Notes under the pieces: model-generated | Databases searched by the model: none | Seen by the model: only the letters and a program-made list of their open reading frames with translations | Told to the model about the DNA's origin: nothing | In this document: positions 1 to 64,000 of the stretch, one piece after another | Numbering within the stretch: position 1 is the first letter of the stretch | Layout: the number at the start of each line of letters is the position of its first letter | Origin: Armatimonadota bacterium | GTDB lineage: Bacteria > Armatimonadota > Fimbriimonadia > Fimbriimonadales > Fimbriimonadaceae | Assembly (NCBI GenBank): GCA_023392285.1 | Contig: JAEVZK010000091.1 | Location: 5,208-69,207 of the forward strand | Reading direction: 5' to 3' | DNA: 64,000 bases | Translations under genes and position numbers: made by a program

Positions 1-671
1 AGGGGAACATACCAAACGTAGTAGCGAATTGTCTCGGGCACAAGCAAGAGGGCAGCGACCGCACCCGCACTAAGCAGCCCAACGTAGAGGAACCTCCCCA
101 TCTTGAAGAGAAGGAACACGAGGAGGGGAAAGAGCAGGTAGAGCTGCCATTCGATAGCGATGCTCCACAGGACTCCGTTGAGCTTGTACATCCAATCCGC
201 GGAAAAATTGTGGACGAGGAAAACGTGAGCGAGCACATTTTCTTGCGTCACAGGAACGTACTGGCTGAAGGGCATCTGCCCCTGGTTGGGCGTGGTTACG
301 TAGAGCGACACCAGCACGGAGCAGATCAGCGTCGCGTAGTAAGGGGGCAAGATACGCTTGGCACGGCGAGCATAGAACTTGCCGTACTTGTGAATCCGTC
401 CGTCCCTCCCTCCAAAGAGCGACGTTTGCAGGCAGTAGCCCGAAAGCACGATGAACGCGGCCACGGCAAGGTGCCCGTACCAGAAGAAGGGAAAGATCTG
501 CTGCATCCACTCTGGCGCCTTGCTCTTCGTCCCTTCCAAATGGCTGGGGTCGATCATGGAAACAAAGTGCGTGAGCACCACGTACAGCGCGGCAATTCCC
601 CGCAAGCCTTCGATGAAGGCTAAGCGTTCGTGCAGGTTGGCGGAAGGCTTTTTGCCTTGACGACGCCGCAT
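1..671 (-). CDS. Acyltransferase family 3 (OafA/YrhL-like) membrane protein, partial; the C-terminus lies beyond the window start
   Basis: Hand translation of the minus strand from ATG (complement of 669-671) gives MRRRQGKKPSANLHERLAFIEGLRGIAALYVVLTHF...WYGHLAVAAFIVLSGYCL...AKRILPPYYATL...LWSIAIEWQLYLLFPLL. The frame stays open to position 1, so it has no stop in the window and is missing from the ORF track. The LRGIAAL..V..H and WS(L/I)..E.Q.Y motifs are typical of acyltransferase_3. Confidence 0.75.
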   Translation of the reverse strand, partial: MRRRQGKKPSANLHERLAFIEGLRGIAALYVVLTHFVSMIDPSHLEGTKSKAPEWMQQIFPFFWYGHLAVAAFIVLSGYCLQTSLFGGRDGRIHKYGKFYARRAKRILPPYYATLICSVLVSLYVTTPNQGQMPFSQYVPVTQENVLAHVFLVHNFSADWMYKLNGVLWSIAIEWQLYLLFPLLVFLLFKMGRFLYVGLLSAGAVAALLLVPETIRYYVWYVP

Positions 672-743
672 CCGTTTAATGATACTGCTCCACGTCTGCT
701 GGTGACGGCGAGTAAATTCGCCAAGTTATACGCAATTGGACGT

Positions 744-1706
744 ATGAGGAAACGAACTTGTACGTCATTCGTCAGAATTGCGATCGTGGGACTTCTACTT
801 TGCTTTGCCGCCGCTGCTGCCTTGCAGCAGTTTTCTCCCGGCCCCAACGACATCATCCAGTGGCGCACCTACAAGGACGGAGTGAATTCCCAAGCAAGGA
901 CACAGGCCATTGTCGAGATGAATTCGCTGGCCGAGTTCCAAAACTATGTTCGGCAGTACGCTCCCCAAGGCGTTGGCGATGGGCGGGACGTGGATTGGAA
1001 CAAGGAAGAACTCATCGCTGTTCATTGCGGCGAACGCCCATCGACCGGATACCGCGTCGTCGTCGAATCGATCAGCAAAGTCGACCCTCGACATGCACAG
1101 CTGACTTTTACGGAGCGAACTCCAATCAAAGGCGCTCGGCAGTCGCAGGCGACCACCTCTCCCTTTATGATCGTCCGCCTCAATCGCTTCGGTGGACTGC
1201 TGAAGTTTTCGGGCGGAAGCAGGGAGGATTCACTGCCCGGCGGGATCAAGATCATCGGTACTGGCGGATGGAATGGTGAATGCGATCCCTCTGATGAATT
1301 TAGGTTGCCATTCACCATCTTTGCTACCGGCAGCGGGTGTGATGTGATGTTGCCTTCCAACTACGTCATCAATTCGCACGATCAGTTCAATCTCTACCTG
1401 AGGAACTACCGGATGAAGGGGTTAGATGATAGCAGTATTGACTACTATCATGAGCGACTGGTGGCAATCCACCTGGGAACCAAGCTCAATTCAGCCGTCA
1501 GCATCATCGTGCAAAAGGCGGTTGTCACCACCAATAATTTCACCGAATTGACGATCTACGAAGTGATGCCGGAGGGACGAAATGCACTCTCACTCACTCG
1601 TCCGACGGGTCTTTACGTGATTGTGCGCATGCCCCGGGTGGGGCCGAATGTGGTGGTGACGAAAAAGCAGGTTCTCGAATCGCAAGTGCGCTCGATCGGC
1701 TACTAA
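744..1706 (+). CDS. Secreted protein with two PrcB-C-terminal-like domains
   Basis: ORF 630..1706; the likely start is ATG 744 (MRKRTCTSFVRIAIVGLLLCFAAAAALQ, signal/anchor-like). Two repeats resemble the PrcB_C pattern: LIAVHCGERPSTGYRVVVESI...SPFMIVRLNR and LVAIHLGTKLNSAVSIIVQ...GLYVIVRMPR. Confidence 0.55.
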   Translation: MRKRTCTSFVRIAIVGLLLCFAAAAALQQFSPGPNDIIQWRTYKDGVNSQARTQAIVEMNSLAEFQNYVRQYAPQGVGDGRDVDWNKEELIAVHCGERPSTGYRVVVESISKVDPRHAQLTFTERTPIKGARQSQATTSPFMIVRLNRFGGLLKFSGGSREDSLPGGIKIIGTGGWNGECDPSDEFRLPFTIFATGSGCDVMLPSNYVINSHDQFNLYLRNYRMKGLDDSSIDYYHERLVAIHLGTKLNSAVSIIVQKAVVTTNNFTELTIYEVMPEGRNALSLTRPTGLYVIVRMPRVGPNVVVTKKQVLESQVRSIGY

Positions 1707-2245
1707 CCCAGAAGTGCCCGGAACGCGACGACGGCCGCCGTCACATGGACGTTCATCGACCTTCCTTTGCCAAACATGGGCACGAAGACCGCTCCCGAAC
1801 AATGATTCATCACGGCCCCGTAGATGCCGCGAACCTCGTTCCCTAAAGCCAAGCAGACCTTGTCTGGCCACACAAATTGAGTGTAGTCCACCGCTCCTTC
1901 GGCTAGTTCAACTGCAATCAGTGTGTATCCCGCTGCAATGGCATCCAAGCACGCCTCCTCGTGTCGCACATGGTGCCGGAACGAGATGCGCCGATGGTGG
2001 CCCATCGAGGTGACGCTAATTTGCGGATCTGGCGGGACGGCGGATCGACCGCTCATGAAAATCTCCTTGACTCCACAGGCGTCGGCAACGCGAAACAGGC
2101 CGCCCACATTGTATGGGTCATCCCAGTCTTGTAGTAAGAAAGAAAGTTGGGGTCTACCTTCATAATTCTTGCGAACTTCTTGTTGAAGGGAGCGCACACC
2201 CGACTTGGATGCGATAGTCTTTACTGACCGCGACATAAACTTCAT
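1703..2245 (-). CDS. SpoU/TrmH-family RNA 2'-O-methyltransferase
   Basis: 180 aa with YNVGGLFRVADACGV, LALGNEVRGI and SMNVHVTAAVVAF, matching the SPOUT-class motifs. Confidence 0.8.
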   Translation of the reverse strand: MKFMSRSVKTIASKSGVRSLQQEVRKNYEGRPQLSFLLQDWDDPYNVGGLFRVADACGVKEIFMSGRSAVPPDPQISVTSMGHHRRISFRHHVRHEEACLDAIAAGYTLIAVELAEGAVDYTQFVWPDKVCLALGNEVRGIYGAVMNHCSGAVFVPMFGKGRSMNVHVTAAVVAFRALLG

Positions 2246-2255
2246 CTAATATGAC

Positions 2256-2281
2256 AAAAAAATGGTCGCCCAGGGGCGACC
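2256..2281 (-). terminator. Intrinsic-terminator-like hairpin (GGTCGCC-CAGG-GGCGACC) followed on the minus strand by A+T7
   Basis: 7-bp GC stem at 2264-2270/2275-2281. The A7 run at 2256-2262 reads as a U-tract on the minus strand. It lies only ~10 nt upstream of the SpoU-like start codon. Confidence 0.35.
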
Positions 2282-2368
2282 TTTATCTCGTATGAGCAAT
2301 GCGCGAACACAAATCACTGCGTTGCGCGTCATAAATGGAGTTGTCTAAGGGAATAGTATCACAAGACG

Positions 2369-2806
2369 ATGGGAACTATGAAAGATTTGGAACTTTCGAA
2401 GGGCGATTATGAGGCTCTCGCCTCTTTTAGGGCTGCTTTGCGCAAATTTGCACGCTTTTCCGAGGAGGCTGCGCGAGACTTGGGAATTACTCCGCAGCAG
2501 CACCAGGCAATGCTGGGAGTCATGGGACAGCAAGGTCGCGAATTTGCGTCGATCGCGGAGATTGCGGACTTTCTTCAACTGAAGCACCACACCGCCGTCG
2601 GTCTGATCGATCGATGCGTGGCTGCTGGACTTGTGGTGAGAGGTGACGATCCCACAGACCGGCGTCAAGTTCGAATCACCCTGACGAATCGAGGTCGAGC
2701 CATCCTCCAACAGCTCTCAGAGAAGAATCTGATGGAATTGCAAACCTTGCGAAGGTCGCTTAAGCTGAACGTTCTCGACCGAGTCAATCAAGAAGCAAGA
2801 AAGTAG
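2369..2806 (+). CDS. MarR-family transcriptional regulator
   Basis: 145 aa. Winged-HTH region IAEIADFLQLKHHTAVGLIDRCVAAGLVVRGDDPTDRRQVRITLTNRGRAIL is the typical MarR DxR wing. Confidence 0.85.
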   Translation: MGTMKDLELSKGDYEALASFRAALRKFARFSEEAARDLGITPQQHQAMLGVMGQQGREFASIAEIADFLQLKHHTAVGLIDRCVAAGLVVRGDDPTDRRQVRITLTNRGRAILQQLSEKNLMELQTLRRSLKLNVLDRVNQEARK

Positions 2807-4023
2807 TTCTCGTCCAAGTCTGAAACGGCTCTTCGGGCGAGAATAGCCTCTTCGAGCTTGTCGGAGATGAGGTCTTGTTTCTTCGTATCGTGCGTAAAGG
2901 CAAGACCCATCACGAGCGTGCCGCCGTTATCAGCATAGAGTTCGATAAACTCACCGGCGTCGACATCCCCCAGAAACTTGGCCGACTTTCCTCCCTGGGG
3001 ATCGCCTCGAAGCACGAACGCAAGGTCGAACATGTCCGAAAAGAAGTAAGCCACTTTGTCGTAATCGGAAACTTCGCCTGCCATATTCTTGCCAACCTGC
3101 TCCCCTTGCCAGGTCGCATTCATGTAGTGCTCCGCATGCCAGCGTTTCTCAGCGGTTTTGTCTAGAAAAGCCGCAATGTCCCCTGCCGCCCATATGTTGG
3201 GATCGGCCGTCCTCAGGGTTGAATCGGTCTTAATCGCGCCTTTCTCGTCCAAATCGAGTCCAGCCGCTTTAGCCAGCTCGGTGTTGAGCCGAACGCCGAT
3301 TCCCGCCACCACCGCATCGCACGGAATTTCGCTTCCGTCGTCCAGCTGGACAGCACGTACAGACCCGTCTCCAATGATCGAGGCAACTTTCGAATTCATG
3401 CGGAATTGAACGCCACGATCCGAAAAATATTTTTGAAGGAATTCTCCAGACTTCGGGCTTAAGAACTTCGCCCACGGGTGCTCTTCTTGTCCGATGACCG
3501 TCGCTCGCACTCCGACGCCATGCAGCCAGGATGCCACTTCCATTCCGATGTAGCCCGAGCCGATGAAGGCAAACGACTTCTCCTCTTGGGCAGCATCGCG
3601 GATTCGTACCGAGTCGTCGACGGTGCGCAGGTAGAAAATGTTCTTTAGGTCGGAGCCGGTAATGCGCAGATGATTGGGGGTCGAGCCGGTCGCCAGTAGG
3701 AGCTTTCCGTAACCGATTACCCGACCATCGCTCAGGGAGACCGTCTTCTGCTCCCGGTCGATGCTCACCGCCTCGACGCCTTTCATGAGAGCTACCTTGA
3801 ACTTCTCGAAGAAATCGTCTGGCTTGGATTCGACGTCTTCCGGGTCTGCGGGTTTGCCTTGTAGGAAGTTCTTGCTGAGAGGCGGCCGGTCATAAGGTTT
3901 TCGATTTTCTTTGGCGACGATTGCAATCGATCCGTGCGCATCGATCTCGCGAATCGATTGGGCGGCGTTTGCCGAGGTTCTGCCACCGCCGATGAGTAGG
4001 TAATCGTAATGCAATTTGTCCAC
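2788..4023 (-). CDS. FAD/NAD(P)-dependent pyridine nucleotide-disulfide oxidoreductase (ferredoxin-reductase/AIF-like)
   Basis: 411 aa. N-terminal dinucleotide fold YLLIGGGRTSANAA, second fold FIGSGYIGMEVAS, and the IWAAGDIA motif. Confidence 0.8.
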   Translation of the reverse strand: MDKLHYDYLLIGGGRTSANAAQSIREIDAHGSIAIVAKENRKPYDRPPLSKNFLQGKPADPEDVESKPDDFFEKFKVALMKGVEAVSIDREQKTVSLSDGRVIGYGKLLLATGSTPNHLRITGSDLKNIFYLRTVDDSVRIRDAAQEEKSFAFIGSGYIGMEVASWLHGVGVRATVIGQEEHPWAKFLSPKSGEFLQKYFSDRGVQFRMNSKVASIIGDGSVRAVQLDDGSEIPCDAVVAGIGVRLNTELAKAAGLDLDEKGAIKTDSTLRTADPNIWAAGDIAAFLDKTAEKRWHAEHYMNATWQGEQVGKNMAGEVSDYDKVAYFFSDMFDLAFVLRGDPQGGKSAKFLGDVDAGEFIELYADNGGTLVMGLAFTHDTKKQDLISDKLEEAILARRAVSDLDENYFLAS

Positions 4024-4031
4024 ACCCAGTT

Positions 4032-4487
4032 CTACTTCTGCTCGGCGCTGTGCGTAAGCAATTGCCTCACGTGGCGAATCAAATCTCCGTGGCGACTCTC
4101 GCTGAACTGAGTCTCGTGATCAGTTCGCACTTCGAGCGGGAAGCTCAATGGAGGAATGGTTCGCAGCGCTTCAGCCTCATCAGAGTAGCGTGGCCAAATG
4201 TGGGCGTGGAGAAATGGATCGAGGTTTCCGTAGATGGCGAAGTTCACCCGCACGCATTGGGTGGCCCGTTTCACCGCCTCCCCTGCTCGTGCCATGTCTC
4301 GCAGAAACTGCGCCTGTTGTTCGGGTTCGAGCGAGAGCAACTGGTCAACTTTTGGGAATGCCAGCAGTAGGCAATAGCCTCGCAAGAACTGATTTTCAGC
4401 CAGGCATAGGAAACCGGACTCTAATCGGCAGATTAGCGTCGGGTCCATACCGGACGCTAATCTGCTTAATCGTTCATCAGGGGTCAA
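4032..4487 (-). CDS. HIT-family (histidine triad-like) protein
   Basis: 151 aa with the histidine-triad-like LHAHIWPRY near the C-terminal third. Its start overlaps the stop of the upstream gene (ATGA). Confidence 0.55.
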   Translation of the reverse strand: MTPDERLSRLASGMDPTLICRLESGFLCLAENQFLRGYCLLLAFPKVDQLLSLEPEQQAQFLRDMARAGEAVKRATQCVRVNFAIYGNLDPFLHAHIWPRYSDEAEALRTIPPLSFPLEVRTDHETQFSESRHGDLIRHVRQLLTHSAEQK

Positions 4488-6025
4488 TGAACTGTTGCTT
4501 TAACCATATCGAGGTCGATGATTCCCTGGGGAGTGAAGCTGTCAAACTGCACTCGCGCTCGAATCGAACCGTCCGTCTTGATGTAGTTGCTTGCGGCTAC
4601 ATTGGCGAAAGTTACGGTGGAGTTCGTCGCATTCAGTTGCTGTGTGCCGAGCCGGTCAAATTGGCCAGTCGATTTGTTAAGCAGCATCAGCGTCGCCCGC
4701 ATCATAGAGGTCTGACCCTTGACCGTGATGTCCAGCAGATTCTTCACCTTGCTGGTGGTCTGATAGCCCAACTCGACAAAGGCGGAGCCCCGCACCAAGT
4801 GCATCGAATAGGTTATTCCGTCCGCCAAGCGAAGCGTCTTTACGGTGAATGTTCGAGCAGGAGGCGTGCTCGTTCGATAGGAAACGATCGGCGCGCCCAT
4901 GTTCTTCGCCTCACTGGGATCGACGACGAAGAACCCGTCATCGATGTCCGTTAAAATCACGTTGCCACTCGGATAGGCCGTATACAGCCCCCAGTCTCCG
5001 TCGTACGAAAAGTCATCTGGGCCGCCGTAGGTGTCGAAATAGCCCGTTTCAGACATGTGCAACGGATCGCTCGGATCGTAGATGCGAACTCCGCCGCGAT
5101 ACGCTGCTAGAACCAGGTACCCATCTTGCCATTTTGAGTTGTGGTCGATGATGCGAAGTGGATTGTGGAATGTCGTCGTTTCTACGGGATTCGCGAGGTT
5201 TTCGACATTGATGACGTGGGTGGTGCAATCCGGTTCGCTTCCCTGGTTCTCATCGAACTCGTCATTGATCAGAAAATACTTCTTGTCCGGAGTGAGCGTC
5301 CCGCTGTGACAGTAGGTGCCGTTCAGCAGATAGCGAGTTGAGCCAATGACCACGGGTGCGGCTTTATTGGTGACATCGAGGATGTACAGGCCATCCTGAC
5401 CGCAGCAAGCGAAGAGGATCTCCTTGCCAGCGTAAGGGCCGCTCGTGTAGTTCACGGGCAGACTGTCGTGGACGTACTTGGTTGTCCAGCGTCCGACTTC
5501 GACCGGGTCTGCAGGATTCGATGCGTCTAAGAAGACGCAACCACGGTTCGACCCGTTGAGGTAGAGCGTATTCGTCTGCGGATTGGCTTGGATTGTGTGA
5601 ACGGTCGAAAGGCCGTGACCCGAATAGGTGTTTACCAACGTGGCGGTACGAGTTGTATCCATCGCGCTCAGGTCGACGATCTGGACGCCTGATCCGGATT
5701 GGTCGCTGACCAGGTACGCATAGGTGCCCATGCAGACGTTCTCGTGCCACAGGCTGGTCGAACCCGGAATGAACTTCATCAACTCTGGAGCAGTGGGGTT
5801 CGTGATGTCATAAATCACCGCTCCCGTGCGAACCCCCATAACGCCATACTCGCGCCCATTAGGCGAAACCCAGCCTGATCCGCCCGCTCCGCTGGAAGGG
5901 GAACCGGGCATGCTGGAGAAGGGCACGTGAGCAAGCAGGCGAACCTTATTTGCGTCGTACTGGGCCATCGAAGCGCCGGCAAGAACGAGGCCGGACGTGA
6001 GCAGGGCTAATTTGGCAATGTTCAT
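4484..6025 (-). CDS. Secreted LVIVD-repeat / choice-of-anchor-B-like beta-propeller protein
   Basis: ORF 4484..6037. ATG at 6025 gives MNIAKLALLTSGLVLAGASMAQ (signal peptide). Repeated 'YAYLV...G.QIVDLS'-type blades (VIYDITNPTAP, LYILDVTNKAAP, VRIYDPSDP). The start is uncertain (TTG 6037, GTG 6028 or ATG 6025). Confidence 0.6.
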   Translation of the reverse strand: MNIAKLALLTSGLVLAGASMAQYDANKVRLLAHVPFSSMPGSPSSGAGGSGWVSPNGREYGVMGVRTGAVIYDITNPTAPELMKFIPGSTSLWHENVCMGTYAYLVSDQSGSGVQIVDLSAMDTTRTATLVNTYSGHGLSTVHTIQANPQTNTLYLNGSNRGCVFLDASNPADPVEVGRWTTKYVHDSLPVNYTSGPYAGKEILFACCGQDGLYILDVTNKAAPVVIGSTRYLLNGTYCHSGTLTPDKKYFLINDEFDENQGSEPDCTTHVINVENLANPVETTTFHNPLRIIDHNSKWQDGYLVLAAYRGGVRIYDPSDPLHMSETGYFDTYGGPDDFSYDGDWGLYTAYPSGNVILTDIDDGFFVVDPSEAKNMGAPIVSYRTSTPPARTFTVKTLRLADGITYSMHLVRGSAFVELGYQTTSKVKNLLDITVKGQTSMMRATLMLLNKSTGQFDRLGTQQLNATNSTVTFANVAASNYIKTDGSIRARVQFDSFTPQGIIDLDMVKATVH

Positions 6026-6154
6026 CACAGAATCCAAGGCAAAAATGCTTAGGCATCGATTTGAAAACCTAGCGCTTTATGATACGACGGAAAGTCGCTC
6101 TCTTGAAGTTCTAATACAGAAGCCGAATTATAGCTTGACGCTTGGGAGCCCGCT

Positions 6155-8050
6155 TTACTCCGGTTTTCCAGCCAACACTTCTTCGCCCATGATCTCTTTA
6201 ACGATGCTGTTCTGGTTGATTCGATATTTTCTGGCTTTCGGCTCCATGTAGCGCACGTCGATTGGCTCGAAGGCGAAGGTCGGCCCGGACGGAGCGTAAG
6301 TCGCCATCGTTGTCTTCAGCCAATGCAAGTCGTCGCGCTCTGGAGTGTCCATCTTGAAGTGCGCGCCCCGGCTTTCGTCGCGAATAATTGCGCCCCCAAC
6401 AATCGCCTTGGATTGCTCAACCATATTGATGACGGCGCGGGTGAATGGCACCGCCTGGTTGGTCCAGCCCGAATCATCGACCAAGGCGCATTGCCGCGCT
6501 CGTTGGCCAAGCTCCTCCAGCTTGTCCCGCGCTGCGAGCAGGTCACGCTGAGTGCGCCAAATGCCGCAGTTGTTCCACATCGTATCGGCGAGCTCCGCAT
6601 GAAGCCGGTAGGGGTTCTCGGAACCATTGCTCTGCTTCAGCGCCTGATATTCCGCGATCCGTTGAGCGGTGGCATCGGTGTAAAGTCCAGCTGATCCGCT
6701 GTCTGGCTGAGCTTGTCGTAGGTAGGCGCCAACCCCCTGTGCGGCAATCTCGCCGCCTACGAGGCAGGTGAGAAGGGCATTCGCTCCCAGGCGGTTTGCT
6801 CCGTGATATTGGTAGTCGCATTCCCCCGCTGCGAACACGCCGGGCACATTGGTCATCTGGTTCCGAGGTTCATCGACGTTCCACGAGCCGTCTGGATTCA
6901 GGTTGTAATCGACCCAGAGCCCGCCCATCGTATAGTGAACGGCCGGATAGATGCGCATCGGATTATCGATCGGATCCTCGCGCATGAATTTTTCGTAGAT
7001 TTCGAGGACGCCCTCGAGCTTGTCGTTGATCTGATCCCGAGTGTAGGGACCGCCTCGGCTTTGATGCAGCTGGGTGATGTCGAGGTAAACCTGTTGCTTG
7101 CCCTGGATGCCCTTTCCGATTCGGCAAACACAGTAGATGATGAACGAGACCAAGTCGCGCGAGAGAAGATTTTTGTAAACCGGGTCCAGTTCTTCACAGA
7201 CGTACCAGCGATCGGCTTCCGGAATGTCGGCGGCGCGACGCTGATCATAGGGATCGCGTGGAACCCAAACTCGACCGCCTTCGCCACGGACCGATTCGGA
7301 AATGAGGCGGCATTTGTCCTCGCCCGGAATCGCCGTGGGGTGAATCTGCACCATTTCCGGATTGCCGTAGGTGACTCCCTGCTGATAGCAAAGCGAAACC
7401 GCGGAGCCGCTGTTGATGATCGAGTTCGTGCTCTTGCCGAAGATGAGTCCGCAGCCGCCGGTCGCCATCACCACCGCATCCGTGGCGAACGACTGAATCT
7501 CCATCGTCCGAAGGTTTTGGCAGGTGAGACCCACGCAGACGCCCTTCGCGTCCTTGATCAAGCCGAGAAATTCCCAAGATTCGTACTTTTCGACGGCGTT
7601 CATCACTTCCCAGCGACGAACCTGCTCATCGAGGGCGTAAAGAAGCTGCTGTCCGGTAGTGGCGCCAGCGTAAGCAGTGCGATGCTTAAGGGTGCCGCCA
7701 AACCGCCGAAACGACAGCAGGCCCTCGCTGGTTCGGTTGAATGGCACTCCCATTCGATCGAGCAGGTAGATGAGTGCGGGAGCCCGCTCGGCCATACGCA
7801 TCACGGGAGGCTGGTGGTTGAGGAAGTCGCCCCCCATGACGGTGTCTTCGAAGTGCAGATAGGGAGAGTCGCCCTCTCCACGAATATTGACCGCTCCGTT
7901 GATTCCACCTTGAGCGCAAACCGAGTGCGAGCGTTTTACCGGAACGAGCGAAAAGAGCTTAACCTTATGTCCTTGTTCGGCGAGCTTCATCGTCGCCATC
8001 AAACCGGCCAACCCGCCGCCTACTACCGCGATTGTGCGCTGTCCTGCCAT
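6155..8050 (-). CDS. sdhA: Succinate dehydrogenase / fumarate reductase flavoprotein subunit
   Basis: 631 aa. N-terminal FAD fold AVVGGGLAGLMATMKL, the histidine motif RSHSVCAQGGING (covalent FAD), and HYTMGGLWVD. The family is clear, but no Fe-S or cytochrome b subunit gene is adjacent. Confidence 0.9.
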   Translation of the reverse strand: MAGQRTIAVVGGGLAGLMATMKLAEQGHKVKLFSLVPVKRSHSVCAQGGINGAVNIRGEGDSPYLHFEDTVMGGDFLNHQPPVMRMAERAPALIYLLDRMGVPFNRTSEGLLSFRRFGGTLKHRTAYAGATTGQQLLYALDEQVRRWEVMNAVEKYESWEFLGLIKDAKGVCVGLTCQNLRTMEIQSFATDAVVMATGGCGLIFGKSTNSIINSGSAVSLCYQQGVTYGNPEMVQIHPTAIPGEDKCRLISESVRGEGGRVWVPRDPYDQRRAADIPEADRWYVCEELDPVYKNLLSRDLVSFIIYCVCRIGKGIQGKQQVYLDITQLHQSRGGPYTRDQINDKLEGVLEIYEKFMREDPIDNPMRIYPAVHYTMGGLWVDYNLNPDGSWNVDEPRNQMTNVPGVFAAGECDYQYHGANRLGANALLTCLVGGEIAAQGVGAYLRQAQPDSGSAGLYTDATAQRIAEYQALKQSNGSENPYRLHAELADTMWNNCGIWRTQRDLLAARDKLEELGQRARQCALVDDSGWTNQAVPFTRAVINMVEQSKAIVGGAIIRDESRGAHFKMDTPERDDLHWLKTTMATYAPSGPTFAFEPIDVRYMEPKARKYRINQNSIVKEIMGEEVLAGKPE

Positions 8051-8157
8051 GTCATTCTATTCTGGCATCTTCTGCGAAGCGAACTCGAAAGATCGCGTCG
8101 GGAGCTGAATTGGACGACTCCGCTCCTTTGAAGGAAGGCTTGGCGGTGGTTGTTTGG

Positions 8158-8294
8158 TTCACGATGCCTCAGGATGGGAATTACTCGGTGCTGAGAATCA
8201 CCTTCAGCTAAGTCCTGAGGCTATCCGGAGAGCCTCAGGACTTGGGCTGCGACGAATCACATCCGCCAGCTTCCCCGGTCCTGAAGCATGAACA
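8158..8294. repeat. Palindromic intergenic element, copy 1 (slightly degenerate)
   Basis: ~137 bp, near-identical to 8367-8504. Terminal inverted repeats are ATGCCTCAGGATGGGAA and TTCCCCGGTCCTGAAGCAT. The internal perfect hairpin is AGTCCTGAGGCT-atccggag-AGCCTCAGGACT, plus CTCGGTGCTGAG. Confidence 0.85.
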
Positions 8295-8366
8295 GGGACT
8301 CCCGTCATATCGCGAGCGCTGCCGCATCATGCGAATGAACCTGTTATCAGCCTCATAATCCCCTTC

Positions 8367-8504
8367 TTCACGATGCCTCAGGACGGGAGTTACTCAGTGC
8401 TGAGAATCACCTTCAGCTAAGTCTTGGGGCTATCCGGAAAAGCCTCAGGACTTGGGTTGCGACGAATCACATCCGCGCGCTTTTCCCGTCCTGAGGCATG
8501 AACA
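8367..8504. repeat. Palindromic intergenic element, copy 2 (intact)
   Basis: 16-bp perfect terminal inverted repeat ATGCCTCAGGACGGGA / TCCCGTCCTGAGGCAT. Internal hairpins are CTCAGTGCTGAG and (A)GTCTTGGGGCT...AGCCTCAGGACT. It starts 209 bp after copy 1. Confidence 0.85.
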
Positions 8505-8633
8505 CTATCTGTTGTCACTTGACAAGGGAGGAAATTGCGCTCCAGAAACTCCCCTCCATCGAACGAGGCCAAGAGGCTGTTCCCAGCGGCGACCAATGAC
8601 CGTCACCACAAATGCTCCGGCGGTAGGCGTGAA

Positions 8634-9536
8634 TTACCAGCCGCGGACGGCCATCAGCTCTTTCTCGCCCAAGGAACCGACGCTGATGCCGACCATCGGC
8701 TCACCCAAGTTGCGGCTGATTTCCGCCAGTTTTTTCGCATCCTTGTAGAAGAGAACCGAATCCACAATCGCTTTTGCCCGTTTCGCTGGGTCACCGGACT
8801 TAAAGATGCCGGAACCGACGAACACCGTTTCCGCGCCAAGCTTCATCATAAGGGCGGCGTCGGCGGGGGTGGCGATGCCGCCAGCGGAAAAGTTGGGCAC
8901 GGGCAGTTTGCCCGTCTCGTGGACGACGCGAATAAGGTCGAGCGGTGCTTGATGGTTCTTGGCCAAGACATAAAGCTCATCCTCTCGTGCGTTTTGAACC
9001 GTTCGAATTTCGCGCATGATCGTGCGCATGTGGCGGACTGCTTCGACCACGTCGCCGGTGCCGGCTTCGCCCTTCGTGCGAATCATTGCCGCGCCTTCTG
9101 CGCATCGTCGCAGCGCCTCACCCAAGTTCCTTGCGCCGCAAACGAAGGGAACGGTGAATGCGTGCTTGTCGACGTGGTTTTCCTCGTCGGCCGGAGTCAA
9201 GACTTCACTCTCGTCGACGAAATCCACCTCCAGCGCCTGAAGGATTTCCGCCTCGACAAAGTGACCGATTCGACACTTGGCCATCACCGGAATAGTCACC
9301 ACATCCTTGATTCCCTGGATCATTTCGGGATCGCTCATGCGCGACACGCCGCCCTCTCGGCGAATGTCGGCAGGGACCCGCTCCAAAGCCATGACGGCTA
9401 CCGCGCCGGCATCTTCAGCGATTTTGGCTTGCTCGGGGTTGACGACATCCATGATGACGCCCCCTTTAAGCATTTCCGCGAGACCCACCTTCTCGCGCCA
9501 GGTTTTGTTGACATTGTTCGCGGTCAAATCTTTCAT
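8634..9536 (-). CDS. pdxS: Pyridoxal 5'-phosphate synthase lyase subunit PdxS
   Basis: 300 aa. [42 protein letters not shown] and the rest align by eye with PdxS/SNZ throughout. Confidence 0.95.
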
Positions 9537-9620
9537 CGTGGTCCTAAACTCCCTGTCGGAAACGGCCTTGGGGAATGGGTGAAGTATACCGTTCGTCTAC
9601 CTAATTCGAAGTTGGAATCC

Positions 9621-10061
9621 TTAAAGGCCCATGTCGAATACGCGTTTGAACTCGTCGAGATGCTGGATGATGTAGATGCTCGAAATGATATAGAGAATAG
9701 CCACAATCCATGCGACGATCCGGGCCGTTCCCGCGAGAGGCTCCCGGTTACGCGCGGCCATGGCAGCGTAGTAGAACGCGGGTATTAGGCAAAGGCCGCA
9801 GATGAGCAGCGTAAGGAACGAGTAGATGAGCGAGGTAACGGCATGGCGGGTGGCTGAGCCGACCACCTCTTGGCCACGGGGATATTGGAAGTTCCCAAAC
9901 CCGAGTTCCGGGATCGATACCGCGGGGACACTTTGGCCGGTGCCGTCTTGGATCAACTGGGTGTCCGGGCCAATACGGCCTTCCGCAACCCACGCCCGGA
10001 GGCCGTGAAGGTCCACCGGACCGTACAATACACCGTCAGCGCCTCGAACTAAATATCGCAC
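9621..10061 (-). CDS. GYF_2 (DUF4339)-domain membrane protein
   Basis: 146 aa. N-terminal GVLYGPVDLHGLRAWVAEGRIGPDTQL (GYF-like) followed by two hydrophobic helices. Confidence 0.5.
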   Translation of the reverse strand: MRYLVRGADGVLYGPVDLHGLRAWVAEGRIGPDTQLIQDGTGQSVPAVSIPELGFGNFQYPRGQEVVGSATRHAVTSLIYSFLTLLICGLCLIPAFYYAAMAARNREPLAGTARIVAWIVAILYIISSIYIIQHLDEFKRVFDMGL

Positions 10062-10147
10062 CCATTTGTTATTGTGCCTAAATCCCGCAAATAGATGAGT
10101 GGGGCGTTCCTTGTTGGATAATCAAGGCGGAATCGGCTTAGAACGGT

Positions 10148-10918
10148 ATGAGCATGTTTGACAATATTCGATCGCAGGCACGAAGGCAGGGTGCACCCGC
10201 GACCTACGCGATCATCGGTGTGGCGATTGTGTCGTTCGTGATCAGCTTTTTGCTTCAGGGAGCACGCTCCGATCCGCTCGCGTTTTACTCGAACTGGAGT
10301 CAACCCTGGGGTTTGGCGACCTATCCGTTTTCGCTTAGTGGATTCGGGTTAAGCATCATCGCTTTTTTGTTTGAGCTGTGGTGGTTTTTCTGGGTTGGCA
10401 GCTCTGCGGAGCGTGATCTCGGCACACAGAAGTTTGTCGGCGTCTTTTTCGGCTCAACCGTGCTGGCGGGCATTTTCTTGGGGGTAGGTCTAAATATTCT
10501 CGGGATTGTCGATCGCACGCCGATCATCTTTGGGTTCAGTCTTCCGCTCGCCTTCCTGACCGTTATGTGGGGAGTTCGAAATGCGGGAAGCGTGATCCAG
10601 CTCTACATGATTATTCCGGTGCAAGGGCGGATTCTAGCCTGGCTGACTGCAGCGGTCACTTTGTTTAGCTTCGGAGTCTGGTATCACGCGCCACTCTTGG
10701 GCGTTTTCTCGATCCTTCACCTTGGCGTGGCGGTTCTGTTTGCGACGAACCGGCTGCCCTTCTTCCTTTATCGGCGGCAGCAAGTCGTGGACCGGCAAGC
10801 GCAGAAGAAGCAAGAGATGATGAGCAAAGCCTATTACGACGATGTGAACCGTCGCTCGAAAGAGCGCGAAGAGCGAGAGCGGCTGCGCCGCATGTTTGAA
10901 GACAGCATGGACGAATAG
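10148..10918 (+). CDS. Rhomboid-like polytopic membrane protein (catalytic motifs not evident) with a charged C-terminal tail
   Basis: 256 aa with ~6 hydrophobic segments. SAERDLGTQKFVGVFFGSTVLAGIF occupies the position of the rhomboid E..G....GASG helix, but GxSG is replaced by GST. Confidence 0.45.
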   Translation: MSMFDNIRSQARRQGAPATYAIIGVAIVSFVISFLLQGARSDPLAFYSNWSQPWGLATYPFSLSGFGLSIIAFLFELWWFFWVGSSAERDLGTQKFVGVFFGSTVLAGIFLGVGLNILGIVDRTPIIFGFSLPLAFLTVMWGVRNAGSVIQLYMIIPVQGRILAWLTAAVTLFSFGVWYHAPLLGVFSILHLGVAVLFATNRLPFFLYRRQQVVDRQAQKKQEMMSKAYYDDVNRRSKEREERERLRRMFEDSMDE

Positions 10919-10948
10919 CGCTTGGACGAGCAAACTTAGGTTCAAGTG

Positions 10949-10957
10949 TGGTATAAT
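10949..10957 (+). promoter_or_regulatory. Candidate extended -10 promoter element (TGgTATAAT) for the L25/Ctc gene
   Basis: TGGTATAAT at 10949-10957, ~65 nt upstream of the TTG start. A strong RBS (AAAGGAGG) lies at 11008-11015. Confidence 0.35.
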
Positions 10958-11021
10958 TTTTATCGTCACCCAATAATCCTTAGCAATAACGCTGAGATGA
11001 CCAGCCAAAAGGAGGTTTTGT

Positions 11022-11570
11022 TTGGCGATTCTAAAGGCACAAGCCGCACCTAAAACGGGAACGATGATGGACAGTTCCCGCGTCGTTGCCGATCTGAGGC
11101 ACCGAGACGGCGAACGGCATGAAATCGTGACGCTGTCCGCCGAAAACTTGAAGAAGACTCTCGAGGACAACAAGGGCCTCGGCATTTTGGATGTGCAGCT
11201 TCCAGAAGATGCGGAGCCTCGCAAGTGCATCATCAACAAATTCGTTCGCAAGAAGAACGGACAAGGTTTGGCGCACCTCGTCCTGAAGGAAGTTAGCGAC
11301 ACAGACCGGATTCGCTCCCGCGTGCCGATCGTTGCGATTGGCCAACTGGCGGAATCAGCTTCCAAGGGAACCGTGCTAATCCAGAAGCTCCGTGCGCTGG
11401 AGCTGAAGGGCCCGGTTGGCTCGATGGATCACCCCATTCATGTCAATGTCAGCCGTATGCAGAAGAACGATGTTATTCTCGCAAAGGACATCGAACTGCC
11501 GGAGGGTGTGGAGCTAAACTGCGACCCGGAGACTGAAGTCCTTCGTCTGCGTCCAGTCGCGACATCCTAA
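11022..11570 (+). CDS. rplY: 50S ribosomal protein L25 / general stress protein Ctc
   Basis: 182 aa, TTG start with a strong RBS. C-terminal pattern IHVNVSRMQKNDVILAKDIELPEGVELNCDPETEV matches the L25/Ctc 'vDvs.l..gd.i...di.lp.gv.l' signature. Confidence 0.6.
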   Translation: MAILKAQAAPKTGTMMDSSRVVADLRHRDGERHEIVTLSAENLKKTLEDNKGLGILDVQLPEDAEPRKCIINKFVRKKNGQGLAHLVLKEVSDTDRIRSRVPIVAIGQLAESASKGTVLIQKLRALELKGPVGSMDHPIHVNVSRMQKNDVILAKDIELPEGVELNCDPETEVLRLRPVATS

Positions 11571-11698
11571 GAAGAAATCAGTTGAGGGCCTTAGCGGGCG
11601 TTCTCTCGAAAGAGAGGGCGTCCGTTTTGTTTTTCGCGAAGGCCGTGCTTGAGAAGCGAAAGGTCCCTCTTAATCGGGGCTGCGCCTTATACTAAGGC

Positions 11699-13786
11699 AT
11701 GTTCATCTTCGCCGCTCCGCTGTCGCTTCAAATTCAACTGCCAAAGACAGTTAGCTTCGAAAGCAGAGCTTGTCCGCTTTCTCAAGCCTTGGATGGTCTG
11801 TCCTCAAAGACCTCCCTGTCGCTTGGTGCGGCGGATGAACTGGGCAGGCAGATCTGCCTCATCAATCTGCATGAAGCGCCGACCGAAGCGGCACTCGATC
11901 GCATTGCTCTGGTGTTTGCGGCCCGATGGGACAAGGATGGAAGTCGCTGGAAGTTGATTCCGAATCCGGTTGCGCTCAAGGAAAAGAGAGAACGGACGAA
12001 GCAGCAGCGACTCGCTGCATTCACGGCAGCCATGAAGCCAATTCTGGATCGAGGCACGCCCAAGTTCGACCAAGCGGCGGCTTCCGCGCTTCTGCATGCA
12101 GTCGTCGCACAGAGGCAGTTGATCAAAGACAATCCGCGGGACGTTGCCGCAAACAAGAACTTCGCGGCGCTCCAAACGCAGTCGCCATACGGGAGGCTGC
12201 TGACGAAGCTGCTGAAAACAATTTCTCCGTCGACTTTGGCAGAGATCCCAAGCAATTCTCGGACGGTCTTCAGCTTACACCCGACGAAGCGTCAGTTGCC
12301 GTTCGGTCCAGGAGCGGCTGATGCCATGAAGGAATTCCTAGTCGAGCAGCGGCTCTGGTCCGAGCAAGTCTCACAGGTAAAGCTCGATCCCGATGATTCG
12401 ATGACGGTGAGCGATCCCCTTTCTCAGGGAGGTGAGTTTGAAGACGATCCGAAGAATATCGATGTCGTGGTCACCAATTGGCGTCCCGATAGCTTCAACT
12501 GTAATCTGAGATCAACGGCACCTTACGGCTTCCGAGTCATGACGCAGCTTTCGGTGCAGTCTCCTGCAGTAACCGCAGCATATGAAAATCTCTATTCGGG
12601 GGACAAGAACCCTGGAAAAAAGATATCTCCTTCACCTGAGAGTGCCATCTTGCAGAATCTGCTCAGCTCTCGATTTGGCGATTCCTCGAAGCTGGATGCG
12701 ATCGATGACCGTGCGAAAACCTTTCTGCTCGACCCTGTTAAATACGATCCGCTCTCGTTCTATGCAACGGATGCGGTGCTAGCGTTGGCCGAGCCAAAGG
12801 CAGAAAACATTATCGCTTGGATGCCCGATGAATTGTTTGCCTCCACCATCATCTCGAAGGAAGGTCTGACTGCCGAGGGCGTACGCCAGCTCTTAGGCTC
12901 GGTCTGCTATTCCGACATTAGCGAAGGCGACGGATGGCTGACAATTACTCCTCGCGATCCGGATCGAACGATGAGAAACTTAGAGCCGCGGGAAGCGCTG
13001 AGAACCGTCTGCCGGGCGATCGATGCGAAGGGTGGACTCCGCTTGATTGACTTCGCCCAATATGCGGCGCAAGTCGATCACGGAGCTTATGACGGCTTAG
13101 GAGTGGGCTACATCTTCACGCTCGATCCGGCCGCGGGCAGCGTGATGGACGGCAGCGATTGGGACGTTCTTCGCCTTTACGGCTCACTTTCGGCGCAGCA
13201 GAGGCAAACCTTGGCGGCGGGGCAGAACATCGCCTTCTCCTCGCTCTCATCGCGGCAAAAGACGCTCGTAGACATCCTCAGCTTTAGGAGAGAAATCAGT
13301 AACTCCTCTACCACTTCGGATCACTCGTATACGATCAATCAGCCTCAGCAGGAGCCCACCGTCGTTCTCCAAAATGGCGTACCAGCCGACGGCTTCCTTT
13401 CGATGGCCACTGATCATCAAGACCTTCTCTTCGCCTACAGCAAGGATGCCAGCGGCAAGCTCGTTCCAAGTCGATCCGTCAATGAAGAGACGATTGCGAT
13501 GTTCGAGGATCTCAAGGCGCATCCAGACGGCAATCCGATGCGGGGCCAGCTCGAGATGGTGGCTTTCCAAGTTGGAACGCAAGATTTACATCGAATTCGG
13601 CTCAATTACTTTCCGAAGACTTGGAATGAATACCGCATGATCGAGAACGTTCCGCCAGACAAGGGACCGGTGCCATGGACTCAGCTGGACGCATCGAGAG
13701 TCTCCAAAATCAAGGAATCCCTGAAGCGGCGGGAAGAGCAGCGAAACAAGGGCGATCAGACGTCTCCGCCGCCACCGGCTCGATAG
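11699..13786 (+). CDS. Hypothetical 695-aa protein
   Basis: Long ORF with ordinary amino-acid composition and no motif I recognise. It is separated from the CIS operon by a 298-bp AT-richer gap. Confidence 0.5.
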   Translation: MFIFAAPLSLQIQLPKTVSFESRACPLSQALDGLSSKTSLSLGAADELGRQICLINLHEAPTEAALDRIALVFAARWDKDGSRWKLIPNPVALKEKRERTKQQRLAAFTAAMKPILDRGTPKFDQAAASALLHAVVAQRQLIKDNPRDVAANKNFAALQTQSPYGRLLTKLLKTISPSTLAEIPSNSRTVFSLHPTKRQLPFGPGAADAMKEFLVEQRLWSEQVSQVKLDPDDSMTVSDPLSQGGEFEDDPKNIDVVVTNWRPDSFNCNLRSTAPYGFRVMTQLSVQSPAVTAAYENLYSGDKNPGKKISPSPESAILQNLLSSRFGDSSKLDAIDDRAKTFLLDPVKYDPLSFYATDAVLALAEPKAENIIAWMPDELFASTIISKEGLTAEGVRQLLGSVCYSDISEGDGWLTITPRDPDRTMRNLEPREALRTVCRAIDAKGGLRLIDFAQYAAQVDHGAYDGLGVGYIFTLDPAAGSVMDGSDWDVLRLYGSLSAQQRQTLAAGQNIAFSSLSSRQKTLVDILSFRREISNSSTTSDHSYTINQPQQEPTVVLQNGVPADGFLSMATDHQDLLFAYSKDASGKLVPSRSVNEETIAMFEDLKAHPDGNPMRGQLEMVAFQVGTQDLHRIRLNYFPKTWNEYRMIENVPPDKGPVPWTQLDASRVSKIKESLKRREEQRNKGDQTSPPPPAR

Positions 13787-14084
13787 TGTCGAAAGCCCTA
13801 CTCTTGCGGTGTTGTGGATAAATTTGCAAAAGCTGTAAAGTTTGGCAAGTAGCTCGGGTTAAAGTAAATCCGAAAGTCGGTCTTTTCCTGTCAAAACCTG
13901 TACATTTCGAAACTCTCGCTGTCGAGTGTTACGGCCTTTTGCACCTTCACCTAAACATCTCGCAAAATCATTGCGGATTTCCTATTAAGATTTCGCATTT
14001 TTAACGATTCTCTTGTGCTATCGTAACTTTAGCCGAGTCAGGGAATCGACAGAAGATCGACCGGCATTTTGAGGAGGGACATAG

Positions 14085-15935
14085 ATGCCTGAATATTTAG
14101 CACCGGGCGTATTTGTCGAGGAAATTGACAGTGGAAGCAAGCCGATTGAAGGCGTTGGCGTTAACACTGCGGCTTTCATCGGCTATGCGAAGAGCGGTGA
14201 GTTTAACAAACCAACATTCATTAGTAACTGGGGCGATTTCTGCAGAATCTTCGGCGAAGACGACGACATCGTTCTTAACGCACTGAGCGACGAACTCGGT
14301 AAGAGCACGGTCGAGCTTCTTTCTGCGAAGAGGGCTTCTCGCAAGAGCTTGCTCGATTTCGCCCAGAGCGCGGTCGTGAAGGCAGCTCACGATCGAAAGG
14401 CAGCGGGAACGAAGGACAACTCGAAGTCGGGCTCTTGGTCGGACTTCGTGAAGAAGTACAACATTCCGCTTGCTTCTTCTCCGTACATGGAGGACAGCTA
14501 CCTCGCTTACGCGGTGCGCGGCTATTACGATAACGGCGGCGGACGCGCTTACATTATCCGAGTCGCTCGCGAGCAGGATCTGGCTACGTTCAAGAAGAGC
14601 GTTGCCTCGGCTCCGACTCCGGCAACTGCGTCGACGCTGTCCCTGGGCGGATACTCGTTCAAGGCTCTTGAGGCGGGCGCGGGCGGCAATGCCACCAAGG
14701 TCGAAATTCGACACGAAGGCGAAGATGGCTTCACCATGAAGATCACGGGATCGGACGGTAAGACTGAGACCTTCGGCGATAAGAAGCCGTTGACTCCCGG
14801 CAACGTCAAGAACGAAGTCAAGTCCAAGATCGTGGATTTCTCCACGGCTACCGAAACGGCCACTCGGCCCGATGCTGGCGTGTTCAATCTCGTCGGCGGT
14901 GCGGAAGCCACATCGGCGAATGCTCTTGCGAGCCTCCCGCTCAATACGGAGTTGGCCAAGGTAGACGCCGAGGACTTCGTCGGAGACGAAGCGAAGCGAA
15001 GCGGCCTGTCCGCTCTCTCGCTGATCGATGACGTCAACATGATCTCGATTCCCGACCTGATGGCAGGTTGCTGGAAGAAGGAAGCGCTCATCGGTTCCGA
15101 TGCAGTGGTCGAAGTGCTCAACGTTGATGAGAAGCGCAAGCAGCAGATCCTCGACGTGCAGTCGATGCTGATCAGCTACTGCGAGCGAATGGGCGACCGA
15201 ATGTGCATTCTCGACCCAATTCCTGGTTTGAATCCGCAGGAAATGCGCGACACCACCTTGGCCGCTCCTTTCAGCAGCGACCACGGCCAAGCGGCAATTT
15301 ACTATCCGTGGATCAAGGTCATGGACAAGCTCAATCCGCTTAGCAAGCGACAGATCTTCTGCCCGCCCAGCGGACACATTTCTGGCGTTTGGGCGCGAGT
15401 TGGCACCGAGCGCGGAGTTCACAAGGCTCCGGCGAACGAGTCGCTGATGGGCGCTGTCGCTCTCGAGCAGGACATCACCAAGGGTGAGCAGGAAATCCTG
15501 AACCCGAACGGCATCAACTGCATCCGATCCTTCCCTGGCACAGGCATCCGTGTCTGGGGTGCTCGCACCCTCGCGACGGTCGGTAATCCGAGCTGGAAGT
15601 ACGTCAACGTTCGCCGACTCTTCAATTACCTTGAGAAGTCGATGGAGCGCGGACTGCAGTGGGTGGTTTTCGAACCGAACGATCCCGATCTGTGGGGTCG
15701 CGTTCGACGCAACCTTTCGGCATTCCTTTGGATGGAGTGGAAGGAAGGCAAGCTCTTTGGCACGACCGCCGACGAGGCGTTCTATGTCAAGTGCGACGCT
15801 GAGACCAACACTCAGGAAAGCATCGATCTCGGTCGACTCTATGTCGAAATTGGAGTCAATCCGGTCAAGCCGGCAGAGTTCGTCATCGTCCGCATCGGCC
15901 AGTGGTCTGGCGGCGGCGACCGACAGGAAGCCTAA
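14085..15935 (+). CDS. Contractile tail sheath protein (Afp2-4/Pvc2-4-like)
   Basis: 616 aa. N-terminus MPEYLAPGVFVEEIDSGSKPIEGVGVNTAAFIGYA. C-terminus GVHKAPANE...INCIRSFPGTGIRVWGARTL...WKYVNVRRLFNYLEKS...FEPND..LW. These are hallmark phage/CIS sheath motifs. RBS GGAGG is upstream. Confidence 0.95.
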   Translation: MPEYLAPGVFVEEIDSGSKPIEGVGVNTAAFIGYAKSGEFNKPTFISNWGDFCRIFGEDDDIVLNALSDELGKSTVELLSAKRASRKSLLDFAQSAVVKAAHDRKAAGTKDNSKSGSWSDFVKKYNIPLASSPYMEDSYLAYAVRGYYDNGGGRAYIIRVAREQDLATFKKSVASAPTPATASTLSLGGYSFKALEAGAGGNATKVEIRHEGEDGFTMKITGSDGKTETFGDKKPLTPGNVKNEVKSKIVDFSTATETATRPDAGVFNLVGGAEATSANALASLPLNTELAKVDAEDFVGDEAKRSGLSALSLIDDVNMISIPDLMAGCWKKEALIGSDAVVEVLNVDEKRKQQILDVQSMLISYCERMGDRMCILDPIPGLNPQEMRDTTLAAPFSSDHGQAAIYYPWIKVMDKLNPLSKRQIFCPPSGHISGVWARVGTERGVHKAPANESLMGAVALEQDITKGEQEILNPNGINCIRSFPGTGIRVWGARTLATVGNPSWKYVNVRRLFNYLEKSMERGLQWVVFEPNDPDLWGRVRRNLSAFLWMEWKEGKLFGTTADEAFYVKCDAETNTQESIDLGRLYVEIGVNPVKPAEFVIVRIGQWSGGGDRQEA

Positions 15936-15944
15936 GAAGCACTA

Positions 15945-15978
15945 GCTATAGGTCTTATCAAGTGTTAAGGCCTATAGC
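15945..15978 (+). other. Intercistronic hairpin between the sheath and tube genes
   Basis: GCTATAGG (15945-15952) pairs with CCTATAGC (15971-15978) around an 18-nt loop. There is no U-tract. Confidence 0.3.
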
Positions 15979-16009
15979 GAATCAAGAGAATTACGGAGAA
16001 ATATAAGCA

Positions 16010-16444
16010 ATGGCAGAAGGCGTAGCAGCCCTTAGGTGGTACCTCGAGATCGACGGTATCACAGAAGGCGTTTTTAGAGAGGTCACCGGATTGGATTCGG
16101 AGACCGAAGTCGTCGAGCATCGAGTCACTGGAAAGAACGGCAACCTGATCGTTCATAAGGTGCCCGGCGCTCTCAAGTGGTCGAACATCGTGCTTCGGCG
16201 CGGTCTCACCGACGATCAGAAGCTCCACCAGTGGCGCGACAAGATCGAGAAGGGTCAGATCGAATCGAACCGAAAGAACGGCTCCATCACCCTGTATTCG
16301 CCAGACCAGAAGGTCGTCTGCAAGTACACGTTTAAGAATGCGTGGCCTTGCAAGTTCAAGGGTCCGGCTCTCGATGCTGCGAAGAATGAAATCGCGATCG
16401 AAGAGCTCGAGCTCGCGCACGAAGGTCTCGAGCGACAGCAGTAA
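16010..16444 (+). CDS. Tail tube protein (T4 gp19-like; Afp1/Pvc1-like)
   Basis: 144 aa. WYLEIDGITEGVFREVTGLDSETEVVEHR...VHKVPGALKWSNIVLRRGLTDD...LHQWR is the typical 'conserved phage tail region' tube pattern. Confidence 0.9.
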   Translation: MAEGVAALRWYLEIDGITEGVFREVTGLDSETEVVEHRVTGKNGNLIVHKVPGALKWSNIVLRRGLTDDQKLHQWRDKIEKGQIESNRKNGSITLYSPDQKVVCKYTFKNAWPCKFKGPALDAAKNEIAIEELELAHEGLERQQ

Positions 16445-16463
16445 GGGGAAAGAGGTGTTGAGG

Positions 16464-16516
16464 GTTGAGTGTCCAGCATTGAGGAGCCGCGGGGCTCACC
16501 AGGCTTAACACTCAAC
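16464..16516 (+). other. Nested stem-loop between the tube and chaperone-like genes
   Basis: Outer stem GTTGAGTGT (16464-16472) / ACACTCAAC (16508-16516). Inner GC stem GAGCC-gcgg-GGCTC (16484-16497). No U-tract. Confidence 0.3.
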
Positions 16517-16538
16517 GATCAATACCTCAAGGAATTAT

Positions 16539-16898
16539 ATGGCACGAAAATCACCGGGTGGACTTCAAACCGAGTTTGAATTCACCCTGCCTCGCGGTTA
16601 CGTCGATCCGGAAGGCGTGCTCCACAAAAAGGGGCGCATGCGGCTGGCAACGGCGATGGATGAGATTGCTCCTCTGCGCGATCCTCGCGTAAGGGCAAAC
16701 CAGGCTTACCTGGTGATCATCCTTCTCGCCCGAGTCATCACGCAGCTCGGAACGGTCGACGTGATCGACACCGGGGTCATCGAAAATCTCTTTTCTGCCG
16801 ACCTGGCGTTTCTTCAGGACCTTTACCGCAAGATCAACGAGCTTGATCCAGAGGCGGAGATGGAACATGAGGAACAGCCGGCGATGGTGGGGGAATAG
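16539..16898 (+). CDS. Tail-assembly-chaperone-like protein (position equivalent to P2 gpE / lambda gpG)
   Basis: 119 aa, acidic C-terminus, immediately downstream of the tube gene. It ends ...ATG GTG GGG GAA TAG, with a G5 run just before the stop. The call rests mainly on synteny. Confidence 0.5.
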   Translation: MARKSPGGLQTEFEFTLPRGYVDPEGVLHKKGRMRLATAMDEIAPLRDPRVRANQAYLVIILLARVITQLGTVDVIDTGVIENLFSADLAFLQDLYRKINELDPEAEMEHEEQPAMVGE

Positions 16899-16918
16899 CC
16901 CGCTACCCCTCAGACGCC

Positions 16919-17056
16919 TTGTATGAGGAGGTAGCGTACATTGCCTACCATTTCCACTGGTCGATGGATGACATCCTTGCGATGGAACATCGAGAGCGGC
17001 ACAAGTGGGTCGAGCAGATTAGCAAGATCAATCGTCGTTTGAGCGGCGGAAGCTAA
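16919..17056 (+). CDS. DUF6760-like small ORF, possibly expressed as a -1 frameshift extension of 16539..16898
   Basis: The frame -1 relative to the upstream gene is open from 16871 to TAA 17054-17056. It reads GGGIARYPSDALYEEVAYIAYHFHWSMDDILAMEHRERHKWVEQISKINRRLSGGS. The only canonical in-frame start is TTG 16919, which would cut off the conserved-looking YPSDAL. It is not in the ORF track. Confidence 0.5.
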   Translation: MYEEVAYIAYHFHWSMDDILAMEHRERHKWVEQISKINRRLSGGS

Positions 17057-17153
17057 GGCTCCGGCTCGACCGGGAGTTCTGTTTGGAATCGTCTTTTGTG
17101 GCAGATTTTAAGCGGAACTCCCAATAACGTTTTTAAGACTTTTAGCTCCCAAA

Positions 17154-20100
17154 ATGGGTGTTCTCGACGCTCTCGAAGATGTCGGTTCTTCAATAATCGA
17201 CACGGCATCCTCCCTACCTAGCGCAGCCGCTGGGGCAGTTGGCCTCGCCACAGATGTCGCGTCGCGAGTCGGCACCTTTGTGGGAGAGGTGACCGGCGCA
17301 ACCGGCATTCCGGATGCAGTAAGGGGCGTCGTAGGAACAGTTCGAGAAACTGTAAACCACGCGGTCGATCGAGTCACGGATGCGGCGGCAAATCCTCGCC
17401 GGACGATCGCTCGGGCCGCCGATGCGGCGCTGAACGGTGCGTCGCGCGCGCTCGCGAACACGCAATCCTTTGCCGACCGCGTGCTCAGAGGGGCTGGAAA
17501 TTTAGCCAGCGGCGTTGCGGGGGGCATTACAAGCTTCACATCCACTGTGAGCGAGGGTGTGGCGACCGGAATCTCCACCGCAGTTGGCAGGGTCGGTGAT
17601 TTGGTGCTCAAGGGGACCTCGCTGGCTCAGGGAGCGATTTCAAAGGTGGTTGGGGGTGCCGGCTCACTTGCGAATCGCGCTATCGACTTCGGCGGCGAAC
17701 TCGGCACCAGAGCCATCGGTTTGGCGTCCCAAGTGCTGCAAAATGCCGCACACGGTATCGCAGATACGGTTTCTGACGGGATCAATGGCGCGGCAGGTCT
17801 GCTTGCTCGCAAGGCCTCCCAACTTGCGACGGCGGTCAGCCGGGTCGCGAGCGGCACCGCCAACCTCGTTGGACGAGTGGCAACCATGGCGGGCGCCGGC
17901 GTTTCGCGGATTGCCGATCGGATTGGATCAGTGGTCCAACATGCGGCCGGAAATATCGCGCCATACCTGCCGGGTCCCCTTGGCAATCTGGCATTGAGGG
18001 GAGCTGGGGTCGTGGGGCGCGTCACCCAAGGCGTCAGTTCATTCGCCCTTGGCGCAAGTTCCTTCGTTCGGGAGGAATCACAGGCAGCGGCGATCTTCGT
18101 TGCGACTCGCACAGGTGAGGCGAACTCCTTTGTGCAGAATGAAATTGCTTCCATCCGAGCGGAATTGGTGCAGCAGGCGGGGAACTTGGGTGACCTAGCC
18201 GCAAACGGATTCGAACACGTGGGGGAGCGATTGACGGCAATCGTGAGAGGCAAGGTTGCCCGGCTTCACGACCGAGTCAACACGATCTCCAATCGCATTC
18301 AGGATCGAGTGGCTCGCGCGAGTGACTTGATTCGGCAAACCGTCCCGGCAGTGTCTTCAGCGATCGGCCGGGCGGCCCATACAATCGCCTCGCACCTCAG
18401 CGAGCGAGTCGGACACGGTGTCGCGCTTGTGAGAGATCGAATTGGCGAGACGATTGAAGGAGGTCGGCGACTTGTGGGCCGGGGCGCAGATGCCGCGCGT
18501 GGAGCAATGGGCTTGGGGCGACGCATCTTTGATCGCGTGCTCGATGTCGGGTCTGCGGTTACCGAACGAGTTTCTGGATTCGTGGGCGGCGTTGTCTCTG
18601 GCGTTGGAGAGGGTGTCAGAGCGGGAGTCGATCGGATCACCTCCTTCACCATGTCGGCTCGCCCGAATGATGGAGATTTGACCGGGCCCTTTATGCCGGG
18701 CGAGCCGATGGTCGAACCTGATCAGGTGGGCTCGCTGCATGGGCGGAGCAACGCTGGAGCAAGAGAGGGCATGGTGTCGGGGGGAGCGAGCCTCTTCATC
18801 AATGGGATTGACACGAGTCTTGCCGACCACTACCGAGCGGCTCAGCGGCTTGCGAACGAAATTGGCGCCCCCGTGGTGGGCGTTTACAACGCAACTGCTG
18901 GCATGGGGAGCGACCTCTTACAATGCGCGGCCGACAAGTTTTTCGACCGGTCAGGTAATCCGGCGGTGGCGACCCTCACCCGTCTGATTCGAACCTATGG
19001 AGATGCACGTCAGCCCCGTGGGGGACTCAATATTTTTGCGCATTCCCAGGGAAGCCTGATCCTATCCGAGGCTTTGCGCCAGGCGCAGACGGCAGGCGCG
19101 GATATCAGTCACAACGACGTCACCACGTTTGGAAATGCCGCGTTCACCTATCCGGCGGGACCGACCTATCACCATTACATCCACGACGACGATGCGGTGT
19201 CGATGTCGGTGGGAACAGGCAGCTACATCAGCTACTTGATGAATCAAACGACGCTTGGGCGCATGGTGTCAGGATCTGCACTCGGACCGACTGCCGACGT
19301 CCAAGCGACGACGACAACCCTGCACCACGGGGGATCGATGATCGCTCCGCACGCCGTAAACGCGCCGGATGGGCACGATTATATCGGTGACCTGGCGGCT
19401 TTTCGAGCGGCGGAACGCAGTGGCCGCGCCACCCCTGCTCGCAACTATCAGAGGACCCAGGGCGCGGCTGGCTTTGCGATTGCGAGAGGCGTCGGAACCA
19501 TGGCTGCCGACGGAATCGCGTCCGGTTACGGCCGAGTAGACCGAGCGATCACAGCCATGCCCGACTTGCCGGTTGTTGGCAATCTTGGGATTTGGAGCGC
19601 GATCAATTCACGCTTGAGAGCGATTGGGGGCGCGGCGCTTTCGGCTGGTGAATCCTACGGCAGATCACGGGACGCAAGATACTCGGGCATGTCGACGATT
19701 CAGCGAAGCGGCGACGGACCTGAACCTGAGGCAGACGCTCGCGACGTCAAATCCCGCCTCGACCAGAGTGGCTCGATCGGCTTCGCGCCGGATTCGCGCG
19801 TGAACGATCAAGTGAGTGGTGTCCTTGGCCACGACATGAGCCAGGCGCGTCTCCACATTGATCCGGCTGCTCAGTCGATGGCGCGCGACTTGGGCGCGAA
19901 AGCTTTCACGATCGGTCGAGACGTCTACTTTGGGGCGGGGCAGTACCAGCCCAGCACCCCTTCTGGTATGGCTCTGATGGCACACGAGATGACGCACGTG
20001 GTGCAGCAGTCTTCTCCTGACCAGCAGACCCGCTTCTTTACCCAGCAAGGCGGAAACGAAATGGAGCAAGAGGCTCAACGCTCTGCGGAGATGGTGCTCG

Positions 20101-23100
20101 CCAATGCGGGAAATCGTCAGGGGCTGTTCGTGCAGAGGTACGTGAAAGACTACGAGTGCTCGACAGGATTGACCCAAACCGACCTGACCAGATTGGAACG
20201 TATTTCGCAGATGGCACTTGAGAGGGCGGAGGAAAAGCTCGGACCTCGAGCGCTTCGGGCCTTTCAGGTCGATGTGGACATTCACATCGACTTGCAGAAG
20301 ATGAACGATGTGCAGGCCGCGAATGTCTGGGCTCAAGCGATCGTCGAAGGCTTGCGCGACGCTACTTCGCTTCGCCCGACTACCACCACTTCGAAGGCGG
20401 TGCAGAAGTACAACGAGCCCCCGTTCTTCTTCATGCAAGCTCCGCGTTCCGATCACAGCGCTGCCCCTCATCCGGGGGACGATCGAGTGGTCGAGATGAA
20501 CATCACCGTCTTCGGCCGACATTACGGCCCGAGCGTCACCTATCCCGAGGCGTTGGAAGCGATGCGCCAAACCTATGCGCTGCTCAGCGGCCGCTGCGAA
20601 GCAGGTTGGGAGGGCCACGCGGACTTCATGCGCTTCCGCGACGATCACTGGATCGTCGGCGGGATTTCGGACACGTTGGGAGGGGTTTCGATGCCTCCGC
20701 TCGACATGTGGAACGAACCCGCGAACCATCTCAGAGAGGCTTACAACGCGATCGTGTTCACCCGCGATGTGGCAGCCGCGGCGACTCAGCTGAATCAGGC
20801 GGACGTCCTTATCAGACGCTGCGATCACCGCATGTACGAGTATCGCGAGGGGACGATCTCCGGTGCTGGGCGGGCGGTGACTGGCCTTGAAGCGGTGAAG
20901 GTCGGCTCGGCGGTCACCGTTGGCATCTTGTCGGCTGGAACTCTCAGCGCGGGTACGGCGCTCGTGGTGGGCGCTGGCTACACGGCCACTCAAACCATGG
21001 CTCAGCAGGGGATGGAGGTGCATCTTGGGCTGCGCGACCATATTGATTGGGCCGGCATCGGCTTTGATTTTGCGTTCAATCTGGTGATCGGCCGATTCAT
21101 GGGGAACATGTCGAACAACATTGCGGGTCGCCTCCTCCAGAATCCGGCTTTCCGGGGGATGGCGCGAGCGGCAGTAGTTCGCGTGGTGCAAGACGTCGTG
21201 ACGGGCCGCCTGTCGTCTGTCCTGTCGCTTACGGCGCGTCAGATTTTCGACCATGCTCGAAGCTCGCGAGAGGCGATGACTTGGGAGCAGTACGTGCATG
21301 CGATTGGTGAGCAGTTCACCAACCCCGCGCTTTACGTGCAGGACCTAGCTTCGGGAATGGGTGGTCGGGCGGCTGGCCGCCACTACCAATCCACGCATGG
21401 CCAAACGGTCGCCGCTGCGCCAGAAGGTGTGTCATCGACTGCTCAAGCAGTTCTCGATATTCCCGCGCCACAACCGCCGCAGGGACCACCTCCAACCGGA
21501 CAGACTCCGCGTCAGCTTCCGCCGCCCCGCGAGGGCGCAGCAACCCCAACCGAAGGCAACCCGCCGCCGACGACTGGCGCGCCATCGGAGCCCGCCCGAG
21601 TAAGTCAGCCCGAGTTGCCAGCCGTTGCCCCAACTGCTGAAACGATTGCAACTCCGGCCCATCCGGATGCTCCTGGGGCGACCCCTCATCCTGAAGCACC
21701 GGCGGCGACGGCTCCAGCCGAAACCGGCACGCCAGCCGAGACGGGCACAACTTCACGGCGGCAAACCGCTCCTCTGGAGAGGGTCACCGGCCAGCGCCGA
21801 GGGGAATCTGCGGCTCAGAGGCGAGCACGGGTGGCTGACGAGGTGGCGGCACGAAGAACGGCAGAAGGCGAACCCACGCCACAAGAACGCCAGGCAACTG
21901 GAGAAGAACAAGCTGCTCGGCCGGCAGCTGAAACCGCGGCCGCGACGCAACGGCATCTCGATGTGGTCAATGCTGGCGGAGAAGGGGCGGTCAGTGCGGC
22001 GGAGCAACTGATTCGCCGGGTCGGTTCATTCCGGCAGCTGCGCCAGATGGCAACCGGCGAGAGCCCGCAGCTGACACCTGCAGGTGTACGGGCCGTCAAT
22101 GAGGCTCGAGCGCAGATTCAGCGCCGAATCCAAAGCGAGATCGCTCAGCAGTTCCCGAACATCGAATTTCTTGCCCCAGGAACGACCGGCTTCGCCAGCG
22201 ACACAGACGTGACGGTAAGGCCCCGCGATTTCTCGCAGCGCAGCACCCCTGAGCAAATTGCGGAAGGAGTTCGACAAGCGGGTGAGGCGGTCCAGGAGGC
22301 AAATCGCAGAGCCCGAGAAGCGGCAGGGGGTCGAGAGCCCGACGAGTCTCTCGATACGAACTATTACAGTTGGACCGGAGCCGACGCTCCCATCCAGACG
22401 CCGCGAGCCTCTGAACAGGTCGTGGGCAATGCTCGCACGGTCGCGAGCCTTGCTGAGCAGCACCAGGCAATGACCCCCGAGATATGGTCCCAGTATCGTC
22501 AGCAGATGCTTCGCGAGGCAGGGGCGGGTCGCCCGCGCTCGGAGCAGGTGGGAGAAGCGCAGGCAAGATTCGAGGCGGAAACGGTCGCTCACCTCGAGGC
22601 TCAGCTCAATGCGGCTGAGCAAATGTCGACTCGGCTTCGGGCAGAGCGCGAGGCAACTGCCTCCCGGTTGAGAGCCGCCGATCCGACGATTACGGAAGGC
22701 GGAGCCCAAATGCGAGCGCGCGAGCAGCTTGCGGCGCAGTATCGACAGCGCTTGATCGAAGCTCTAGGCAGAAACCCGGTAAATCATGCCGAAGTTGCGT
22801 CGTTGCAAGCTCAGATCACAATGATCGAGCCGGGTGCCTACGCCAGCCGGGCCGGTGTCGCGGACGTTGTCGCAAATCAGCAGACCGCAATGCCTCGCGG
22901 TGAAGTGACCTTTGGGCCGAACGGGGAGAGAAGGGGAACTGGGGACTTTGCGGTTAGACGACAGCAGCTTGCGTCGGGCGAGGTGCTAGAGTCGACGGAA
23001 GGTGCTCATCGCGTGATGGAGCTTGATCCGGTGACCGGTCTGCGTGACCTGGCCGACAGCGCTGGCAGCAGCCTTGCCCAGTTCGAGGCACACGCGGAGC

Positions 23101-23576
23101 ATCCACCAACGAATACCGCTGAGGCTCTCGATCTGATCAAGAATACGATCAAATACTCGAGCCGAATGGCTCATGCGGATCAGGCAACGAGAGCTGGCTC
23201 ACGAAGTACACCGGGCGAATTGACCCGAGGCTACAGCCGTGACCAAGGGCCGGTCGCCGCTCTGGAAGGCATGGCGGGAGGCGAAGTCTCGACCATCGAT
23301 GGAAGGCCACGCGCAGAGGTGCTCTCGGCGCTGGAGCAAGGCGGCGCGGCACGAGATGCAGCCCTTCGCTCCGTCGCGGCAGAGAGCGGACGACGCGGTT
23401 TCGGGAATTCCTTGGAGAGCTTGGCGTCAGCTTATGCGAATTCGAGACTGCCTTATGCTCGCGGGGTCGCCGCCTCGATTCGGGTTCGCGCAACCACGCA
23501 GGAAGCAGGCATGGTGGGCCTGTCTCCGACGATCGTCGCACCTTCTTTGGAGAGTACGCCACCGCCGACACGATGA
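17154..23576 (+). CDS. 2140-aa multidomain CIS-associated protein, a putative effector and/or tape-measure fusion. Parts: N-terminal Gly/Ala-rich helical repeats, alpha/beta-hydrolase (GxSxG), DUF4157 HExxH module, Pro-rich linker, charged helical C-terminal region
   Basis: Nucleophile elbow FAHSQGS (Ser codon 19044-19046), preceded by SLFINGIDTS and VVGVYNATAG. DUF4157-like VLGHDMSQARLHIDPAAQSMARDLGAKAFTIGRDVYFG...MALMAHEMTHVVQQ (HEMTH at 19983-19997). Pro-rich segment ~21460-21740. Confidence 0.8.
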   Translation: MGVLDALEDVGSSIIDTASSLPSAAAGAVGLATDVASRVGTFVGEVTGATGIPDAVRGVVGTVRETVNHAVDRVTDAAANPRRTIARAADAALNGASRALANTQSFADRVLRGAGNLASGVAGGITSFTSTVSEGVATGISTAVGRVGDLVLKGTSLAQGAISKVVGGAGSLANRAIDFGGELGTRAIGLASQVLQNAAHGIADTVSDGINGAAGLLARKASQLATAVSRVASGTANLVGRVATMAGAGVSRIADRIGSVVQHAAGNIAPYLPGPLGNLALRGAGVVGRVTQGVSSFALGASSFVREESQAAAIFVATRTGEANSFVQNEIASIRAELVQQAGNLGDLAANGFEHVGERLTAIVRGKVARLHDRVNTISNRIQDRVARASDLIRQTVPAVSSAIGRAAHTIASHLSERVGHGVALVRDRIGETIEGGRRLVGRGADAARGAMGLGRRIFDRVLDVGSAVTERVSGFVGGVVSGVGEGVRAGVDRITSFTMSARPNDGDLTGPFMPGEPMVEPDQVGSLHGRSNAGAREGMVSGGASLFINGIDTSLADHYRAAQRLANEIGAPVVGVYNATAGMGSDLLQCAADKFFDRSGNPAVATLTRLIRTYGDARQPRGGLNIFAHSQGSLILSEALRQAQTAGADISHNDVTTFGNAAFTYPAGPTYHHYIHDDDAVSMSVGTGSYISYLMNQTTLGRMVSGSALGPTADVQATTTTLHHGGSMIAPHAVNAPDGHDYIGDLAAFRAAERSGRATPARNYQRTQGAAGFAIARGVGTMAADGIASGYGRVDRAITAMPDLPVVGNLGIWSAINSRLRAIGGAALSAGESYGRSRDARYSGMSTIQRSGDGPEPEADARDVKSRLDQSGSIGFAPDSRVNDQVSGVLGHDMSQARLHIDPAAQSMARDLGAKAFTIGRDVYFGAGQYQPSTPSGMALMAHEMTHVVQQSSPDQQTRFFTQQGGNEMEQEAQRSAEMVLANAGNRQGLFVQRYVKDYECSTGLTQTDLTRLERISQMALERAEEKLGPRALRAFQVDVDIHIDLQKMNDVQAANVWAQAIVEGLRDATSLRPTTTTSKAVQKYNEPPFFFMQAPRSDHSAAPHPGDDRVVEMNITVFGRHYGPSVTYPEALEAMRQTYALLSGRCEAGWEGHADFMRFRDDHWIVGGISDTLGGVSMPPLDMWNEPANHLREAYNAIVFTRDVAAAATQLNQADVLIRRCDHRMYEYREGTISGAGRAVTGLEAVKVGSAVTVGILSAGTLSAGTALVVGAGYTATQTMAQQGMEVHLGLRDHIDWAGIGFDFAFNLVIGRFMGNMSNNIAGRLLQNPAFRGMARAAVVRVVQDVVTGRLSSVLSLTARQIFDHARSSREAMTWEQYVHAIGEQFTNPALYVQDLASGMGGRAAGRHYQSTHGQTVAAAPEGVSSTAQAVLDIPAPQPPQGPPPTGQTPRQLPPPREGAATPTEGNPPPTTGAPSEPARVSQPELPAVAPTAETIATPAHPDAPGATPHPEAPAATAPAETGTPAETGTTSRRQTAPLERVTGQRRGESAAQRRARVADEVAARRTAEGEPTPQERQATGEEQAARPAAETAAATQRHLDVVNAGGEGAVSAAEQLIRRVGSFRQLRQMATGESPQLTPAGVRAVNEARAQIQRRIQSEIAQQFPNIEFLAPGTTGFASDTDVTVRPRDFSQRSTPEQIAEGVRQAGEAVQEANRRAREAAGGREPDESLDTNYYSWTGADAPIQTPRASEQVVGNARTVASLAEQHQAMTPEIWSQYRQQMLREAGAGRPRSEQVGEAQARFEAETVAHLEAQLNAAEQMSTRLRAEREATASRLRAADPTITEGGAQMRAREQLAAQYRQRLIEALGRNPVNHAEVASLQAQITMIEPGAYASRAGVADVVANQQTAMPRGEVTFGPNGERRGTGDFAVRRQQLASGEVLESTEGAHRVMELDPVTGLRDLADSAGSSLAQFEAHAEHPPTNTAEALDLIKNTIKYSSRMAHADQATRAGSRSTPGELTRGYSRDQGPVAALEGMAGGEVSTIDGRPRAEVLSALEQGGAARDAALRSVAAESGRRGFGNSLESLASAYANSRLPYARGVAASIRVRATTQEAGMVGLSPTIVAPSLESTPPPTR

Positions 23577-23612
23577 TGCAAATTACAATGCAATACAATA
23601 TAGGGAGTCTAG

Positions 23613-23912
23613 ATGCCAGCTAACATCAACGTTCTGCGTTGCCGCATCCGAGTGACCAATGTGCCGCAGGGGTCGATCGAGCATCAGACGGCGAATGTCG
23701 AGCGTCCAAGCCTGCATTTTGTTCAGCCGGGTGGAAGCGAGACGTCGCATGGAGATGCGCGTCCTTCGCAGACGGCGACGGAGGACCGTAACGCGGCCAC
23801 GAATCGGGAGAGTATTTCGCCCCGAAGCGCCGATCCAAAGCAAATTGCGGATCGAGTTTATGAGTTAATGGTGAGAGAAGTGAAATTGGGAAGAGCGAGA
23901 GGCGAGAGATAA
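23613..23912 (+). CDS. Small CIS-locus protein (99 aa) sharing a C-terminal motif with the 1164-aa protein
   Basis: GGGAG RBS upstream; the stop lies 1 nt before the second tube gene. C-terminus PKQIADRVYELMVREVKLGRARGER parallels AHEINMLANEVWTLLRRKLTFEAERMGRR at the end of 24382..27876. Confidence 0.5.
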   Translation: MPANINVLRCRIRVTNVPQGSIEHQTANVERPSLHFVQPGGSETSHGDARPSQTATEDRNAATNRESISPRSADPKQIADRVYELMVREVKLGRARGER

Positions 23913-23913
23913 G

Positions 23914-24375
23914 ATGCCAGGAAAAGACGAACGACAAGGAAAAGACCATCATCTCGGACTGCGGTTCTGGGTGCAAATCGAGGGCGTCGAGATCGCCGGA
24001 TTCAGTGAAGTTTCGGGGCTCTCGATTGAGACGGAGACGTTTGAGTACGCAGAGGGCGGACTGAACACATTTACTCATAAGCTGCCAGTTAGAGCGAAGT
24101 ACACGAACGTAACCCTGAAGCGAGGTATGGACCGGGGCCACGACCTGTTCACGTGGTACAAGAACTCGCTGGAAGGGCGGCTGCAGAGGAAGAACATCTC
24201 GATCATGGTCTACGGGCCGGAGGGCGGGGAACCGATGTATCAGTGGGACCTTATGGGAGCATTTCCGGTGAAATGGGTCGGTCCCGACATGCGGACCGAG
24301 GCCGGCTCCTCTGCGATCGAAACTCTTGAATTCGCCCACCACGGCCTGATCAATTCCACGCATCGATCTTCGTAA
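23914..24375 (+). CDS. Second tail tube-family protein (Afp5/Pvc5-like tube or tube-initiator paralog)
   Basis: 153 aa. LGLRFWVQIEGVEIAGFSEVSGLSIETETFEYAEGG...HKLPVRAKYTNVTLKRGM...LFTWY shows the same family pattern as 16010..16444. Confidence 0.85.
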   Translation: MPGKDERQGKDHHLGLRFWVQIEGVEIAGFSEVSGLSIETETFEYAEGGLNTFTHKLPVRAKYTNVTLKRGMDRGHDLFTWYKNSLEGRLQRKNISIMVYGPEGGEPMYQWDLMGAFPVKWVGPDMRTEAGSSAIETLEFAHHGLINSTHRSS

Positions 24376-24381
24376 ACAACC

Positions 24382-27300
24382 ATGACCGACCAACGCGCTA
24401 AAGACCTTGCTTCCATCGAGCCACCAAGCTCGATGAAGAAGATTGTCAGCTTTGCCGAGCAACTCAGCTTCGGCCAAGATGCGCTGTTTGCAGGCACCGA
24501 ACTTCCCAAGCCGCACATTGGGCAGAACGGGGTCAACGCGGGCAAACTGGCCCGGCAAATGTCGGTGAATCCGTACTCCATCTTCCCCGGAGTTGGCTCA
24601 GAAGGGCTGGATTCGGTGATGTCGCGCCAGATGGTTCGAACGCGAGACATCCAAGACTTCACGCGCTGGCTCATGAAATTTGACGCTAAGCGTTCCGAAC
24701 TAGTCGTTTACGACACCCCAGAGCAAATCTTCTTCCAGCACGCCACCCCAGAGCTTGCTGAGCAGTTCATGTACCAGCACAATCCTGAGATCGAGCAAAT
24801 CATCCGGGAGGGGCGGCGGCGGCGCACGGTTACTCAAGAGATTGAGACCGAAGAAATTGAAGTTCGGCGAGTCGAGACACGACGCAAGCGAATCAAGACC
24901 GAGCAGGTGGAAACCTTGGAGGCCGAAGAGGAATCGGCTAAAGCGCAGCAGGCGCACGCCCGCTCGGCGAAGCAGGGTGACGGAGCGGAGTCGGCTCAAG
25001 CGGAATCGAATCAAGGAGGACAGAGTCCTGCGGGTGCGGCCACACGCCGGAATATGCTGCGCCGCGACGCAGGAGCGGAACCTTCTTCGGATGCAAACCG
25101 CTATTGGCGCGATTCCGGACCGCGCATGGACGTTGCAAAGACGCCGCCACCGACTGCGGCGCAAATGCAAGCCGAACAGATCACATTCGGTCAGGTGCTG
25201 ACCGCGACCAACCGCAATCTGCTCGTGTCCAACTTCGGCATGTCTAGCTTGGCGGGAGGAATTATTCGCGGGCGAGCGGATGCCGCAGCTTCTTTTCAAG
25301 CGCAAAGTGCGGCAAGCAGCGCGGTCCAGAGTTCGCCGGTTGCGGGTACCTACATGCCGCAAGGCAGCGGCTCTTTTGCTGGCCAAGTCCCATCCCACGC
25401 CTATCCCTCGGGTGTCTACCCATCGGGGGGAATGGCTCAGAGCCATTTCCAGGCACCGGAAGTGTCGATTACTTCTCAACCGCTCGGCACTTTTAGACCT
25501 TCTGGCGCACAGAGCTTGCGAGTTAATGGGGTCGAGGTGACGTCCGATTGGGACGGCGGGCCGGGCATGGTGCCGCCCCCTGGCATGTACACGGGCCCCG
25601 AGTCAGCTGCGATTCCATCCGCTAGAGCGGCCGCAATTCAAGAGGCAGCGGTTGGTAGTCGCTCGATGCGTGGTGCAGCCGTCGCGGGAGCGGCGCTGCT
25701 GGGGCCGATGGCGTTTGCCGCTCTTCCGGCAATGGGTGGAGGTCTCTATCCCGTCGGAGGTCAATCGGTAGCGATTGCCTCGATGACTCCGTTGCAGCTT
25801 GCTGCAATGCAAGGACGAGGCTCCTCTTATGTCGGAGTGCCCGGCTATGCGGGGGCGGTTTCGGAAAGCATGGCGATGAATTTGGCTTCACGAGCCAACG
25901 CCTCGGCCGGGTTGGGAGGAGTGCCCATGCTGATCGGCGACGGCTCGGTCATGCCTGCCGGCCAGGTGGAGCGTAAGGATGTCATGGGAATGGGCTTCGT
26001 AGGTGGAGCTCATCCTTCAGCAATCGCAAGGGGCATTGGGAGTTTCGAACCAGGAGTTCAGACCTCAATTCCAAATAGTCCACTGATGGGGCAGATCACT
26101 CTGATCGCTCCGCCCATGGAAGTTGCATCAGCCGAGGCCGAGCGCGCTGGAACGGCGGTATCGTTCGATGTCAAGACGCTTGCCAAGGGCGCTGGTGCCT
26201 TGGATGCGACCAGCCTCACCATGCTCAAATCGGCGATGCCACAAGGGCTTCAGGCTATTTATCCGGCCCTTCCGCAAAGCCAACTTGGACCTCACGCGGT
26301 CAACATGAAGTTGGCACCTTCGCTGCTCGGCCAGATACTCAATGAAGGCTATGGTGGTCGAGCCGCGCAGATGACTCCGCATTTCGCCGATGCCGCATCG
26401 AAAGTTTCGCTCTCATCTCCGGTGGCAATGCCTATGGAAGCCAGCATCGTTCCGGTAACGAGCCGCCCCGTTGGGGATCAAGCCGGATTACTGGGCGCTG
26501 CGGGCGGTACCGAAAAGGGCTTGGGACAGATTGGGGCAGGGGGCGCATCTCGCGGAGGCGCGCTCGACTTCCTCGGCATGCCGGTCCGACTGGCCCCAAG
26601 TCTCGCCGGCAGTCCAGAGATGTCTGCGGCAGCTGAAGCCAGAAAGGCGATGCCTCCAGGCGCGGCGGCCGTCATGCGTCCAAACGAGTTTGCACCTCTC
26701 CGGTCAAAGCTCTTCCCTGCGTTCGGTTCAGTGAAGGCGGAGCCAGACCAAAAGGCTTGGGAGAAGGCTGCGCCTAGCTATGGAATGAGGAGTGCGCGTC
26801 CGGAGAATCTTCTTTCGCCTGAAGCGCGCCTGAAGCCACCTGCGGGCGGCGCTTCAGTGCCACAAATGCATACGGTGTCGCCGACTGCTACTGCCAAAGC
26901 TTTGGCGGGTGCCGCAGCGGTATCTTCGATTGCCGATGCCGCCATGCCTTCAGGGTTACACGCACTCTCCAGTTCAGCGATGGCTGGGGGAGCTTTGGGA
27001 GCGTTTGCGGGCGGAGGCTTGGCGGCGATGGGCCAGGCAGGTCCGCTTGGGATGATTTCAGGCCTGAGAGGAAGTCGAGGCGGAGTTCCAGCAGTGCCGT
27101 CCTTGGGATCGGTAATGAGCTTGGCGCGACCTAACCCATTGATGGCGGCGGGATTCGCCGGCCGTTTCGCTGGTGGAATGGCTGCTCCAGCGATGAGCTT
27201 TGGCTCGCCAACCCAGCCTGGAATGAGTCCATCTGTGATGAGCCAAAGAGTGGCGTCTCGTTGGTCACCCGCCGCGCCCATGGGCAAGGGGCTGGGCTTA

Positions 27301-27876
27301 CCCAGCTTGAGTTCTACCGTGCCTGCCACTCCCCATTCGCCGGGAATACCATCGGTCAAGACTCACACGAAATCGAGCAATGGCCCGGCTTCTCCCCAAA
27401 TGCCGCGCATGCGGCCAGGCATTCCCGCCACGCCAAGCATGACCCAGAGCCTGAGCAGTTCAGCTCCGGCAATGACCGACTCTCCCATTCCGACGACCGC
27501 CGGAGCGCACCCTGGGATCAGCAATCTGGCCGCGCCTGCCCCTGCGACGCTTCCAAAAATTGGAGGAGAGTCAGCCTCCGTAAGGGAGCGACCGAAGTCG
27601 AGCATTCTGGCCCATCAAGCGCCTGCAATGCCCATCGCGGCATCTGTTGCCGCCGCAAAACCCACTGCCAGCAGCACCTTCGTGCAGCGAGCGCAGATGA
27701 ACGAGGGCATCGCAACTGCGCCCAATTCATCCATCCAAGAGCCGGAACATAGCTCCAGCCGAACGACCAAAGATCCCGGTCAGGCGGCTCACGAAATCAA
27801 CATGCTCGCCAATGAAGTGTGGACGCTTCTGCGGCGCAAGCTCACCTTCGAGGCGGAGCGAATGGGCCGCCGCTAA
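24382..27876 (+). CDS. 1164-aa low-complexity (Ala/Gly/Ser/Pro/Met-rich) protein; tape-measure (Afp14-like) candidate
   Basis: Structured, charged N-terminal ~200 aa, then ~900 aa of low-complexity sequence, then a conserved-looking C-terminal helix. It sits directly upstream of the LysM hub gene. The function is inferred from position only. Confidence 0.45.
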   Translation: MTDQRAKDLASIEPPSSMKKIVSFAEQLSFGQDALFAGTELPKPHIGQNGVNAGKLARQMSVNPYSIFPGVGSEGLDSVMSRQMVRTRDIQDFTRWLMKFDAKRSELVVYDTPEQIFFQHATPELAEQFMYQHNPEIEQIIREGRRRRTVTQEIETEEIEVRRVETRRKRIKTEQVETLEAEEESAKAQQAHARSAKQGDGAESAQAESNQGGQSPAGAATRRNMLRRDAGAEPSSDANRYWRDSGPRMDVAKTPPPTAAQMQAEQITFGQVLTATNRNLLVSNFGMSSLAGGIIRGRADAAASFQAQSAASSAVQSSPVAGTYMPQGSGSFAGQVPSHAYPSGVYPSGGMAQSHFQAPEVSITSQPLGTFRPSGAQSLRVNGVEVTSDWDGGPGMVPPPGMYTGPESAAIPSARAAAIQEAAVGSRSMRGAAVAGAALLGPMAFAALPAMGGGLYPVGGQSVAIASMTPLQLAAMQGRGSSYVGVPGYAGAVSESMAMNLASRANASAGLGGVPMLIGDGSVMPAGQVERKDVMGMGFVGGAHPSAIARGIGSFEPGVQTSIPNSPLMGQITLIAPPMEVASAEAERAGTAVSFDVKTLAKGAGALDATSLTMLKSAMPQGLQAIYPALPQSQLGPHAVNMKLAPSLLGQILNEGYGGRAAQMTPHFADAASKVSLSSPVAMPMEASIVPVTSRPVGDQAGLLGAAGGTEKGLGQIGAGGASRGGALDFLGMPVRLAPSLAGSPEMSAAAEARKAMPPGAAAVMRPNEFAPLRSKLFPAFGSVKAEPDQKAWEKAAPSYGMRSARPENLLSPEARLKPPAGGASVPQMHTVSPTATAKALAGAAAVSSIADAAMPSGLHALSSSAMAGGALGAFAGGGLAAMGQAGPLGMISGLRGSRGGVPAVPSLGSVMSLARPNPLMAAGFAGRFAGGMAAPAMSFGSPTQPGMSPSVMSQRVASRWSPAAPMGKGLGLPSLSSTVPATPHSPGIPSVKTHTKSSNGPASPQMPRMRPGIPATPSMTQSLSSSAPAMTDSPIPTTAGAHPGISNLAAPAPATLPKIGGESASVRERPKSSILAHQAPAMPIAASVAAAKPTASSTFVQRAQMNEGIATAPNSSIQEPEHSSSRTTKDPGQAAHEINMLANEVWTLLRRKLTFEAERMGRR

Positions 27877-27894
27877 ATTTAGGAACAGACAACC

Positions 27895-28545
27895 ATGAGC
27901 CTCACTAAAGCTACGATCACCAACCTCGGGAACAACAGTCAATTTGAAGTGCTGTTCAACCCGACCGAATACACGATTGCAAAGACGAACTCGTGGCAAG
28001 CCCGCCCGGTCGTCGGCCGCAACGTGCCAAGGCTGGACTTTACGGGTGGTGGTTCACGAACCCTTACGCTCGAACTGTTCCTAGACGTGATGGATCGAAG
28101 CGGGGAGACCGACGTTCGTCCGCATGTCGATAAGCTTTGGGAGCTTACGATGATCGACGAGGCGCACCGCAATTCGTCGACCGATCGTTCTCGTCCCCCG
28201 CTGTGCCTGTTCCAATGGGGCGGCAACTGGCACTTCAAGGCGGCGGTGACGAGCCTTTCCGTTCGCTACACGCTGTTCAACGAGGACGGCGTTCCGATTC
28301 GAGCCGTGGCCACTTGCAGCTTCGAAGAAGCGGAAGACGAGAATGAGCAGCCGGGCACGAATCCGACGTCCTATGCCGAAGCCGGCATGCGTCGCCGCGA
28401 AGTGCGTCCGCGTGACACCCTGGCGCTCATTTCCTATGAGGAGTACGGTGATTCTTCGAAATGGAGAATGATTGCCGAAGCCAATTCGATTCATGATCCT
28501 CGAACGCTCACGCCAGGGCAGATTTTAGCCATTCCGGCACTCTAA
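27895..28545 (+). CDS. Tube-initiator/hub adaptor protein with C-terminal LysM domain (Afp7/Pvc7-like; P2 gpX-like LysM)
   Basis: 216 aa. N-terminus FEVLFNPTEYTIAKTNSW...RLDFTGGGSRTLTLELFLD. C-terminal LysM RPRDTLALISYEEYGDSSKWRMIAEANSIHDPRTLTPGQILAIP. Confidence 0.8.
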   Translation: MSLTKATITNLGNNSQFEVLFNPTEYTIAKTNSWQARPVVGRNVPRLDFTGGGSRTLTLELFLDVMDRSGETDVRPHVDKLWELTMIDEAHRNSSTDRSRPPLCLFQWGGNWHFKAAVTSLSVRYTLFNEDGVPIRAVATCSFEEAEDENEQPGTNPTSYAEAGMRRREVRPRDTLALISYEEYGDSSKWRMIAEANSIHDPRTLTPGQILAIPAL

Positions 28546-28549
28546 CTCA

Positions 28550-30403
28550 ATGAACATCAGCAGTGTCCACAATTCAGGAATTCCGTCGCCTTCTGCGGAT
28601 CGAGATACGAGCGTTAATTCGCACTTAGCTCAATGCTTGATCAAGGTTGACGGGACGAATCTGTCGCCGGACATCATGAATGACGTCATCGAGGTGACGG
28701 TAGAGAACAGCATGTTCATGCCCGACTCCTGCCTCATCCGGGTAAATGACACGAAGGTCACCCACGTCGATGCCAGCCAATTCTTCATCGGGAAAGCGGT
28801 CGAAGTCTCTATGGGGGGAAACACCAATGAAATGACCAACATTTTCAAAGGTGAGATCGTGGGGCTGGATGTCGATTTCGCGGCTCATGGGATGTCTTCC
28901 TTTACGGTCCGCTGCTTGAACAAGGCTCACCGTCTGCACCGGGACCGCAAGCGGCGAACGTTCCTACAAGTCAAAGCCTCCGACATCGTGTTGAAAGTGG
29001 CGTCTGATCACGGGCTGTCGTCGGAGGCGGACAGCGTCGGCCCGGTTCACGAGTATGTCTGTCAAAACAATCAAACGGACTGGGAATTCTTACGCGAGAT
29101 TGCGGATCGAAACGACTGCCGACTGTATGTCACTGACAATAAACTGAAGTTCAAGAAAGTGGATCAGCACCAAAACGAGGTTCCTATTCAATGGGGAGAA
29201 GAACTTCGATCATTTCGTCCACGGATCACTTCTGCAGGTCAGATCAACGAGGCTGTCGTCAAGGGTTGGGATCCCGGTCAGAAGAAAGAAATTGTGGCGA
29301 CCAAGACCCAGGTGAATGGGGACCAGCAAACCGGTATCGGCAAATCCGGTGGCGACACTTCAAAGGCTGCTTTTGGTCCGTCGAAACAAGTCGTAGTCGA
29401 CCGTCCAATCAAAACGCCGGCTGAGGCTGAGCAGATGGCTCAGTCGATCATTGATACCCGGCAAACTCGCTTCGTTGAAGCAGACGGGCTATGTACGGGA
29501 AATCCGAAAATTATGTCCGGCACCAGGGTCAATGTCGCGAAAGTCGGTCAGCGACTCACTGGAAAGTACAACGTGACGGCGACCGTTCACACGTATACGC
29601 CGGCTGAAGGCTATACGACTCAATTCATCTGCAGCGGCAAAGATCCGAACTCTCTTCTTGGGCTGATCGATGGCGAACGGCGCGAAGAGAGCAACATCGG
29701 CGGCAACATTGTGATCGGAATCGTCACCGACAACAAAGATCCGGAGAGCCAAGGGCGCATGAAGGTCAAGTTCCCCTGGTTCGAAGACAATTTGGAGAGC
29801 ACATGGTGCCGGCTCGTCTCACCGATGGCAGGCAAAGATCGAGGATTCCTCTTTCTTCCAGAAGTGGACGATGAAGTGCTCGTTGCCTTTGAGCATGGGG
29901 ATATTACACGGCCGTTCGTGCTGGGTGCCCTCTGGAACGGAAAGGACTCGCCGCCCCGAAAGAGCGACGAAGTGGTGCCAAGCGGAGGCGTCGATCGACG
30001 CCTGATCAAGACCCGCGTCGGGCACATCATCATGCTGGACGACAGCAATGACAAGTGCCAAGTATTTGTCCAAACCAAAGCCGGCCACATCATCAATCTC
30101 GACGACGCGAACTCGAAGATCGAGGTGATCGACAAAACGGGCAGCAACAAGATGACGATCGATTCGAACGCCAACTCGATTAAGTTGGAGTGTGCGGGAA
30201 ATTATGATGTGGACGCGAAAGGCAAAGTGACGATCAAAGGGCAGCAGGGGATCCTGCTCGACACGCCGCAAAACTTGGAAGGCAAGGGCATGAAGGTCGC
30301 GTTCGAGGCGCAGACGGCCGCTGAACTGAAGGGAACCGCGTCGGTTACCGTTCAGTCGTCCGGCCAGACGTCGATTAAGGGAACCATGGTGATGATCAAC
30401 TAA
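28550..30403 (+). CDS. VgrG-like spike protein (gpD/gp27-gp5 fusion; Afp8-like)
   Basis: 617 aa. gp5 OB/C-terminal region GRMKVKFPWFEDNLESTWCRLVSPMAGKDRGFLFLPEVDDEVLVAFEHGDITRPFVLGALWNG, followed by beta-helix repeats. Confidence 0.9.
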   Translation: MNISSVHNSGIPSPSADRDTSVNSHLAQCLIKVDGTNLSPDIMNDVIEVTVENSMFMPDSCLIRVNDTKVTHVDASQFFIGKAVEVSMGGNTNEMTNIFKGEIVGLDVDFAAHGMSSFTVRCLNKAHRLHRDRKRRTFLQVKASDIVLKVASDHGLSSEADSVGPVHEYVCQNNQTDWEFLREIADRNDCRLYVTDNKLKFKKVDQHQNEVPIQWGEELRSFRPRITSAGQINEAVVKGWDPGQKKEIVATKTQVNGDQQTGIGKSGGDTSKAAFGPSKQVVVDRPIKTPAEAEQMAQSIIDTRQTRFVEADGLCTGNPKIMSGTRVNVAKVGQRLTGKYNVTATVHTYTPAEGYTTQFICSGKDPNSLLGLIDGERREESNIGGNIVIGIVTDNKDPESQGRMKVKFPWFEDNLESTWCRLVSPMAGKDRGFLFLPEVDDEVLVAFEHGDITRPFVLGALWNGKDSPPRKSDEVVPSGGVDRRLIKTRVGHIIMLDDSNDKCQVFVQTKAGHIINLDDANSKIEVIDKTGSNKMTIDSNANSIKLECAGNYDVDAKGKVTIKGQQGILLDTPQNLEGKGMKVAFEAQTAAELKGTASVTVQSSGQTSIKGTMVMIN

Positions 30404-30708
30404 TGGGAAAACCAGCAGCAAGACTTGGAGATAGCTGTGCCCATGGAGGCACGATTGTGGCAGGTTGTCCGACCGTGCTCATTGGCGGACAACCCGCCGC
30501 TCGCTTGGGCGACATGCACGTTTGTCCGATGTCGACGCCAGCGACGCCACCGATTCCGCACGTAGGAGGGCCGATCTTGCCGCCTTGCTCACCAACGGTG
30601 ATCATTGGCGGGATGCCTGCGGCTAGAGTTGGTGATATGGCGCTGTGTCCTCCTAGTCCGCCGGATTCGATCGTAGCAGGCTGTCCAACCGTGCTTATTG
30701 GCCCATAA
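30403..30708 (+). CDS. PAAR-domain spike-tip protein (Afp10-like)
   Basis: 101 aa with three PAAR(L/V)GD repeats. The start overlaps the vgrG stop (TAATG). Confidence 0.9.
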   Translation: MGKPAARLGDSCAHGGTIVAGCPTVLIGGQPAARLGDMHVCPMSTPATPPIPHVGGPILPPCSPTVIIGGMPAARVGDMALCPPSPPDSIVAGCPTVLIGP

Positions 30709-30791
30709 AGCAATGCTTTGACAGGTTAGAACGGATATAGTGAGATACAGGTTTTCTGGGGAGGAGACCTGGGGGAATTGAGGGAGATAAC

Positions 30792-31196
30792 TTGGATCAG
30801 ACCAAGAACTTTTTAGGATCAGGCTGGAAGTTTCCGCCACGGTTGGATAACCGGGGGCGGATCGAGCTCGTGCATCAGGAAGACGACGTCGAAGAGGCGA
30901 TCCGTATGGTTCTGCTGACTCGCAAGGGAGAAAGACCGATGCGACCCGAATTCGGATGTGAGATTCACGACCTTGTTTTTGCGCCGAACGATGCCGCCAC
31001 TGCTGGTCTTGCTCGCCGATTCGTGACCGAGTCGCTAAAGCGGTGGGAACCTCGCATTCGAGTTCTCAACGTCCACACCGCTCCTGATCGCCAGAATCGC
31101 GAGCGGCTGATGATCAACATTGATTACGAAGTGATCGTCACCCAAGACCGCCGCAATCTCGTTTTCCCGTTCTACGTGATCCCCGGAGAAGATTAA
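30792..31196 (+). CDS. GPW/gp25-family baseplate wedge protein (Afp9-like)
   Basis: 134 aa. GSGWKFPPRLDNRGRIELV..DDVEEAIRMVLLTRKGERPMRPEFGCEIHDLVF is the classic gp25 signature. TTG start. Confidence 0.9.
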   Translation: MDQTKNFLGSGWKFPPRLDNRGRIELVHQEDDVEEAIRMVLLTRKGERPMRPEFGCEIHDLVFAPNDAATAGLARRFVTESLKRWEPRIRVLNVHTAPDRQNRERLMINIDYEVIVTQDRRNLVFPFYVIPGED

Positions 31197-31199
31197 TCC

Positions 31200-33329
31200 A
31201 TGTCGCTTCCAGCACCCAACCTAGATACAAGAAGTTTTCAAGATATCGTCGACGATTCAAAGCGACAGATCGGCCTTCGCTGTCCTGAGTGGACGGATCA
31301 CAACGTCTCCGATCCTGGCATCACGCTCATCGAGCAGTTCGCCTACATGACGGAGATGACGCTCTTCCGGATGAATCAAGTCCCTGAGCGCAATTACATC
31401 AAGTTCCTTGAGATGATCGGAGTCTCGCTTGAGATGCCGGAGGCGGCACGAACCGATCTGCGTTTCCGAATCTCCCGGTACATCAGGGACGAGGAAGGTG
31501 CCGAGGCCAATGAACTGACTCTTTTCGGAGGAAGAACGGTAGCTTCCACGATGCGAACCGAGACTGAGGAAGCGATCGAATTTGTGACCGATGCAGATAT
31601 TCGCATGGTGCGGCCCAAACTCTCGCACACGTTCGCATTGCCCGCTCCTGATAACGACGAAGGACTGAAGGAGGCGCTCGGTGCGAGAATCTACAACGAG
31701 AAGGCGCTGAAAGACGGCTCTTTCCAGATCTTCGGCGCGGTGCCCAAACAAAACGAAGCCATGTATTTCGGCTTTGAAAATGATATCAATGGCAATCTCA
31801 TCGCGCTGGAAGTTGGGGCTCTAACGGCCGCCGCGACCGGTCTCAACGAGAGCTATCCCGCCCAAGTGTGGGAAGTCTGGACCCTCAACGGTTGGGAGCG
31901 GCTTGAGATCGATAACGACAGCACGTTCGGCTTTAACCGCTCAGGCACGGTCGAACTCGCCTTTCCGCGAAATCTCGATCAACGGCTCATTGGAGGCAAG
32001 CGCGCTTACTGGGCGAGAGTGCGCTACACGGTCGATCGTCACGATCTTCCGCCGCGTGGATCGGATTACTCCGGCCCCGACCCTTACCAGAAGTCTCCCG
32101 AGATCACCTCGCTTGCCGCGATGACGATCGGCGGGACGGCTCCGGCAAGCAATGCGACCGTGGTGGTTGGCGAGCTGGTCGGCTTGAGCGATGGTCTTCC
32201 GGGGCAAGTCTTCCGAACTCGATACAACCCGGTGCTGCGGCTCGGTCTCGAAGAAACGGTGGTGGTCGGAGCCATCGGCGAAGATCCGACCGACCTGGAA
32301 AGCTGGACTCGCTGGGAGCGAGTGGAAGATTTCTCTGAATCTACCGCGAATGATCGGCATTTCACCTTCGACGAATTAACGGGCGAAATCGCTTTTGGTC
32401 CCGTCGTCCAGCAGCCGGATGGCACCACCCGTGCGCATGGCTCGGTTCCCGAGAAGGGCCTATCGATCGCTCTCACGAGTTATCGGATTGGCGGTGGAGT
32501 GCAAGGGAACGTGCGTGAGAACAAGGTTCGCACGCTCAAGGCGGCCTATCCTTATATTACGGATGTGCGGAATCCCCGCCCTGCGACCGGGGGAAGAGAT
32601 CAGGAGACTTTGGAGCACGCGAAGCTGCGCGCTCGCGAGTACATCAAGACCCGAAATCGAGCCGTGACCGCCGAAGACTTCGAAGTTTTGGCCGCCAAGG
32701 GATCGCCAGGAGTGGGGCGTGCTCGCTGCGTCCAGCCTCTCATTCATCCAGGCTCTGACGTGGACATCAAGCCCGGAACGGTAAAGGTTTTGATCGTTCC
32801 TGCGATGAGTCGCGACACGATGGTGCCCCAGCCCGCCGACCTGCGCGTGGACCGACGAACGATCGATGAGGTTTATGCCTTCCTGGATGAACGCCGGTTG
32901 CTTACTACGGTGCTGAACGTTGGCGAGCCGGAGTATGTGTTCGTCTCCGTTGACATCAAACTGGTGGCAGACCCTCGGGCAGATGCCGAGCAGGTGGCGC
33001 GGCGCGTCCAAGAACAGCTTAATCTTTACCTGCACCCGCTCTTTGGTGGACCACAGGGGGCGGGCTGGCCATTCAGAAGGGCGCTCACCCTTGCCGACGT
33101 TTACGCCCAAGTCGGCGCTGTCCGCGGTGTTGCTTTCCTGCTCGATGCCAAGATTTTTGTGTCGCGAATTGCCAATTACGAGGAGGGTGTGCTCTCCCAG
33201 GAGACTCAAGTCTCGAACGAGGAAGGTGTCCGCCTCGGCGAATACGAACTGCTAACCAGCCGACAACACAACATTCGCGTCGTGCCCATGAGCGCGGTTG
33301 GACGCGAGGAGGAGACGGTTTCCGTCTAA
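31200..33329 (+). CDS. Baseplate J / gp6-like wedge protein (Afp11-like)
   Basis: 709 aa. N-terminus NLDTRSFQDIVDDSKRQIGLRCPEWTDHNVSDPGITLIEQFAYMTEMTLFRMNQVPERNYIKFLEMIG is typical of the putative baseplate assembly protein family. Confidence 0.9.
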   Translation: MSLPAPNLDTRSFQDIVDDSKRQIGLRCPEWTDHNVSDPGITLIEQFAYMTEMTLFRMNQVPERNYIKFLEMIGVSLEMPEAARTDLRFRISRYIRDEEGAEANELTLFGGRTVASTMRTETEEAIEFVTDADIRMVRPKLSHTFALPAPDNDEGLKEALGARIYNEKALKDGSFQIFGAVPKQNEAMYFGFENDINGNLIALEVGALTAAATGLNESYPAQVWEVWTLNGWERLEIDNDSTFGFNRSGTVELAFPRNLDQRLIGGKRAYWARVRYTVDRHDLPPRGSDYSGPDPYQKSPEITSLAAMTIGGTAPASNATVVVGELVGLSDGLPGQVFRTRYNPVLRLGLEETVVVGAIGEDPTDLESWTRWERVEDFSESTANDRHFTFDELTGEIAFGPVVQQPDGTTRAHGSVPEKGLSIALTSYRIGGGVQGNVRENKVRTLKAAYPYITDVRNPRPATGGRDQETLEHAKLRAREYIKTRNRAVTAEDFEVLAAKGSPGVGRARCVQPLIHPGSDVDIKPGTVKVLIVPAMSRDTMVPQPADLRVDRRTIDEVYAFLDERRLLTTVLNVGEPEYVFVSVDIKLVADPRADAEQVARRVQEQLNLYLHPLFGGPQGAGWPFRRALTLADVYAQVGAVRGVAFLLDAKIFVSRIANYEEGVLSQETQVSNEEGVRLGEYELLTSRQHNIRVVPMSAVGREEETVSV

Positions 33330-33333
33330 TTCC

Positions 33334-34458
33334 ATGGCGATCATTGAGAGTGGAGGCTATATCAAGCGATTGAACGAGCCTCGAATCGATGGAATTGAAG
33401 CCGAGCTGGTGCCCGACTTCAACTTCGTTTCATTGAAACCGAAGCCGGTCGGCATTTCCCCTGCCCGGCTGCGCATGCTGTGGCATGACGGCACCAAGCC
33501 CTCCGGCGCTTCTCTCCGCATTTCGTCGGAGGACGGCAAAAGCCGTAAGTTCAGAATTTGGGTGGAGAGCTCTGATAATCGTTTCCGACCCAATTGGATT
33601 CGTTGGGCGCTTCCCACTCGTCAAGCTCGGGAGCTCAGCGGAGGAGATTCGCTGGTCGCCCAGGATGAGCTGTTTCAAGACGACCAAGTGATGAATTTGA
33701 TGGTGACGGCGGGGGAGACCCGATCCGTCACGCTCGAGTTCGTAGCGAATCTCGATGGATTCACTCCGACCGGAGATTTTCCGTTCGAAATAGTGATTCA
33801 GGACATTACCGACAGCGCCAACGGTAACGCCGGAGTGCATCGGGTCAACGGGACGCTCTGCCTCACTCATCCAGATTCAAAGATCTTAAATGATCTGCCC
33901 GCCCTCTATCGCGAGGCTCTCTGGGATATGCGGGATGATGTGGCGGGGTATCAGGACCCGCCCTTCTTCGAGCGATTTCTGCTCGGTTTCGAAGATGTGG
34001 TCGAGCCGCTGCAGCAGACGCTCGATCAACTGGATCGACTCTTTGGGCCCTACTCGACGCCGCCTGATTTCGTGCTCTGGCTGGGCGCTTGGGTGGCGAT
34101 GCCGCTCGATGAGAATTGGCCCGAGATGCGTCGTCGGAAGCTAGTCAAGGAAGCGGTCAACCTCTACCGATGGCGCGGGACCAAAAAGGGCCTTTCGCGC
34201 TACCTCGAAATTTACTGCGGAGTTAAGCCAGACATTCACGATCAGCCAGTCGACGGCATGAAGCTAGGCCCTGACAACAAGCTCGGTTCAAAGACGGCGA
34301 CTCTTGGAAATGTGCCGCCGCACACCTTTGTGGTTACGGTGGCCATACCGGATTCAGAAAAAATAAAGGAGCAAACGATCCACGACATTATTCGCTATGA
34401 AAAGCCCGCTCACACCGCCTATGCGCTGCGGGTTATCAGACAAGGGAGAGGGGAATAA
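33334..34458 (+). CDS. Phage-tail-protein-I-like baseplate wedge protein (Afp12-like) with an N-terminal Ig-like domain
   Basis: ATG at 33334 (MAIIESGG), 4 nt after the baseplate J stop. C-terminal LPALYRE...FFERFLLGFEDVVEPLQQTLDQLDRLFGPYSTPPDFVLWLGAWVAMPLDENWPE..RRKLVKEAVNLYRWRGTKKGLSRYLEIY matches the P2 gpI-type tail protein domain. Confidence 0.8.
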   Translation: MAIIESGGYIKRLNEPRIDGIEAELVPDFNFVSLKPKPVGISPARLRMLWHDGTKPSGASLRISSEDGKSRKFRIWVESSDNRFRPNWIRWALPTRQARELSGGDSLVAQDELFQDDQVMNLMVTAGETRSVTLEFVANLDGFTPTGDFPFEIVIQDITDSANGNAGVHRVNGTLCLTHPDSKILNDLPALYREALWDMRDDVAGYQDPPFFERFLLGFEDVVEPLQQTLDQLDRLFGPYSTPPDFVLWLGAWVAMPLDENWPEMRRRKLVKEAVNLYRWRGTKKGLSRYLEIYCGVKPDIHDQPVDGMKLGPDNKLGSKTATLGNVPPHTFVVTVAIPDSEKIKEQTIHDIIRYEKPAHTAYALRVIRQGRGE

Positions 34459-34461
34459 ACC

Positions 34462-35622
34462 ATGCCGATAGAGGAACTTATTTCGCGCCGAATTACCGGC
34501 ATATCACCATTTAACGAACTGCCGATCGATGCCGACATCTGGCGCGAGGCTCACGGGCACCACCATACCCACCGGCACCTTCACTCGGTTTCTGTACACC
34601 GTCCGGGCATCGTCTATGGTCTGGAAGTCGTGGTCTCGAAAAAGGATCGTACGCTTGTGGTTGCTCCCGGAGTAGGCATCGACAGCGACGGCAACACGCT
34701 GCTGCTCAGCGAACCGGCTACGTTTTTGATGGAAGAGAAAGGGCAGCTTTACATCACGATCTCGTACGAGGACAACGTCGACAGCAAGTCGGCGGTGACC
34801 GTCGGCGGGGGCAAGAAATATTTCCGCTTGGTCGAGGGCCGTCAGGTGATCGCTACCAAGGATCTGCCGAAAGGCGCTTATCTCGAGTTGGCTCGAATCG
34901 ATCGGTCTGGCAAAGACAAGCCCATCAAGGAGGCCGCCAATCCGTTCGATCCGGCCGAGGACGAGTTGAACCTCCTATATCGCCAGCAAGCGTTTCCTGC
35001 GTGCTACGCAGATGGCGGCATTGGCGAGGTCGTCTTCCTGCCAAAGTCCGATCCATCTGCATGGAAGCCGAATCGGGCTGGACTTTACGGCTTGGTTCGT
35101 GAGGCGAATGGCTGCGGATTTCATCTTGATTTCAGCGGTCTCTACAATCTTCGAGCGCCGGGTCCGGAAATGCCGATATTTCTCTATGTAGCCTGTGCGG
35201 GCGATTTCCAGCCCCTTTCCGATGAGCAGGTGAGTGGGCTCAAGAAATACCTCGACAACGGGGGCACACTTGTGGCTGAAGCCAGTAAAGGAGATGCCGG
35301 TTTTGCGAAAGCTTTTGCGGATGTCTCGAAAAAAATCGGCGCAACGATGAAAAAAGTGGCGAAAGGAAGCCCGTTGCTGACGTCGCATCATATGTTTTCC
35401 GCGCCGCCGGCCGGAGCGCAGGATAAGGGCGAGGTTCAGGCAGATCTGGATCGAGGCGTGATCTTATCGACCTTCGATTACGGGGCGGCGTGGCAAGGCG
35501 AAGTGGCTAGCCCGGATGCAACGGATGCGCGAGATCGCATTCGTGCAGCCCAAGAATTCGGACATAACATCATTGCGTTCGCGGCCAAAAGGAAAAGGCT
35601 CAGCGAATTAGCTCGACTATAA
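34462..35622 (+). CDS. CIS-locus protein: N-terminal baseplate-associated-looking domain fused to a DUF4159-like C-terminal domain
   Basis: 386 aa. The C-terminal half (MPIFLYVACAGDFQPLSDEQVSGLKKYLDNGGTLVAEASKGDAGFAKAFADV...LLTSHHMF) resembles the DUF4159 pattern 'P.l.m.G...f.ls..E...Lr.YL..GG.l..D'. Confidence 0.5.
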   Translation: MPIEELISRRITGISPFNELPIDADIWREAHGHHHTHRHLHSVSVHRPGIVYGLEVVVSKKDRTLVVAPGVGIDSDGNTLLLSEPATFLMEEKGQLYITISYEDNVDSKSAVTVGGGKKYFRLVEGRQVIATKDLPKGAYLELARIDRSGKDKPIKEAANPFDPAEDELNLLYRQQAFPACYADGGIGEVVFLPKSDPSAWKPNRAGLYGLVREANGCGFHLDFSGLYNLRAPGPEMPIFLYVACAGDFQPLSDEQVSGLKKYLDNGGTLVAEASKGDAGFAKAFADVSKKIGATMKKVAKGSPLLTSHHMFSAPPAGAQDKGEVQADLDRGVILSTFDYGAAWQGEVASPDATDARDRIRAAQEFGHNIIAFAAKRKRLSELARL

Positions 35623-35631
35623 GGAAGATTA

Positions 35632-38160
35632 TTGAGGACAAGTCAGAAGAGAAGTTGGTCGAACCCGACTCCCGGCACCATACTGGATGTACCGCAGGGA
35701 GAAACGGCTGAAGTTCGGTTCACATGCAATAACGACCAGCAAAAGGTGGTTCGTTTTGAGCTGGAAGCTTCCGGCCTCGGTTCTTGGGCGCAAGCTACGA
35801 CCGAGCATGCAGTGGCCCCTTTCGATACTTCTGACCTGATATTCGAAATCACCCCGAAAGCGACCGCAGACCTCGGAGACTACTCCTTTACGGTGAGACT
35901 CACCTGCGGTGGCGATCTCGTCGAGCCACTTGGCGAACGGAATTTAATCCTTAGAGTCGTGGAAGGAGCGGCACCTGAGCCAGTCACTCCCGAGCCACCT
36001 GCTCCTGTTCCGGTGAGCGAACTCGCGCCGCCAGTTGAGGCGGAGAAGCCTAAACCCAAGGAAAAGAAGGCGGCGGCTGAAAAGCCGAAAGTTGAAGAAG
36101 AAGTCGCTAAGACTCCTAGAACCACTGGCCGAAAGAAGGCTGTCCCGGAAGAGTCGTCAGCAGTGAATGGTTCCACAGCGGTTCAGCCCCCGGTTCCGAC
36201 GCCCGATCCGCAACCCGAACCGGTACCGCCGATTCCGACCCCGGAGCCAATCCCGCCTACTCCTACACCAGAGCCGCCCTCGCCTCCAATCCCGGTTGCG
36301 GAGGAGCCGACCATCGTGGAGGAGGCACCCGTCGCTCCAGAGCCCGAGGTCAAGTTTGCGCCAGAACCCGAGCCCGAGCCGGAACCCAAATTTGCTCCTG
36401 AACCCGAACCTGAACCTGAACCTGAGCCGGAACCCGAACCCGTTTACACGCAGCCGGAGCCGGAAATCGTTTACGTCGAGGAGCCAAAGCCAGAGCCTGC
36501 GCCAGATCCGGTGCCCGTCTCCAGACCAGAGCCGAAGGTGGTGAAAGTCGTCGACCTTGGTCCACAGCAGGTGGCTTCGGCTCCGACCGCGTGGGAAGAA
36601 GAGGATGAACGGGCGCACAAGCTCCAAATTGAAGCCGATGCAATCGTAGGAAATCCCAAAGAGGGAACCACCATCTACGCCCGCCCAGGCGAAAAGGTGC
36701 TTGTTCGGTTTAGCATCAAGAACGAACAAGGTGGTGTGCGCACCTACGTCATTCAGGAGGATCGAGCTCTTCCTCACGAGTGGATCGCTCTGGTCCAGGA
36801 TCAAGTGAACATCACCCCAGGGGGAACCGGCGATGTCTCGTTTATCCTAACGCCGCCGCTGTCGGCTGAACCCGCCACTTATCCGTTCAACATTTCCTAC
36901 GGCATCCTTGGCCAGCCACTGACGCCGGTTTACCTCCAGCTCTGTGTGCAAGCCGCGCCCGCGGTGAGGTTGAAGGCAAAGGCGACCACTTCGCGCGTGT
37001 TCGTTCCGTTTGCGCGCTCGCCAGAATTCGATTTCGTGGTCGAGAGCCAGGGCAACGCCGACACCGCATACCGAATCGGCGTCAAGGATCCGCTCGCAGA
37101 GAAGGACGATAAAGGACGAACGAAGGGGCCGGACGACCTCTATGAAACGCCGACTTGGCGGTACATCTTCGATCGCGAGTTGGACACGCTTTCGTCTCCC
37201 AGTGCCAACCGCGCGCCAACTCCGGAGAACCACAAGATGAAGCTTGTGCGAAAGGGTGTTTGGTGGTTTGGCTGGGTCGAGAAGCATAAGATGAACGTCT
37301 CGGCGAGGCCGGTGACGGATCAGGAGAATGGGGGCAAGGTCGACAACTCGGTTGAGATCGTTGGTCGCCGATGGCGAATTTTCCCTCTGCCGGGTTTTCT
37401 GATGATTCCGCTACTCATCATTGCCTTTATCCTGATTGGTTCGGGTGCGGATAACCTACGTGTCACCAACGGAAAGATAAGCGACGACGGCTACTATTAC
37501 GTGGTGGGCGATAAGCTCGGTGACACGAACCTGCCGGTGAAGCTCAAATGGAATGCACCGTTCTATGCGTTCTTGAAGGGCAGCAAACTGGAGGCAGGAG
37601 CGGGCGCGCCGCTCGACATGAACCGGGGTAACGCAACCGATGTCGTCGCTCTCCAGGATTACGGCCAATCGAGGAAAATAACCTACAGCGTCGGTTCTAA
37701 GTTCTCTTGGGCCAGAAAGGAAGTTAATGTTCGGTTCGTCCCGCTGAAAACGGAGGGCCAGCTAGCGATTCTCGATGGAAACGGGGTCAAACAGGTTGGC
37801 GAGGCGAGCGAAGGCAAGATTGGTGAAGATCAGGTCCCGACGCGAGACCGCGAAATTGTGATTCCGGTAAAGAAGGGAGGCACGACTCGACTGAACTTTC
37901 GCAATCTCACTGGGGTGAAGGGCATAAACGGCCAGCAAGTTGTCTTGTGGACTTTGCATGCGCCCGAAGGATTCACGATCAACGACTTCTTGTATAAGAA
38001 TGGAGACAACCAGATTGTGAACCCAGCTGCGACGGTTACGGCCAAGATTCAGCACAACGATGACGGCCAAGTACCGGAGGACGGCGCGGTGTGGGAACTC
38101 ATGAGCACGGACAGCTACTATCAGCACTTAAAGATTCGATTCAAGGTGGTGGGCAACTAA
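35632..38160 (+). CDS. 842-aa mid-chain single-pass membrane protein: two Ig-like (CARDB/NEW3-like) domains split by a Pro-rich (PE)n linker, a TM helix, and a C-terminal beta-rich region
   Basis: TTG start and no N-terminal signal peptide. [12 protein letters not shown]...[13 protein letters not shown] and [13 protein letters not shown]...ATYPFNISY look like Ig-like domains. [12 protein letters not shown] is duplicated. The TM segment [22 protein letters not shown] is encoded at ~37384-37446. Confidence 0.6.
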
Positions 38161-40418
38161 TGAAGCTGCTTCACACCGAAGTCGATGTCGTGCCGGGGCG
38201 GAAGCCGCAGAAGCAGCCTCTTCCCGAGGGTTACGTCGGCGCGGGAACGGCCGTGCTGCGCATTACCAACACAACCCACCGGCAGAACGCGTACACGATC
38301 CGCCTGCGGTGCGAGGAACCCTACTGGCAGGATGCTTGGTATCAGCTCGCCGCCTTACCGCCTTCCGGAGGCGAGGAAAATCAGCCGCCGCCTGGAAAGC
38401 CGGACCAGCTTGGACCGCGCAATCAGTCGCTGACCATCTATGTCAAAGATGGTGGGACGCGGGATATCTTCATCTCCTATTTCGTTCCGGAAAAGAGCGA
38501 GTGCCGAGCGGGTGCCTATCCGGTCAAGGTCATCGTCGAAACTCGGATTTTGAGCGACGATCCTCAGGTGGCTCGACAGGAGCGAATCACCGAATTGCCA
38601 AGCACCGTCATCGTGCGGCCTTTTTACAAGTGGCAGGTGAGCTACTCGCCGGAAGAGCGAAAAGTCGGATTTTTTAAGCGTGGAAAGGAATTTGAGGTCG
38701 TCGTCGACAACCAGGGCAATGACTGGCTCTACTGCGACTTGAAGATGCCTCGACCCCAAAACGTGTTGGTGGAGACGCCCACGGCAAGAATGGCGGTGCC
38801 TCCTCCCGAGCCGGGCGCAGATTCGGTGAGGACGGTCCCGTTCAAAGCTACCAGCCGGGTTAAGACGATTCGGGGCAACACCCAAGCGCTGCCTTTGCCC
38901 ATCACGGTGCAGCGTGTGGACGCCCCCACGGTACCCCCGCTTCCCGAAGACGCAATGCTCGGGCCATCCGGGGCAAACGTCAAAGCGGCGGTGTGTCATT
39001 CGGAGACCACCGACGTTGGAGTTTCCGATGTTCAGCCGCAGCTGATGTATCATCCGCTGATTCCGGCCACCTTTATCGGCTTTTTCCAAGCAATCGGACG
39101 GAATATCAAGGCCCTAATCATTACGGTGATCGGCTTGATCATTGCCTGGAACATGGCCGTATTCTGCTATGAGTATTTCATCCGATCCATCAGCGAATTT
39201 CACTCGATGACGACTGAGGTTCAGTTGAACAAGGTGTTCTACGTGCGTGGGCGCAACTTACAAGGCTCGAAGATTATCGTCTTCGACGAGACCGGCAAGA
39301 ACCAGATCGGTGAGCCAATCACGCCTAAGTACACAACCGAGTCGATCACGAGCGATAAGGTAGGGGTCATCTTGACCGATCCCTCGCTCGATCATAAGAA
39401 GATTCGGATCGGCGCTCAGCGCTATGGCGCTTTCACGTTCCTTCGCGCTTTCCTGCCGATCGAGAAAGACCCTTCGGTTATCCAGGTGGGCAAGGAGACC
39501 GTCACCCGAGGAACGGCAGCCGGTTCGATCAGCCCGCAAATTCCGCCTGGACAGCCGTTGACGATCGGCGGAGCCAACTTCGGCGACGAGAAGGGCAAGG
39601 TCATGCTAAACGGAAACCAGGCACCCATCCTGAGTTGGACCGACGGCAAAATCACGGTCAAAGTGCCACAGGCCCTACAAGCAAGCGGTGAGTTGATTAC
39701 GGTGCTCGTGTTCGACCCGAGCAACAATCCGATCAACGTCTCGCCGAATCAATTCCAAGTGGCGCTGCCAGTTGAATCAACGGCGGGAACGACTGGCGGC
39801 GACGTGCCACCTCCCGACACCACGGCTGGATCAACCGGTGGCGCTCCCGACACGAGCACTGGCGGAACCGGTGGCGATCCGACCTCATCGGGCTCGACGG
39901 GCGGAACATCCGGTGGTTCAACCGGAACCACAGGAGTCTCTCTTACGCCTCCCAAGGGCTATGCTTCGCTTCTTCCGGATACTCGCGCTGCTTATGTGAA
40001 TGCGGTATCTCAGGCGAGCGGACCATCGGCTGGCCAACTGGCGATCAAGGCTTATGCACTCGCGTCGGTCGGTAAGCTGGACGACGCCAAGCAGGCACTC
40101 ATCCAATCGAATCAGAAGCTTGGGGATAAGAGCCAAGGAGTCGATGTCGCGCTCTTCTATCTGGCTCAAGCGCGTGTGGTTGAAAAGCTGAACCCAGACA
40201 AGGGAGATGCGGCCTACGCCGCCGCTGATGAGAAGGCGAATGCAGCCGCGCCAGGCTTCGCGTTCAACGACATCGCGATCGCTCGCTTCAAGATCAGCCA
40301 AGGTAAGTGGGGAGAAGCGCGAGCGCTTTTGACCAACGCGTCTCAAGGCAATCTCTCAGCTGCGGAAAAGGCGACTGTAAACAAGATGATGCAGCAGGTA
40401 CAGAGCCGGTCGCAGTAG
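38160..40418 (+). CDS. 752-aa mid-chain single-pass membrane protein: N-terminal Ig-like domains, TM helix, IPT/TIG-like domain, Gly/Thr/Ser linker, TPR-like C-terminus
   Basis: ATG 38160 overlaps the upstream stop (TAATG). The ORF-track start at 38091 lies inside the upstream gene. TM IKALIITVIGLIIAWNMAVFCYEYFI is encoded at ~39103-39183. IPT-like GQPLTIGGANFGDEKGKVMLNGNQAPILSWTDGKITVKVP. Linker STGGTGGDPTSSGSTGGTSGGSTGTTG. Confidence 0.6.
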   Translation: MKLLHTEVDVVPGRKPQKQPLPEGYVGAGTAVLRITNTTHRQNAYTIRLRCEEPYWQDAWYQLAALPPSGGEENQPPPGKPDQLGPRNQSLTIYVKDGGTRDIFISYFVPEKSECRAGAYPVKVIVETRILSDDPQVARQERITELPSTVIVRPFYKWQVSYSPEERKVGFFKRGKEFEVVVDNQGNDWLYCDLKMPRPQNVLVETPTARMAVPPPEPGADSVRTVPFKATSRVKTIRGNTQALPLPITVQRVDAPTVPPLPEDAMLGPSGANVKAAVCHSETTDVGVSDVQPQLMYHPLIPATFIGFFQAIGRNIKALIITVIGLIIAWNMAVFCYEYFIRSISEFHSMTTEVQLNKVFYVRGRNLQGSKIIVFDETGKNQIGEPITPKYTTESITSDKVGVILTDPSLDHKKIRIGAQRYGAFTFLRAFLPIEKDPSVIQVGKETVTRGTAAGSISPQIPPGQPLTIGGANFGDEKGKVMLNGNQAPILSWTDGKITVKVPQALQASGELITVLVFDPSNNPINVSPNQFQVALPVESTAGTTGGDVPPPDTTAGSTGGAPDTSTGGTGGDPTSSGSTGGTSGGSTGTTGVSLTPPKGYASLLPDTRAAYVNAVSQASGPSAGQLAIKAYALASVGKLDDAKQALIQSNQKLGDKSQGVDVALFYLAQARVVEKLNPDKGDAAYAAADEKANAAAPGFAFNDIAIARFKISQGKWGEARALLTNASQGNLSAAEKATVNKMMQQVQSRSQ

Positions 40419-40455
40419 TGTAACGCCTGCAAATTGCGGGCGTCTGGAAACTAGC

Positions 40456-42192
40456 ATGAAGGGGAACATGAGCAGAGAAGTTATGTCGCATCGATTGCGA
40501 TTGTGGATGGTTGCAGCATTGCTCTCCCTGTCCCTCTCGGCTCTGGCCGACAAGGCGGTTGTAGTCGGCGTGCAAGAGTATGCGCCACTCGTTGCGGCCA
40601 GTACGCTTCGGGGGTGCTTGAATGACGCGAACGCAGTCGCAGACGTGCTGCGCAAGAACAAGTTCGACGTCATTCAGCTATCGAACGAAAAGGCAACTCG
40701 CCAGGGGATCCTCGACACCCTCGCCGGATTGATTAAAACCTCCAAGGCGAGTGAACGCTTTGTGTTTTATTTTGCGGGACATGGCCGAAGAACGCCTCAT
40801 CCTGCCCTGATGCCTCACGATGCGACCAGTGATGGGAACGACATCACCACCGACGACCTGAATGCGGTGATCTCAAAGATTCCGGCGAGGAGCCGAACGG
40901 TCATTCTGGATGCTTGTTTCTCAGGCGGAATGGCGGCGGGTGAGATGGCGAGAGGCATCAAGGACGATGGGTTGACCGCGCGTTTTTATGAAGACGCCAC
41001 GGCTCAGGCGAGAAGTCTCGATTTCGGGCCAGCGAAAGCCCCGGTCAACAACCAGGACACCAATGCGAAGCTGGAGAATGGCTCGAACATCTGTTATTAC
41101 ACGGCCTGCACGAGCAACGAACAAGCGTTGGAAGGCTCCTTCGATGGTCAGCGGCACGGCCTGTTCACCTACGCCCTGCTCAGTAATCTGAAAGATGATT
41201 CGGAGCCTTGGGGTGAAGTGCATAACGGGGTCAAGACCCAAATGCAGGGCAAGCTGGAGAATACGGGACGCCAACAAAACCCGACGATTTCCAAGAACTA
41301 CCTAAACGCCCACGCGTTGGATAATGACATCGCGAAGCCGGTAGAACCGAAGCCAACCAAGACACTCATCGACGTCTGGAATTTAGAGAATCCTGATCCG
41401 AAGAAGATCTCACTAGAGCTCTCTCCGAATTCGAATGTTTACGAAGCGGGACGCAATATTGCGATGACCGCGACGGTTGGCCAAGAGGGCTACCTCGTCA
41501 TCTTGGGTGAAGTCGATGGCCACTACTACCAGTTCTTTCCCGCTGGCAAATTCGATCCCGACGACGCTCACGTCAAGGCGGGCAAAATTCCCTGGCCATC
41601 GCCGGGAAACGTTCTGTTTTTCGACAGCTTCGGGGCCAATCAGGTGAAGGCGATCCTCTTTTCCGATACTCAGAAGGCAGCTAAGCTGCTGGATGCGATG
41701 CGAGAGATGAACGGTGCCGCCGACATCAGCAACAAGGATCTGATTCTCACCCGATCTCTCAATGAGCCGGAATTCACCTCGCGCCTCAGCGTGGCGGTTT
41801 CGGACAATCTGGTCGGCGGGAGCCGGTTTAAAGACTTAAACGGCTTGATCAAAAAGGTGGCTGCCCAAGACGCGCCGCTGACAAAGCGGATATGGGAGTT
41901 GATGGGGCGGGTTGCGACCAGTAAGCCGCATCAGGATTGGATGGCGAACACGGATTTCAATCAGGAAATCACCTTAAAGTCACGTGGAGTTTTCGTGGCG
42001 CTCCTTAACCGTGTCCTGCAATCATTCCCGCTTTACGAGGAAGATGTGTTCCAGGGGATCAAACTCGACAAGAAGACTTCCGATCTGTTAAAGAAGAATC
42101 CAAAGGGTGACGATCTGATACGCCTGAATAGGCAACTTCTCGTCGCTGCTTTTCCTGCCGAAGTAAATCCCGACGAGGCGAATTCCAAATGA
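40456..42192 (+). CDS. Secreted caspase-family (peptidase C14) protease with a DUF4384-like domain
   Basis: 578 aa. Signal peptide LWMVAALLSLSLSALA. Catalytic dyad contexts FYFAGHGRR (His codon 40780-40782) and VILDACFSGG (Cys codon 40915-40917). DUF4384-like YEAGRNIAMTATVGQEGYLVILGEVDGHYYQFFP. Confidence 0.8.
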   Translation: MKGNMSREVMSHRLRLWMVAALLSLSLSALADKAVVVGVQEYAPLVAASTLRGCLNDANAVADVLRKNKFDVIQLSNEKATRQGILDTLAGLIKTSKASERFVFYFAGHGRRTPHPALMPHDATSDGNDITTDDLNAVISKIPARSRTVILDACFSGGMAAGEMARGIKDDGLTARFYEDATAQARSLDFGPAKAPVNNQDTNAKLENGSNICYYTACTSNEQALEGSFDGQRHGLFTYALLSNLKDDSEPWGEVHNGVKTQMQGKLENTGRQQNPTISKNYLNAHALDNDIAKPVEPKPTKTLIDVWNLENPDPKKISLELSPNSNVYEAGRNIAMTATVGQEGYLVILGEVDGHYYQFFPAGKFDPDDAHVKAGKIPWPSPGNVLFFDSFGANQVKAILFSDTQKAAKLLDAMREMNGAADISNKDLILTRSLNEPEFTSRLSVAVSDNLVGGSRFKDLNGLIKKVAAQDAPLTKRIWELMGRVATSKPHQDWMANTDFNQEITLKSRGVFVALLNRVLQSFPLYEEDVFQGIKLDKKTSDLLKKNPKGDDLIRLNRQLLVAAFPAEVNPDEANSK

Positions 42193-44315
42193 AGCGCTTG
42201 TTCTCTGCCCTTCTTGTGGCGCTTTCGGCCATCGCGACGGCGCAACAGGATCTGCCGAATCTCGTCGTCGATATGAATGATCGGCCCGCCGAACTCAAGC
42301 CGGTTATGCTCGAGTTGAATGAATATCTGGTGCCGTTGCGCCCGGCCGTCGAGTTGCTGACCGGAGGCAAAGGTGCCCTCGGAATCGACGGAAAGACTTA
42401 CACCATTAGCATCGATAACAAAGTGCTCGTCCGCATCCCTCAAGAAGGTGGGGGAAAGGAAGCCCTGATTTATTCCGAAACCGATTCGAATCCAGTGAGG
42501 CGGCTCTCCATGGAAGATTTCCCGCACGAGGTGATTACCAAGGAGCGGGGTCCAACGGCGATGGTCGACCTGGATTTGCTTGCCGCCTGCTTGGGAGTCA
42601 CCGTCGACATCGATGGCAAGCGGCTTTCGCTTTACACGACGGATTACTGGTGCGGAAAAATCGGCATCAGCGCGGACAAGGTTGAAAATCGGCTGCAGAA
42701 AGGAATCGCGCTCGTACCCGACTTTGGAGTGTCGCCACCAGCGAAAACATTGCTCTTCTGGGTCAGGCCACCCGTCACGTCGTACGTTCAGGCGTTTCGG
42801 TTGAATGACAACGCGCCGGAGCCCATGCTTGGCATCAATGCGCTGGATGACGAGGTCGATATCCTGACTCCGGGGAACCGTCCGAAGATGCGCCAAGCCG
42901 ACCAGCAATCGCCGATCAGAGCGGAAACCTACAACTATGGGTCGGAAGTGGGCAAGGTGGCCACCTACGTCGCGGTGGTCCTGAAGAAGGATGTTGGAAT
43001 GGCAAGCCCGATCGAAGCGATCAATTCAGGGGCCGCAGGCGACGATTGGGCGGTGATCGGAATCCGTCAGCGCGTCGGACGGATGCCGATCCTTTTTGAA
43101 AATCGAGAAGTCTTGCCAGGGGAAGACATCGGTGCCTTTGCGACTCGAAACAAGACGACGCCCTCGGTGATTAAATCCGTGAACGGCCTGCGGACTGGTG
43201 AGAAATTACGTCCCAAATCAAAGTTGGCGGTCATTGTTGGCTTGGATGAAAACGCGATTAGGCTGATGCAAGCCGCACCGTTCAAGATCACTGGACTTTA
43301 TGAGGTTCAGCCGGGCGAAACTCTCAAGGACCTCGCTCACTCCTGGGGTGTGAGCGAAGATGAAATATTAGCAGCGAATACTACTATTCCTCCAGGAGGC
43401 GAACCTGAACCTGGCGATCTGATCAACGCGATCGCAAAGGATGCTCCCTCCAATCCAGGCAATCCCAACCCGCAGCCCGTTAACCCTTCGATCGCCAAGA
43501 ACGAATCGGTCGCCTTTATGGGCACTGCGGTTGCCACTGCGCCACTCCAGCTTCGGGAGACATCAGTAGCTGGCTCTACGGTCGTTGGCTCGGCGCCCAA
43601 GAATACATTCGTCGAGCTCGTCGGCTACATGCCGGCTCAGCAGATGTATCGAGTGCGAATCGACGGCGGAGTGATTGGTTATGTTCCTGCCAGTTCCCTG
43701 CGTGTTCGCGCTGGAAGCGGGGGCGCAACGGTCGTTGCGGCGAACATCAATCCCTCCAATAATCCGGTTGCGAACGAAGCTCTCAAGTATTTGGGAACCC
43801 CCTATGTTTGGGGAGGCAACGGCCTGACCACCGGCATCGACTGCTCGCACTTCGTCGCTCAGGTGTATACAAGGATAGGCTGGCCCGCTCCGCCCGCTCC
43901 GGTCACGACTCAGGAGACCATCGGCGACATCGTTCATTACAAGCCGGGACAAGCGCGTCGAGCGGGTCGAACGATCATCCTCCCCAATGCGGTGGTCGCA
44001 CCGCGTGCTTCACCCGACCTGAGAACCTTGCAGCCGGGCGACCGAATTATCTTTCAACGTGGCAACACGGATGCGTCAGGTACGCGCCACACGGCTATTT
44101 ATATCGGACGAGTCCCACCTGCCTGGCAGAAAAAATTCGGCGATATTCCGTGGGCATTCGTTCATGCCTCCTCATCCCGAGGCGTCACCGTCAGCAGCCT
44201 CACTCAAAAATATTATTGGAATATCTATAAATTTAGCTGCCGCAGCGCTCACCGCAAGACCGTTGCATCCACTCCTGACGAGGCCATTGCATCCGCGATG
44301 TTGGGTGGCAAATGA
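42189..44315 (+). CDS. Secreted multidomain peptidoglycan hydrolase: amine-oxidase-N-like stalk, LysM, SH3b, NlpC/P60 (C40) peptidase
   Basis: 708 aa. Signal peptide MKRLFSALLVALSAIATAQQ. LysM YEVQPGETLKDLAHSWGVSEDEILAAN. SH3b-like TFVELVGYMPAQQMYRVRIDGGVIGYVPASSL. NlpC/P60 YLGTPYVWGGNGLTTGIDCSHFVAQVY (Cys codon 43842-43844), HTAIYIG and FVHAS. The start overlaps the caspase stop (ATGA). Confidence 0.85.
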   Translation: MKRLFSALLVALSAIATAQQDLPNLVVDMNDRPAELKPVMLELNEYLVPLRPAVELLTGGKGALGIDGKTYTISIDNKVLVRIPQEGGGKEALIYSETDSNPVRRLSMEDFPHEVITKERGPTAMVDLDLLAACLGVTVDIDGKRLSLYTTDYWCGKIGISADKVENRLQKGIALVPDFGVSPPAKTLLFWVRPPVTSYVQAFRLNDNAPEPMLGINALDDEVDILTPGNRPKMRQADQQSPIRAETYNYGSEVGKVATYVAVVLKKDVGMASPIEAINSGAAGDDWAVIGIRQRVGRMPILFENREVLPGEDIGAFATRNKTTPSVIKSVNGLRTGEKLRPKSKLAVIVGLDENAIRLMQAAPFKITGLYEVQPGETLKDLAHSWGVSEDEILAANTTIPPGGEPEPGDLINAIAKDAPSNPGNPNPQPVNPSIAKNESVAFMGTAVATAPLQLRETSVAGSTVVGSAPKNTFVELVGYMPAQQMYRVRIDGGVIGYVPASSLRVRAGSGGATVVAANINPSNNPVANEALKYLGTPYVWGGNGLTTGIDCSHFVAQVYTRIGWPAPPAPVTTQETIGDIVHYKPGQARRAGRTIILPNAVVAPRASPDLRTLQPGDRIIFQRGNTDASGTRHTAIYIGRVPPAWQKKFGDIPWAFVHASSSRGVTVSSLTQKYYWNIYKFSCRSAHRKTVASTPDEAIASAMLGGK

Positions 44316-46030
44316 GACGGCTGTTCCTACTCGCGGCCTTGGCGTTATCGGCGTGGGCTGGAGCGGAGCGGTATGCGATCTTGGTCGCGGTCGACAGCTA
44401 TCCTATCATCAAACCGCCGCAGCGGCAGCTCTCGGGCTCCGCCTATGACCTTCGCCTAATGGGCAAGATGATGGAGTTCTATAACTTCCAGGTGACCCAG
44501 CTTGCTCGCGGTGATGCGACGCGAGGAAAGATCATCGAGCAGATGTCTCTGCTGCAGCCTAAAATCAAGGCTGGAGATGAGGTGGTGTTTTACTTCTCGG
44601 GACGCGGGTCCGTCGCTCCACCAGTCGACGCTCCGAAGGCGAAGGTAAATTTCGAGCCGACGATCGTGCCCTATGACGGAAAGGAAACGGTCGTCGATTA
44701 CGACATCCGCATGAGCCGCCTCGAAGATTGGGCGAAGTCGATCGCCGAGCATGGCGGGAATGTCACCTTCATCATCGACGCGAGCTTCCAGTCGATTGCA
44801 CGAGACGACGTTGGCCGTCCATATAACCCGACCCCGCGCACACTTACCCGCAAGTCGACCTCCGACGGAGCGGTCCGCGACAAGCCTTACATGGGCCCTG
44901 GAATCTATCTCGGAGCTGTTCCAACCGGCGGCAGTGCGTACGAGTACCTCGTGAACACAAGCAACAACACTTGGGCAGGAGCCTTCACCGACATGCTCGT
45001 GAACGAGGTGATCAGCAAACTGCGAAACGGAGAATCTCCCACCTACTCGTCCGCCATGCGGGAGATTGAAGCGTATTTCAAAGATAAAGTCCGCCAAGAC
45101 TACATGCCGGGTTTGGCACCCTACCCCTTCACGAAAACTTTGGTGGAAGAGGCGCAGACCTATGACCGCCCCTTGTTCGGTGGCCTCAACCCGCAGACCG
45201 TGCCGCCGCCTCAGCAAGCCGAAATTCAGCATATGGACGAGGATCGGAAGGCCCGTGAGCGGAAGCTCCGCATCGGGCTAAGCTTTCCGGCGGTCCGCGA
45301 CAGGGCGTCCACCCGTGGAGACGGGTTGGAGGATGGCCGTGATCCGAAGCTGGTAGAAGACTTCACCAAGAGCGTGAGCGCGAATCTTCCTTATGCCGAG
45401 GTCGTTCCGGTTGGCGCGCCGGTGGACACCGTGGTCGCTTTTGTCAAGCAGGCCAATGGATCGTTCGAGGCTCGCATATTTGGTGACGAGGTCGATCAGA
45501 AGCGCAATCTTCGCTTTCCGGGAGCGAACGTCGAGCAAATGATGGCGGCTGGACTACGCGATCAGCTGGAACGGCAGGCACTTACGGTGAAGCTCTTCAA
45601 GCTGATCGATGAGGGCAAAGGAACCCTCGACGGTGTAGATCTTAGCGTGGAAAAAGACACCTATGCGCCATCGGATCGCTTTGCGCTTCACTTTAAGACC
45701 GGTGCCCCATCCCTCCTTTACGTCTTCGATCGAGACGATGCGGATGGCATTACTCAACTCACCTTCCCAACGATGGGCGCGACCGAGAATCTGCTTCCTG
45801 CGGGAGGCCGCGATTTCACGCCCATGATTGCGGAAGGCAGCCCCACCGGGAAAATGATGGTCAAGGGTCTCTTCGTCGAACCGTCCCCCGACCTTCCCTC
45901 CATCGAGGGGACCGATGAAAAGACGTTCAACGAAAATCTGCTCAAACACCTTCGAGCGCTAGTGCCCTTGATCGAGGGGAACAAGCTGAAATGGTTTGCC
46001 AAGGAAATTAGCCTCACGATCAAGCCGTGA
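44312..46030 (+). CDS. Secreted caspase-fold paralog with a substituted catalytic dyad (pseudo-caspase) and a DUF4384-like domain
   Basis: 572 aa. Signal peptide MRRLFLLAALALSAWAGA. Same architecture as 40456..42192, but His->Arg (FYFSGRGSV, codon 44603-44605) and Cys->Ser (FIIDASFQS, codon 44783-44785). The start overlaps the upstream stop. Confidence 0.7.
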   Translation: MRRLFLLAALALSAWAGAERYAILVAVDSYPIIKPPQRQLSGSAYDLRLMGKMMEFYNFQVTQLARGDATRGKIIEQMSLLQPKIKAGDEVVFYFSGRGSVAPPVDAPKAKVNFEPTIVPYDGKETVVDYDIRMSRLEDWAKSIAEHGGNVTFIIDASFQSIARDDVGRPYNPTPRTLTRKSTSDGAVRDKPYMGPGIYLGAVPTGGSAYEYLVNTSNNTWAGAFTDMLVNEVISKLRNGESPTYSSAMREIEAYFKDKVRQDYMPGLAPYPFTKTLVEEAQTYDRPLFGGLNPQTVPPPQQAEIQHMDEDRKARERKLRIGLSFPAVRDRASTRGDGLEDGRDPKLVEDFTKSVSANLPYAEVVPVGAPVDTVVAFVKQANGSFEARIFGDEVDQKRNLRFPGANVEQMMAAGLRDQLERQALTVKLFKLIDEGKGTLDGVDLSVEKDTYAPSDRFALHFKTGAPSLLYVFDRDDADGITQLTFPTMGATENLLPAGGRDFTPMIAEGSPTGKMMVKGLFVEPSPDLPSIEGTDEKTFNENLLKHLRALVPLIEGNKLKWFAKEISLTIKP

Positions 46031-46059
46031 TGCAATAAACTACGAGATAGAGGATATTC

Positions 46060-47205
46060 ATGCTAAAGAGGATTTTATTGGCGGGCATTCTGGCGGCTTT
46101 AACGCTGCCCGTATTCGCCGCGCCACAGCAGGACAACAGTGCCAAGTACAAGTCGGCAATCGCATGGCTCCATAAGCTGGAGCCGCAATTTTCCGCAGAG
46201 ACCAAGGAAATGGTTCCGTCGATCGAAGCGATCTTGGAACGGTATTACATGCATCCGGATGAGCTTCGGGCGAGCGAAAAGTCAATTGCAGAAGCTTTTA
46301 TCGCCACGATGCCTGAGGAAGGGGATGGCTTAAGCGGTCGAGGCTCAGCCGAAGATCGCATGAAGGAATTTGAGGGCTTGCTCGGCTCTTCTGCTCCGAA
46401 GCCAGCACCCGCAAAGGCGCCGGTAAAGAAGCCTGCGAAGAAGACTACGGCAAAGAAGCCGCCTGTGAAGAAGCCAACGCCGCCGGTGGTTCGCCGCCCA
46501 AGTACGGCCAAGTTCAAAATTCCAGGCATCACGGTACGGCCAAGCTTCAGTGCGGTGGAACGAGCCGCTCCTGGCGGCAGCCGCATCGGCGCGGTGATGG
46601 TGTCGATCGATGGCCGCAAGAAAACCGTGATCGAAATTTTGTCTCAGTCGGGTGGACTTTCTCTTCAGAAGCGAGCTCAAATAGTTGCCAATCGAATGAC
46701 CGCTCTGTCGAAGAAAAATCCGCTTTGGTGGACCACGGTTAAGGGTGGCACCGCCAAAGGGGAGGCGGTCGTCCTTGCCAGCGGTGCCCCAAGCGGATTT
46801 CTGGTGACGGCGGACAAGCAGTTTGCAAGTGAATGCGGAATGTCGCCTTCGAAGCTGGCATCCACGCTCGCGATGAAGATCCGGAATACTTTTGACCCTG
46901 ACCGCGGGGACGACTTTGGCGGGCGAGATACGACTCCGGAGGATCTGCGGCAAGCCGCGATCGACTTGCGTCAAGAAGGCGACGAACTCTATTCGACCTC
47001 TCCTGCCCAGGCGGAATCCAAATATCTGGCGGCAATTCAGAACGATTCGTCGTATCACCTCTCTTATTTGAGGCTTGCGGACATGTACAAGTCGCAGGGC
47101 AACACGGAGAAAGCCAAGGCCATCCTAAACCAAGGTATGGCGGTTGCGGCGATTACCGGCGAACAGCGCCAGGAACTCGAAGCGAAGCTAAAGAGTTTAG
47201 GCTAA
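46060..47205 (+). CDS. Secreted protein with a Lys/Pro-rich linker and TPR-like C-terminus
   Basis: 381 aa. Signal peptide ILLAGILAALTLPVFAAP. Linker KPAPAKAPVKKPAKKTTAKKPPVKKPTPP. C-terminal TPR-like YLAAIQNDSSYHLSYLRLADMYKSQGNTEKAKAILNQG. Confidence 0.6.
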   Translation: MLKRILLAGILAALTLPVFAAPQQDNSAKYKSAIAWLHKLEPQFSAETKEMVPSIEAILERYYMHPDELRASEKSIAEAFIATMPEEGDGLSGRGSAEDRMKEFEGLLGSSAPKPAPAKAPVKKPAKKTTAKKPPVKKPTPPVVRRPSTAKFKIPGITVRPSFSAVERAAPGGSRIGAVMVSIDGRKKTVIEILSQSGGLSLQKRAQIVANRMTALSKKNPLWWTTVKGGTAKGEAVVLASGAPSGFLVTADKQFASECGMSPSKLASTLAMKIRNTFDPDRGDDFGGRDTTPEDLRQAAIDLRQEGDELYSTSPAQAESKYLAAIQNDSSYHLSYLRLADMYKSQGNTEKAKAILNQGMAVAAITGEQRQELEAKLKSLG

Positions 47206-47229
47206 CAACCCAAGCGCGTTTTGACATTT

Positions 47230-47262
47230 AGCCCCGTTCCTGCAACGGGGCTATCCTTTTAA
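47230..47262 (+). terminator. Rho-independent terminator closing the long plus-strand gene array
   Basis: Perfect 9-bp stem AGCCCCGTT (47230-47238) / AACGGGGCT (47244-47252), 5-nt loop, followed by ATCCTTTTAATT. Confidence 0.65.
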
Positions 47263-47278
47263 TTGTAAGACAAAGACC

Positions 47279-47968
47279 ATGCTGCAGATCTGGGACTACA
47301 TTAGGCACCTCGATGAACACATCGCGGAGATGATCAAGAACTACGGTGCCTGGTCGTATGGCATTCTGTTTGGCATTGTTTTCGCAGAAACCGGGTTCGT
47401 GATCACGCCCTTTCTTCCTGGGGACACGCTCCTTTTCGCGGCGGGTCTGTTCTCTCGTCCGGAAACGGCAGACCACACGGGCGGCCTCAACATTTGGCTT
47501 ACACTGGCCGTGCTGACGGCGGCACCCCTTTGCGGCGACAACATCAACTATTTCTTCGGGAAATGGCTTGGCCCGAGGCTGTTCAAAAACGAGAATTCAA
47601 AGATCTTCCGCAAGAGCTACTTGGACCGGACCCACGCATTTTTCGAGAAGCACGGGGCAAAAACAATCATCCTCGCTCGATGGGTGCCGATTGTTCGAAC
47701 CTTTGCCCCGTTTGTGGCCGGAATGGGAGCGATGCCTTATCTCCAGTTCCTTCGCAATAGCATTATCGGCGCGATTCTCTGGGTCTGGCTACTTGTGAGT
47801 GCGGGTTATTTCTTTGGTGGCCTGCCCTGGGTGCGAGACAACTTTGAGTTAGCGATGGTCGCGATGATCTTTATCACAGCTGGCCCGGTTGCTTTCGAAG
47901 TCATCAAGAGTCGCTATCATGCGAAAAAAGAGGCGAAAGAACCTGCTGCCGCCGTGGATAGTCACTAA
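47279..47968 (+). CDS. DedA-family (VTT domain) membrane protein
   Basis: 229 aa. FAETGFVITPFLPGDTLLFAAG and ARWVPIVRTFAPFVAGMGAM are DedA hallmarks. Confidence 0.9.
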   Translation: MLQIWDYIRHLDEHIAEMIKNYGAWSYGILFGIVFAETGFVITPFLPGDTLLFAAGLFSRPETADHTGGLNIWLTLAVLTAAPLCGDNINYFFGKWLGPRLFKNENSKIFRKSYLDRTHAFFEKHGAKTIILARWVPIVRTFAPFVAGMGAMPYLQFLRNSIIGAILWVWLLVSAGYFFGGLPWVRDNFELAMVAMIFITAGPVAFEVIKSRYHAKKEAKEPAAAVDSH

Positions 47969-48029
47969 TCTCTAGCTTCGAGATTAGGAGACCAGCATAC
48001 AAATTGTAAGAACCGGCCAAATTGCCCGA

Positions 48030-49640
48030 GTGCTTGCTAAGCACGGACTCGACTGGCTGTCGCATAGCGACAGTCCGTGGCGAGTTCTTGCGCTGCCAAA
48101 GAAGTGGTTTAAGCACCGACCGGAAAGGACTCAAGCGGAGCGTGTGCGGCTTGCGATTGAAGAGCTGGGCACCACCTATATCAAACTGGGACAGGCGATC
48201 AGCACACGCACCGATCTTCTGCCTCCTGAGTACATCGTCGAGCTAAGCAAACTTCAAGATGACGCTCCCTCGATTCCCTATGAGGAAGTCCGAAAAGTCA
48301 TAGAATCGGAGCTTGGGGAGTCGCCGGAACTCTTGTTCAAATGCTTCGAAAAGGAGCCGGAAGCGGCCGCCTCGATCGGTCAAGTCCATCGCGCGGTCTT
48401 GTTCGACGGCACCGAAGTCGTGGTTAAAGTGCAGCGCCCCGGCACAAGTGAGCGCGTCGAGCAAGATCTCGCGGTGCTGAAAGATTTCGCTCAGCTGGTC
48501 ACCGCAAACACGAATCTCGGCCGTCGGTATGACTTTTTGGGTTGGCTGGAGGAGTTTGCGTTCACCATTAGAAACGAATTGGATTTCCGGCGAGAGGGCC
48601 GCAACGCCGATCGCATTCGGGAGAATTTTCTGGATGACCCAGACCTGATTATTCCAAAGATCTTCTGGAAATACACATCCAAGAAAGTCATCGTGATGCA
48701 AATGATTCGCGGCATCAAGCTGAGCGATGCCGACGCGCTGGAGCGGGCTAATGTCGACAAGCTGCAGCTCGCGAGGACGTGCGCACGAATCGTCTTGACG
48801 GAGATCTTTCGGCACGGCTTCTTTCATGCCGATCCTCACCCCGGTAATTTTTTCGTTTTTCCCGACGGCAAAATTGCAATGATTGACCTGGGGATGGTCG
48901 GACGGCTCGACGAGGCCACGCGAGAATCTCTGATGAGGGTAACGCTCGACCTCGCCCACGAGGATGCTGATGCGCTGGTCGACGAACTCCTGATCCTTGG
49001 GGTGCCGCGCGCTCCAGTTCGGAGGCAAGATCTGCGAATTCAGTTGGACAAGCTCATCCAAACTTATGTCGAGGGCCCGCCCGAAGATTTTTCGGTCGCT
49101 CGTCTCCTCAATGGAGTGCTCGCCATCGCCGCCAAGCATCGCATTCACGTTCCGAATGATTTGCTTTTCCTAGCGAAAACCATTGCGATGTGTGAGGGGC
49201 TGAGCACGATGCTGGACTCGAACTTTAAGCTCGTGGATTACCTGCGCAGCTTTCTGGAAGCGTACATGCACGAGATGAGGCAGCCTTCGGTTATCCAATC
49301 GCGGCTCAAGGCAAATTCGGTGGATATGGCCGATCTGGCGCTCACATTACCAAAGAAGGCGAGAAGATTATTCGGACAGCTGGAGCGGGGCGAAATTACG
49401 TTTGTGGCTCGCCTCGAGGAAGGCGACAAATACCTGCGCGGCTTGCAACGAGCGGCGAACCGTCTCTCGACCGCAGTGGTCTTAGCGAGTCTGATCGTTG
49501 GATTGAGTTACGTGATCAGCCGTTCGCCCAATTCAGGCTTCATCACGACCATGTACCAGTTGATCCTGCTCGCTCTCGCCGTCGTTGGAATCGGGCTTAT
49601 CGTCTCGACCATACGGTCGAAAGAAAATTCAGGTGAATAG
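48030..49640 (+). CDS. ABC1/UbiB-family atypical kinase
   Basis: 536 aa. LGTTYIKLGQAISTRTDLLPPEYIVELSKLQDD, PEAAASIGQVHRA, FFHADPHPGNFFV and IAMIDLGMVG, with C-terminal TM helices. Confidence 0.9.
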   Translation: MLAKHGLDWLSHSDSPWRVLALPKKWFKHRPERTQAERVRLAIEELGTTYIKLGQAISTRTDLLPPEYIVELSKLQDDAPSIPYEEVRKVIESELGESPELLFKCFEKEPEAAASIGQVHRAVLFDGTEVVVKVQRPGTSERVEQDLAVLKDFAQLVTANTNLGRRYDFLGWLEEFAFTIRNELDFRREGRNADRIRENFLDDPDLIIPKIFWKYTSKKVIVMQMIRGIKLSDADALERANVDKLQLARTCARIVLTEIFRHGFFHADPHPGNFFVFPDGKIAMIDLGMVGRLDEATRESLMRVTLDLAHEDADALVDELLILGVPRAPVRRQDLRIQLDKLIQTYVEGPPEDFSVARLLNGVLAIAAKHRIHVPNDLLFLAKTIAMCEGLSTMLDSNFKLVDYLRSFLEAYMHEMRQPSVIQSRLKANSVDMADLALTLPKKARRLFGQLERGEITFVARLEEGDKYLRGLQRAANRLSTAVVLASLIVGLSYVISRSPNSGFITTMYQLILLALAVVGIGLIVSTIRSKENSGE

Positions 49641-49666
49641 GCTCCCCGTCTGAGTAGACGAGGAGC
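49641..49666. other. Hairpin between convergent genes (possible bidirectional terminator; no clear U-tract)
   Basis: GCTCCCCGTCT-gagt-AGACGAGGAGC, an 11-bp stem with one mismatch. Confidence 0.3.
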
Positions 49667-49675
49667 ACAAAATTC

Positions 49676-50233
49676 CTAGAGCTTCCAGAAAAGGAAGGAC
49701 AGTTTCAATTCGTAGCCGCTAAAGTCAAAATCGTCAGCTTTCGAGAAGTAATTGTAGGCTGCAGAAAGGCGGATCCGCTCGCTCAGAAGGATTCCGACTT
49801 CGGCGTTCGCCGTAAATGATACGCGATTGTTCGTAATTCGGTTGCTGCCGCTCGGATCAATCGAATAGTCGAGATAGGCGGCACCCGCGCCAACGCGGTA
49901 GTAAGGTCGGGTCGAGCTGCCCGGCACGCCGAACTGCTGGCCCACGCCAACCGTCACGGGAACGGCCAAGAAACGGTTTCCATCGCGGCTTGCGCCAATG
50001 ACCGCGAAATTGAACTGCGGCTTGAACTTGTTCGGCTGATTGTTGTTAATAAAATTGAGACCGAATCGGGGAAGCGTCGAGCCGAAAACATTTTTAATCA
50101 CGCTGTCGGTCGGGAAATATGCTCCGACTTCGACGCCAAGGTATGTTCCGCTTCCACCCGGATTCTGAGCGAAAGCGCATGTGACCGAAGCGGCCGCCAC
50201 GGCTGTCGCGAGAATATTCCACTTAAATTGCAT
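49676..50233 (-). CDS. Small outer-membrane beta-barrel protein (OmpW/porin-family-like)
   Basis: ATG at 50233 preceded by GGAGGAACA. MQFKWNILATAVAAASVTCAFAQ is a signal peptide. Alternating beta-strand pattern and C-terminal ...LKLSFLFWKL. Confidence 0.7.
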   Translation of the reverse strand: MQFKWNILATAVAAASVTCAFAQNPGGSGTYLGVEVGAYFPTDSVIKNVFGSTLPRFGLNFINNNQPNKFKPQFNFAVIGASRDGNRFLAVPVTVGVGQQFGVPGSSTRPYYRVGAGAAYLDYSIDPSGSNRITNNRVSFTANAEVGILLSERIRLSAAYNYFSKADDFDFSGYELKLSFLFWKL

Positions 50234-50277
50234 TGTTCCTCCTGCTTTACGCAAACCTACTAAAACATGATTATGGT

Positions 50278-51057
50278 CTACTTCGCAATGTTTCCACAGA
50301 TTGAGGGTGAAAAGTTCTCCTGAGTGAAGGGCAGCGTAAGGTTGACTTGGTGACCAATGGGCACAAATCCGAGCGAAGCGTACAGCTTCGGAGCGGTTGC
50401 CGAAAGCCAGACGAGAGGCTCTCCCGTGCCGAAGGCGTGAGCAAGGAGCAGTTCGCAGGCCTGCCGTGCGAGCCCCCGCCCCCGGAACTTCGGCCGAGTC
50501 GCCACGGAAACCAGCTCCATCACGTCCCCTTCGATGGTGAGCATCGCGCTCGACGCAGGTTCCCCGTCATGCCTGAGAAGCGCCGCTACCAGGTTCCCCC
50601 CTCGAATCCGTTCCAATCGACGATTTACCGCGCTCTGGTCCACTTCGAACGGATGGCCAAACGCCTCCGCTTCGATCATGGCCACTTGGATCATTTCATC
50701 TTGGGTAGAAACTGGGCGAGCGGAAGAATTCTTGGCAATGACCGGACGATCGCAGATCATCAAGGGCAGCCTCATTTCGGCGAGAAAGCCTTCACTTAGG
50801 AGCAATCGGTTGACATCCGGCCAGAGCGGCTCAAGCAACTCGACTCTTGGAGTTTTGCCACGTGACCGAAAGGCCTGCACCATCTGACAAACCTCTGCCG
50901 GAGAACTCGATTCTTTTACTGGTACGGCGAAGTTCGTCCATGGGCGGTCTGAACCGGCCAGCTGCATCAGGTGGAACGCGCCGACATCGAAATGTTCTCG
51001 ATCTCGCCTCCCCGCCGAAATCATCGATTGATTCAGGCGGAGCAGCAGATCGCGCAT
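50278..51057 (-). CDS. GNAT-family N-acetyltransferase
   Basis: 259 aa. Acetyl-CoA motif VSVATRPKFRGRGLARQACELLLAHAF. The start overlaps the dnaA stop by 1 nt (TGATG). Confidence 0.8.
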   Translation of the reverse strand: MRDLLLRLNQSMISAGRRDREHFDVGAFHLMQLAGSDRPWTNFAVPVKESSSPAEVCQMVQAFRSRGKTPRVELLEPLWPDVNRLLLSEGFLAEMRLPLMICDRPVIAKNSSARPVSTQDEMIQVAMIEAEAFGHPFEVDQSAVNRRLERIRGGNLVAALLRHDGEPASSAMLTIEGDVMELVSVATRPKFRGRGLARQACELLLAHAFGTGEPLVWLSATAPKLYASLGFVPIGHQVNLTLPFTQENFSPSICGNIAK

Positions 51058-52439
51058 CAGAATTCGCGATGGAGCGTATTGATGAGCATCTTCACGGCTG
51101 ACTTGAGATCGTTGTCGCGGAGCATCATCTCGTTGACCCGGTTATAGCCATGCATCATCGAAGTGTGGTCCCGATCGCCAAATAGGTGGCCGATGTGCTT
51201 CCAGGAATCTTTGGTGAGCTCGCGGGTGACGAAAATCGCCACATGGCGGGCATGAACGATCGGAGCCTTTCTGGAAGAACCCTGAATGTCCGAACTTGGA
51301 ATCTTATAGTGTCGGCTTACCGCCTCGACGATCTCTTGGAAGCCCGGCTTTTCGGTGATTTCGCGTGAATAGTCTTTCTCGATTAAGGTTTCCGCCGATT
51401 GCTTGGTGATCGGCTGGTGATAAACGCTCGATTCCACCGCCAGCTTCGTCATCGCTCCCACTAGGCGACGGATATTTCCCGGCACATTCTCAGCGAGATA
51501 CATCGCCACTTCGAGAGGAAGTTGAACCGCCTCCTGCTTGGCCTTGGACATCAGAATGGCGCAGCGCGTCTCGGTATCCGGCATCTGAATGTCGGCGACC
51601 AAACCCGCTTCGAACCGAGAACGAAGTCGCTCATCCATGAGGTACAGGTCGCGAGGGGGCCGATCGGACGTGAGCACGATCTGCTTACCCAGGCTTTGCA
51701 GGTGGTTGAACGTATGAAAGAATTCTTCCGATGTCTTGGTTTTCTCGGCGATGAATTGAATGTCATCGATGAGCCACAGGCTGACGTTCCGCTGCTGTCG
51801 CCGGAAGGATTCGATTCTATTGTTCTGCAGCGCTTGGATAAAGCCTTCCGCAAACTGTTGAGCCGTGATGTAGACGAGAGAAAAATTCGGTACCCGGCCC
51901 TGAATTTCTCGAGCAATCGCATGCAGTAGATGGGTCTTGCCAACCCCAGACGCACCATAGATGAAGAGCGGATTGTATTTCTTACCGGGATCGGAGGCGA
52001 CGTTCTTCGCGCCAGCAAAGGCAAGCCGATTACTTTGCCCCACGATGAACGATTCGAATGAATACCGATCGTTCGGAATGAAGACTTCTTTCTCCGGGGC
52101 GGGAGCGGGCATGCTGATGGAAGAATTCTTCTCGACTCCGTTCTTCTCGCGAAGCTCAAGGTTGAGCTCGATCATCACCGCCATGCCAAGCTCGTCGCCT
52201 AAATAATTTTGAAGAATATTGAGATACCGCTCTCGCACCCATTCCAACACGAACCGCCCTGGAACGGCGATTTTGACCTGCGTCCCGTCGACGCCAAGGG
52301 GTCGTAACGGTTTTAGAAAACGTTCAAACCACTGGGGCGGCACGTCGGGAGACAGCCTTCGGAGGGTGTTCTGCCAAGCTTGTTGTAATCGGATGTTGTC
52401 GGGTGAATCATCAAAGGAATACTGGTCTCTCATCTTCAC
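51057..52439 (-). CDS. dnaA: Chromosomal replication initiator protein DnaA
   Basis: 460 aa. Walker A GASGVGKTHLLHAI, DDIQFIAEKTKTSEEFFHTFN, sensor/box VII SDRPP, and the C-terminal DNA-binding region RKAPIVHARHVAIFVTRELT...HTSMMHGYNRV. Confidence 0.95.
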   Translation of the reverse strand: MKMRDQYSFDDSPDNIRLQQAWQNTLRRLSPDVPPQWFERFLKPLRPLGVDGTQVKIAVPGRFVLEWVRERYLNILQNYLGDELGMAVMIELNLELREKNGVEKNSSISMPAPAPEKEVFIPNDRYSFESFIVGQSNRLAFAGAKNVASDPGKKYNPLFIYGASGVGKTHLLHAIAREIQGRVPNFSLVYITAQQFAEGFIQALQNNRIESFRRQQRNVSLWLIDDIQFIAEKTKTSEEFFHTFNHLQSLGKQIVLTSDRPPRDLYLMDERLRSRFEAGLVADIQMPDTETRCAILMSKAKQEAVQLPLEVAMYLAENVPGNIRRLVGAMTKLAVESSVYHQPITKQSAETLIEKDYSREITEKPGFQEIVEAVSRHYKIPSSDIQGSSRKAPIVHARHVAIFVTRELTKDSWKHIGHLFGDRDHTSMMHGYNRVNEMMLRDNDLKSAVKMLINTLHREF

Positions 52440-52683
52440 TTCAAGGCGGTCAAAAATGACCGGGCGGGGAAGGAAAGTATAACACGCAAAAACGCTTGCA
52501 TCGCCGAAGATCAGGCATTGAAAATTGTTGAAATTTCAGCCATCGCAGTCTGCGAATGGCAGATACAACCGAATATGAACGTTTTCCTGCATTTTTCTGC
52601 GGTTATTGAAAATGCTAGGTGAAACTCTGATGTGGACTAACAAGTGTCTACCACAATGCAAAGGTTGATAGTAGCGCAAACTA

Positions 52684-53310
52684 ATGAGAATTTTAGGAGT
52701 TTTGGACGGCAACGACGTGGAGGATTTCGATCTCCGAAAATGGGTTGAATCGGCCGAATTCGTCATTGCTGCGGATGGTGCTGCAAACCGGTTGAGCTTG
52801 ATCGGATCGACGCCTGACCTCATTGTTGGCGACCTAGATTCGGTTTGGCCAGATGTACCCGGGCAGCGGTTTCATGTGGTCGACCAAGACCACACCGATT
52901 GCGAAAAGCTTCTTGAACAGGTCGCTCGCCAGGGTGCCGATTCGCTGACCCTAATCGGTGTAGAAGGTGATCGCCTTGATCATGTTTTGGCGACCCTTTC
53001 CGCTTGTGCAGCCTCCAATCTTAACGTGAGGCTTGTGCTACGTCGGCAAATCGGCCATCTTGTGAGGGGCGCGTTGACGATCGGGTGTCGTCCCGATTCG
53101 CTTGTGTCCCTCATGCCGATCACGCCTTGTTCGGGTGTGACGTTCTCCGGTGTGGCGTGGCCGCTTGCGGGGGCGGATCTCGAGCCGGGCAAACTTGTCA
53201 GTGTGTCGAACCGCGCGGTCGAGGAGAAGATCGGCGTCACGATTGCGAGCGGAGTTGCGCTGCTGCTAACCGAGCGCACGCCGGATCAGGAGTCGGATTG
53301 GCACGCGTAA
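52684..53310 (+). CDS. thiN: Thiamine pyrophosphokinase
   Basis: 208 aa. VIAADGAANRL, IVGDLDSV, DQDHTDCEKLL and GVEGDRLDHVLA match TPK catalytic-domain motifs. Confidence 0.75.
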   Translation: MRILGVLDGNDVEDFDLRKWVESAEFVIAADGAANRLSLIGSTPDLIVGDLDSVWPDVPGQRFHVVDQDHTDCEKLLEQVARQGADSLTLIGVEGDRLDHVLATLSACAASNLNVRLVLRRQIGHLVRGALTIGCRPDSLVSLMPITPCSGVTFSGVAWPLAGADLEPGKLVSVSNRAVEEKIGVTIASGVALLLTERTPDQESDWHA

Positions 53311-54785
53311 CTTTTCAACCCGCGGACTGGTTCGTATTCTTCCTTTTTGGCTCGGGAATACTTGCGCTCGGTTTTTCGGCGAAACTGCGCGATTCGTCCA
53401 TCTTCCAGTTTCTAACCGCAGGCAGATCGCTCTCGCTTCCTGCATTTGTTGCCACTCTGGTCACCGTCTGGTACGGAGGAATTCTTGGAATCGGCGAAAG
53501 CGTCACCTATTACGGGATCGGAACTTGGCTTCTGTTTGGCGTTCCTTACTACGTTTTCGCCCTCCTCTACGCCTTCGTGATCGCCCGAAAAGTTCGCCAG
53601 TCCGATCAGATTACGATTCCGGAAAGGATCGCGGCGACGTGGGGTCAGACGGCTGGGCTGACGGCAGCGGTCCTCATCTTCTTCTTGGCCGTGCCCGCGG
53701 CGCATGTCTTAATGATCGGCACCCTCTTACAAGCGGTTACCGCGATTCCGCTCCTGCCCTGTGTTCTCATTGCAACGCTTATAGGGGGAGCCTTTCTGTA
53801 TAAGGGTGGGCTGCTGGCGGACGTTCGGGTCGGATTTCTGGCCTTCATTCTGATGTATGTTGGTTTCGCTTCCATGCTCGTGTTCTGTCTCTCCCATTTC
53901 GACATCGCTGCGGTTGGGAGAGACCTCGACGGGAAGCAGCTCCTCAACTGGTCGGGAGGCAAGGGGATGTTAGTGGTCGTGACTTACTTCATTCTCGGCG
54001 CTTGGACCCTCGTCGACCCTGGCTTTCACCAACGAGTGACGAGCGGCAAAACGCCGCAAACCTCTCGCAATGGAGTGCTGATCGCGGTTGGCTTTTGGCT
54101 GCTTTTCGACGTCCTGAGCATCGCGACCGCCCTCTTCGCGGTGTCGCAGTCTCACCCGCTTCCAGAAGATGGAAAGCTGCTCTACCCCATGTTTGCAGAT
54201 CAGGTGCTTCCGCCGGGGCTGAAGGCGATCTTCTTCTGCGGAATGATCGGAACGATCCTGTCCGCGCTGGTTGGCTACACGCTTGTGGGCGGAACGACGG
54301 TGGGTCGCGAAATTGTGGGACGCCTGAAGGGAGACATTCAGTCGGTCGAGGTGACGCGTTGGTCGCGGCTCGCGATTCTCCTGAGCTGCCTTCTTTCTGC
54401 TTTTTTGGCGATCAATATCCACAGCGTCGTAAGTCTCTGGTACAGCTGGGGAGGGTGCATCATCGGCGCGCTGCTTACCCCTGTGATGCTCGCCTATCTC
54501 GGGAAAACGAGAATTCCGCCCGGAGTGATCAGCGCCTCGATGGCCATCTCGTTTCTGGTTAGTCTCGCCTGGCTCGTTTACGGACTCCAAACTAAAAACG
54601 AGTTCCTGAACGTCGCTGTAGTAACAGGAGAGGGAGGTTTGTCCGTCAGATCGGAGCCCGAAGCAGGGGAGCCAGTGAAAGGGAGAACCGATATTCCTCT
54701 TGGCACAATGATGCCGGCTTTGGTAGTATCGAGTGCAGTCGTAGGAATCGGAGTCCTCTTTAGAAGGAGAAAAACACATGGTTGA
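53298..54785 (+). CDS. Sodium:solute symporter (SSS) family transporter
   Basis: ORF 53085..54785, but its first ~70 codons overlap the TPK gene. The hydrophobic core starts at WFVFFLFGSGILALGF, and TTG 53298 is a plausible start (uncertain). AGRSLSLPAFVATLVTVWYGGILGIGE is SSS-like. Confidence 0.75.
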   Translation: MARVTFQPADWFVFFLFGSGILALGFSAKLRDSSIFQFLTAGRSLSLPAFVATLVTVWYGGILGIGESVTYYGIGTWLLFGVPYYVFALLYAFVIARKVRQSDQITIPERIAATWGQTAGLTAAVLIFFLAVPAAHVLMIGTLLQAVTAIPLLPCVLIATLIGGAFLYKGGLLADVRVGFLAFILMYVGFASMLVFCLSHFDIAAVGRDLDGKQLLNWSGGKGMLVVVTYFILGAWTLVDPGFHQRVTSGKTPQTSRNGVLIAVGFWLLFDVLSIATALFAVSQSHPLPEDGKLLYPMFADQVLPPGLKAIFFCGMIGTILSALVGYTLVGGTTVGREIVGRLKGDIQSVEVTRWSRLAILLSCLLSAFLAINIHSVVSLWYSWGGCIIGALLTPVMLAYLGKTRIPPGVISASMAISFLVSLAWLVYGLQTKNEFLNVAVVTGEGGLSVRSEPEAGEPVKGRTDIPLGTMMPALVVSSAVVGIGVLFRRRKTHG

Positions 54786-55242
54786 CGAGTCAATGGTTGA
54801 GCAAGAACACTCGGCAGAAGAGCCGCAGGAGTCGAACTCCGATCATCCCCACGCAGGAGTAGCGGAAGAAGGGTGGTCGGCCCCCGATGCGGCGAGTTGT
54901 CACCTTGCCAAGCTGATTGTCAAGCGTAGCGGCGCGGAGACAGAACTTGAATTCCACGTCAATCCGCCCTGCATTATTGGGCGCTTCGATGCGGCGGTAG
55001 GGCCGATCGACATCGATCTGGGCTCCATGCCAGAAGGCAACTATGTCTCGCGCAAGCATGCGAAGATCGAATGCGACGATGGGACTTGGAAAATCACCGA
55101 TCTCGGCTCCTCTAACGGGACTTTTCTGCTTCGGGATGATTTCGAAAAGGTCGATACCGCTGAACTAAAGGATGGTGACGAAATCGCCTTGGGAAATGCC
55201 AGGTTCGTGTTTCACACCGTGGACTCACCCGCTCCCACCTAA
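54778..55242 (+). CDS. FHA-domain protein
   Basis: 154 aa. CIIGRFD...VSRKHAKIECDDGTWKITDLGSSNGTFL...L.DGDEIALGN is the canonical FHA pattern. Confidence 0.85.
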   Translation: MVDESMVEQEHSAEEPQESNSDHPHAGVAEEGWSAPDAASCHLAKLIVKRSGAETELEFHVNPPCIIGRFDAAVGPIDIDLGSMPEGNYVSRKHAKIECDDGTWKITDLGSSNGTFLLRDDFEKVDTAELKDGDEIALGNARFVFHTVDSPAPT

Positions 55243-55261
55243 GCTCTGGTAACGTGATCAG

Positions 55262-56299
55262 ATGAGCGAGCCTTTATCTTATCGTGATGCCGGAGTGGAC
55301 ATCGATGAGGCTCAGCGGGCGCTGAGAGCCATCCAGAAGAGCGTTCAAATGACCCATTCTCCCGAAGTGGTGGGGGGCGTCGGTGGATTTGGGGGCCTCT
55401 TTCAAGCCAACTTCGAAGACATCGCCAAGCCTTTGTTGGTGAGCAGCATCGACGGGATCGGCACGAAGACGAAGGTTGCGGCCATGGTGGGCGAATTCGG
55501 CGGACTTGGAAAGGACATTGTCCACCACTGCGTAAACGACATTCTTTGTCAGGGCGCGAAGCCTTTGTTCTTCCTCGATTATTACGGCTGTAGCAAGTTC
55601 GCTGGCCTCCAGTTCGAGGAAATTCTGCACGGCATGTCGGAAGCATGCCGCGATCTCAACATCAGCCTCATTGGCGGAGAAACCGCTGAGATGCCAGGCG
55701 TCTATCACGATGACGAAATCGACATCGTCGGCAGCATCATCGGTGTGGTGGATGCGGAGCGAAAACTGCCACGCGGCAAGATGAAGCCGGGAGACATCAT
55801 TGTGGGACTTGAAAGCGATGGCCTGCATACCAACGGTTTCTCTCTCGCCCGAAGAGCGCTTTTCGAACAGTCGGGAATGTCCGTTCGTGATCCCTTGCCC
55901 GAGACTGACCAGACCATTGGCGCAGCTTTGGTAGCTCCTCACCGATGCTACTTCAAGGCCGTCTATCCCCTGATGCAAAGTGAGTCGGGGATCTTTGCCG
56001 CGGCACATATCACCGGCGGAGGCCTTTACGACAATCCTCCGCGGGTCATGCCTTCCGACGTTCGCGCGGTGTTTGAGAAACGATCTTGGACGGTTCCTCC
56101 GATCTTCAAGCTCATTCAGGCGGCGGGCCGCATCCCTGAACAGGAAATGTATCGAGCCTTCAACATGGGAATCGGATTCATCTTATTCGTGGATCGCTTT
56201 GCAGTTGAGCGGGTGGTGAGCGCTTTAAATGAAGCCGGAGAGCGAGCTCACGTCATTGGCGAGCTATCGAGCGGCAGTCAGGATATCCAAATCATTTAG
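55262..56299 (+). CDS. purM: Phosphoribosylformylglycinamidine cyclo-ligase (AIR synthetase)
   Basis: 345 aa. SYRDAGVDIDEA, VSSIDGIGTKTKVA, DIVHHCVNDILCQGAKPLFFLDY and HITGGGL. Confidence 0.95.
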   Translation: MSEPLSYRDAGVDIDEAQRALRAIQKSVQMTHSPEVVGGVGGFGGLFQANFEDIAKPLLVSSIDGIGTKTKVAAMVGEFGGLGKDIVHHCVNDILCQGAKPLFFLDYYGCSKFAGLQFEEILHGMSEACRDLNISLIGGETAEMPGVYHDDEIDIVGSIIGVVDAERKLPRGKMKPGDIIVGLESDGLHTNGFSLARRALFEQSGMSVRDPLPETDQTIGAALVAPHRCYFKAVYPLMQSESGIFAAAHITGGGLYDNPPRVMPSDVRAVFEKRSWTVPPIFKLIQAAGRIPEQEMYRAFNMGIGFILFVDRFAVERVVSALNEAGERAHVIGELSSGSQDIQII

Positions 56300-56333
56300 C
56301 ATTCCTCGCGGGTAAAATCTGCACTCCGACTGT

Positions 56334-56409
56334 GGGTCGGTAGCTCAGTCGGTAGAGCATCGGCCTTTTAAGCCGTTGGTCCCGGGTTCGAGTCCCGGCC
56401 GACCCACCA
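56334..56409 (+). tRNA. tRNA-Lys (anticodon UUU), CCA encoded
   Basis: Hand-folded cloverleaf. Acceptor stem GGGTCGG/CCGACCC, D-arm GCTC-AGTCGGTA-GAGC, anticodon loop CTTTTAA, T-arm CCGGG-TTCGAGT-CCCGG, discriminator A plus CCA. Closely resembles E. coli tRNA-Lys. Confidence 0.9.
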
Positions 56410-56596
56410 TTTTCCAAGAAACTGTGGAATAAGGCTTTTAGCAGCCTTTGAACCTCGTCTGCCTTCTTGCCGACTGGGGTTGCTTTAAGCATCAAACATG
56501 CTTCAACGGAGCTCTATGCCTCCGCTCGTCTTTGCTGCGCACTTTCGCCAGCTTTCTCAAAAGCGAGTAATTCTGCTGGGTCGATTCGCAGGAAAA

Positions 56597-57079
56597 ATGC
56601 GGAAGGAAGGCTTCGTGAGTTCTCGATCCCAAAAACAAAAGCGACGAAGGGGACACGTCTTCATCGAAATTCTCTTCGCGATTTTCCTACTCGGGCTAGC
56701 AGCTACGATCTTGGCTGCGACGATGCCTGTGGCAAACCGGGCTCGAGCCACCGCCGATCTGAATAACAAAGCGGTTAGCATGGCTCAGAAGCAGTTGGAG
56801 GCGATTCGCGGCCTAGGGTATGCGAATGCGACTCCCGAACAGCTCTTCTCGAATGGCCTAATCGACACCACCACCCCGAGCGCGACCAACACCTATCCGT
56901 TCACCAATTCGGACAGCACGTCTCTGGATAACCCTTCACGCATTCTGCCAAGCGGCACCGGAACGGTCAAGGTCGAGCAAGTTGACCTCGACTTGCGACG
57001 GGTGACGATTACCGTGAAGTACGTGATGCGGGGCAGCAATCGCACTTTTACTATTGGAACTCTCATCGCAAACCTATGA
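56597..57079 (+). CDS. Prepilin-type N-terminal cleavage/methylation-domain protein (minor pilin/pseudopilin)
   Basis: ATG 56597. Class III signal RRRG|HVFIEILFAIFLLGLAATILA with Glu at +5. Confidence 0.7.
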   Translation: MRKEGFVSSRSQKQKRRRGHVFIEILFAIFLLGLAATILAATMPVANRARATADLNNKAVSMAQKQLEAIRGLGYANATPEQLFSNGLIDTTTPSATNTYPFTNSDSTSLDNPSRILPSGTGTVKVEQVDLDLRRVTITVKYVMRGSNRTFTIGTLIANL

Positions 57080-57642
57080 AAAGAAGAATCAACCGTGGAG
57101 CGACTCTGGTCGAGGTCACCTTTGCCGCAGCGCTATCAACCGTCGTGCTCTTTGGTGCAATCAGCTCCTTCCTCAGCGGAATGACTTCCTGGGCACGCGG
57201 GCAAGGCCGTATCGATGCTGAAAACGGCAGTCAGCGAGCCACCCGGCAGATTGCACGAGAGCTCCGCCAAGCAATGTCGGTCGTGGTGGATGCGGACGGC
57301 AATGGACTGACTTATCGCATGCCTGCGATGGACACGGGCGGCAGCTTCAAGATGCCGGTGATTTGGGACAACGTCACTCGCAGGATCTACGTTAGCAACA
57401 ACTCCATTTATGTGTCCGGCGGCGGCACCGCACGCCGGCTGTGTACCGGAGTGATCGGTACCGATCCTCAGAGTCCCGGCGGAACCGGTTCCTACAAATT
57501 ATTTACAGCAGGATCTGGAAGCATCACTCGATCTCTGTCGGTCATGGTGGTCAGCCGCCAGATCGCAGACAAAAACAATACTGCCGTCAGCCGCAGCCGA
57601 GAGACGATCTTCCTGCGCAACATTCCGCAGTTGGTGAAATAA
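57076..57642 (+). CDS. Prepilin-type N-terminal domain protein (minor pilin/pseudopilin)
   Basis: RINRG|ATLVEVTFAAALSTVVLFGAI with Glu at +5. The start overlaps the upstream stop (ATGA). Confidence 0.7.
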   Translation: MKRRINRGATLVEVTFAAALSTVVLFGAISSFLSGMTSWARGQGRIDAENGSQRATRQIARELRQAMSVVVDADGNGLTYRMPAMDTGGSFKMPVIWDNVTRRIYVSNNSIYVSGGGTARRLCTGVIGTDPQSPGGTGSYKLFTAGSGSITRSLSVMVVSRQIADKNNTAVSRSRETIFLRNIPQLVK

Positions 57643-57643
57643 C

Positions 57644-59497
57644 ATGGCACAACGAACCAGAACATCGAAACGACGAGGAAGCGCAATGATTACGACCTTT
57701 ATGGTCGCGGCGTTGCTATCGGTCGGCGGCGTCGCCTTCATCAATAGCGCCACCCAAGCTACGAGGGACAGCAAGCGCATGTCCTTTGAGGTGAAGACGA
57801 CTCACCTTTGCGAAGCGGGAACGCAGACGGTGCTTCGCTCGCTTTGGAGACCTTTCAAGATCACCCAAAAGTTTGACGACCTGGATGACCGTACCAACGG
57901 CGCTTCCGAGTCGAATCCACAGGTCAGCATGAGCGGCTCAATCGATGGTGTCGGGAAGTTTGCGGCTGGCGTCATCTCCTCCTATCAACCCGGAAGCGAC
58001 AGCTACTCACGATACGTGAAAGTTCGATGCGTCGGCTGGGTCGACTATAACAACAACGATGTTGTAGATTCGGGAGAACCGCAGAAGATCGTCGACGTGG
58101 TCGCCGTCTACCAACTTGCTCGCAGCCAGGTGTTCGACTACACCTACTTCGTCAACAACTACGGTTGGATGAACGGCTTCGGCGCAAACGATCTGATCGT
58201 CAATGGCGACATGCGCGCCAACGGAAACTTTGATTTCACCGGCGGGTCTCCGACCGTAAATGGCTCGGTCATCGCTTCGCTGAACGACAAGCTCAGCCCA
58301 CCAGCGGCCGGAATCGTCAACACGATGCCGATCAAGTGGAGCAACTCAACTTACGCAAGTAAGAATGGCACCAATGGCCGGATTCGCCAAGCCTATGACT
58401 CTGGCAAGATGGGATCGAAAGGAAGCGATGGTTACGAGAATTGGCGCGACTTCATCTTCGAGAGCAGCGGCAGTATTGTCAATAACCGTTTAGATGGCGC
58501 CATTGCGGCAGATTCGAGTGGAAGTTCCTCTTGGACTCGCACCGGTTCGGGCGACGCGACTTCAAACATCCTCGATTCGACGCCAACAGAAGAGATCATC
58601 ATGCCCGACCTGAGCAATCTCTCCTACTATCAGAATCTCAGCAGCACATACCGCGATCCCAAGGCGACGTACGAAGACGGGACCGCGAATCCGAATTACG
58701 GGGAAAAAGCTTGGATCAAAGTATGGGATCCGACCAAGAAAGGTGGCAAGGGAGACTATGTCGATATCACGACGAACGGCAACGTGTCCGGTTCGGCGTC
58801 GATGATTGGTACCGCCGATCACCCAATCCTTCTGCACGGTCCGGTCACTTTCTCTCAGGATGCGGTCATCAAAGGCTATGTCTCGGGTCAAGGGACGCTT
58901 TATACCGGCCGGAATGTGCATGTCGTCGGCTCAATTCGATACTCGAATCCTCCGGATTTCAGAGGTTCTGATCAGACGGCGATCGACAACGCAAATGAGA
59001 AGAAGGACCTCATCGCCCTTGCTGCGCGCGGTTCCGTTATTCTCGGCGACACTTCCACCTTTAATGACAGCTATCCGCTCAAGTACATGACGCCACCCTT
59101 TACCAAAGGTCGCTATGACGAGAATGGCAATTGGATTCCTCCGTTCGACGCCAAAACCGTGGATTCGAGCGGCAAGATGAAGTACCAGTCAACCCTTGGC
59201 GACAGCTATATCCATTCGATCAGCGAGAGCGTGAACCAAATCGATGCGATCCTCTACACCAACTTCGTCGGAGGTGGAGACATCGGGACCGGAGGCGGCG
59301 GCGTCCAGTTCAACGGATCGATCATCAGTAAGGATGAAGCGATGGTTGTCTTCTCGCTGCCCATGTACATGAATTACGATTCGCGCATTCGTGAGCGCGC
59401 CCTGTCGAAAACACCTTTGATCGATCTCCAACTCCCTCGAAGCCCAGTCATGCTTCGAAGCTCCTGGCAAGATCGCGGATTTACTCTGAGAAACTAA
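57644..59497 (+). CDS. Large pilus-associated protein (PilX/PilY-like position) with an N-terminal hydrophobic helix
   Basis: 617 aa. RRGSAMITTFMVAALLSVGGVAFINSAT. Starts 1 nt after the upstream stop. No Glu at +5. The function is inferred from context only. Confidence 0.45.
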   Translation: MAQRTRTSKRRGSAMITTFMVAALLSVGGVAFINSATQATRDSKRMSFEVKTTHLCEAGTQTVLRSLWRPFKITQKFDDLDDRTNGASESNPQVSMSGSIDGVGKFAAGVISSYQPGSDSYSRYVKVRCVGWVDYNNNDVVDSGEPQKIVDVVAVYQLARSQVFDYTYFVNNYGWMNGFGANDLIVNGDMRANGNFDFTGGSPTVNGSVIASLNDKLSPPAAGIVNTMPIKWSNSTYASKNGTNGRIRQAYDSGKMGSKGSDGYENWRDFIFESSGSIVNNRLDGAIAADSSGSSSWTRTGSGDATSNILDSTPTEEIIMPDLSNLSYYQNLSSTYRDPKATYEDGTANPNYGEKAWIKVWDPTKKGGKGDYVDITTNGNVSGSASMIGTADHPILLHGPVTFSQDAVIKGYVSGQGTLYTGRNVHVVGSIRYSNPPDFRGSDQTAIDNANEKKDLIALAARGSVILGDTSTFNDSYPLKYMTPPFTKGRYDENGNWIPPFDAKTVDSSGKMKYQSTLGDSYIHSISESVNQIDAILYTNFVGGGDIGTGGGGVQFNGSIISKDEAMVVFSLPMYMNYDSRIRERALSKTPLIDLQLPRSPVMLRSSWQDRGFTLRN

Positions 59498-59498
59498 C

Positions 59499-59984
59499 AT
59501 GAACGCAAAAGCATCATTGATTCTAATGCTCGTTTTGGCGAGCACCCTATCCTTCGGCTCAATCAAAGATCCACGGAAGAATGTGAAGCTCCGTCCCGAA
59601 CTTTCACAATCCGAAGTTTCCAAGCAGCAGGCGGACCAGAAGCGTCAAGGCGAGCGAGGAATCGTGGAGCAGAGAACGGATGAAGTCGATCCGCAATCGA
59701 CTCAGACGTCTCCAGAGGCTAAGAGTGTGCTCTCAAGCGTCAAACCCAATTCAGGGGATGACGACAACTCGCCGTCGTCGAAAAATGTCCTGCAAGGGGC
59801 AAACCAAGATCTGGAAGCGAGTGCGGCGGCTCCGGCGAAAACTGCGATGGGGCTGTTCTGGTGGCTGTTAGCCGCGGTGCTGCTTGTCGCAGGCTTCATT
59901 TACGGTTTGAACAAGCTCGCGCCGATGTCGCAACGGGAACAGAAGGCACCGGCCGCTCCTGGCCCTAAATCCGTTAAGTTCTAA
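59499..59984 (+). CDS. Hypothetical protein with a signal peptide and a C-terminal TM anchor
   Basis: 161 aa. N-terminus SLILMLVLASTLSFG, C-terminal TM LFWWLLAAVLLVAGFIYGL. Starts 1 nt after the upstream stop. Confidence 0.45.
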   Translation: MNAKASLILMLVLASTLSFGSIKDPRKNVKLRPELSQSEVSKQQADQKRQGERGIVEQRTDEVDPQSTQTSPEAKSVLSSVKPNSGDDDNSPSSKNVLQGANQDLEASAAAPAKTAMGLFWWLLAAVLLVAGFIYGLNKLAPMSQREQKAPAAPGPKSVKF

Positions 59985-60089
59985 ACTCGAGCGGCGCGTC
60001 CTTCGCCCGCGGGACCCAACCCGCGGGTGCTTATGGCGCGTTTCGGCGTCATAATAGAAGAGGAAGCGGCTCGCCGCATCCGGAGATTT

Positions 60090-60344
60090 ATGGGAAGAAG
60101 AAGAGCACCTTACAAGCCACAGGACGACAAAGAGAAAGGCATCGAAGTAGAGGGTCAGGTTCTCGAGAACCTGCCGAACGCACGCTTTCGCGTCAAACTG
60201 GATGAAGGTGAACTCGAGATTTTGGCCCATGTGAGCGGGAAGATGCGCATGAACTATATTAGAATTCTTCCCGGCGACCGAGTGCGTGTCGAGCTTTCTC
60301 CTTATGATCTAACTCTTGGTCGCATTGTTTACCGATATAAGTAA
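60090..60344 (+). CDS. infA: Translation initiation factor IF-1
   Basis: ATG 60090. [67 protein letters not shown] is near-canonical IF-1, with a short basic N-terminal extension. Confidence 0.9.
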
Positions 60345-60442
60345 GCGGCGGCCTCTTGTTCTTCGATTTATTTCATTCGGTGACGGGTTAATCAGTAAAC
60401 CATTCCACCAGCCATAAGGGGAGACTGCCGGGTTCTTGTTAT

Positions 60443-61183
60443 CTATGGTCCCTCAGGGGGCAGCACCGTAAGGACCTTCGCGATGAAGTCGTGGAATTCC
60501 GCCATGTAGTTCCTCAGGAACTCCTCAGTCGAGGCGTTGGTTACGGTTCCATCCTCGGTGATTAGGTCGGGAGTGAAGGTGATGTAGGCCTCAGGCGAGT
60601 TCATCTGCGGAGCGTTGAGGAAGCTGAGCACGCTGCGCAGGCTCTGTTGGGCTACGGCGGTGCCGATGGAACCGGGGGAGGTACCGATCACGGCTGAAGG
60701 CTTGCGAGCGAACGAGTTCTTGCCCCACGGCCGGCTGCCCCAGTCGATCGCATTCTTGAGGCCACCGGGGATGGAGCGATTGTATTCCGGCGTCACGAAG
60801 AGAATCGCGTGAGACCTGGCGATCGCGGACTTCAGAGCTTGCGCCTCGGGCGGATAGTCACCGTCGTAGTCGCTGCTGTAGAGCGAAAGATTCCTGATGG
60901 GAATCTCTTCAAACTCCAGCTCTTCCGGTGCGAGACGTACAAGTGCATTGGCGAGGCGGCGGTTGATGGAAGTCGAGGCAAGGCTGCCAACGAAGTAACC
61001 CACTTTGTATTTCATAGAATGATGGTGCTCCGGTGTCACATTAGCATAAATGTTTGGATTGTCCGCGATCGCTTCTGTGTAGATGGAAATCGGGTCGCTC
61101 GCAGGAAAGCTTTCGCTCAAGGCTTCGTCAAGCCTCTCATCCACCCGTTGCTGGCGGGTTTCGTTTGCTTTGGATTTAGGCAT
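60443..61183 (-). CDS. NADPH-dependent FMN reductase-family protein with a ~55-aa N-terminal extension
   Basis: 246 aa. VGYFVGSLASTSINRRLA, AILFVTPEYNRSIPGGLKNAIDWGS. The N-terminal extension contains the motif LDEALSESFPASDP. Confidence 0.8.
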   Translation of the reverse strand: MPKSKANETRQQRVDERLDEALSESFPASDPISIYTEAIADNPNIYANVTPEHHHSMKYKVGYFVGSLASTSINRRLANALVRLAPEELEFEEIPIRNLSLYSSDYDGDYPPEAQALKSAIARSHAILFVTPEYNRSIPGGLKNAIDWGSRPWGKNSFARKPSAVIGTSPGSIGTAVAQQSLRSVLSFLNAPQMNSPEAYITFTPDLITEDGTVTNASTEEFLRNYMAEFHDFIAKVLTVLPPEGP

Positions 61184-61486
61184 GAGTGTTCATCACCTCT
61201 TCGATGGCCAAAGCGCCTGCTCTAGGCGGTAGAGAATGGCACGAGAGCCCATGGCATGGCATCCAAAGCGGGGTCCGCTCTCGACGAACGAACGGTAACC
61301 GCTCCAAGAGGGAGACTGATGTCAGGGAAGGCATGGGGTCGAGCGTATCTGCACGTGTTTTGGCGTAGTCGCTATACTGTACATGATCCTTTCACTCGCC
61401 AGATGAGGGAAGATTCTGCGAATCCAAGGACCGCTATAAGTTGCGATAAGGAGACGCGAAACAACAACGCAGGAGTCGATCGAGCC

Positions 61487-61972
61487 ATGGAGAACCGAGC
61501 CATTCATCCAAGCACGCGAATCGGGCACGTCCACCTTCGCGTGGCGAACTTAGATCGTGCACTTGCCTTCTATCATGGGATTTTGGGGTTTGGCCTGACG
61601 CAGCGCTATGGAGAAAGTGCAGTCTTCCTGTCTGCTGGGAGTTACCACCATCACATCGGCTTGAATACCTGGGAGAGCTTGGGCGGCTCTCCGCCCGCGC
61701 CTGGCACGACAGGGCTCTTCCACCTTGCGATCCTGTACCCAACGCGAGCCGAGCTTGCAGACGCCCTGCGGCGCCTGACTGAGGCCGGATGGCCACTCGA
61801 TGGCGCATCGGATCACGGAGTGAGCGAAGCGCTTTATCTACGCGATCCCGATTCAAACGGTGTGGAACTCTATTGGGACAGGCCTGAATCGGAATGGCCC
61901 CGAGACGCCGAGGGAAATTTGGCGATGTTTACGCGTCCTCTCGACCTGCGCGGATTGCTGGCTGAATTTTAG
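61487..61972 (+). CDS. VOC/glyoxalase-family protein (extradiol-dioxygenase-like fold)
   Basis: ATG 61487 (MENRAIHPSTRIGHVHLRVANLDRALAFYHGILGF...). Second half GLFHLAILYPTRAELADAL...GVSEALYLRDPDSNGVELYWD. Confidence 0.8.
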   Translation: MENRAIHPSTRIGHVHLRVANLDRALAFYHGILGFGLTQRYGESAVFLSAGSYHHHIGLNTWESLGGSPPAPGTTGLFHLAILYPTRAELADALRRLTEAGWPLDGASDHGVSEALYLRDPDSNGVELYWDRPESEWPRDAEGNLAMFTRPLDLRGLLAEF

Positions 61973-62046
61973 AGGCGAGCCCCTCCCATTTGACCCAGTT
62001 GATTGGCGAAGGAGCGACGGATTTCCATTTCATACTGTAGCAAGGT

Positions 62047-62379
62047 ATGGTGATGGAAAACATGTACGTGTTCACGGATAACGCCTTCCTCAGCATCGTC
62101 GCGCATGAGTTCGACGAGCGACTTCTGGAGGTTCGCGGGCAGTATCCTGGGGACATCGAGCGTACATTCCCCGAAGCGGAGGTCGCCTTCAATGCGGACG
62201 ATGAATTCCCCTACTGCACCGCGATCCAACGAGACCGGGTAGCAGAGCGGATCGCTCTCCGGGTGCAGCATGTCGGCTACCATTCCTTCAATCCGCTTTC
62301 CGAAGAGCCTTGGAGGCAGGACGTGTATTCGAAGGTGGTGGAGGCAGTGAAGTCCGAAAGCGGGCCGATTCCAAACTAA
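62047..62379 (+). CDS. Hypothetical 110-aa protein
   Basis: ORF with ordinary composition and no recognisable motif. The antisense ORFs in the track look like shadows. Confidence 0.35.
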   Translation: MVMENMYVFTDNAFLSIVAHEFDERLLEVRGQYPGDIERTFPEAEVAFNADDEFPYCTAIQRDRVAERIALRVQHVGYHSFNPLSEEPWRQDVYSKVVEAVKSESGPIPN

Positions 62380-62430
62380 TTTTTCCGATCTGCCGGTTTT
62401 CTGAAGAACTGTGATATGGTTTAGTTAGCC

Positions 62431-64000
62431 ATGTCGCTGCAAACAATGACGTTACCCTCGGTTCAGGCCTGGAAATGTGCGGTTCTAGCCGTTACTCTCT
62501 TGATCTTTGCTTTCGGCGGAATGAAAGCTTCGCCCAGCGTAGCATTTGGCATCACCGGAGGAGGCACGACCGGATCGGGAGGAGGGACGAGTTCAACACC
62601 CCACTGGGATGTGACCTACACAGTGTCTAATGACACCAGCGAAACCGATGGCCCAGGTGGCGATTGGGTTGCCGCTTGGACGTCCCCATTCAATTCTGGC
62701 GGAGCAAACTCTGGGGCGGCGGACCGATTCTATTCACCCTCGGATACGGCACCGCGAATACCAGCGGAGAGGTGACCGCCCATTTTTCTTGGAATGGTGG
62801 CAGCGCAAATCTCGATCCTCCAGAGGCAGTGATCGTTGAGGAACGCTCCATAGCCTCGTGGACGGGTGACTCGGGTACGTGCGACTGCGGCTTGGAAGTG
62901 GTGGATTCTCACAACGTGAGCGGGCAAAGTGGAGACGAATCTGGACTCCGATGGACGGTGAAAGAGAACCCAGGCGCGAGCTTTACTCTCACTTCCTCAT
63001 GCTCGATGTCGGCGAGCGTTGCAGTCGCTCAAGGTTCACCAAACCATTTTTACGGAAGCTGTTCGGTGACCTATACCGCCACCCCCCACGATGTACGGCT
63101 CGTTCTTGCCGGAGGAAAGCTGGACGCGCCCGGAACGAGCTACCTCATTGGACAGCGTCTAACCGGCACAGTCGATTCGGCGTACCCGATCGCCTCTCAA
63201 ACCTGGTCCGTCTCAGGCGGCGATCCGTTTAAGAGCTTCGATCATGATTATGTCGGCGGGGCTTTGTATTCATACGGGCACCGTGTCAATCTAAATTCTT
63301 CAGATCTGTCCGCATCGTCGCTTGTGTGTAGTTTCGCCAAACCTGCGAGCTGTACTGTCAGCTGCCAATTACACCTCACCCTGCCGGAGCTAAACCCTAG
63401 CGGAGGCTTGGCTCTGACCGTGGGAAAGCAAACCAGCGCGGTTGCTCCAACGTCAACTCTTGTAATCGCTGACGGTCGGGTCCAACTAATCAACCCAAGT
63501 TCCCGCAGCGGTGCCTTCATTGGTGTTTATAATGCAAGTCCTCCGTCCAGTCCGGTAATAGGAATTAATTGGACAGGCAACGCTACAAGCCCATCCGGTT
63601 ATGGTTCCGGGGGTGGCTGGTTATACCTCCAATTGATTACGCTCGGTTCAAACCGATTTACGCCTCCAACTACGACGGAAAGCGAGCAATGCGGAAGTGG
63701 TACGACTTGGTGGACGAATGGCTTAGATTCCACCTACCCCTATGAGCCGCTAGATGATGGAGTAAACAGTCTGTTCTCAAGTGGGACCGATGGTTTTGCG
63801 GAAGATCATCCAAATTTCGCCTTAGATGCTCCTGCCACCTCTTACACCGCTTCTCAATCTTTTGAGGATTACATGATGTTCTTGCCTCCCGGTGCCGGCA
63901 GTCAGCTTGTTCCATTGAAAAAATTTACTTGGAGCTGGGGAGGATTGGCATCTTGGAACGGGACAGCTTGGTCGCTGAGTAGCCCAAGTCACAGTTCCAC
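62431..64000 (+). pseudogene. Secreted hypothetical protein, apparently frameshifted near 62705-62725 (or two ORFs); 3' end beyond the window
   Basis: Frame 1 (62431..62775) encodes a signal-anchor plus Gly/Thr-rich start and stops at 62773-62775. Another frame, open from 62634, reads ...GGGPILFTLGYGTANTSGEVTAHFSWNGGSANLDPPEAVIV... and runs uninterrupted to 64000. It is not in the ORF track because it has no stop in the window. GTG 62772 is the alternative independent start. Confidence 0.45.

Follow-up and report, generated by a model that had tools for sequence, protein, structure and literature searches.

A predicted periplasmic caspase, wall hydrolase, pseudo-caspase and TPR module conserved behind a CIS-Sc-like CIS in Fimbriimonadales

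What might four proteins with Sec-type leaders, two of them caspase-related and a third a putative peptidoglycan hydrolase, be doing directly behind the genes of a CIS? The question is raised by an Armatimonadota locus in a stretch of 64,000 nucleotides (hereafter the window), in which four co-directional ORFs span positions 40456–47205 of the + strand, exactly the coordinates that an earlier note on this DNA had given. We tentatively favor the reading, at a probability of about 0.45, that these genes (g1–g4) encode a periplasmic accessory module of a CIS-Sc-like CIS in diderm Fimbriimonadales, with a switch and wall-breaching mechanism.

The module follows the genes for two membrane proteins, X (35632..38160, + strand; 842 aa) and Y (38160..40418, + strand; 752 aa, with an alternative GTG start at 38091), the latter being the last gene of the CIS. 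As previously reported, 37 nt (40419..40455, + strand) separate the stop of Y at 40418 from the first ATG of g1 at 40456, and no terminator-like hairpin was found in this spacer. The genes g1 (40456..42192; 578 aa), g2 (42189..44315; 708 aa) and g3 (44312..46030; 572 aa), all on the + strand, overlap at 42189–42192 and 44312–44315, both of which indeed read ATGA; by the latter overlap g3 is translationally coupled to g2. The fourth gene, g4 (46060..47205, + strand; 381 aa), begins after the 29-nt gap that the note had given. The claim that no terminator occurs before about 47230 likewise holds: the sole strong terminator-like hairpin, with a T-tract, is an intrinsic terminator at 47229..47253 (+ strand; a 10-bp stem with 6 GC pairs, then TCCTTTTAAT) that closes the operon of CIS and module, and weak terminator-like matches are as frequent as in shuffled sequence (18 against an expected 18.4). 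A scan of the + strand near 40.4 kb, which is blind to non-canonical promoters, detected nothing resembling a sigma70 site. Of the 12 loci in which the Y–g1 gap was measured, 11 have one of -4 to 88 nt; in the remaining one (L003) it is 330 nt, and hence an internal promoter is possible. Two further in-frame ATGs are present in g1, at 40468 and 40483, the second of which may be its true start.

Sec-type signal peptide features were called heuristically (a positive n-region, a hydrophobic core and AxA or VxA before the predicted cut) and are present in g1, g2, g3 and g4, in agreement with the leaders claimed earlier for all four products. They recur clearly in the orthologs of g1, g2 and g4; among those of g3, the start codon is ambiguous in several. 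The g1 product is predicted to be an exported, active C14 protease of the metacaspase type: it matches Peptidase_C14 (PF00656; E=1.5e-26, 94 bits against the Pfam cut-off of 21.4) and the PADLOC ‘caspase’ model (5.6e-16), and its dyad of His109 (40780–40782; AGHG) and Cys154 (40915–40917; DACFSG) aligns with the SGHG and DSCHSGG of AtMC4. The sequence alignment further reveals an L.GCxND motif common to g1 and the Arg/Lys-specific AtMC4, and both this motif and the His–Cys dyad are kept in all 11 orthologs. In metacaspases the motif has a role in the S1 pocket, and g1 may have the basic (Arg/Lys) P1 specificity of meta- and orthocaspases. Beyond the protease domain, g1 has a weak DUF4384-like domain and a helical C-terminus.

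The g3 product is a paralog of g1 (E=1e-8) that also matches Peptidase_C14 (PF00656; E=1.3e-11, 45 bits against the cut-off of 21.4). Here the dyad positions are substituted by Arg98 (44603–44605) for the His and Ser158 (44783–44785) for the Cys, making it a putatively exported pseudo-caspase. The His is replaced by Arg in 11/11 orthologs, and the Cys is lost in nine of them (Ser in 7, Ala in 2, Cys in 2). The invariance of the His-to-Arg replacement implies a dead enzyme under selection. The pseudo-caspase cFLIP-L regulates caspase-8 by heterodimerization, and the His-to-Arg change in g3 resembles that of cFLIP-L. Closer to home, the orthocaspases and metacaspases (PMC6426788, PMC5756287) share with g1 the p20 His–Cys dyad, the pseudo-orthocaspases are, like g3, dyad-substituted paralogs, and active and inactive orthocaspase forms are known as pairs in cyanobacteria (PMC6426788, PMC5756287). 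The cyanobacterial pseudo-orthocaspases are reported to be Tyr/Ser, whereas the g3 family is Arg/Ser or Arg/Ala; moreover, unlike the orthocaspases, g1 and g3 are predicted to be Sec-exported to the periplasm and are operonic with a CIS and a peptidoglycan hydrolase. Beyond the generic ‘caspase’ model on g1 and g3, PADLOC yielded no match for g2, g4, X or Y. It returned no system-level match either, and a known anti-phage defence system was set aside on this ground.

The g2 product, a putative Sec-exported peptidoglycan endopeptidase, comprises a family-specific N-terminal domain (aa ~20–300), a degenerate LysM (~303–350), a LysM (371–410), a weak SH3b match (453–504) and an NlpC/P60 domain (536–677). 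Both the LysM (1.3e-10) and NLPC_P60 (PF00877; 4.4e-11, 43 bits against 23) matches exceed the curated Pfam cut-offs; the domain assignment of the earlier note therefore stands for these and for the catalytic Cys552 (TGC, 43842–43844), which aligns with that of 4xcm, but not fully for the SH3b, where the SH3_3 match (4.2e-4, 20.9 bits) lies under the cut-off of 27. The triad is Cys552, His634 and His659. Across 11 orthologs the Cys and the first His are invariant and the third residue is His in nine and Asp in two. Thus, judged by catalytic residues and Pfam matches, the note's identification of an active caspase, an active NlpC/P60 enzyme and a pseudo-caspase appears correct throughout. The LysM domains and the sub-threshold SH3b match support peptidoglycan as the probable substrate of g2, which would cut the gamma-D-Glu–mDAP (or a related) bond of the stem peptide, and its catalytic domain is nearest to the phage tail-associated NlpC/P60 ‘minor tail’ lysins (phrog_329, E=1e-16). 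The N-terminal domain is rare, with only 40 representatives (clusters) among 1.84 billion proteins; all five metagenome places that encode it stand behind this CIS, and it was found nowhere else. A profile of this domain recovered nothing from the PDB but the second, degenerate LysM. The one clue to its fold comes from a remote member of the family that carries Cu_amine_oxidN1.

The g4 product, likewise with a heuristically called Sec leader, consists of a helical bundle (aa 23–107), a basic Pro/Lys linker (110–152), an α/β domain (155–280) and three TPRs (293–380). The TPR match is below the Pfam cut-off (E=1.6e-3) and is backed by the AF2 model (pLDDT 79), by Foldseek TPR matches and by TPR_19 matches in orthologs. 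Foldseek recognized nothing beyond the TPRs, leaving the helical bundle and the α/β domain without a match. The linker is basic and devoid of acidic residues in 20/20 sequences.

The cluster upstream of the module is a genuine CIS with a sheath, two gp19 tubes, a tube-LysM protein, VgrG and PAAR, as well as gp25, Baseplate_J, Tail_P2_I and eCIS_core; the DUF4157/eCIS_core marker sits on a 2140-aa protein (17154–23576) and neither in nor beside g1–g4. As far as the genes tell, its core proteins are closest to those of Streptomyces CIS-Sc, a cytoplasmic cell-death CIS: against 8bky/9gtp, the sheath scores 1.9e-130, Cis11 3.5e-116 over its full length and Cis12 1.7e-17 (the CIS-Sc/CisA PDB identifiers 9GTP/9GTS are confirmed in PMC12237407). 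The next-best systems are far weaker, with Anabaena tCIS at 9e-46 for the sheath and 1.7e-7 for Cis11. CIS-Sc mediates stress-induced cell death and requires CisA, a bitopic protein whose N-terminus is cytoplasmic and whose extracytoplasmic domain is sensor-like (PMC12237407). In predicted topology, X and Y are like CisA: the N-terminal part is large and has no signal peptide, and the C-terminal domain is extracytoplasmic. Unlike CIS-Sc, the present system belongs to a diderm host and has X and Y, two large Ig-domain membrane proteins, instead of CisA; furthermore, its Cis12 bears a ~215-aa N-terminal extension and a DUF4159 protein occupies the Cis13 position. No mention of an exported caspase/hydrolase/pseudo-caspase/TPR module was found in the consulted parts of the CIS-Sc paper (PMC12237407) or in three CIS surveys. 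A classical eCIS of the Afp/PVC type was rejected: homologues of the Afp15/Afp16 proteins (Pvc16_N, AAA ATPase) of L034 and L021 were not found by tblastn in the window, beyond which they could lie, and for the Cis13/Afp13 tail fibre CIS13_fam matched only weakly and N-terminally (19.9 bits against 370).

X is predicted to combine an N-terminal cytoplasmic part, which includes a Pro/Glu/Lys-rich low-complexity stretch, with one TM helix (~aa 583–601, with RRWR on its N side) and a C-terminal periplasmic domain of ~240 aa. It has no Pfam match, and it precedes Y in the loci reaching far enough upstream. Y has two N-terminal beta-sandwich domains, a TM helix (aa 305–344) and periplasmic TIG-like beta-domains, followed by a Gly/Ser/Thr linker and a TPR-like repeat (AF2 pLDDT 85; TIG, E=3e-8, being the only Pfam match). 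A single TM is predicted in 34 of the 36 aligned members of the family, whose C-termini are exchanged for PASTA, YARHG or TPR. The positive-inside rule is ambiguous for Y, and its orientation is a topology heuristic based on the missing N-terminal signal peptide and the extracytoplasmic PASTA and YARHG domains of homologs. X and Y display no detectable paralogy, and neither has a T6SS-family match in Pfam or NCBIfam, the TssJLM-type membrane complex being among those tested. An assignment of Y to a known CIS component by fold was discarded, as Foldseek retrieved only generic tandem Ig-like arrays (hydin, cadherins). X and Y are encoded between the baseplate and the module, and their presence suggests that the producer's own CIS engages the membrane.

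The phylogenetic co-occurrence with the CIS that the earlier note had called for is seen in 15 distinct Fimbriimonadales loci, in which the same CIS genes are followed by the module in the order Cis12, DUF4159, X, Y, g1, g2, g3 (and g4 where detectable). This synteny persists down to pseudo-caspase identities of 28–32%, and the flanks downstream of the module are different or unrelated wherever examined. To call the module ‘appended’ to the CIS, as the note did, is therefore misleading, since by synteny it belongs to this CIS lineage as a conserved and integral part of the 3′ end. In other Armatimonadota orders, C14 caspases occur beside Y in 7 of 10 loci with sufficient DNA downstream, the phylum being possibly rich in C14 paralogs, and the other three loci end at contig ends. 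These caspases take the form of a WD40-caspase, a giant caspase or a triple caspase; regex searches and hmmalign worked in part for their catalytic motifs, with inserted residues disrupting the column mapping, and we claim intact Cys motifs only for those of L024, L030, L027 and L034-576 and for the fifth-gene caspase. One locus is labelled Chthonomonas calidirosea. Genes similar to g4 are present in five of the other-order loci, where they adjoin Y, and in three other orders, caspase and g4-like genes are found again, rearranged, next to the same CIS. No g2/NlpC-P60 homologue was detectable at the CIS loci of the other orders. Hence, the caspase link appears to be phylum-wide and the hydrolase a lineage addition, and activation of the hydrolase cannot be the ancestral or the only role of the caspase.

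Because the CIS is close to the Streptomyces cell-death system, the module probably controls or executes wall breaching. On the reading that we favor, the CIS would be assembled in the cytoplasm and would dock at the inner membrane via X and Y, whose C-terminal domains would reach into the periplasm. There the active protease g1, its dead paralog g3 and the TPR adaptor g4 would form a regulated proteolytic switch; we infer that it physically associates with X and Y. In the Fimbriimonadales this switch would be coupled to g2, a LysM/SH3b-tethered NlpC/P60 endopeptidase which, once released or activated by caspase gating, would cleave peptidoglycan stem peptides. The wall might thus be breached at or after the firing of the CIS, resulting in regulated lysis or cell death and/or exposure of the machine. 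A parallel is offered by Anabaena tCIS, which is anchored in the producer's thylakoid membrane via proteins at the Cis12/Cis13 positions and acts on stress, and whose ghost cells shed outer membrane and peptidoglycan by an unknown route (PMC8894136). That loss shows that wall removal accompanies the function of membrane-anchored CISs. The two share anchoring in the producer's own membrane, predicted in our case; tCIS differs in being much more distant in sequence and thylakoid-anchored, with no dedicated wall hydrolase or caspase reported in its cluster.

The presence of a peptidoglycan hydrolase within the cluster of a machine with predicted bitopic proteins could also be explained by a T6SS-like arrangement, which we deem unlikely: X and Y would anchor the CIS stably for outward firing without killing the producer, g2 would locally open the sacculus for the machine or tube, and the caspase pair and g4 would restrict or mature its activity. 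The precedent is TagX of the Acinetobacter T6SS, a cluster-encoded peptidoglycan L,D-endopeptidase needed for transit across the envelope, only the lower-mass form of which is active, suggesting activation by processing (PMC5061870). Like TagX, g2 is a putative stem-peptide hydrolase encoded with a contractile machine, and the affinity of its catalytic domain to a phage tail family accords with such a role. However, TagX is a membrane-anchored LAS metallopeptidase of a canonical T6SS, whereas g2 is a large, soluble protein of the Cys–His NlpC/P60 type, predicted to be exported by way of a cleavable leader, that combines LysM/SH3b domains with an N-terminal domain of 280 aa all its own and has caspases as partners. 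Moreover, the core proteins are nearest to a cytoplasmic CIS that is lethal when fired, X and Y lack T6SS-family Pfam matches, and g2 is missing from the other orders. The main idea of the earlier note, a cassette that lyses the producer to let free eCIS particles reach target cells, seems quite unlikely to us. It draws on the release of eCISs via lysis (PMC8213781) and on a co-directional module with a predicted active wall hydrolase, and phage and tailocin lysis cassettes likewise pair a wall hydrolase with a phage-tail-derived machine, with producer lysis a possible outcome in either case. Yet PHROGs detected no holin, endolysin or spanin family, g2 belonging only to a tail-category NlpC/P60 family, and the accessory proteins come from other families than those of such cassettes, being Sec-exported, multi-domain and 380–710 aa long. 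The missing Afp15/Afp16 homologues in the window and the weak tail fibre match, the indication from X and Y that the producer's own CIS engages its membrane, and the sister orders that have the same CIS and no hydrolase also speak against it. Of the note's idea, lysis or wall remodelling thus retains the backing of the active hydrolase and the conserved CIS linkage, while a role in releasing an eCIS is less probable than one in envelope-side control and breaching of the wall, given the relationship to CIS-Sc and the bitopic X and Y.

We regard as very unlikely that g1–g4 are an unrelated envelope-maintenance operon kept beside the CIS merely by shared ancestry, as might be read from the confinement of the complete module to one order: the linkage outlasts divergence to ~30% identity, whereas the genes downstream of the module are replaced, the gaps are tight and some genes overlap, three other orders have rearranged caspase and g4-like genes next to the same CIS, and the g2 N-terminal domain is found only behind this CIS. 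That the four proteins are effectors or toxins delivered by the CIS into target cells is highly improbable, although the 3′ ends of eCIS operons are where toxins gather, peptidoglycan hydrolases and peptidases among them (PMC8213781). All four carry classical Sec leaders and would therefore leave the cytoplasm, where CIS loading takes place; further, they neither carry nor adjoin the DUF4157/eCIS_core marker, toxins would not be expected to look like a conserved dead enzyme or a TPR adaptor, and the block is conserved in its order, unlike the usually variable toxin cargo.

An extension of the wall-breaching reading to the phylum is doubtful in our estimate. Therein, CIS-Sc-type ‘suicide’ CISs would be under a periplasmic caspase switch, in which g1, the cFLIP-like g3 and the TPR protein g4 would read the state of the envelope and license recruitment and firing of the CIS through cleavage of either the periplasmic portions of X/Y or g4's basic linker; the Fimbriimonadales would have added a caspase-released wall hydrolase as the executioner. 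No published description of such a module was found, nor any literature linking a CIS with a caspase, Armatimonadota or DUF4159. If true, this extended reading would give a contractile machine its first caspase checkpoint outside the cytoplasm and would mechanistically link bacterial caspases to regulated cell death. The existence of cultured relatives (Fimbriimonas, Chthonomonas, Capsulimonas) and of the locus labelled C. calidirosea makes the hypothesis testable. CIS-Sc and tCIS established that the action of some CISs takes place within the producing cell and is bound up with its regulated death, and the present locus provides genetically tractable candidate answers as to what triggers firing and by which route the wall is removed. 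At the same time, bacterial caspase homologues, whose physiological substrates are mostly unknown, would gain a specific machine as their partner and a handful of candidate substrates.

An ORF scan recovered the four genes of the module on the forward strand at exactly the coordinates of the earlier note: a C14 caspase (g1, 40456-42192), a LysM-NlpC/P60 hydrolase (g2, 42189-44315), a pseudo-caspase (g3, 44312-46030) and a TPR protein (g4, 46060-47205). The tight packing described there also stood: the last CIS (contractile injection system) gene, Y, stops at 40418, leaving 37 nt before g1 (somewhat more if g1 starts at either of the in-frame ATGs at 40468 and 40483), ATGA forms both the g1/g2 and g2/g3 overlaps, and 29 nt separate g3 from g4. 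The only convincing intrinsic terminator, a 10-bp stem followed by a T tract, is at 47229-47253 (+); the remaining terminator-like matches are weak and as numerous as in shuffled sequence (18 observed, 18.4 expected). As previously claimed, all four products have Sec-type N-termini by heuristic criteria, in that the n-region is positive, the core hydrophobic, and AxA/VxA precedes the predicted cut. Metagenome contigs identical to the window exist, and the source names of its homologs assign it to Fimbriimonadales, phylum Armatimonadota. Genes fitting a diderm envelope are seen in the form of a beta-barrel OMP further downstream and a secretin in a sister locus; hence, the exported g1-g4 would be periplasmic. 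We also observed dnaA (51057-52439, -) about 4 kb 3′ of the module, which puts the CIS cluster close to where replication probably starts, both here and in L001/L002.

The pseudo-caspase family is small and comprises 35 clusters at 90% identity, 33 of them close relatives. The loci of four divergent members (32-42% identity, on long contigs) all share one gene order: Tail_P2_I, DUF4159, the predicted bitopic membrane proteins X and Y, the caspase, the NlpC/P60 hydrolase and the pseudo-caspase. Three of these loci continue with the TPR protein, the fourth with an unmatched 216-aa gene; their further downstream neighbors are mutually unrelated. Scanning one genome per GTDB species with a Y-family alignment yielded 31 loci, onto which all the window proteins were mapped: wherever a Fimbriimonadales locus extends far enough downstream, g1, g2 and g3 follow Y co-directionally, and g4 is usually present. 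Among 12 loci measured, Y and g1 are separated by -4, 0, 5, 8, 15, 30, 37, 41, 59, 85 and 88 nt in 11 and by 330 nt in one. Scanning metagenomes for the N-terminal domain of g2 turned up five places, each preceded by the same set of CIS genes. With duplicates counted once, the co-occurrence with these CIS genes extends to 15 distinct loci without exception. Thus, the conserved order, the tight spacing and the CIS-restricted g2 N-terminal domain identify the module as an inherent 3′ part of this CIS lineage, neither a chance neighbor nor a recent acquisition; the term “appended” of the earlier note is thus misleading. Several Fimbriimonadales loci carry a fifth gene, coding for an exported caspase of 770-860 aa that contains PEGA domains and in which the GHG and DACFSG motifs are intact (L003 12879-15470; L004 12694-15012; also L008, L010, L013 and L040); it is missing from the window and its nearest relatives, L007 and L038, and a VTT-domain gene comes directly instead.

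Cis11, Cis12, DUF4159, X and Y are retained in Chthonomonadales, Capsulimonadaceae and Armatimonadales, where a g4-like gene usually lies directly after Y on the opposite strand; among the 31 mapped loci, those of these three groups have no g2 homologue. Of the 10 loci that extend 3 kb or more downstream, 7 have a caspase and the other three stop at contig borders. These caspases are signal-peptide WD40-caspases (L024, L030, L035), C-terminal domains of 1400-1500-aa proteins encoded beside a LuxR-type regulator (L017, L031), a caspase adjoining a WD40 gene (L027) and three caspases in tandem that follow Pvc16_N and an AAA ATPase (L034). Judging from these gene neighborhoods, the association of a caspase and a g4-like protein with this CIS is phylum-wide, and the hydrolase is a Fimbriimonadales addition, such that the ancestral function of the caspase cannot be the activation of g2. 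The tandem caspases of L034 (9526-14766, 3′ of the CIS) are exported, and at least one combines a Cys-to-Ser substitution (DTSFSG) with a twin-arginine-like leader (SPRRRF); hence, the pairing of active and dead caspases recurs outside Fimbriimonadales. In the Chthonomonadales loci (L017 13566-19766; L031 14167-20095), the LuxR/GerE-type regulator (~540 aa) and the large caspase are encoded beside the CIS, on the strand opposite to it, and may serve to regulate this system. Some contigs with the Armatimonadota-type CIS are filed under unrelated taxa, L024 as a Janthinobacterium lividum MAG and those of P0023/P0121 as Chlorobia bacterium, probably reflecting binning or labelling errors in the source MAGs.

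The upstream cluster codes for a genuine CIS with a sheath, two gp19-type tubes, a tube-LysM protein, VgrG, PAAR, gp25, Baseplate_J, Tail_P2_I and a 2140-aa eCIS_core protein (17154-23576, +). The last displays an eCIS_core/DUF4157 domain at aa 881-954 (E=7.6e-26) and no Pfam matches elsewhere; given that DUF4157 is a reported marker of eCIS-associated toxins (PMC8213781), this protein is the best candidate for a cargo or effector here. A 695-aa ORF directly upstream of the sheath (11699-13786, +) and a 1164-aa ORF in the tape-measure position, flanked by the second tube gene and tube-LysM (24382-27876, +), have no matches in Pfam, NCBIfam or PHROGs. The sheath (E~1e-130), Cis11 (full length, 3.5e-116) and Cis12 (1.7e-17) match the Streptomyces coelicolor CIS-Sc (PDB 8bky/9gtp/9gts) far ahead of other solved CIS; PMC12237407 describes its particles as free-floating in the cytoplasm, fired upon stress, causing cell death and requiring CisA. 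Cis12 (33298-34458, +) has 386 aa here versus 190 aa in CIS-Sc, implying an N-terminal extension of ~215 aa; the thylakoid-anchored tCIS of Anabaena is attached to its membrane through an extension of Cis12 (PMC8894136). The Cis13 position is occupied by a DUF4159 protein (34462-35622, +) with a weak N-terminal CIS13_fam match.

Between these baseplate genes and the module lie X and Y, each with one conserved predicted TM segment; neither has an N-terminal signal peptide, which makes an N-in/C-out topology a reasonable prediction. X (35632-38160, +) features ~200 Pro/Glu/Lys-rich low-complexity residues (aa ~95-300, with PEPEPEPEP runs), presumed cytoplasmic, which are unconserved between loci and have conserved flanks. 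The Y model (pLDDT 85) begins with two β-sandwiches, crosses the membrane in a single long TM helix and continues with two β-domains in the periplasm, a flexible linker and a TPR-like repeat. The N-terminal 70% is kept across the Y family, and the C-terminal domain is swapped among TIG/TPR, YARHG, peptidoglycan-binding PASTA and, once, TIR; PASTA and YARHG are typically extracytoplasmic. Such swaps are seen in P0063, P0064/P0065 and P0101, the TIR being unexpected on the presumed periplasmic side. Tblastn recovered no homologue of the Pvc16/Afp16 cap or the Afp15-type AAA ATPase in the window; Pvc16_N and AAA ATPase genes directly follow Y in Armatimonadaceae and Capsulimonas (L034 6511-9441; L021 13555-16159), and the Fimbriimonadales counterparts must be located elsewhere or missing. 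Taken together, the CIS-Sc-like core, X and Y, the lack of Afp15/Afp16 homologues in the window and the weak CIS13 match make this system resemble, in a diderm form, the cytoplasmic CIS that engage the membrane, and not the released eCIS.

Both g1 (E=1.5e-26) and g3 (E=1.3e-11) match Pfam Peptidase_C14. The catalytic dyad of the Arabidopsis metacaspase-4 AtMC4 aligns with His109 and Cys154 of g1; in g3, Arg98 and Ser158 occupy the dyad positions. All 11 g1 orthologs retain the His, the Cys and an L.GCxND motif shared with the Arg/Lys-specific AtMC4; in g3, His is replaced by Arg in 11/11 orthologs and Cys by Ser or Ala in 9/11. An invariant substitution in a dead paralog reflects selection and suggests that g3 is a partner with a regulatory or scaffolding role. 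The pseudo-caspase cFLIP-L, which regulates caspase-8 via heterodimerization, likewise carries a His-to-Arg change. In g2, LysM and NLPC_P60 exceed the curated Pfam cut-offs, and the SH3 domain previously assigned corresponds to a sub-cut-off SH3_3 match; a second, degenerate LysM spans about residues 303-350. The catalytic cysteine had been placed correctly: Cys552 (TGC, 43842-43844) aligns with that of 4xcm, and all 11 orthologs retain Cys and His, the third residue being either His or Asp. The catalytic domain most resembles the “minor tail” NlpC/P60 lysins associated with phage tails. An exhaustive HMMER search of 1.84 billion proteins retrieved only 40 representatives of residues 21-300, and distant relatives with this domain preserve the LysM-NlpC/P60 architecture. 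The sole Pfam match of g4 is a sub-threshold TPR; its model starts with a helical bundle, which a disordered linker connects to an α/β domain, and ends with three TPRs. This linker is Pro-rich and basic, without acidic residues in 20/20 family members, and could plausibly be a substrate for a basic-residue-specific protease or a polyanion-binding tether.

As the best-supported reading, we tentatively propose, with a probability of roughly 0.45, that g1, g3 and g4 would form a proteolytic switch in the periplasm, associated with the domains that X and Y would expose there; in Fimbriimonadales, this switch would be coupled to the peptidoglycan-tethered endopeptidase g2 that breaches the wall upon CIS action. 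Published parallels include CisA, a checkpoint for CIS-Sc firing (PMC12237407); the ghost cells of the Anabaena tCIS, which lose outer membrane and peptidoglycan by an unexplained route (PMC8894136); and TagX, a cluster-encoded peptidoglycan endopeptidase required for T6SS transit and active only in a smaller form (PMC5061870). A non-lethal transit aid in the manner of TagX is a less probable interpretation of the same module. The proposal of the earlier note, lysis or wall remodelling for CIS release or firing, gains from the presence of a wall hydrolase and, as to release, loses from the core relatedness and X/Y, which disfavor the released type; as a dedicated lysis cassette for eCIS release the module is unlikely, given that no holin or spanin was found, g1-g4 are Sec-exported and the hydrolase is missing in the sister orders. 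That the module is simply an unrelated neighbor of the CIS is more doubtful still in light of the synteny, and it is highly improbable that g1-g4 are payload toxins, as they bear Sec leaders and lack the DUF4157 marker.

The earlier note knew of no description of such a pairing, and our literature search was likewise empty: neither caspase, NlpC/P60 nor Armatimonadetes comes up in the large CIS surveys searched, and full-text queries that combined CIS with caspases, Armatimonadota or DUF4159 gave no relevant result, an absence of evidence given their incomplete coverage. To judge by these searches, the combination of a CIS-Sc-like system with a periplasmic accessory module of caspase, pseudo-caspase and TPR protein, with or without the NlpC/P60 hydrolase, is previously undescribed.
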